Shown here: piece after piece, positions 1-64,000 of the stretch
How positions within the stretch are numbered: the first letter of the stretch is position 1
How the letters are laid out: every line of letters starts with the position of its first letter
Origin: Cycas panzhihuaensis
Taxonomy: Eukaryota > Plantae > Cycadophyta
Assembly: GCA_023213395.1 (NCBI GenBank)
Contig: CM041465.1
Coordinates: 157,859,741 to 157,923,740 of the forward strand
Length of the DNA stretch: 64,000 nucleotides
Direction: 5' to 3'
The notes under the pieces: generated by a model
The model's input: the letters and a program-made list of their open reading frames with translations, nothing else
What the model was told of the DNA's origin: nothing
The model's database searches: none
Made by a program: the position numbers and the translations under genes

Positions 1-21300: not shown

Positions 21301-24300
21301 TTGGTGGAAGAATGAATATTCCTCAAGGGGTTTACATTAATGATAAGTACTATTATAGAAATCATGTTTTATCTTATGTATCTAAAGTTAACATGAGGGT
21401 TATGTATCAAATCTCTCTTTAATGTACTAATAATACTTGGCCTACATACATAGGCCTTCGTATACATACATGATATATTTATATGAGAGAATTTCTCTCC
21501 CATTGATAAACTAAAGTATTTTCTTTATCTATTCAAATTTACTTTGATATGGTATTAGAGTAGGCCTATTGATAAAATCTTGAGAGAAGACAAGTTTAAA
21601 ATATTGAAGGATTTAATCTAAGAAAAGCACTGAAGACATTCTATGGAGTTTTTAAGAAGAAAAGGATGCAATTTGAGTTCATGAATTACGTTACAAAATT
21701 GTATAGACGAAAAAAAAAAATTAAACGCTCAAAATTTGATGAAATTTGATGCGTAGAATCATCTCATTAAGGAGAATAAACTATTCTAAAGGCACGAGTT
21801 CATATTGCTTTTTGGTAAGTCAAAGAAAGTGAATTTATAAGAGGGTAAGTTTAGAGATTCAAACTTAGATTTCTTTCATTTTTCTTTGAATTTTTGGGTA
21901 AAATCTATCCCAAATTCTTTGATTGCATAATATCTTTCATTTACATGCAAGTTTGATAAATCTTATTAAAGATTTAAGGAGTTTCAAATAATTTTTCTTT
22001 AAAACCCTATTTAGCAATACTATTCTTAGACTTTTTTCTGAAGAAATTAGAAGGCAAATATAAAAAAAAAATTCAAATTTGGAAAGACCATAATTTTAAC
22101 TTTTATTTTAGTCCATCTTCTTTCAAAACCTATACAGTTATATTTTTCCATACAAATCTGTACAAACATATAACCATACAACTTGCTCTATATCTCTTAT
22201 CTTTATTCAATATTTTTTTTAGTATGCATTTAATCAACTTGAAAATGGCTTTAATCTTTTCTCTTAGGGACTCTAATAAATTTACATGACAGAATTACAA
22301 AATTTGGAAGCTGAAGATGTAAGGGCTTTTAATAGCCAAAAATGCATAGGATATAGTCACATGAGAGGAAGTTAAACTCACTGAGATAATATATCTAATT
22401 AGTTGGGAAGAGAGGGATAGAATTGCACTTGTTGTAATTATGTTATTTGTTAGAGATTCCTTATTGAGTCACATAAGCATAGTCATTTCTTTCCCAAAGG
22501 CTTGGAGAATTTTAGCCTCACTTTATAGTAAGAAAACATAAGGCTAAATAATATCTCTGTGAGAGTAATTATATAAAAGAATGAGAAGGTATCTTAAATA
22601 TTATTATTAAAATTAAGAATAATCTAGCCTTTGTAGAAGAGACTATTGTTGATTCTAAATGCGCTCATCTAATCATCAATAAATTGCCAAAATTATTTGA
22701 TACTATGGCAAATATACTTACCATAGGAGGACATATAACTAATATATCCTCTAACACATTGATAGGGCACATGTTGCATCAAGAGCAAAGAAATAAAAGA
22801 TACAAAGAAAAACTAGTATCAAAGAAGCTTTTCTTTCAAAACTAAGTCTAGAAAGCAAGGGATGTTCTAAAAGCACAATAAGAGGATGAAGTAGATCTAC
22901 CAGAGGTTGGAACCAAAATAGGTCCACCTGGTCTCCTAAAGGATAAGGAATAACCATATGGATGGCAGAAGGGAGAGGTAAATCTTCATTTTGAGAATCT
23001 AGAGTCTACTTCCATTATGGAAGGTATGGACATTTTGCTAGTAATTATAAAATGTATAATTTTCCAAACTATTATTATTGAGGGAGTTTAGGATATTATT
23101 CTAATTGTTGTCCATAAAAACAAGATAACATTAAGAGAGGAAAGAGAATAGAGGAGAATTATAATAATGAACAAGTTGAAGAAAGACAAAGGTATTGTTT
23201 TCATCACCGCCTTAGCCATACACACCTACAACAATGAAGACCGGTATATAGACTTTAGAGCATCTAAGTATATCATAGGAAGAAAAGATTGGTTTGAGAT
23301 GTTGAGACCATACTTCATCTACAAAACTATTGAACTTGGTAATAACTTCCCTTTATAAATTAAAGGGAAATGAACAATTACAATCTTAATCAATGATAAA
23401 GTTAAAAATTTAGAGAAGTCCTTTATATTCTGGGTTTAAAAAGGAATCTCTTATATGTATCCCAGTTAAGGACAAAAGGGCTTAGAGTTATCTTTAATTA
23501 AGATGGAAGGTGTCTCATCTATAATATGAAAATAATGGCATTCTAATAACTAAAGGGATCAAAATTGACAATCTTTATAAATTGGTCTCCACTCCTATTT
23601 TGTGTACTCCATTTATAAAATCTCTTATTGTTAACAACCTTATCAATGAAATTTGGTATTTAAAGTATGGACACATTGTAAATAGTGATTAGAGTTATTT
23701 AAAAATTATAATATAGTGAATGGTCTTCTTGAGATGTACTTTGATTCTTTTATATACAAAAGTTACGTGATAACTAAACAACATTAAGCTCCATTCTAGT
23801 AAATCATATGGAGAGCACAAAAAAGGTTAGAATTAGTCCATATAAATTTATGTAGATAAATAATACCAAATTTAATTAATGGCACATAGTATTTCATTAC
23901 CTTCATTAATGATTTTTCCAAAAGAACCTAAGTTTATTTTCTTTTTAGTAAATTAGAAGTCTTAAATTACTTTAAGAAGTTTGAAATACAAGTTAAATTA
24001 GAAAGTGAATGCAAAATCAAAATTCTTTGATCTGATAGAGGAGGAGAATACATCTCAAATGATTTATGTCAACTCTTCAAGATAAATGGGATACAAAAAT
24101 AAATCACTACTCCATATATGTTATAATTAAATGGAGTAGTTAAATGAATGAATATAACAATAATGGAAATGGCACGAAGTATGATAAGTGAAAAAATAAT
24201 AACAAAGGCATATTAGGTTGAAGCAATTAACACAATGGTATATCTTATCAACCAAAGTCCTACTCAAGCTCTGGATCCTGAAGAAGCTTATACTATAAGA

Positions 24301-25219
24301 AAACTAGATGTACATCATCTTAAAATCTTAGGTAATAAAGGTTATGTTTATATTCTTAATAAGAAAAGAAGTAAGCTAGATCATAAAAGTATTGAATGTA
24401 TCATGATTAGGTACAACAACAAATATAAAGTATATAGATGCATATATCCAAAGATAAACAAAAACTATATTAATAGAGTCCTAACTTTTGATGAACATGT
24501 AAATCAAAAGGATAAAATAATATATGGATAAGCTAAAGGAAATACATAAGTATATGTTCCGATTGAAGAAATTTCTAAAGTCACTATAGTAGAAAAAAAT
24601 ACATCAGAAAGTGAACTTCAAGAAAGAAATTAGCAAGGTATTTTTGAACAACAACAAGCCTTGTCTAAGACTTAACAAAATTTCTATGAAGATGAATAAG
24701 ATTCTTCTTAAAGAATTAATGATGTAGCACCAAAAAAGTATCAAAGTGGTAGACTAAGACCCTTAAAGAATCAAAAGATAATATTTTTAAATGACAAACT
24801 AGGTCATAGAAACATCAAAGTTTAATGTGCTTTGCTAAACCACAAGATTACTTTAAAATGTGTGATTACCCAAAATGACAGAAGGCTATGAATGCTAAAA
24901 TTAATGTTATTAAGAAAAACAAGACATAGGAATTAGTTAATGCTCCTAAAGATAAACCCATTATAGGTTGTAAATGGGTATATAAAATAAAAGAAAAAAC
25001 TAATGGAACTATTGTAAAATACAAAGAAAGACTAGTTACAAAAGGTTACACTCAAACTATAGGTATTGATTATGAAAAAACCTTTTCACCAATAGCTAAG
25101 TTGATAATTATATGAACAGTGATAACCATGGTAGCATAATTTAAATGGAATATCATACAACTTAATGTTAAAAGTGCCTTTCTAAATAGTGAATTGACTA
25201 AAGAGGTATATATGGAGCA

Positions 25220-28200
25220 TGTAGCATTCCCAAAAATAAAGAAGAAGTTGGTTTTTTTGAAGAATTAAAAGAAGAATCACTTATTTTATTTTATTATGAA
25301 GTTAATTCTTTAAGAGCAAAATAAAAGATTAGATTTTGAAGGCTATAAATAGAGTAGCTTCCCTTATTTATAAATCATCTTAGAGAATCCTATTGTATAT
25401 TAGAAGAATGGCTTTGTGCCATTAAGGCCTCATGCTTATTTCAAGAGTGTGCATGCCTCGAAGAGGGTTGTTATTGGAGATCTTGTATTAGGTTCTAATT
25501 TGTTGTCAAATCTATTATTATTTACTATTGTTACCAGTGTGTGCATGACATGTAACTCTACTAAACTATGTTTATAAGAGTTTACTATTATAAATGTATG
25601 AGATTTGTTATGAAATACTATGATATGTTGTGAATTATTATCGTCATCTACTGGAGATCGCTTCTATCTACTGGGTGTTGTTGTTTGGGGAGGAAATTCT
25701 ACTGTAAATATGTGAAATCTACTCTGAAACATTAGAGGTTATTACTATGGCTACTGGAATATTACTTTTATTCTATTGTTCTTGAGAATGGCCCACTGCA
25801 GTGGTATCAGAGCTGCATAAAATATAAATATAAGGTTGAAACAGAAATTAGAGCCATATTTTCTATATAAACTAGCATTTGATTTCAATAGTCTAGAAGT
25901 GAATTATAGCAATTAATAAACTAGTTTCATCTAACCAAGAACAAGTTTGAGCAGTCTAGAAATTGGACTCAATAGATAAAATACACATTTCAGCATATAA
26001 GAAAGTTAAAATTATAGTTAGAGAGCAGATTTCTTAGGTCAAAATTTTGATTTCAAATAATAGAAGGTAGTTTCCAGTATTTAGAGGTCTAATTATAGGA
26101 GACAAAGGGCTGGATTTAGTGGTCATAACATAAATTTCAACCATCAAAAGATTTCAACAAGTAGAAGTCTAGTTTCATTGATCTGAGGTCATTTTTTTTT
26201 ATAAATAGATAATTTAAGAGCAAAGTTTAGCAACCTATGTCAAACTAGTAACTATCTGATGTACAACCTATTATATGGTCAGGGTTGCTAATTACAAAGA
26301 ATATTAGCTTGGATCCTATTGAGAAAGATTCAAAAGAATCTACTAAAATAATCATAAGTAATTCAATCTACCTATTCACATAGCGTGGGATATACAACTA
26401 TATGATAACAGTCGTGGACCATATATGAAAGCACCATATCTATGTGGTATTTACAATTATCTACTATTAAAGAACCATTCACTCAATTAAAAATCCAGCA
26501 TTATCTTGTCTAGTGATATGTGCCTCTACTTTGATTCGTCTATTTGATGATTAGAAGTGATACGCATATGTGTTGTGTACCTTGTCATTTTTTACTGTTC
26601 AGATTATCTATGAAGTGCTCAGCTATTGTTCATGAGACAACCATGCATTGCTGAACATTTTGTAATCAAGGGCACTTAGACTTTTTCATCCATAAATCAA
26701 GTTATAGGTGTCACATTATAGGGTTGTTTAAACCATTGGATTCCTAATTCAAAGACAATCACAACATATGGTCATGTGTGATAATTTAGACTAGTAGAAG
26801 ATACAAATTTTGTAAAAATATATTCAAAACTTTTTTATCTTAATGAAAGCACTAATATTAGAAAATGGTTATAAATGGTCAAAACACTAACTAAATTCAT
26901 AAGGGATATTAACATGGAGGAATATAGAGCATATATGAAACTTCTTTTGCAAGGGAAAGCTCTTGAGCGGTTCATTGAGTGGTCTAGCAAACCAAAAATA
27001 TTGAATGATTGGGCATAATTTAAAGTGATGTTAATGAATAATCCATGAAATAGGAATCAAGATGAACATACTCAAATAGCGCATAAATAGGAACCAAAAG
27101 ATAGTTCTACAAATGAGGAACAAGAAGATGCCACTCTCTAGGAAGGTGAGGACAAAAAGGGGTCTAATTACATACAGTGTAAAATATCAAGCAATGAGAA
27201 ATCCACACACATAGAAGAAGACACCGAGTAGATAAGGGAGTAGGATGTAGTTGGCCAAGATGAACTCATTCAATGTTACGAAGAGGAACTTGAGAAGCAT
27301 GAGGAAGAGACCATGTAATCAAGCAAACCCTACAAGGTACTCAAGATGGGTTTTAGTCCTATTTTACATATGCATATTTCATTTGGTAGTTTTATTTGTC
27401 CTCTCTCTTTCCCAAGTTCAATAGCAATAAAAAAGCTTTTTTTCCCCATCCCATAGTTAGCCATAATCCTAATCCTCTTAACTCTAGTTTCTTTGTAGGA
27501 TAAATCCTAATTCCCCTTTGTAATCTTAGATCATCTCTTTACTTATGTACTTCTTCACCCCTGATAGACCACCCTCAATAGGGTATTCTATGACCTTAAT
27601 CCATTCATTAAGTTTCATCCCTTAATATTACTGTTTATAGAACCCCACCTCATCCTTCCCAATCCTCTTCAATTTTGTACTACTAATATTGTTTTATTCC
27701 ATTAAATCTTTTATTTTGTCTAAATATCATTTCTATAAATTTGTTAAAGTCTCTTTTTCATAAAGAATATCTATCATTAATCTCTCATCTATCTTTCCTT
27801 CCTAAGAAGTGTTGCGATCTAATAAAACCCACACAAATTCTCATCTCTGTCCAAGGCAGATTCTAAAATTTTCTTCTTATACTTACAAAGCTATGCCTAA
27901 TCTCAGTTCATAACCCCACCTCTTTTTTTCTTTTTTATAATAAGTAGTTATCAATCCATGACCCTTATGATTCTTTCTCCAAAATCCATCCCATTTGAAA
28001 ATAAAATGTGTAAATGCAAGGTAAGACTAGGACAAGACAATTGAGATATCTCACAGGTCTTATGATTCTTCTAAATTAGAACAAGACACAACATATACCT
28101 AGTCCCAAGAATAAACTTCAAGATGGTTGCTAGTAAAATCCCATAGAAAATGTAAGATCAAGCTAGATATTTATAACATACAAGACTTAACAGGTGGTGG

Positions 28201-28879
28201 TTGGAAGATCAAACTGACCTACAAGTAGTTCTCAATACTTCGAGGGCAAAGTATCATTTTAAGGGAAGGGGAATTGTAGCATTCCTAAAAATAAAGAAGA
28301 AGTTAGTTTTATTTCTTATAATGAAGTTAATTTTTTTGAAGAATTAAAAGAAGAAAAACTTTTTTTATTTTATTATGAAGTCAATTTTTTGAGGGAAAAA
28401 TAAAAGATTAGATTTTGAAGGCTATAAATAGAGTAGCCTCCTTCATTTATAAATCATCTTGGAGAATTCTGCTATGTATTAGAAGAATGGTTTTGTGCCA
28501 TTAAGACCTTGTGCTTGTTGGAGGATTGCACCTATTTCGAAGAGGGTTGTTATTATGGATCTTATATCAGGTTCTATTTTTCTATCAAATCTATTATTAT
28601 TTATTATTGTTATCAGTGTATGCATGACATATAACTCTATTGAACTATGTTTATAAGAGTTTACTATTGTAAATATATGAGATCTTCTATGAAATACTGT
28701 GATATACTATGAATTATTACTGAAATCTACTAGAGATCACTTCTATCTACTAGGTGTTGTTATTTGGTGAGGAAATTCTATTGTAAATATATGAAATTTA
28801 TTATGAAATGTCAAAGGTTATTGCTATAACTATTAGAATATTACTTTTATTCTATTGTTCTTGAGAAGGGCCCATTATA
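25220..28879 (+). mobile_element. Non-autonomous gag-only LTR retrotransposon (TR-GAG/LARD-like, Gypsy-derived)
   Basis: LTRs 25220-25800 and 28275-28879; TSD gagca 25215-25219/28880-28884; perfect PBS tggtatcagagc 25802-25813; PPT aagggaaggggaa 28261-28273; gag remnant LLLQGKALERFIEW..NDWA*FKVML ~26870-27050; no pol motifs seen. Confidence 0.9.
25884..26190 (+). repeat. Degenerate 21-bp (7-codon) tandem repeat, about 14 units
   Basis: TTC/TAT/TTG/CTC recur on an exact 21-bp grid at 25884, 25905, 25926, 25947, 25968, 25989, 26031, 26052, 26094, 26115, 26136. Confidence 0.7.
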
Positions 28880-29899
28880 GAGCAACTAGTAGGACATATA
28901 TTAAAAGGTGAAGAACATCTTGTTTACAAGTTGAAAATGACCTTATACAGATTGAAACAAGCATATAAAGCATGGTATATAAAATTATATCAACATCTAA
29001 ATCAAATAGGTTTCCATAGATGTGACTGAGATCCTGGTCTATATATTAAAATAAATAAAGATAATTTAATAACTATCATTATAGTTTATATAGATAACAT
29101 GATAGTCATAGGAAATGATGATGATATAATCTATAAAATCAAGTTACAGATGGAAAGGGAATTTGAAATGGCATATATGAATTTACATCAATATTATCTT
29201 GATACTAATGTTAGTCAACGAAAGGATTCTATTTTTATATACCAAGCAAAATATATAAGAAATCTTCTTCAAAATTTAAGAATTAAGGATTACAATAGTT
29301 GTGTCACTCTAATTAAAATTGCATGCATTTTGAACACTGATGATGATGGACAACTAGTGGATGAAACCTTATACAGATAATTAGTAGGTAATCTCATCTA
29401 TCTTACAGCTACTAAACCTGATATTTCATATTTCAATTGGAATTGTCTCCAAATATATGCAATATCCAAAGATATTTCATTCAAATGTTGCTAAGAGAAT
29501 TCTCAAATACATTAAAGGAACCTCAACAATGGTCCTTAACTATACCAAAGCTTCAAATATTTAGCTAATTAACTATAGAAACTCAGATTGAGCTGGAGAT
29601 TAATAAGAAAAAAGAACCATAGTAGATTATTAAAAGGCAAAAGGAGATCCTAAAATCAAGGATTGGGTTACTATCATCTTACTAACAAATCTATATGACT
29701 ATGTGGCCCATCTTGTATGTGTTTAAGGTGAAAATTTACACTCTTGGTTATTTATTTAATTAGTTAGAAGATGGTATTAAATTTAAGAGACAGGACATAC
29801 TAGTTGAGATATCTTAAGTATGATGTGATCTATGTCCATGGTTGGTTAATTTTCATTTACAAGATCGCATATTCATTAGAGTTTCCAAGTCTTTAGAAC

Positions 29900-31100
29900 T
29901 TAGTGAGATTCAATGGGAAAAATTATTTAGAGTGGTTAAGAGGCATAAAATCTTATTAGATTTCAAATGATTTAAGGTATTTTATTTCTCAATGATATAA
30001 AGTTCTAGTATCTATTTATCTTGCTACTTAATTAACACCTAATCAAGTAAAGGAAAATGAGGAACTTGAACTAAAAGATAATGACACACTTGGTTGGATT
30101 TATTCTACTTTGAATAATGATGTAATATACCATTATATTATGTTAATATTGTCAAGGAAACATGGAATCTTTTGAAATAATATTTGATCCAAGATTGAAG
30201 AGAAAATACAAGTTTTTTCAAGTAGATTTATAAAATCAAGATTCTTAAGTAGATACAGAAGTTTAGGTTAAGGAATATCAAGAACATCCTGAGAAGGTAT
30301 GTTAAGAAACGGAGAATATATTTGAAAATATTGTTGATGAACCTACTATTAAATGTGAAGAGACTATTATTGAATGTATTGTTGAATTTGATGAGACTCT
30401 TGATAAGATAACTACTATTGAGTATGTCGAGTGTGATAAACTAGTTACTATTATTGGATGTGAAGAATCTACTAATGACTTTAATCAAGTAATTTAACAT
30501 CTTAAAGTTTCTTTAGATGATCCTATTACTTTAATGAAGATTGTACTTAAAGTTACAGATGAATCAAATTTACTTATATCTATTGATATTACTAATGAAT
30601 CAAATTCAAGTGTAGTTTCTATTTTGAATATTAATTCAAATTTAAGTATACAAGTTTTGAAAGATGATTTTGACTATTCAAATAATAAGAATGATTTGCA
30701 AGTTGATAAAGATAAACAAAGTGTGTTTAGGCCTAATCTAGGAGGTATTCTTGATACAAATTTTGATAAGAGAATGAAAAGATCTCAAGTGACTTAAAAT
30801 AATGAACTTCAAGTAAATCACAAGGAAGTTGAAGCAAAGGTTCATGATCTGAGAGAGATACTACAAGATCTACATCAAAATTAGAATGAACTTACATAGA
30901 TTCAATATGATAGTCAAAATACTATATAGAAAATGAAGAACTTGATTTTACAAAGAAAAATGAAGCATATTAAGATAAAGTGTCATTACTACATTCAAGA
31001 GTTGATATAATAAAGACAAGTTGAAGATCAAATTGAATACCAATCTCTAAATATCATCTTCAAGATATTTTCAAATATCAAACGTTGTAAATTCAAAGTA
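29900..31100 (+). pseudogene. Copia-derived remnant: gag N-terminus, acidic stretch, RNase H C-terminal part
   Basis: RFNGKNYLEWLRGIKSY (DUF4219-like) and KDNDTLGWIYSTL (UBN2-like); later IQYDSQNTI*KMKNLILQRKMKHIKIKCHYYIQELI (Copia RNase H). Confidence 0.65.
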
Positions 31101-31479
31101 ATATCTATATTCCCAAATATACATTATAGGAAAGCATTGAAATAACTTTGCTTACACTTTACGAGGTAAAATGGGAATGCACATTTATGAAATTAATTTG
31201 TATTATAATGTTGGTATTTTGTGGTGGGTCCCATACATAGCCAAGTTATGTATTATAAATATACACTCAATGTATCATATTAATATATTGATATAATAAA
31301 GTTCTTATAGTCTTAATCCAAGTTGAAGTACTTTAAGGATACCATTGTGATCCTAGTGGTTGTTGTTGTTCTTTCATTTGTGTATTATTAATTTTTTTTA
31401 ATTTTATTTTTCTATAATATGGTCAAGTCATGAGGTTCTAATTGACACACTTAACTAATGTCTTCCTTAAGGGATTTTA

Positions 31480-31800
31480 GGTTCCTCCTTTTTACCTTTA
31501 TCTTAAGTCTTAGGTTTCTCACATGGAAATTTAATACTTATTCATATTATAATTTCACCTTATTAAGTAGTCTTTCAAAATATTTTATGTATTCTACAAT
31601 TAATAATTCTTCTTAGAATATATGAGCTAATTATATATGATAAGGGCCTCCCCAATTTTTCATTATTTGTATAAGGAACTTATTTTTAAAATTTTCAAAA
31701 GATGGTTCTTATTTTATCACTACTACATCAAACCAAACTTTTTTCCATGTAATTGTGATCAAATAGCACATCAAATTTTGCATCCATAAAGGCACATTCT
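31480..31800 (-). pseudogene. Gypsy gag remnant
   Basis: Minus strand reads SFENFKNKFL..IVEYIKYFERLLNKV, resembling retrotransposon gag. Confidence 0.4.
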
Positions 31801-34800
31801 AACTTTGGATGTCCACCGTTAAATCTATAATTGGGGATGTTTATTTGTTATTTTATCTTATACTAATATGTGTTATTTTTCTAAGGATTACCTTGGATGT
31901 TCCATTTGCTTAAGAGGTTCTAAGCAACTTGAGTTCTATCCTTTCATCTCATTTAAGTTCAAAGTTATCTACCATTCTAGTTTTTTGTTGAGATAATTAA
32001 TTCTAGTTTTTATTTTATTGTTGATATTATCTATTAATTCTTGCATTTTTCTTTATTTGGATTTTAGGTCTCAGAGTTCTACATTTAGATTATAATTTGG
32101 ATTTTTTAGACCCATTTATATTTTTAATGCTTTAGTAATGAGGTTAAAGTTATATGAATTGGAGTCAAATATCACCTCCATTGTTACTTACTTGGGCAAT
32201 GCCTTTTGTTATAAAAAACATGGTTACTAAGTAAAATATATAGCTTATGATCAAAATTTAAGTAAGGTTTTATGCTAATTTATAGGGTCGTTAAGGGTGA
32301 GTTGATAGGCCTAGACTAATTAAGATAGTACTAAGAGTTAGAGAAAGTAATCTAATAAGCATTTAAATGAGCATAAGGAGCTTAGTTTTGGAAATGAAAG
32401 AAAACAAATTTATGCCATTAAACCAAATTTTATGAAAGTAATAAAATTAAAAGACTAGGTTAGTTACTCTTATCACCTAAATTTAAAATGAGGAAAATAG
32501 ATCTATTTATTAATTTGATCAAAGTGATTATAGGAAAAGTTATAAAAGAATTTAAATTCAAGTGTAATAAAAATATTCATATCATAATTAGTTAAATGAA
32601 AGCTAAAAATGGGGAGTAGAATTACTTCCAAAGAGATCAAATTCAAGCTAGAATGACAAATAATAAATTAAAATGTATATTATAAGGGGCTAAAAATGAT
32701 CATGGAGAAATAAAATTAAATTTAAAATTTATTGCAAACAAAATAATAGATGAAAATATTTAATAAATTAATATCAAAGCAATTATATTAAAGGGGGATT
32801 ATTGAAATAAAAATCCTCTGAGAATATTCTTTAATCATTCTATTTTTAATAAATTTTAAGACCTAAATTTAGAGTTATACTCAGTCTTTAATATCCATTA
32901 ATGATGTGTCTACACTATGGTAAAACCACAGTGGCTTTAATCTCTATTAGAGGTATGTATAGATGCTCCCCCAAACTCTTTGAGTTCCCAACATTTGAAT
33001 CTTGTGATATATCATCTTGTGTGATATGCCTTTCCCTTGAATGCATATTATCATCATTATAATTACTTTATCTTGAGTTCATATGGACTTTGCTATGGAA
33101 GGCCTAGGTCATGGATTTAACAAATAAACTAGAAAAAACATAGATTTAATTAAAGAACAAATGGATAATAAGTTAAATAATGCATGTTTATTTCAAGAAC
33201 ATGCAAACTAATGGAAATATCTAAAGATAAGTGCAAATCTAATAATGTTAATTTCCACAAAGTCACTATTAAATAGTATTAGTCTACGATGTTTAAGAAA
33301 CTTTCACTCCATTGGGTGGTGGGTTCACAACATTCACATTTAACTTCAATTAGGGGCCTCCTCATAGGATTTACCAAATTCTATTGACTTCATAAGTTAC
33401 AATCATAAATAGGTTTCCAAATGTGTAAATCGGGCCCATATTACTCTTTTGTTACTCGTGGTTGACACCTTTTCCTATTGTGATGACTCGAGTAACAAGT
33501 TTAATGATTTTGGCCTATAATGGTTGATGAATGCAAACTTAACACATATGTCCCAAACACATTGTCAAATATAGTACAAACATAAAATGGGCCTAACTCA
33601 AATAAACAAAATTAATCTTTGTGACTATAAGGACTATCACATGTATGAAAAAGGACCTAGTGCTTAGACAAACATGAGTATAATACAACTGATAATTATA
33701 GGGAGCTTCAGTCACAACCCTACAATAATATTGATCCTAGATGAAATAAATATATGCAAATGAAAACTTAGGCCTTGATGATCGTAATTATAGAATTAAG
33801 TCTTGAGCTAATACCTAATGTTTTTCTTCCACTTCAATGAAGCTTAAAGATAAATAGAGATGACAAATGCAAACACCAAATAAAAAATAAAAAGGAATGA
33901 AAGATGTAAAGAGTGAAGAGCAATAGTGAACAAAGACAATGACTTTAATCATTTATGGTGATATGTGATAATAAATGCCATACGGTAGAATGAAAATCAC
34001 ACATTTATCTTTAGATGGAGCAACCTTAAATAAGTAATAAATGTTAGTAGATGGAGAGGGAGGAGGAGATTGTCTGACTAAATTCCGCTTCTCAAGTCGT
34101 CATATGATCTTACCAATCATGTAAGCTTATATTATTCTTAACACTTCATATGCTTACACTCCTTTAGAGGTATCACTCTTGTCTTGATTTTGAATGGGAT
34201 AATTGAATGATAAACACTAGCTAAATTGTGGATTTAGAATGTGTAATAAAGCTTTAGGCCAATTTCCAGTGATGCTCCAATAATTTATGGGCTTCTTTGA
34301 AGACTTCAACATGTTAACACCAAGATTCTAAGTACAAAATCAAGCATATAAACTCTTCTGTATATGGGAAATTGACAACTATACTACAAAAAATATGGTT
34401 TTGTCTAAATTATACACTAGTTATTTTCAACATCTTGAGTTACAATGGTCTAGTTGGGATAGGAGAAGCACTCCATTATACCTCAAGAGGGTGGTGAAAA
34501 GAAAAATCATATGCTTATACTATTGCACTTGTGCCTACCCCTACTGCTTCAACCATTAGAAACCTCATTCCATAATTAGAGACTACTAAAATCTTAATGT
34601 CTACGACTAAGCTCCAACTATTATACATAAAATATGGACTCCTTACATGCACTAGAACCTATATGGTTATCACAATGATGGAGGAAAGTAGGCTCAAATA
34701 CTACTTTTAATGGCACCTGCCACTACCACACAACTATGGGACTTTGTTCAAGTGAGTACCTCCTTAGTGGATTGTTGAATGGAAAAATGATAAGTCATGC

Positions 34801-34830
34801 ATTAATCTATGTCATACTATACTAAGTAAT

Positions 34831-34832
<2 letters not shown>

Positions 34833-34890
<58 letters not shown>
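34833..34890. repeat. (TG)29 microsatellite
   Basis: Direct reading. Confidence 0.97.
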
Positions 34891-34893
<3 letters not shown>

Positions 34894-35185
34894 TATTATA
34901 GTTGTGGTCAACTTGGGGTGAGAACCATGACATATTTTTTAGCATAGGTATGTATTCGAATACATTTATATTGAATTGTCATATCACTATTGGTTGTCAT
35001 TCACAGCTCATGAATGTTTTATGTTTGGATCACATGAATTATTAGGTACTATTACATAAATTATTTTGATAAAAGTTATATTCCTCATGAATGTAGTCTT
35101 TCCCTTTAACTTAAATCTATCATTAATTAATAATTCACCATTTATGTGTGGGATTGTTATTTTCATTTTGTTCGTAAATATTTAT

Positions 35186-38100
35186 TGCCAGGGATCCAAC
35201 CCCTGACTTACCTTCTCTTATATTCTTTTATATCTTCTACTTCTTCTCTCTCTTATCTTCTCTTATATCTTCTATTTCTTCTACTTCTTCCCTCTTCTTA
35301 ATATCCCATATGCATAAGTAGAAGGTTATGTACTGGTCATTGAGTACTATATATATTCATGTAATATCTCACATGCATAAGGAGGAGGTTGTGTAATGAG
35401 CATAGAGCCATATATATATATTTATGTAATCTTTAGAGTAGGGTATCTAAAATATCATTGTTATTGCATATAATTGGGAGGTTGCCCCCTTGAAGGGTAT
35501 TACAATACAAGTGCTCTTTTGGAGTTATTTGCATGTTATGTTGGTGTGCAATTATTATTAAGGAGTGGTATCCTACCAAGTGGTATCAGAGCAGTCAATC
35601 CATACCTTGTGAGAGAGTTAAAGGTATTAAATAATTAATTTTTTTTTCCATCATTCTCATCAGTACCTATTCTCATTTAATTTTTGCTTAGTTACTTTGT
35701 GTTGTAGGGTAAGACAACACTGCAATTGGTTAGCTACCTTCACACTACCACCAGGCAGTTTTCTTTGTATTTAGATAAAGACCCCATGCCAGGGGTCTAT
35801 AAATATCATGAGGATCTATCGTTTTAGACTAAGCATATTATGTTTTTTCTATCCTTTGCGTGAAGGACTAGAGATCACACTCCTGAATCAAGCCTTAGAT
35901 AGAACTTGGCTGTGGAATTGCACCTCCATGTACCTGTAGGTATATAGGAGGACCCCCTAGATAGTCCTTCCTAGTATAGGTAACCATAGGAAACCTATTG
36001 ACTGTCTACAATTTGTAGTGCACTGGTAAGTAGTTAGGCCTGAGAAGTTACTCTCTACGTACCCTAGAGACGAGGTAGTACGACTACCTAGTAGAGTGTT
36101 AACCTCTATAAGTTGATATTATTTACGACTGGGATCAATATATTAAAGTACCTACAAACCAGACAAGCCCATACCTAGTGTACATAGTCAATCTATTAGT
36201 GGTATGTGCACACATAGTCAGTTAGTGAGTTAGTCATCATCAATTTGTTAAATCCAATGTGTCTAGCCAGTTTATAATCAGTTCATATGCATATAGCCAG
36301 TTAGCCAGTTAGTGACCAAAAAAAATAAAAAAGCAAAAAGTAAAAGGCAAAAAAAAGTAAAAAAAATAAAAGCAAAAGGTTTAAAAAGTAAAAAATAAAA
36401 GGCAAAAAAGTAAAAGCAAAAAAATAAAAAAGCAGAATAAAAAAATCCATATTGCCTCATTGTAAAGCATTAAGGATAGCAGTCTATAGACACCCCATCA
36501 AATCCCTTTTATTCACATTTACCAACTAGGATTCAACTTAGGTCTTATGAATAAATGGCCCCTAAAATAAACCCAAGATGCACTCAAGATCTCAATGATG
36601 CTGTCATATAACTTTGAGGAGACATATTTCAAATCCAAACTGACTTCAATGAAAATTTTGAAGCAGTAATACTAGAGCTCACAACCATGAAACCTTTTAA
36701 GAAAGAAAAGATTGAATTTGATGATACTACTCACATAGGTGGGGGTCACTTCGCTAAAGAAGATGAAGGTAATGACGGTAGGCACTTCCATCCTAACTTC
36801 TTTCCCAAGGTAGAAATCAAGAAGTCCAATGGCACAGATGTATACACCTAGATCACCCAAATGGAACAATACTTTTCTCTTCATCAAGTTCCAAGAGACA
36901 AGAAGATCCCTCTTGCTTCTCTACACATGAAAATTGAACCCTACCAATGGTACCAATGGGTTATGAAAATAATTGGTGGGCTTAGTTATCAATATGAGGG
37001 TTTTGTCAAGGATATTATAGCTCAACATGATAATACCTGGAATCATGACCACTTTAACTAGTTAACTAAAGTCAGACAGGAGGGGATTGTTTTAGCTTAT
37101 GCAACAGAATACTGACGTCTCTCCACAAGGGTTGATAGTCTTTGTCAGAATAAATTACTTTGGTTGTACATTAGTAAGTTACGAGATGATATTAGACATA
37201 AGTTGTGACTCCTAAAACCTAATAACATCTCTATAACTATCAATTTTGCTCGGCATATTGAAGCAAAAAATAAGGCATCTTGACCCCTCCCACGAACATT
37301 CCCAGAAAAGTGGCCACAATTTTAGGTTCATGGTATATAACAAATGAATTCCCGAGAGATAGGTAAGAAACAATTGAAAGGGTTATGTTTTCGTTGCAAC
37401 TAAAAGTAGAATAAAGACCATAAATGTCATGAATGACGCTTATTCATAATTGAGGATGTTTAAGATGATAAACTAGTAGAGGAAGCCTCATTAGAGCCAT
37501 AAAATAATGATTGTGGCCCACTTGAGGAGGAAGAAGAAGATATTGCTACTATATTTGTGCATGCCCTTACTAGAATTACGACCCCACAAACACTCAAACT
37601 TATTCGGTATATCAAGAAAAGGAAGGTGGTTGTCCTCATAAATTCTGAGAGAACCCATAATTTCATTAATTAGAAACTTGCTAAAGAACTCAATTATTTT
37701 CTATATCTTATAAAAAAAATTTAGGTTATAGTGGCTAATGGAGGGACACTCACTTATGGGGGAAAATGTCACAACATTAAGTTGCAAATAGGTGATTGTC
37801 ACCTCTTTACTTCCATGTATGCCATTCTCGTTGGAGGAGTTAATGTTATATTAGGGGTACAATGGCTCAAACCATTAGGGACCATTCAACTGAATATACA
37901 AGAGCTCTTCATCTAATTTAATTATGAAGGAATCGAATATCAATTAAATGGAATAATTCCTTCTCCAACCAAAATCATCAACTTACATTGTATGGAGAGG
38001 CTCATTAAAAAAGGTGGTATAGGAATCATTACCAAATGTTATGCTCTGGAAGGTAAGGAACTTCCAACAGAAGGGGATATTCTCGAAGATGATGGTATAC

Positions 38101-41100
38101 CAAATGACTTAAAGTTGGTACTTCACCACCACAACTAGGTCTTTTAGGATATTCCTCAAGGTCTTCCCCTAGTATGTGACCAAGATCATAACATTGACCT
38201 AGTAGTTGGAAGCAAACCTCCTTATATTCGACCATACTAGTATCCTTACTAGTAAAAGAATGAAATTGAACAACTAGTTTAAGAACTCCTTAATACTGAT
38301 ACTATTAGGGAAAGTAAAAGCACTTTTTCTACCTCGGTGATTTTAGTAAGAAAAAAGGATGGCTCATTTTGCATGTGTGTAGACTACCGTAAGCCCAATA
38401 AGATAACTATCAAAGATAAATTTCCTATACCAGTCATCGATGAACTCTTGGATGGACTCCATGGAGCAATGTTCTTCACGTCATTAGACTTGTGGTCAGG
38501 ATACCATCAAATTAGGATCAAGGCAGAGGATGTTTATAAAACTACATTTCGTACATATGAAGGATATTATGAATTTTTAGTCATGCCAACTGGCTTGACT
38601 AATGCCCCATCTACCATTCAAGGACTCATGAACAAACTCTTTTAGCCTTATTTAAGGAAGTTCATATTAGTATTTTTTTATGACATTATGATCTTCAGTC
38701 CTACATGGGAAGACCATCTTCAGCATGTTGATAAGGCATTACAGGTGCTTGCAGATAACCAACTTTATGCTAAAAATTTAAAATGTTAATTTGGGTAAAT
38801 AAAAATAGAATATTTGGGCCATATTATATCTTAAGAAGGAGTCAAGGTGAATCTTAAGAAAATTGGAGTTATCACGAAATGGCCTAAACCCAAAAATATC
38901 AAGGGCCTTCGTGGATTCTTAGGAATCACAGGGTATTATCGAAAGTTTGTTCAGGGTTATGCAAGGATCGTTTTCCCTTTAATCAATTTGTTAAAAAAGG
39001 ATTCCTTTAATTAAAATGATAATGCCTCTAAAGCATTTAAACACCTAAAGGTAGCTTTAACTACCACATCAGTCCTCGCAACACCAGACTTTATAAAGAC
39101 CTTCACCATTGAATGCGATGCATTAGGGCAACGCATTTGAGTAGTCTTAATGTAAGAAGGGAAACCTTTGGCCTTCGAGAGTCATCAACTTACAGCTAAG
39201 AAATAAGTCAAATCCACCTATGAGAAGGAGATGTTATCAATTCTCCATGTGGTTAGGAAATGGCGACTATTTATTGGGAACACATTTCCAAATTAAAACA
39301 GACCATGATAACTTAAAACATTTCTTAGCTCAAAGGATAACATCTGAGGAACAATAAAAATGGGTCACTAAAATGCAAGCTTTTGACTTTAAAATCATAT
39401 ATAAAAAAGGCAAGGATAATATAGCTATTGATGCTTTATCTTATAAGGAAGAAGGCTCTGCACTATATTCTATCACCATAGTCAATCCCTCTTGGACAGT
39501 AGTCGCCAAGCAAGAATGGGATCAAGACCCCTTTACAAAGCAGATCATTCAAGACCTTCAAGCTAGGATAGGGCATTCAACCTATTATACATGGTCTACA
39601 AATATTCTCTGGTGTAAGAATTAGATATATATATACCCTCACTCTATCCTCAAGGAGCAAATTTTATATGATGCACATGCCTCTCCAATAGCAGGTCACA
39701 TGGGGTTCTTACAGACATACCATTGCTTAAAACAATCTTTCTTTTGGAAGGGATAAAAAGGAGATGTAAAGAGATATATTTCCTCATGAAATTTGTCAAT
39801 GACATAAGACAAAAATAGTCAAGTCTCCAGGATTACTGCAACCCCTTCCCATACCAAATCAACGATGGGAAGAAATTTCTATAGACTTCATTGTGGGTCT
39901 TCCCAAGTCAGAAGGAAAAGATTCTATACTGGTGGTTATTGATAGGCTAATCAAATATGCTCATTTTTGTGGCATTCAAGCCACATATAAGGTAAAGCAA
40001 ATTGTTAAGATCTTTTTAAAGGATATACATAGGTTACATGGTATTCCCAAATGCATAGTCAGTGATTGAGACCCTAAGTTTACTAGCAACTTCTAGATGG
40101 AACTCTTCCATCTACTTGGTACTAAACTAATAATAAGCTCATCCTACCATCCATAAACATATGGTCAAACTGAGGTGGTTAACAAGTGTCTTGAAGGATA
40201 CCTTCATTGTTATGCTTCAGATAAGCAAGGCCAATGGTATCATTAACTTCCTTTAGTAGAATAGTAGTATAATACAACCTATCATGCATTAGTAGGAATG
40301 ACTTTGTTCTAAGTATTATATGGCTATGAACCACCCACACTTAAGAATTATGCCATAATTAGTTTTAAGGTTCAAGCAGTCAAGGAGCACATCTAACAAA
40401 CAACACTAATTCTTAAATCACTCAAGGAAAATCTAAACCTTACACAAAAATGAATAAAACAATAGGCAAATAAAGGGTGAAGTGCCCAAGCATTTCAACT
40501 AGGTGACTGTGTATACTTACAGTTATAATCGTACAAGCAGGCATCTCTTAAACGGGATGGGCAATATAAATTACAACCTCAATTTTATGGGCCTTACAAA
40601 ATTCTCAAGAAGATTGGTAAAGTTGCATATGCCTTGGACTTACCACCACCATCAAGGATCCATAATATCTTTTATGTTTCATATCTCAAGAGAGTAATTG
40701 AGCAGCAAGTATAAGTTCAAACAGAATTACCTATCTTAAATGAGGAGGGTCAACTCCAACTCATTCTAGAATGTATCACCGACCAAAGAATTCAACATCT
40801 ATGATTCATGCAAATCATTGAGTATCTCATCAAATGGAAACAACTTCCATGAGAAGATGCAACTTGGAACAATGAGCAATTTATCCAAGAGCATCCTAAG
40901 ATCACAAAGCTTTGAGGGTAAAACTTTTTAAAGGGGAGGACTTTGTTAGGGATCCAACCCCTAACTTACCTTCTCTTATATTCTCTTATATCTTCTACTT
41001 CTTCTCTCTCTTATCTTCTATTTCTTCTACTCCTTCCCTCTTCTTAATATCCTACATGCATAAGTAGAAGGTTGTGTAATAGTCATTGAGCACTATATAT

Positions 41101-41322
41101 ATTTATATAATATCTCACATGCATAAGGAGGAGGTTGTGTAATGAGCATAGAGCCATATATATATTTATGTAATCTTTAGAGTAGGGTATCTAAAATATC
41201 ATTGTTATTGCATGTAATTGGGAGGTTGCCCCCTTAAAGGGTATTGCAATACAAGTGCTCTTTTGGAGTTATTTGCATGTTATATTGATGTGAAATTGTT
41301 ATGAAGGAGTGGTATCCTACCA
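35186..41322 (+). mobile_element. Full-length decayed chromodomain Ty3/Gypsy (chromovirus, Reina-like size)
   Basis: LTRs 35186-35578 and 40944-41322 (~5-6% substitutions); TSD tttat 35181-35185/41323-41327; PBS 35581-35592; PPT 40930-40940; [28 protein letters not shown]; integrase; chromodomain EYLIKWKQLP*EDATW ~40820-40870. Confidence 0.95.
36318..36446. repeat. A-rich short tandem repeat (AAAAA-[GT]-type units) in the Gypsy leader
   Basis: aaaaaaataaaaaagcaaaaagtaaaaggc-type units repeated. Confidence 0.8.
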
Positions 41323-41443
41323 TTTATTTTCTTTTACTTTTTCATTATGTTTTATTAATATTTAATCTTTTTATAATGTAAAAATAAATTATATATATTA
41401 TTATATATAAGCACATACATCATAATATAGAAATTATTAAATG

Positions 41444-44400
41444 TGTTGAGAATACAAGGTCCAACCCTTTAACCGCCACCAAGATCTATTACTTTCTTAC
41501 AACTAGTTACAGAAATCAAAATATAAAATTACATGCAAATTCTAAAATTAGAGATTATACAGTAAAAAGAAAATGAAAACCAAACATCACATGTGCACCC
41601 GATATAACGTGGTAAAACCCTAGCGATTGTCTTTGAGGAAACATCCACACAGGAAAGGTATCGATCTTTATTGCTACAGAATGGAGAAACAATACATCAT
41701 AGTTACAGAGTGCTCTCTGGAACAACAATCAGCTACCGCCCTCTTCACAGTACATTGTATAACATTACAACATAATAAGAAAAGCCTTAAAACGAGCTAC
41801 ATGAGAGGAACATCCAAGACCTAAGTCTTAACCGTAGAATCTAGGGTATTTGTATCAAACGACCCTGATTCTTTTTACATTTTGATAAGATTTACATGGC
41901 TAATTTTTTTGGGTCGGGGGCTATCGCCCCTGAACCCCCTCCTAGCGGGGGGCATTCCACGCTCCCCGCACCCCTCGGCCATGGGGGGCTCCTGCCCCCC
42001 TTGGAACCCCCCGAGAAAGATTAGGGACGGAAACCGCGTTGAAAACATGCCATACTTTTAGGCCTATAATTATTGTCACAATACCCAACAATCTCCACCT
42101 TGACAACAATTACCCACTACCTTTCCTGGATCCTTCATCACCTTTTCTGCAAGCCAAGAGAAGTCAAACACCATTTGAACTTCTCTAATGGTACTGGTTT
42201 TGTGAATATATCAGCACAATTCTGATTGGTATGAATCTTCTCAAGTGCCACTCCACCTGCTTCCACAACCTGTCTAACAAAATGGTACTTAAGAACAATA
42301 TGCTTTGTTCTACTATGATAAGTTGGATTCTTGGCTAGGTAAATGGCACTTTGACTGTCACAAAATACCTTTACATTTTCCTGTCTCCTTCCAAGCTCAA
42401 CCAATAGACCCTATAACCAGATTGCTTCTTTACAAGCATGTCTGCGGAGAACATATTCACTTCGTGGTTGTGATTACAATTGTGCTATGCAATTTGGATA
42501 TCCAACTAACTGGACCATTTGCAAGAGTAAAAACTTGACCTGAAGTAGACCTTCTTTTGTCAAAATCTCCTGCAAAGTCTAAATCGACATATCCACAAAC
42601 GTGATTACCTGTACCTCCAAAGGTGATGCAGTAATCACTAATGCCTCTCAAATATCAAAACACCCATTTCACTGCAGCCCAATGTTCCTTTCTTGGATTT
42701 GCCATAAACCTGCTAACTACATCGACTACATGTGAAATATCAGGTCTTGTACATACCATGGCATACATCAAACTTCCTACTGCACTGGCATAAGGCACAC
42801 AAGACATATAAGCCTTTTATTCTTCACTACTATGACTCATATTAGATGAAAGCTTGAAGTGGGAAGCCAATGGGATACTCACTGGTTTCACATTTGCCAT
42901 CCGAAACCTGGTTAGCACCTTCTCCACATATTTCTACTATGATAACCATAGCTTACCACTTTTCCTGTCTCTGTGTATCTCCATGCCTAAGATTTATTTT
43001 GCGGCTCCTAGATCCTTCATATCAAAAGTCTTAGCCAATTGAGCCTTTAGCTTATTGATTTCTACTATGCTCTTGCTTGCAACCAGCATGTCATCAATAT
43101 ATAACACCAAGATAATGAATAAGCCATTGTCTATAAATTTAAAGTAAACACAATGATCATACTCGCTTCTTTTAAAATTTTGGCTCTCCATAAAGGCATC
43201 AAACTTCTTGTACCACTGCTTGGGTGATTACTTCAGGCCATACAATGATTTCCTGAGCCTGCAAACAAGTCTTTTCCTGCCATCTTAAACAAACCCCTCT
43301 GGTTGATCCATATAGATCTCCTCATCTAAATATCCATGTAGAAAAGTTATCTTTACATCTAACTGCTCCAACTCCAAATCAAGAGAAGCTACTAATGCTA
43401 ACAGCACTCGAATTGAAACAAGTTTAACAACTAGTGAAAAGATCTCATGAAAGTCAATACCTGCTTTCTGTACAAAACCTTTTGCTACCAGTCGTGCCTT
43501 ATATTTATCAACCTTTCTATCAACATCTGTTTTCTTTTTTAAAACCCACATGTAACCAACAGTCTTCCTACCATGTGGAAGTTCTACCAAGTCCCATGAA
43601 TTATTTTTCTTCAAAGCATCTATCTCTTCCTGCATAGCCCTTATCCACTTCTCTCCATGGATATCATCTACTACTTCCTGATAACATGTGAGCTCACCAT
43701 CATAAGAAACTAAAGCAGTAGAAATATAAGGGTTGTACCTGTCAGGTGGATGACTAACTCGTGTAGATCTTCTAACTATTGGTAGAGGAGTGTCCACATA
43801 CTCCTATGAATCTGTTGTTGATTCGTCTTCAGAAAGATCTTCATGCTCTTCTGATTCCACAGATGGTTGCATTTCAAACTTAACTTGTTGATGCTCATCT
43901 TACTGCTCCTATTTCATTTCAGCTTCTACACTGTCTGATTTTACAAGGGGAGACTCATCAAATATGACATCTCTGTTAATGGTGATTTTGTGGGCAGTAG
44001 GATCCCACAACCTATATCCCTTCACACCATCCTTATCACCATAACCAACAAAGATATATCTCTTGGATTTTGGGTCTAACTTTGAACATTTACTTTTGTC
44101 GTCGAGCATAAGCATCACAACCAAAAACTTTTAAATTTGAATAATCACACGGATGTCCAGTCCATACCTCTTCAGGAATCTTGTAATCTATTGTAACTGA
44201 TGGTGACCTGTTTACCAGATAGCAAGTTGTTTGAACAGCTTCTGCCCATAAGTCCTGCTCCACTCCTGCATTACTTAGCATGCTTCTTGCTCTTTCCAAG
44301 AGTGTCCTATTCATGCACTCAGTAATGCCATTTTGCTGTGGAGTATAGCTAGTGGTCTTGTGTCTTTTGATCCTAACTTCTCTGCAATAGTTCTCAAACT

Positions 44401-46755
44401 CCAAGGAGTTGAACTCACCTCCATTGTCAGTTCTTAAACATTTGATTGTCTTACCAGTATTGTTCTCAACTAAAGCCTTGAATTGCTTAAACACATTGAA
44501 AACTTCAGATTTCCTTTTCAAAAAATAGACCCATACCTTCCTGGAGTAATCATCTATAAATGTGACAAAATATAATGATCCTCCACAAGATATTTTAGGA
44601 GCTAGTCCCCATACATCTGAATGTATGTAATCCAGAACGCCTTTACTAGTGTGACTCCCTACTTTAAACTTGAGTTTACACTGTTTTCCAAAAACACAAT
44701 GTTTACAGAAAGCCAAGTCTAAAAGCTGTAAGTTAGGAAGCAACTTATGGTTTATCAGCACCTTAAGTCCTCTCTTACTCATGTGCCCAAGTCTCTGATG
44801 CCATAACTGAGCTGGATCTTCTGTAGTTTTTGACACTGTAGCTGCTTGGCTAACATCTGTACTTCCCACTAAAATGTAAAGATTTCCTCTCTTTAAGGCT
44901 TTCATAACAACCAAGGTGCCCTTTGACACCTTTAGGACTCCTTCATGACCCGTATACTTAAAACCAACTAAATCTAATTCACCCAAGGAAATCAGATTCC
45001 TTTTCAAATCAGGTACATGTCTAACCTCAGTTAATGTTCTGACTACCCCATCAAACATCTTAATTCTGATGCTACCAATGCCCACTGTCTTACAAGAAAC
45101 TTTATTTCCCATAAGCACATCACCACCATTAAGAGGTTGGTATGATGAGAACCAACTCCTGTATGGACACATGTGGTGTGAAGCACCTGAATCTAATAAC
45201 CAGTCATGGTGATAATGAGAAATATTACAAGTAACCAAGACATCATCATCCATACCTTGATTTGACTCCACCTGATTCGCCTCCTTGGTAGGATCTTCCT
45301 TTTTCTGGAACTCCTTACTTTCGTAACAATCCTTCTTGAGGTGACCGGTCTTATTACAATGCTAACACCTGAGCTTACTCTTTTTGCTCTTTGACTTAGA
45401 TCTCCATGTATCCCTGGAGTTTTGTCCTCTCTCAAATGTTCTACCCCTTACTGCCATGGCTTCTGGTGTGGAGGTTTCAAGACTAGACTTCCTCTGCACT
45501 TCTTCCATTAGCAAAGCACTCACAACAAAGTCATATTCCAATTAATTTGTTGTGATAAAACTAATTGAGGTGACAATATTATCCCAGGATTCAGATAATG
45601 AGCATAACAGGGTAATTGCCTTGTCCTTATCCTCAATTTTAACATTGATACTAGTCAATTAACAAATAAGAGTATTGAAAATATTTAAATGGTCAACGAT
45701 TTTTGTACCTTCCTTCATCCATAATGAGTATAGTTGCCTCTTCAGGTAGATTTGATTCGTTACTGATTTGGTCATATCTGAGCCTTCCAACCGGGTCGTA
45801 ATCACCGCCATCTTTACTCCCCTGCGATGTTAAACAAAACTTCATTTGCCAAGTACAATCGTATTGTGCTAAGTGCCTTTTTGTCTAAATCATCTCATTC
45901 CTCATCGTCCATCCCTGCGGGTTTCTTCGACTTGCCTGCAAGGGCTTTGTACAAACCCTGTTGTACAAGAATATCATACGCTTTTAGCTTCCACAACTCG
46001 AAGTTGTTCTTACTATTGAATTTCTCCACCTCGAACTTTGCATTCACTAGTTTCTCCATTTGGTGTAGAAAATCTGACACCAAAACCTTCACAAACTCGT
46101 TGTAAGAAAATGAGTGGCTCTGATACCACTTGTTGAGAATACAAGGTCCAACCCTTTAACTGCCCCCAAGATCTATTACTTTCTTACAACTAGTTACAGA
46201 AATTGAAACATAAAATTACATGCAAGTTCTAAAATCAGAGATTATACAGTAACAAGAAAATGAAAGCCAAACATCATATGTGCACCCGATATAATGTGGT
46301 AAAACCCTAGCAGTGTACTAGGGAAACATCCACACAGGAAAGCTATCGATCTTTATTGTTGCAGAATGGAGAAACAATACATCACAGTTACATAGTGCTC
46401 TCTGGAACAACAATCAACCGCCGCCCTCTTCACAGTACATTGCATAACATTACAACATAATAAGAAAAGCCCTGAAACAGGCTACATGAGAGGAACATCC
46501 AAGACCTAAATCTCAACCGTAGAATCTAGGGTATTTGTATCGAATGACCCTGATTCTCTTTACATTTTGATAAGGTTTACATGGCCAAAATTTTTGGGTC
46601 GGGGGCTATATCCCCCCTCTAGGCGTTCACGCCCTCACTTCTAGCCAAGGGGGCTCCCGCCCCCCTTGGAACCCCCCAAGAAAGATTAGGGGGAGAAACC
46701 GTGCCGAAAACATGCCATAATTTTAGGCCTATAATTATTGTCACAATACCCAACA
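41444..46755 (-). mobile_element. Full-length Ty1/Copia element, Tnt1/Tork-like; the best preserved coding region in the window
   Basis: LTRs 41444-42090 and 46131-46755; TSD aaatg 41439-41443/46756-46760; PBS 46117-46128; PPT aggtggagat 42091-42100; gag AKFEVEKFNSKNNFELWKLK; WLLDSGASHHM; integrase ORF 44090-45271; RT LYIDDML; RNase H TKHIVLKYHFVR. Confidence 0.96.
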
Positions 46756-46865
46756 AAATGGAGTGATTATTAATTACATCTTAACTTGATTAGATTTTTA
46801 ATGGTGATGAACAAGAGCAAAAATTAGGTGTTTTATCTAAAAATTTATGGAATTTCTTATATATA

Positions 46866-49800
46866 TTTTTTCAAAGGTGAAGAGGAGAATTTATTAAATT
46901 ATAATCTTAAGAACAATACAATGAGCTGGGAAGCCCAGAATTAGGTGGGCATATTTACCTAATCTTTTACATGAAGAGCACTCAAAGTAGCAATATTAAA
47001 TTATAAATTATTCTTTAACATTCTTCGAAGACAAGTGAAGCAAGAATTATGAGATAGCCATAGCAAAATATCCTTCCTTATACACTTAAGTTTGGTTAAA
47101 GGATGGGACTACTTTTTGAAGGTAAGCTATAGTACAGATTTTCCAAATCTCATGTAAGGTGGTCTTAAGAAGCAGAAACCAGAGGTCAATTAAATGTCAT
47201 TGAGTCATAAACTAGATATAAATCATTGCCTAACTCCCTTTGATTAACCAAGAATAGAGGTGAAAGTTGTCATTACAAATATTAGTGTAGCCTTGGTCCA
47301 AACTAAAAATCTGAAAGATGGTATACCAAATGTCATGAATAAGAGGACAATGCCATCAGATGTGATCAAAACTATCCTCATGGGTGCTACAAATAATGTA
47401 ATATGATTAACAACTAATATTCCATTGATCCCAAGTATCCTAGAAAATAAAAGCTTTGTGCAAGATCCTCTAATCAAGAATATTGTATTTAGGTTAAGCA
47501 ATTTTCCACCATATCCATCCCCATTCTACTTGGAGTTGAGTATGATGAAATTGAAGACTATGAACTAAATAATAAAAATCAAAGGAATTGAAGACATACC
47601 CTCTAGATAAAAACCTAATGCCTTCCTCCTTCTCTAGATCTTAAGATGTAATAAAAGGATCAATTTACCTCATGAAAAATTGAGCTTTTCAGCCATCCGC
47701 AAAAGAGAAGTTTCAGGCTTAGGATTAAGTTCCAACAAGAGATTAGCAACATCCTTCCAATAGAGCTGCTCAAAGTCATGAAATTGAGCCATAGTAAAGT
47801 AATTGTAAGAACTAAAAATTTGAGCTAAAGGAGTGAGTTCATCTTGACTACCTAAAAGAGGCAAACCTAGAGGAAGCCATTTGTCCTTCTAAAAATTGAC
47901 CTGGCAACCAGTAGAACTAGGAGAAACAAGAGTATTATAGTGCACATTATCCCAGGTTGCCACCATATGATTCCAAATAGGAGCTCATTTGTTAAGAAAG
48001 CTGGCATTAACTAACTACTGCTTAGCATAATAACTAAAATAATATTTTATTCTAATAATACGGGCCCATTTATCATTTTCCCTATTCCAAAGGTCCCATA
48101 AATGCTTGGCACCTCTAACCTTAACTAAGATAAAGGGGTCTTTGACACCAAGACTACCTCGACCTTTATGATCTGACACCATACTCCATTTCATAGGATG
48201 AAAGGTTTTCAAATCAACATACCATGGCTTCCAAAGGAATCTTATAAGGAGACTTCAGACCACTAATAATACAACTTTAGGACCTTGAATAATTGACATA
48301 AGGTAATTTGGTAATTGGGAAAGAGTGGGTTCAATTAAGCTTCATCAACTGGATAAGTTAAGGGATCTAATGGGCCAAGTGTCCAACTTCTTTTTAATTT
48401 TTTGAACATAAGGCTGCCAATTAGAAATTTTTAATCTTGAGAGGCTCATAGGAATGCCTAGATATTTGAAGATAGTAGATCTTGGAGGAATAGGAATGCT
48501 GAGAGCTGATGCCAAATTAGATTGCATCTTTGTTTCTACTTCATTAAAAATAATGCTAGATTTACTTACATTAATAGACATCCCTACTGCGAGGCCAAAA
48601 GCCTTGAGTACTTAGCTCCAGATATTGATTTCTGTATATGAAGGGTGACCCAATAGAATGGTATCATCTGAAAAAATTTGATGTGTTATGATCTCAGATC
48701 CTTCAATAGAAGTACCTTGGAGAAGATCTATTGATTGGAGCCATAAATGGAGGGAAGAAAACCTTCCATAATAATAACAAAAAGATAAGGCAACAAAGGA
48801 TAGCCTTGATGAATTCCTCTACTCATATAAATAAGGCCATTAATTAAACCATTAATTTTTATAGCCATTGAAATCGAAGAGATCATAACTTTAATCAAAT
48901 TAATATAGTTCTATTGAAGTCTCTTTTGAACGAGAATAGCAAGAAAGAAATTCCATTCCGCAGTGTCATAAGCTTTATTGATGTCTAATTTAAAAATTAT
49001 AGCTTGTTACTTCTTTGTGCAAATAAAATAGAGAGCCTCAACAATCACAGTTATGTTGTCAGCTATACAATGCCCTTTAATAAAGGTAGTTTGATTCTCA
49101 TTGACAATATGAGGAAGGAACTCTTTAAGACGATTAGAAAGAACTTTGGCTATAATCTTGTATGAAGTATTACAAAGACTTATAGGTCTTGAGTGATGGA
49201 TGGAGGATGGAGTATTACTTTTAGGAATCAAGAAGGCTATGGTAGCATTGATAGCAAGGTTCATTCTACCTGATCAACAAACCTCTTCTGCCACTTCAAC
49301 TAATAGTTGTAGGACCTCATCAGAGTTAATAACTAATAGAAGCTCAACGAGAATACCATCAGGACCGGGGGATTTACCTTTGAGAAGCTTCAACATAATT
49401 TTTTGAATCTCCTCCTTAGTGATCATTCTATTAAGAGAAGCATTAAGGTTTCTATTACACTCCTCCAGAATAGGTTTCGCCTTTGAAAGAATAATTTAAA
49501 TAGCTTTGGCTCTATTCGAAGAGAACCTTGAGTGGTCCATAGCCTATCAAAATCATGAAAAAACTCAGACTAAATTCTATGATGCAAATATGTAATTTCC
49601 AATGAGGAAACCTATAAACACTTCAGAGGCCATTGTTATTGTATTGCTTTTGCATAATGGTTAAAAAATTTTGAATTCTGGTATGTGTGAAGTTTCCATT
49701 AGATATTTAACCATGCTTTCTATTTTTCATCCTCCTGCTTTTGCATAAGCAAAAAATGATTATTTAAGTTAGAAAGCCTTGACAGAAGCTCCACCGAGCC

Positions 49801-51795
49801 ATTACTTTCTTCAAACTACTTTGTACATCCTAGATAGTGACCAACAAAGAATCCTTGCGCTCTTCAAACTTACGTTTACAGTTTTTGCTAAAAATCTTGA
49901 TACGAGATATAATAATTGCATTCACCAAAATATATTGATAATGTGTAATTAAATGAGAGAGCAAGTTTGAAATATAAGCTCTATCAAGTCTTTCTGATAT
50001 GCAACCATTCCCCTACTGGTTATTAGACCATGTAAATCTTAGGGGACCCTTCCAAGGAAGCTCACTAAGACCTACAAAATCTTTAAGATTGACAAACATC
50101 ATATTATCCTTTGATAGTGTCTTTTAAACTTTCCACCTAATTTGTCGTTGGGAAATTCTATAAAGTTGAAGTCTCCTAAGAGTAAAATATGATCATGATT
50201 AGCCTGGTGATTATGAACAGTGCTTGCCAACATTTGCCATGAGTCCTATCTGACTCAAACATCAATAGAGGCATAAACTCCAATGATCCAACAAAAAAAT
50301 GATCCTTTTCTATTTTTAAATACAACCAGTCTTCGAAGGGACTTTTGATATACAAAAGCATCTTACACTAGTTATTTCAATAAATACATAGAACTCCAGC
50401 ATAATGGTCTAAGATAATTACTTTCCAATGAGTTAAAGGCTATATACTACGAGTTGTATGCATCATATCATTATCAGATACTATATCAGTTTCTGTCAAA
50501 ACCAAAAAGTGAGGATGATGATGCCAAACTATACGCTTTATCTCCAATTATTTACGAAAGTGAGGGGGACCAATACCCTTGATATTCCAAGCTATTGCAA
50601 AGATACTATTTCTGTCCATTTGGTTGAGAGGAATTGATGCAAGTTAAGGATTTGAGATAGGTATGTTGAGGGGCATTTTCGTTCATGGACACATATTGTT
50701 GAGTTTGATGGAAATTCACCTTGGGGAGGAATTAGCCTTTGAGTTTCTGGTACATACTCTAGCGACTCAACTTCTTCCATAAGCAAGTCGTCTAAATTCT
50801 CTTGAAAATGTCCATAATTAGGCGCGGTAGCTACTTCAGATGTTTGCCCTTAAAAATGTGAATATGCCTTTTACCTTTCTTTGATTGATCTCTAGACTCA
50901 TTAAGATTTGAATGCATAGACTAAGTACTTGAGAGGTGACCTTTGCCTTTATTATGCATCTGATTGGTGACAAGTGTCCATCCACCGTTTTCTCTTTCGT
51001 AAGGAATAACTGTATGCTAATGATGGGTAGTAGTATCCATGTGAGGCTACGATGTTCTTCACTATTAGAGGGGTTGTTTCCAACCAACTTCTCTTTTTCC
51101 TTATTGACCCTATCAATATTTGGCTGGGAGGGTGCCCTTTGGTCTAGGATAACTTAATCTCTCCATGGATCAAAACTAGGTGAGACGTGGAACAAGTGGC
51201 ATAATTTATGAATAGGCCCAATACTATGACATGCCGAGCATCTGAATAGAACTCTCTCATAATCCAGATTAATTTTGATGGACCTATTTGCAACTTTAAT
51301 AAAAAGATGCTCTTTTAGTGGTTTATTCATATCTAACTCAACACAAACTTTAGCCACCCCCTAGTAGTGTGATCCAAAGTGTTCGAGTCTAACTTGATAA
51401 CCTTGCCCATCATAGATCCTATTTTAATTAATCATTCTTGCTTTCTAAATTCATCCAATAAAAAAGGAAACTGAATCCAAACAGGGATTTTCAGAGGCCC
51501 TGGGTTACTTGGGTCGAATATAGGAGACCACTATTAGAGAGCTAAACCCGAATTTCTTATAAACCAAGGACGCCCATAAAAACCTTTTTCTAAATATGTT
51601 GTATTAAAGAAGAAAATATTAAAGAAGCCCTTTTTTTTAGTTCAAAGGTAAGTTGACTCGAGATAATAGGGCCCCAAACCACTTTCACCCATTCTTCCAG
51701 AGACCATGTAGGAGGTTAAAGATTATTAAATTTACCAATGAGGGTTTTAGCCTAAAGCTCCACACATATACTCTCTACGTCCTCAACTGGGAGGG
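46866..51795 (-). mobile_element. L1-clade LINE, 5'-truncated in ORF1, decayed
   Basis: ORF1 DUF4283-like region plus AKVCVELDMNKPL..CSACHSIGPIHKLC knuckle; ORF2 from 50619 (IAWNIKG endonuclease); RT RPISLCNTSYKIIAKVL, KLDINKAYD, HQIFSDD, KYLGIPM; AATAAA and short A-tail at ~46866-46895. Confidence 0.9.
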
Positions 51796-52892
51796 TAATA
51801 GTATTAGTATTAGTATTAGTATCATAGTATTACTTATAGTTTGTTTATGTATTTCCATTCTATAATCATAGAGTGAAAATAAGAGAGATGCTTTGATTAG
51901 AATCCAACATTAATAACAAATGTACCATTATGTTTAAAGTAATAATTTATATATTTATCAATTGTGAAATGCTTGAATTTTTTTTTTTCCATAACCCTTT
52001 AGTGATATATAACCCTTGTATAACATTAAAATGAATGATTTATGTTATTAAAAATAGGTCCACACATTGCCAAATAAACTTATATAATGGAACACTCTAT
52101 AGCCACATCATATACAAAATAATCAATTATTTAATGGTAGTGAATCACTATCTGATGGTGGTGAATCATTAACTTTCTAGATTTTTTATTTTAAGTTTTA
52201 AGATATAATTTATAATTCATTGATGGATTTATCATAAGTTGACAACATCATAAATATTGACATATGTTTTATAAATATTAATATAGATCTAAAGTTAGCA
52301 AGTAACATGCATGATATTTATTGTTGTTCTTTATGTATATATTGTTGGAATATAATGCTTAATTTATGGGATATATGTTTACTGTTTAAGGTGATAACAT
52401 TGTGTTCATGTATTATAAGGGTATTAGTGTTATAGTTGGGGTTAATTACAACTTAAAGTTGTTAGCCTAAGTGTGTGGGGTCTATTGTGCACACACTATT
52501 TTATAATGCCATTATAACTTTGATCATACAAGGTGCCATGTGTCACCTTACATGATCAACTCATTATATTCTTTAAAATGGTTTTATATTGCTATATGTA
52601 CACACTCAATATGAAATACAATATGTAGATATATACTAGTTCTTTGTTATTTATTTTTTGTTTTTCGTATATTGAGTGTGTGCATATTTACATTTTGGTA
52701 TCTGAGTAAGTTTTGAGAGGCAACCATCCTCGAGATGGCACCTCTAAAACCTAGATGTGTGAGTGATTGTATGTACAAGGTTTTAATTGAGAGTTTTGAA
52801 GTCCATGCCCAAATCATCATCCTTTTTTTTTTTTTTCAAAGCCATTTCAAATGCCCTATGTTAGGGTTTCAAAAAAAGGTTTTCTTCCACTA

Positions 52893-53265
52893 ATGGAGAC
52901 TGTTGAAGAGAATGTAGCAAAGAGGGTGTTACAAGAGCATGTTTGAGGTTGAAACTTTGGAAACCCTAGCAATAGCAACCACACTGAGGTTGATATACGT
53001 AATTCAATATATAGGAGTATTGGAAGGAGTAGAATCCTCATTACTAGAGCCAACAACACCTCTCGTGAATCATCAACCCTTGCCTTTTCAGTGCCCAAAG
53101 CCAAAGACGATGACGAAGAAATTATTGATAAGGTATCTAAATTACTCATAGAAGGCACTCTGGATTTAAATAAATCCTATCCAATTCTATGCAGGTTAAC
53201 TCCCAGTCACATCGACAAAGTTCTAGTAAGATCAAATTTCGTCAACTCTACATGCACCTTGTTTA
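52893..53265 (+). pseudogene. N-terminal fragment of a PPR-like gene (PPR-A)
   Basis: METVEEN..EIIDKVSKLLIEGTLDLNKSYPILCRLTPSHIDKVL resembles the pre-repeat region of P-class PPR proteins; two stops; different frame from PPR-B. Confidence 0.5.
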
Positions 53266-53407
53266 CATCATTTAATCCATAAATTAGGGTATATTTCCTC
53301 AACTGTGCAGACACCCTTTTTACATCATTTAATCCATAAATTGGGGTATATTTCCTCAACTGTGCAGCCACCCTTTTTACATCATTTAATCCATAAATTG
53401 GGGTATA
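53237..53407. repeat. 57-bp tandem triplication
   Basis: Units start at 53237, 53294, 53351 (tttcctcaactgtgcagccaccctttttacatcatttaatccataaattggggtata). Confidence 0.93.
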
Positions 53408-54855
53408 GGAACAACGTCAATTCCACCCTCGTTGCCCAAGTGATTATGTGAGGCCTACAACATCACCATGCTCTTACCGTGGCATTCCTCCATTAGGGAG
53501 TGCATTGGATGGGTTTTACTCATAACTCTTCCTCTTGCGAAGCACTAAGGAAATGCCTTCTCCATGCAAAATAGTTTATAGCAATAGACAAACTCCTCAA
53601 GCAAATAAAACTTCGCAAAGTAGAGTTAACATCCTTTGCATTCAATAGTATTAGCTCCACATAGATACCAGGTAATAATCTCAAGATCCATATAAAACAT
53701 TCAGAGAAATGAAGATACTAGGTCACATACTGAATACTGTGTGCAATTATCTACTGGGCAGTCTTGTCTCGAATGGCCGTATTGGTCTAACCAAGGTCCT
53801 ATATTCTGAAATGCGGTCTGATGACATTCCATTGAATGCAGTTAGCTTTGGCATTTTCATTGGACATTTTTGTAGGACGAGGAACCCTAAAATTGCCCTG
53901 GGATTTTCAGATGAAGAGAAGCAAATCCAATATTTTTTGGGATCGATTGTAGCTACATTAATGATTTGCCATGCATCTAAAATTGAAGAAGCTTGGTGGG
54001 TGCTAGAGAGAATGAGGGTAAAAGGCTGTAAACCAGACTTCATTGCATATCAAATGGAAATTAAAGCTCTCTGTAGGGGGGGCAAATTTGACAAGGCCAA
54101 GGAGATTTTGAAATGGAAACGAAAATTGGGTGTAGCTCCTCATGCTGTTGAGCACAAGGAATTTATGTTTGCACTTATTATGACAAGAAAAATCCAAGAG
54201 GCTCGTGAGATTGTAGAATTCATCAGAAGTGCAGGTTTCCCTCATAACGAAGATGTTTTTAATGTATTGATTTGTTCCATTTCTAACATAGACCCATATG
54301 CTACTTTTTTTCACTTTTTAAAGTAATGATAACTGCCAATCATCTGCCTACCAACCTCAGCCTCTGTAATTTAATTCGTTGGCTTTGTAATCATGGTAAG
54401 GTAGATAAGATTTGGCATTTCTTTCTAGACTTGTCCCATATGGGATTTGTCACAGACACACCCACTTACAATGTCATGATTTTTTTTTTTTTACTTTTCA
54501 AAACTGGTAAAATAAAGGAAGCTTACAGAATATTCAAAGAGATGCCACAAAATCAATAGAGTCTTGATGTGACTACCTATAATAAATTGATGAATTCCTC
54601 TTGCGAAGCAGGCATATTGCGTTCGGCTAAAAGGCTTTGGGATGAGATGTTTAGAAAAGGTTACCATCCCAATACTCAAACTTATTATATTCTCATTTTA
54701 AACTTTTCAAAGATTGGAGAGGTTCATGAGGTTGAAAGGTTTTTAAATATATGTTGTAGAAAGATGTAGTTCCTGATACACACATATAAATTTTTAATTG
54801 ATGGGTTGATCAAGGCAAAAGAATTAAACAAGGCTTATGAAATTTGTAATTTCTT
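53263..54855 (+). pseudogene. P-class pentatricopeptide repeat pseudogene (PPR-B), resembling the Arabidopsis At5g14080 group
   Basis: LGYRNNVNSTLVAQVI..HHHALTVAFLH*..GFTHNS; GSIVATLMI; CKPDFIAY; KRKLGVAP; ISNIDP; AKRLWDEMF; several stops and frameshifts; orthology recalled from memory, not searched. Confidence 0.85.
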
Positions 54856-55199
54856 GACTCTAATTTTTTATGAATAGAGTGTTCTTGTCAGTGACTTTGC
54901 GAAAATCTTAGAAGACTTCACATATCCTTTAGAACCAATAATACAACCTGCACATGTGTTGTCTATTCGTCAGTATATGTAGGATTGATAAAGATTAATT
55001 TTTTGTAGAAGTACTGTAGTTATTATTATTATAGTAGCCATGTTTGACAAATTTATAGGAATGAAGATGCATTTTCTATACTATAATTATCTCAGATTAT
55101 ACCAAGCTATAAAGATATTGAGTTTGGAGGTACAAATAATTTGCCCTCCTCATTGCCATTTGTAATGGTGTTTTTCTTTTTCGTGTGGTAGATGGCATG

Positions 55200-55430
55200 A
55201 ATGCCACTTCCTTCACTAGAGATTGTATTGACATTTACAATAAATTGATGTTCTATTTAATGAGTTTACCTTTGCCGACATTCTCTCGGTATATGCCAAT
55301 TTGGCAATTTTAGTCATGTGATTTTCTAGTAGCAGTATTGAGGATGCTTGTAAAGTGTTTGATAAAATGTTCAAACAAACTGTAGTAGCGATGATTACAA
55401 TGACTTTAGGATATGCATAGATGAGGATTG
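55200..55430 (+). pseudogene. PLS-class PPR fragment (PPR-C) with an internal deletion
   Basis: NEFTFADILSVYANLAIL (L-motif start) joined to SIEDACKVFDKMFKQTVVAMITMTLGYA* (S-motif end and P-motif start). Confidence 0.75.
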
Positions 55431-55727
55431 ACTGCTTAAAGGCTAGTTCCTGCACCCACTTTGATTGATTGAGATTCATCTCAGTCAAAAGAATAGAAGT
55501 TGTGTTTATAAGAAATTAAACATTATGGGGGGATGTTGGAATATAATGTTTAATTTATGGGTTATATGTTTAATGTTTAAGGTGATAACATTATGTTAGT
55601 ATATTAGAAATGTATTAGTGTCATAGTTGGGTTAGTTAGAAGTTAAAGTTGTTAGCCTAGGTTTGTGGGGTTTATTGTGCACACACTATTTGTAATGTCA
55701 TTGTAACATTGATCATACAAGGTGCCA

Positions 55728-55895
55728 AAGGTTAGGCATTGGGGTGCACTGGTAGGTATCTACCCTACGATATTGGAAGTCCCAGGGTTGATCCCTACAG
55801 GGGGTTGTAGGGGAGAACTAGATGAAATGTTGACAAACCTCAACAAACAAGGATTCAATTCCATCTACTCAATACATACCATTAAAAAAAAAAAA
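55728..55895 (+). mobile_element. tRNA-derived SINE (168 bp) inserted in the 3' LTR
   Basis: 16-bp TSD atcatacaaggtgcca 55712-55727/55896-55911; A12 tail; A-box-like ggtgcactgg and B-box-like gggttgatccc; absent from the 5' LTR. Confidence 0.88.
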
Positions 55896-57889
55896 ATCAT
55901 ACAAGGTGCCATGTGTTACCTTGTATGATGAACTCGTTATATTCTATAAAATTGTTTTATATTGTTATATGTACACACTCAATATGAAATATAATATATA
56001 GATATATACTAGTTTTTTATTGTTTCTCTTATATTGAGTGTGTGTATATTTACATTTATTAATTGAGAAGTAGTTTTAATTTATCATCTTTAGTGTTGTT
56101 CTATTCATGTTTATTGATTGAGGAAATACTTTTTTTTTACATACCCTTTTAATAATATTATTTTTTTTATAGCGTTAAAATGAATAATTCACATTATTTT
56201 ACATTAGGCATAAACATTGACAAATTAAAATGATAAGAGTTTCCCATAGCCATGAGAACTAGATTCTCTAATGATTGTGAATTACTAAATTTGCAATCTT
56301 ATTATTATGGTTTTAGATATCATTCCTAGTTTGTTAATGTGTTGCCAATTTCTTATTATAGATTTTAAAAAGTCATATATGCTTTGACTTAGATTTAACA
56401 TTAAAGGGTAATATTGTACCATTATATTTATTGTTTCTATTTATGTATTTATCAATTGATAAATATTTGTTCTTTGTAGATAATAATATTATTTATCTTA
56501 TAACCTTATAGTAATATTTAATCATTTCATGGTGTCAAAATGAATGATGCCTTGTATTGAATGTAATTGTAAACATTACAAATTAAAAATTATAGAATAG
56601 AGTCTTATATACCCATATCATATGCAATTTTACCACATTCTTTTATAACAATGAATTTATGATTTTTGCAGGTCTCCTATCTTACTATTTTAGATATCAT
56701 TTATAGTTTACCAAAGCATTTTCATTCTTTGATCGTAGATTTGAAACCATTAAGGGTACATTGACATAGATACCAACATGGAGGAATATACCATCATGTT
56801 AGGTGTATCACTATTTTTGTATTTACTAATTAAGAAACATTTCAAATTTTAAGCATAATAATTATAGATAAACTCTAAGTTAATATAACTCCATACTTAT
56901 ATCAAAGGTATATTAAATCAAGATACAAGTTTATAATGGATAAATTTATAATATAATCAAAATACTATTAAAAATAAATATAAATGTTATTATTTGCTCT
57001 ATGTTATCTTACTTGAGCATGATTCTACTTTGTTTCAATATGATTTAACTCTTAATTCCCCATTAAATAAATAGTATGTTCTTATAAATAATGTTTTAAT
57101 TAAGGTCAATAAAATGAATATTTTAAATGGTATCATCATAACTATGACTTGAGGTATAATGACATATATTTTATTAATGAATTTAAATGTTATCTATTTT
57201 GAAATGATAATGAAAATAGATATAATTTACATTAGATAATACCTCCTTAACAAACATGGCCTCATCCTCCAAAAACAAAATTGCTCTCATACTCCCCTTA
57301 CAAAAAAGAAAAGAGTAAACAAGAAAGAATTAAGAGAATAAAAGAAAGATGGTTTTTTAGTGTTTAGATCTATGAAAAGATTCAATGTGGTGCTTCTAAA
57401 TGCACTACTATAACAAGGATTTTATTCCTTAACATTTAAACCTATCATGGCAATTGCCATGGACTCCTACTAATCTACTAGCTAGAAAACAAATAACTTA
57501 ACCCACTCCCCTTGAGTTAGTTACTTGTCTTTAGCCTTTTACTCAAAGTTATTACTTTTGTTTTTTTTTTTTAAGATTATAATAAAAGAAAAAAGCACAT
57601 GTTAATAAAAATGGGGGAAATGTCTCCAAACATTTACTTAATTTGAATTGATCAAAATATTTTAAAGACTTTAAAAAAAGATAACCGCTAATAAAATGTG
57701 AAAAAATAAAAATAAAAGTAAAAATCGCCACATAAATGCTTTAATCACTCAATCTTGCTTATCTAAATATTCTCTAAGTTGTTTATCTTTAATCTCTTAC
57801 TCAAAATCATTGATCTTTAAAAAAGTGATTGCCATCTCTATTACAAAGTTGAAAGAGTGAAACAGTTTACAAAAGGAAGGATAAAAAGA

Positions 57890-58423
57890 AAGTCGTCAGC
57901 GTGGAATTTAGATTTGGTGAGAGAGATTCATAAAAAAGGAGGTGTCAATAAAATGTTGAAATTGAGAGCCGCCATAACGGTTTTTAATTTTGATGAGACG
58001 ACAAGATGAAGTTTCTGGATCTGGCCACCTGGACCTGACGTGTTCAGATGAATTGGCATTGCTATGACGTGGCTGGTACGGAAAGAGGCAAACGGTAATA
58101 AAATTTGAACTTCGTTCATTGCTGGTCATAGCTCGTACCAATTCATCTCTGATTAATGTATTTTATCTTGTTAAGCAGCTCTTTTCTCTGAACCCGTGCA
58201 CCTCGAACACACGGCCGAGACTATTCCAGGAGTCAGTTGGTCCACAGCAGATTCTATAGTGTATAGGGATTTGTTTTAAAAAAAATACAGGATAAGGCAT
58301 TTCAAGAGAGGTGCGATTTGTAGAATTTGGTTGAGTTAATTGGGCGCTAGAGAGACAGAAGGGTTTAGGATGAAGGGTTTTTAACAGGTAATTGAACAGA
58401 TATGGGGTTAGCAGGAAAGGAAG
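57890..58423 (+). promoter_or_regulatory. CpG-retaining promoter/5' region of CAP-H2 with candidate cell-cycle motifs
   Basis: AACGG MSA cores 57976-57980 and 58091-58095; TGACGTG(G) 58036-58042 and 58065-58072; TTTGAA 58104-58109; CpG abundant compared with flanking TEs. Confidence 0.5.
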
Positions 58424-58595
58424 ATGACAGGCAACGATAAAGAGGAGAGCAGGTTTTCTCACCTTTTACAGTCCAATAGAGATTTAGCCGCTAACTGGTG
58501 CGTCGACGTAGCACGGCAGCTTGACGAGTATTTAGCGGAGCTTTATTCTGCTTCTCTATTGGACGATGGTTACGCTTCTTTAAATTTTGCAGAAG
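58424..58595 (+). CDS. CAPH2: Condensin-2 complex subunit H2 (kleisin-beta), coding exon 1
   Basis: MTGNDKEESRFSHLLQSNRDLAANWCVDVARQLDEYL..SLNFAE is the conserved CAP-H2 N-terminus; GT donor at 58596, phase 1. Confidence 0.93.
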
Positions 58596-58686
58596 GTGAT
58601 TTATTTTTCATTGAACGGCTGCAATAATAATACTAATAGATGTTGCTGTCATTGTTCGTGTTGAATCTAATGTCATTGTTATACAG

Positions 58687-58786
58687 CGGCTCTATTGATT
58701 CAAGGATCAATTCAGATATATAGTAGAAAGGTTGAATATCTGTATTCGCTTGTGCTGCAAGCGTTAGAGTTCATAGCGCAAAAGAG
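58687..58786 (+). CDS. CAPH2: Condensin-2 complex subunit H2, coding exon 2; gene probably continues beyond the window
   Basis: 91-bp GT..AG intron 58596-58686; spliced product [38 protein letters not shown]; donor gtcagt at 58787. Confidence 0.93.
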
Positions 58787-60719
58787 GTCAGTCCCCCGTC
58801 TCTGTTTTCTAAGGTTTTGTGTGATTCATTAGGCATTGAATATCAGAAATTTTAATGAAGAATGCACACTTTAATATTGGCTGAGCACTTTAATATTGTT
58901 GCATACTTTAATTGAAATAAGAATTTATTGTAGTGTGCTTAAGCGTATGGTAAGAGTGGTGCTTCCTTCCTCGTAATGGAGGTGTTACTTTCTTTTTGCT
59001 TTCTTAACTAGCATAAGCCTGTGTTCCATGTAATAGTACCTGGTAATAGGAATCATGGCATCGATTCATCGGCTGGCTAATCTCACAGTAGTATCACTTT
59101 TTCACTCTCTCCCAAGTTTCCAATAAATCCTTTCTGTCTTCATGGTGAGCTTATGATTTCCTTTTAAAGTGAAAGTATCTTAAACAGGGGGTGAAGATGG
59201 AATTTCACCTCACAGGCCAAAACCAGCACCTGAAGGAGGTATGTGATGGGCAGTAGTCACTGTTTTTGAGCATGCTACTCCTTATAGGTTTTGAACCTCT
59301 TATGTGCATCTAGAGAGAATACACACAAACCAGTGCACTATGCCTAAAGTGTCATAGCCCAGACAATATTATTGCAAATAATTCCCAAGTGGTATTTAAA
59401 AAACATGCTAAAATCAGAGGGGTTTGAATAATGATTGACAAAGGAGCATTTTGGAAATTATATGTATCCTCCTTGCTCTGGTTCATTAGCAAATTGGCCC
59501 TTTAAATGTTTTCTTGTTATTTCCTTGCCCATTGCAGAAACAGAAGTTCCTAATGTATCAAGGGGTGAAATCAGAGCAAGGCATCTACCTAGGTCCTTTG
59601 TAAATGATGATTATCTCTTTGAAATTGATTATGAAGCAATTTAGTCTGCCAAACCTGAATGGAATTCTCTTGCTTTGGAAGGTAATACTAAATTGAACTG
59701 GAATATCTTTTATTGTAAGTTGCACAGGCTGCTGTATCATATTCAGAAGTGAAAAATCCTGAGCTATTAGAATCAAATGCATGAATCCTTGAAGTGCAAG
59801 TGGTGTTAGATGTGAGTGTGATTTAGATTACAAACAAAATCCTCCACATTGCTAGAGGTTAGAACATATGACACATTTCAAGCAATGTGCAACATGTTTT
59901 GAGAACCTTGCTGCACCATATGTACGCTGGAAGGCCATGCACTGGCCATCTATCATGTTTAGGTTCTGCAACAGTTTTGGGTATTGGTGGTTATAATTAT
60001 AATACATGAATGTTGGTTATCATTTTCACCCATAAACAAGATGGTCCTTGATGCTTCCTTATCTAATGGAATTTGAATTTGTTGTAGTGAGCAGTTAGGC
60101 ACTCTGTTCAGAATCAAGTCTTGTTGGCCAAGGGCTTTTCCGTACCCCAGGAAAAAGTTTTGGGATTGCCCGGAACTTCCCTCCTTTCAAGCCCATTGCA
60201 TGCAGAACTGATGTTTTATGTCTTACTGATTTTAGTCCTAGCTTCCAAGCACTAATCCCTATGATTCACTGATTTGGTGGTCTGAGGTCTGCTGGGCACA
60301 GGTGGGGCTCACGCAACTTGGCTTCTGAAAATTGTGGTTTGCAGCAGGGGTTAATGTGGCATATTTATCTGCATGATTCGGGCAATAAAAAAGTATAAAA
60401 CTTGGAGCAGAGCTTTTGGCTTCAATGTGTGGGAAATGTCCACAACTGGAAAACTTAGAAACATGGACCCAGATCTGATATTGCTCCAGTTTTGTTATTA
60501 AAAAAAAAAAAAAAAGATCAAAGGCAACATCTGCCCTGAACCAAGGTTTTCTGTGAAATTGTGTGAAACAACCTTAAAGAGTCCATTCTTATTTGCAGTG
60601 TAATCTTTCCAATCAGATTATAAGATGCATTGATTTCTACATAACGAGCATATGAATTTGACTGCAGCAGACAAACATTGAATATAATATCAGGGAACAA
60701 TCTGATTCTATTGAAAGTA

Positions 60720-61322
60720 ACAACGTGGAAACAACAAGATGATGAGACTTCACCAAATAGATCTGCTCTTCTTATAGTTGTAGTCCTTCTAACTCATTGA
60801 AAGTTACAGTGGATAATCTGTTGTTGATGGAGAGATTTGTGATGAAACCATTACAGTCCTTAGAAAGACTATTAATTGTGGCCATTACTAGATTTTCATC
60901 AAATACTGGTTTACAAAGTGTGGCCAATTGATTTTGAATTATCTTAACATCTATCAAATGTGCAATCATGGGTTTTGCAATGGAAAACTAAACAATTTTG
61001 CTTTAAACATTACAATTTTGGCATCGTCTTTCCTTTCATATAATGAAGTAATAATCCCCTAAGCTTCTTTTGAAGACAAATGTTAAAAAGTTAATGTAAT
61101 TTTGTCTTTGGCATTAAATGCTCCAAGTGCAATATAATCAGTTGGAATAGGATTTGTTGGATCTACTAGATTTGGTGTAGTTGTTGGCTTTACAATGGTG
61201 CCATGCACATAACCCCATAGTTCATTCATGATCATGAGGTTTTTTACTTGCTTCTTCCATAATGTAAAATTTTCACCACCGGTAAGTTTTTTTATGTTTG
61301 CATTAAGCATTGAGGCAACCAT
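60720..61322 (-). pseudogene. Copia gag remnant downstream of CAP-H2 exon 2 (probably intronic)
   Basis: KKLTGGENFTLWKKQVKNLMIMNELWGYVHGTI (DUF4219-like); UBN2-like IQNQLATL..DENLVMATINSL. Confidence 0.8.
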
Positions 61323-61533
61323 TTTAAAAGTTAAGTCCTGTAACCAAATTGAACTCGAAGATTTTTAAGTTATACCGCTTAAGTTCCACTTAGAAAAACA
61401 ATGTTAGTCATAATCTATAAGGAGATCCAATAACTAAATATTGAAGAATAAAGTGGAGGGTTTCACTTTAGATGATCCAACCCTGATCTATGAGAGATCC
61501 AATAGTTGGCCAAGAATCAAATTATAACAAATG

Positions 61534-61740
61534 AGGTAAGGTTGATTTGTACGACATACTATATTTTCCTCAGTGTTTATGGCATTGATAACACCTTTTG
61601 TGAACCTCCTAACTTAAGTGAGTTTTTAAAATTTTAGTGAGGCAAGGTTGATCTTAGGTCGTACCATGTTTTCCCTAGTGTTCATAGCACTGATAACACC
61701 TTTTTGAAGCCTCCCAACTTAAGTGAAATTTGATTTTTCA
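61534..61740. repeat. ~106-bp tandem duplication upstream of the Copia gag remnant
   Basis: agg[tc]aaggttgat..ca[tc]tgataacacctttt..aacttaagtga at 61534 and 61640. Confidence 0.75.
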
Positions 61741-62369
61741 ATGTTTCAAGTGATTAAATGATGGCTGAAATTTGTCCACTTTAGCAAGAATATATTAAAA
61801 AATTGTCCACCTTGCTAAAAAATTGCTGACTTATGTGAACAAGTAATGCTCCAAAATGAAATTTAGTGCTTTGGTACTTACTTCCTTAGTGCAAAAACTT
61901 GATTTAAAACACCTTTTACCTACTTGAAGATGCCAAACACCCCCCCTCTCCCACACCCCCCCACCCCCACCAAAAAAGGGCATTTAGGATCAATAAATGA
62001 TCCCCTCCACACAACAAAGATATTTTATTGATGTGGTCCTTAGCATTTTAGTTAGTTTTCTCCAATTTTCTCGTTTTTAGGACATCACACAGGGAGCCTA
62101 ATAATAAAAGATGAAAAATTTTTGCACCTAGAAAAAAGGAGTGCAAATAGACATTCAATATAAAGTGCATAATAATACACTACTTAAAGATTCAAAATAA
62201 AGGTTCTAACATTCACTGAGTAAACTAAAATGGATAGGCTTTTATATTTCAATAAATTTATTTTTGAAACAAATAACAAGAGAGAAAATTCCTCCTTTAG
62301 GTTCCTTTGTTTGGTGAAGGTCATCACCAAAGAAGAAGAAGTAACCTCCTTTAAAAAAATAATCCAAAT

Positions 62370-62590
62370 CTATTTTCAGTGATTGTGACCCAATATTCAT
62401 GAACCATTTTTGGCAATAATTATTTGCATAAGCAAACACTACATTATCAATAAGTGCAAGCTACCACACACAAATAGATGGGCACACTAAGGTGGTAAAC
62501 AAATGATTAGAAGGATATTTCTAAGGGTTTTCCTTGGACAAACAAAATTCATGGGTCAAAGGGATACATTTGGTAGAAGCTTAGCATAGT
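62370..62590 (+). pseudogene. Gypsy integrase fragment
   Basis: IFSDCDPIFMNHFWQ*LF..SASYHTQIDGHTKVVNK*LEGY. Confidence 0.8.
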
Positions 62591-62924
62591 TGTTGACCTT
62601 ACTTTTGGCCCTTTGGAAAGTACATTTGTCAAAGAGTCACTTCCAATAGTCTATCTAGGGTTTTGTCAACATGTTAGCCTCATAGTACATCCACATACAT
62701 CACATATGTTTATAAATCCATCAATAAAGTATAACAATCTCATCACCATATCACAACATCATCATAACATCAATCACAACATCATACATAAATCATAATC
62801 ATAATCATGCCCATGATACACAATTTTCATGTAACTCTTGATTTCATTAAGTAATATCACTGTGAGAATGTTTATACATCATATGGTTCTTGCTCATATC
62901 ATGAACACATGACTAGATCAAAGA

Positions 62925-63070
62925 ACTTGGCTCTCACATTTTTGAGAACATAACAGAAGACCTAGTTGCTTGGCTCCCACGTCCTGGAGAACATAACACA
63001 AGACTCAATTTCTCAAGTCTCACGCTTGAGAACATGCCATAGGATTGAATAACTCGACTCTTACATCGAA
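62925..63070. repeat. ~43-bp degenerate tandem repeat, 3-4 units, probably within another retroelement
   Basis: ttggctc[tc]cac..gagaacataaca..agac repeated. Confidence 0.65.
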
Positions 63071-64000
63071 ATGGTGGAGAAATGACCAATAAATACCCAT
63101 TTGCATACCATTCATTTCCATAACAAAATACTTTTCATAATGACTTATTAATTATGCCTCTTAATACACTATTTTAGTCATACATTCATATGAATGCATG
63201 TATAATGATGACATTAGCAATCTTGGAATGTATTTTTTTGATTGGTATGTGCATTCCATACATTCCTTGATGTGCGTTCTGTCCCAGAATACCCTTTGTC
63301 AAGTAGCATTCCCTAAGAATTCTTTTTTGACAGTTTCCATTGGATTTTGTTATGAGTTGTTTTGTACGACTCCCAGTTGATGCGTTTCTACACTCATCAT
63401 GTTATGTTAGACATATTTTGCTAGTTTTCCATTGTCTAAGGTGCACAATTACTAGATTTTACCCCAACATCTATCCTAGGTCAACAAAAATGGTTGAGCA
63501 TCCTTGCTCAAAATTTTAGTTTTTGTTACTCCCTCCCATTATGAATCTAGGCTTCTCCTACAACACTGGATCTTCGGTAGCTTTGTTGGCCTTTAATATG
63601 TCTTCATTAATTTGTTTGAGGGTGGCGATGATAACATCTTTCTCTTTTAATTTTTGTTTAAAGTAGCAATCTCTGCTTTGTAGCCTAACTCCACTTCTTC
63701 CACCATTTGAATGATTTGTTGACTTTTTCCCTTCATAGAAAATTGCTACTGAAAGGATCTTTCTCCCAATTCTGTGATGGGACAAACTTTTTCCTCCATT
63801 GGTGCCCATTCCTCCAATGTGGGTTTCAATTCTATTTCTTTGTCCTTTGCTACCTTGTGCCTTCATTTAATACTTTTTTTCACCACTTGCTTGAAGTGGT
63901 GATGAATAGGGCTACCTAGTGCTTGTTATAGCCATTGAAGTACCCTTGTCATCTCTTTTTTCACCTTTCTTTTTATGTCCATATTTTGAATATTCTTCCA

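What the first reader, a model, noticed from the sequence alone, without database searches (positions are those of the whole stretch)
52343..56054. LTR retroelement whose cargo is cellular PPR genes instead of gag-pol
Seen: paired ~350-bp LTRs, an iMet PBS directly after the 5' LTR, a PPT directly before the 3' LTR, and a 5-bp TSD (tatat/tttat). Removing the element restores the flanking repeat motif tttatgta-tttat-taattg, so it inserted as one unit. The 2.8-kb interior lacks gag/IN/RT and holds ~1.6 kb of a P-class PPR gene plus other PPR pieces. Known: LTR elements can transduce host mRNA by template switching (maize Bs1 is the classic case), and seed-plant PPR genes are largely intronless, with retroposition proposed for their expansion. 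Inference: this is a fossil of a vehicle that amplified PPR genes. About 11% LTR divergence makes it old.
Basis: partly seen in the sequence, partly recalled or inferred. Interest (0 to 1): 0.85.

Follow-up and report, generated by a model that had tools for sequence, protein, structure and literature searches.

The report
Dead LTR retroelement carrying PPR fragment
This is a real but long-dead, protein-less LTR retrotransposon in a large plant genome whose interior holds a broken, truncated copy of one host PPR gene; this kind of gene-fragment capture is already well documented in plants, so it is ordinary.

Summary
The structure is real. It has two 350-bp LTRs (TG...CA, 10.7% diverged, K2P 0.116), an initiator-Met primer site 3 nt after the 5' LTR and a short G-run before the 3' LTR. 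A 5-bp target duplication (TATAT/TTTAT) is backed by an 'empty-site' paralogue in the local flanking repeat, so it inserted as one unit. The 2.84-kb interior has no detectable gag, protease, integrase or RT. Its only recognisable content is one sense-strand block (53365-54850). This block matches positions 30-528 of 654 of the conserved P-class PPR family named At5g14080. It is broken by 2 frameshifts and 5-6 stops and lacks both ends of the protein. Gene-fragment capture by LTR elements, PPR fragments included, is published for rice, sorghum, maize and gymnosperms. First readers of this scan noted this same stretch once more, and many similar cargo-carrying LTR elements elsewhere in this genome. 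Interest is low.

The parts
52338..52342 (.). left copy of the 5-bp target-site duplication (TATAT; one change from TTTAT)
   Evidence: aligns to the same 5 columns as the right copy on the paralogous repeat units
52343..52692 (+). 5' LTR, 350 bp, TGTTGG...TTTACA
52696..52707 (+). primer-binding site of initiator-Met type (TGGTATCTGAGT, 10 of 12)
   Evidence: lies 3 nt after the LTR end
52708..53235 (+). leader and unassigned interior, including a T16 run at 52824-52839; no family match
53236..53407 (+). 57-bp unit repeated three times (92% match), lying in the N-terminal part of the PPR-derived sequence
53365..54850 (+). fragment of an At5g14080-type P-class PPR gene. Profile positions 30-142, 134-354 and 350-528 of 654 fall in three successive frames. 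There are 2 frameshifts (near 53690 and 54314) and 5-6 in-frame stops.
54851..55526 (+). unassigned interior tail; no protein family. The PPR-like look of 55322-55417 is not significant.
55527..55533 (+). polypurine-tract-like GGGGGGA abutting the 3' LTR
55534..56054 (+). 3' LTR (353 bp of LTR plus the nested 168-bp insert)
55728..55895 (+). later SINE-like insertion with an A13 tail inside the 3' LTR, flanked by a 15-16-bp duplication ATCATACAAGGTGCCA (55712-55727 and 55896-55911)
56055..56059 (.). right copy of the target-site duplication (TTTAT)

Best explanation
This is a decayed, non-autonomous LTR retrotransposon, probably mobilised by Ty1/copia-type enzymes supplied in trans. It is 3.54 kb long, or 3.71 kb with a later SINE-like insert. 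It integrated once, as a unit, 2.4 kb upstream of a CAP-H2 gene, into a degenerate local repeat. In place of gag-pol its interior carries a 1.5-kb sense-oriented piece of the host's At5g14080-type P-class PPR gene, truncated at both ends. Shown: the element's ends, its single-unit insertion, the absence of gag-pol, the identity and extent of the cargo, and its broken state. Inferred: the PPR piece was picked up before the last round of transposition. The most likely route is reverse transcriptase switching from the element's RNA to a co-packaged host mRNA and back, which yields sense-oriented inserts. The piece then rode along as dead freight and has decayed neutrally since. It has no function today.
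For: Element ends and single-unit insertion:
- LTR pair, TG...CA ends, PBS and G-run.
- The rejoined flanks match an uninterrupted paralogous unit across the joint, and both pentamers map to one TTTAT.
- Neither LTR has its own duplication: the interior sides read TTTTG and GGGGA.

No gag-pol:
- Pfam on 49 interior pieces finds PPR families only.
- 120 Copia proteins give no hit better than E 0.019 in the element, against 202 hits in the control.

Cargo:
- Three collinear sense-strand matches to a profile of 73 At5g14080 orthologues (194, 167 and 50 bits) cover positions 30-528 of 654.
- Best identities are 42-43% to named At5g14080 proteins.
- It has 5-6 stops and 2 frameshifts.
- A simulation at half the LTR distance predicts 2.7 +/- 1.6 new stops, the same order as observed.

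Context:
- The literature documents such captures (PMC3726574, PMC13317346, PMC13477047).
Against: - No second copy of this LTR or cargo was seen: none in the window, and none in two metagenome scans.
- Capture before transposition is therefore inferred only from the cargo's position between leader and PPT.
- The parental gene was not found, so RNA-level and DNA-level capture cannot be told apart.
- The TSD is imperfect (4 of 5) in AT-rich DNA, and the PPT is only 7 nt.
- The Copia assignment rests on the PBS type and LTR termini alone.
- There are slightly more stops than the simple model predicts (P(>=6) = 0.05 at 5.8%). The cargo may have been dead before this insertion.
Confidence: 0.72

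Rival explanations
1. The PPR piece entered an already integrated non-autonomous element at the DNA level, as filler DNA in double-strand-break repair, by gene conversion or as a nested insertion. On this reading it never travelled with the element.
For: No sister copy with the same cargo is known. About 520 bp of unassigned sequence lie upstream of the PPR block and about 680 bp downstream. A 57-bp triplication sits at the 5' edge of the block, which shows local DNA-level rearrangement.
Against: There is no poly(A) tail and no target duplication around the PPR block. Its sense orientation is what RNA-level capture predicts. First readers of this scan noted many LTR elements with host-gene cargo in this genome (unchecked). 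That suggests a capture process tied to the elements rather than a one-off repair event.
Confidence: 0.15
2. One reading: the element is a fossil of a vehicle that multiplied PPR genes and so contributed to the expansion of the PPR family.
For: PPR sequence sits inside a complete LTR frame, in sense. Other first-reader notes report PPR cargo in other LTR elements of this genome (unchecked).
Against: The cargo lacks the start and the last ~126 positions of the protein and has no long ORF. Its source family appears under one name per species across angiosperms in the hit list, consistent with a low-copy conserved gene rather than an expanding one. In rice and sorghum the PPR domain is common among captured genes but under-represented relative to its share of the proteome (PMC3726574). 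No amplified copies were seen.
Confidence: 0.04
3. Two independent solo LTRs, or a recombinant of two elements, happen to flank a resident PPR pseudogene.
For: The TSD is imperfect, and the flanks are repetitive AT-rich DNA.
Against: The PBS sits right inside the 5' LTR and the G-run right inside the 3' LTR. Neither LTR has its own 5-bp duplication. The rejoined outer flanks match an intact paralogous unit. No PPR signal lies outside the LTRs: the one tblastn hit at 51205-51354 (E 6.6e-4) gets no Pfam support.
Confidence: 0.03

Closest known systems
Maize Bs1 and other gene-transducing plant LTR retrotransposons (PMC13317346; Jin and Bennetzen 1994; Elrouby and Bureau 2001, 2010, as cited there)
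   Same: An LTR-bounded element whose interior holds intron-free-looking fragments of host genes rather than a full gag-pol. None of the fragments is a full-length ORF.
   Different: Bs1 carries pieces of three unrelated genes and yields an expressed chimeric ORF. Here only one host gene is demonstrable, there is no long ORF, and expression is untested.
LTR-captured genes of rice, sorghum and maize (Jiang and Ramachandran 2013, PMC3726574)
   Same: Full-length LTR elements with PBS and PPT that enclose host genes. PF01535 (PPR) is one of four domains most often found in such cargo in both species, and many captured copies are pseudogenes.
   Different: That survey counted annotated genes inside LTR pairs. 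Here the cargo is an unannotatable fragment, and the host is probably a non-flowering seed plant (unverified).
TE-captured exon fragments in gymnosperm giga-genomes (PMC13477047)
   Same: Copia and Gypsy LTR elements carrying single host-gene fragments. That paper reports about 400,000 captured fragments per genome on average.
   Different: None in kind. This would be one more instance if the host is a gymnosperm.
Non-autonomous LTR elements (TRIM, LARD, TR-GAG)
   Same: LTRs, PBS and PPT without pol, so mobilised in trans.
   Different: Too large for a TRIM, too small for a LARD, and no gag for a TR-GAG. The interior is mostly captured host sequence rather than family-specific non-coding sequence.
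LINE-mediated processed pseudogenes (retrocopies)
   Same: A dead, intron-free-looking copy of a host gene.
   Different: There is no poly(A) tail and no target duplication at the PPR block's own edges, and it lies inside an LTR frame.

Membership tests
LTR retrotransposon (structural definition) | Pair of direct long terminal repeats with TG...CA ends | tested here: met
   350-bp LTRs, E 1.6e-66 and 2e-52, TGTTGG...TTTACA
LTR retrotransposon (structural definition) | tRNA primer-binding site just inside the 5' LTR and polypurine tract just inside the 3' LTR | tested here: met
   PBS matches 10 of 12 bases of the iMet word, 3 nt from the LTR. The PPT is only GGGGGGA, so it is weak.
LTR retrotransposon (structural definition) | 4-6-bp target-site duplication at the outer edges | tested here: met
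   TATAT/TTTAT (4 of 5); both map to one TTTAT in uninterrupted paralogous repeat units
Autonomous LTR retrotransposon | gag and pol (protease, RT, RNase H, integrase) coding capacity | tested here: not met
   no such Pfam family in any interior piece, and no significant tblastn hit from 120 Copia proteins
Ty1/copia superfamily | Domain order INT before RT in pol; RT phylogeny | not testable with these tools
   No pol is present. Only the iMet-type PBS and the TGTTGG...ACA termini (shared with the neighbouring Copia) hint at Copia.
Gene-transducing LTR element (Bs1-like) | Host-gene sequence between the element's own PBS and PPT | tested here: met
   At5g14080-type PPR, profile positions 30-528, at 53365-54850
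Gene-transducing LTR element (Bs1-like) | Cargo lacks the parental introns (RNA-mediated capture) | not testable with these tools
Gene-transducing LTR element (Bs1-like) | Cargo transposed with the element (sister copies, same joints, different sites) | not testable with these tools
   No other copy in the window; two metagenome scans blank; the genome was not searchable
At5g14080-type P-class PPR protein | Collinear match to the orthologue profile | tested here: met
   50 + 194 + 167 bits in three collinear stretches
At5g14080-type P-class PPR protein | Complete uninterrupted reading frame | tested here: not met
   positions 1-29 and 529-654 absent, 2 frameshifts, 5-6 stops
LINE-mediated processed pseudogene | 3' poly(A) and flanking target duplication at the copy's own ends | tested here: not met
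   no A-run after 54850 and no direct repeat bounding 53236-54850

The most novel reading that the evidence does not exclude
The element may be one member of a genome-wide set of non-autonomous LTR families that regularly load sense or antisense host mRNA pieces into a fixed interior slot, as many first-reader notes for this genome suggest. PPR transcripts would be recurrent cargo. Such elements would then be a main source of PPR pseudogenes, and of small RNAs against PPR genes, in this plant.
Probability: 0.1. Interest if true: 0.5.

Novelty: new member of a known kind. Interest (0 to 1): 0.2.

Why it matters
It matters little on its own. It is a cleanly delimited example, with an internal empty-site control, of an LTR element that replaced its coding region with a host-gene fragment. 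Suppose the whole genome showed that this LTR family carries different cargo in different copies, or that PPR fragments are picked up far more often than their share of the transcriptome. The family could then serve to study how reverse transcriptase template switching shuffles host sequences in giant plant genomes. It gives no evidence on how functional PPR genes multiplied.

Tried and rejected
- **Parental gene, direct search:** the 205-aa ORF searched in the 5.8-billion-protein set gave nothing, because the length filter excludes full-length PPRs.
- **Parental gene, wider searches:** the representative library and a profile of P0002 plus three cargo pieces gave only orthologues at 43% identity or less. 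No same-species parent was found.
- **Metagenome scans:** two scans with LTR words conserved in both LTRs were blank.
- **Earlier findings by sequence:** look-ups with the LTR and with the cargo were blank, which means nothing.
- **C-terminal 126 positions of the PPR in the tail (54851-55533):** only chance-level tblastn hits and no profile hit. A by-eye match (SVLVSDF...) was rejected for that reason.
- **Extra PPR pieces:** 52953-53279 and 55140-55417 get no Pfam hit even at E 10, and the ESM Atlas scored 0.79 or lower.
- **tRNA origin of the SINE-like insert:** ARAGORN and Rfam found nothing.
- **Neighbouring Copia (41444-46760) as autonomous partner:** no nucleotide similarity to this element; only the generic TGTTGG...ACA termini are shared.
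- **Organism:** not established. The best TE hits are unnamed or Pinus taeda proteins at 62-75% identity. GC is 29-37% outside the TA arrays. Another note reports a flagellar gene fragment in this genome (unchecked). Together these only suggest a non-flowering seed plant.
Full report
**Observation**

The region contains a genuine pair of direct repeats. The stretch 52343-52692 matches 55534-55727 (88.3% over 196 bp, E 1.6e-66) and 55896-56054 (84.7% over 170 bp, E 2e-52). The pairwise alignment shows why the 3' copy is 521 bp long. It is interrupted by a 168-bp insert (55728-55895) that ends in thirteen A and is flanked by a 15-16-bp duplication, ATCATACAAGGTGCCA. This is a later SINE-like retroposition into the LTR.

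Over 337 ungapped LTR columns there are 23 transitions and 13 transversions, giving p = 0.107 and K2P = 0.116. The implied age is about 4.5 My at 1.3e-8 per site per year, or about 26 My at 2.2e-9. The host, and so the rate, is not established.

**Ends of the element**

- The LTRs start TGTTGG and end TTTACA.
- Three bases after the 5' LTR lies TGGTATCTGAGT, which matches 10 of 12 bases of the initiator-Met primer word. The window has 11 such words at 2 or fewer mismatches against 3.8 expected by chance. Several of them are exact and belong to other Copia-type elements.
- Directly before the 3' LTR lies GGGGGGA, a short polypurine run.
- The outer flanks read TATAT and TTTAT.

A 4-of-5 match means little in AT-rich DNA, but the flanks offer a better test. 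They belong to a degenerate local repeat. Rejoining them without the element gives a sequence that matches an uninterrupted unit (56420-56468) across the joint, at 84% over 49 bp with E 1e-9. In the four-row alignment both pentamers fall on the single TTTAT of the two paralogous units.

Neither LTR has a duplication of its own. The interior sides read TTTTG and GGGGA. The element therefore inserted once, as a unit, and the two-solo-LTR reading is excluded.

**Interior (52693-55533)**

All 49 stop-to-stop pieces of 28 aa or more, on both strands, were scanned against Pfam. Only PPR families appear, and no gag, protease, RT, RNase H or integrase. As a second test, 120 Copia proteins were run with tblastn. 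They give nothing better than E 0.019 in the element, but 202 hits in the Copia that lies at 41444-46760 of the same window. The element is non-autonomous.

**The cargo**

- ORFs at 53709-54323, 54326-54556 and 54569-54766 carry PPR repeats, with PPR_2 E-values of 5.7e-18, 7e-13 and 1e-11.
- In the 1.84-billion representative library the best collinear matches are 500-770-aa P-class proteins.
- A profile search named the family: 'pentatricopeptide repeat-containing protein At5g14080', found under that name in many flowering plants. The best identities to the cargo are 42-43%.
- I built a profile from 73 full-length orthologues (654 positions) and ran it against the six frames, with X at stops. 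It matches positions 30-142 at 53365-53703, 134-354 at 53676-54317 and 350-528 at 54311-54850.
- These three matches lie on the + strand in three successive frames. No part of positions 1-29 or 529-654 is found anywhere in the element.
- Along this path there are 2 frameshifts and 5-6 in-frame stops.
- A 57-bp unit is triplicated at 53236-53407, inside the N-terminal part of the PPR-derived sequence.
- At5g14080 itself is a P-class protein with chloroplast or dual localisation and no assigned function (PMC3858439).

**What is not there**

- The stretch 52953-53279 contains an LTPSHIDKVL-like motif.
- The stretch 55322-55417 contains IEDACKVFDKM and looks PPR-like by eye.

Neither gets a Pfam hit even at E 10. 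The profile gives only a 2-bit match at 55307-55387. The protein atlas scores 0.79 or lower. About 520 bp of unassigned sequence lie upstream of the PPR block, and about 680 bp downstream.

**Mechanism**

The cargo sits between the element's leader and its polypurine run. It is in the same orientation as the element's transcript and has no poly(A) tail or duplication of its own. This fits capture during reverse transcription, by a switch from the element's RNA to a co-packaged host mRNA and back. That is the route proposed for Bs1 and reviewed in PMC13317346. The fit is an inference. Without the parental gene, neither intron loss nor the joints can be examined.

A simple simulation at half the LTR distance predicts 2.7 +/- 1.6 new stops in 500 codons, against 5-6 observed. 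The cargo has decayed at least as long as the LTRs and may already have been dead when this copy inserted.

**Why the 'vehicle that amplified PPR genes' reading fails**

- The cargo lacks both ends of the protein, so it could not have seeded a working gene.
- Its source is a conserved gene that appears under one name per species, not a member of an expanding PPR subfamily.
- No additional copy was found.

**Comparison with what is known**

- Gene capture by plant LTR elements has been known since Bs1.
[quoted passage not shown] PF01535 (PPR) was among the four commonest domains in both species, yet under-represented relative to the proteome, and many captured copies are pseudogenes (PMC3726574).
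- A 2026 study reports on average about 400,000 TE-captured gene fragments per gymnosperm genome, with Copia and Gypsy examples (PMC13477047).
- First readers of this scan flagged this same stretch once more, and flagged dozens of cargo-bearing LTR elements elsewhere in this genome. One follow-up judged such a case known and common. Those notes are unchecked, and I did not test them.

**Context**

- The element ends 2.36 kb upstream of the first coding exon of a CAP-H2 gene. The CNDH2_N domain matches with E 1.2e-16, and the exons lie at 58412-58624 and 58671-58829.
- The host is not identified. GC is 29-37% outside the TA arrays. The chromosome piece spans well over 200 Mb, judging from the distances quoted. 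The best named TE hits are from Pinus taeda at 62-70% identity. These point to a large-genome, probably non-flowering seed plant.

**Verdict**

This is a real but ordinary, dead, non-autonomous LTR element with one captured PPR gene fragment, a new member of a known kind.

Noticed in passing
window 55728-55895 (duplications at 55712-55727 and 55896-55911): 168-bp SINE-like insert with an A13 tail and a 15-16-bp target duplication inside the 3' LTR. It has box-A/B-like words by eye, but ARAGORN and Rfam see no tRNA. There is no other copy in the window.
   Followed up: partly
window 41444-46760, minus strand: Copia element with ~650-bp LTRs (92-94% identical), an exact iMet PBS at 46117-46128, and ORFs with Pol_BBD, gag_pre-integrs, rve and RVT_2. 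It is younger than the PPR-carrying element and unrelated to it at the nucleotide level.
   Followed up: partly
window 25802-25813 (+), 35581-35592 (+), 1966-1977 (-): Further exact or near-exact initiator-Met primer-binding words, probably marking other Copia-type elements. Their interiors were not examined.
   Followed up: no
window 58412-58624 and 58671-58829 (+): First coding exons of a condensin-II CAP-H2 gene (CNDH2_N, E 1.2e-16). The LTR element lies 2.36 kb upstream.
   Followed up: partly
window 51837-52117, 56327-56627 and about 56695: A degenerate local repeat (67-84% identity) surrounds the insertion site. Its nature is unknown: an old tandem array or another decayed element.
   Followed up: partly
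window 53236-53407: 57-bp unit triplicated (92% match) within the PPR-derived sequence. It repeats the peptide PFLHHLIHKLGY and arose either in the parent or after capture.
   Followed up: partly
window 38337-38642 (+) and 48348-48611 (-): RVT_1 (LINE-type reverse transcriptase) fragments.
   Followed up: no
window about 10000-18400: Very AT-rich stretch (GC 13-20%) with long spurious ORFs in all frames. These are the TA arrays noted by other first readers.
   Followed up: no
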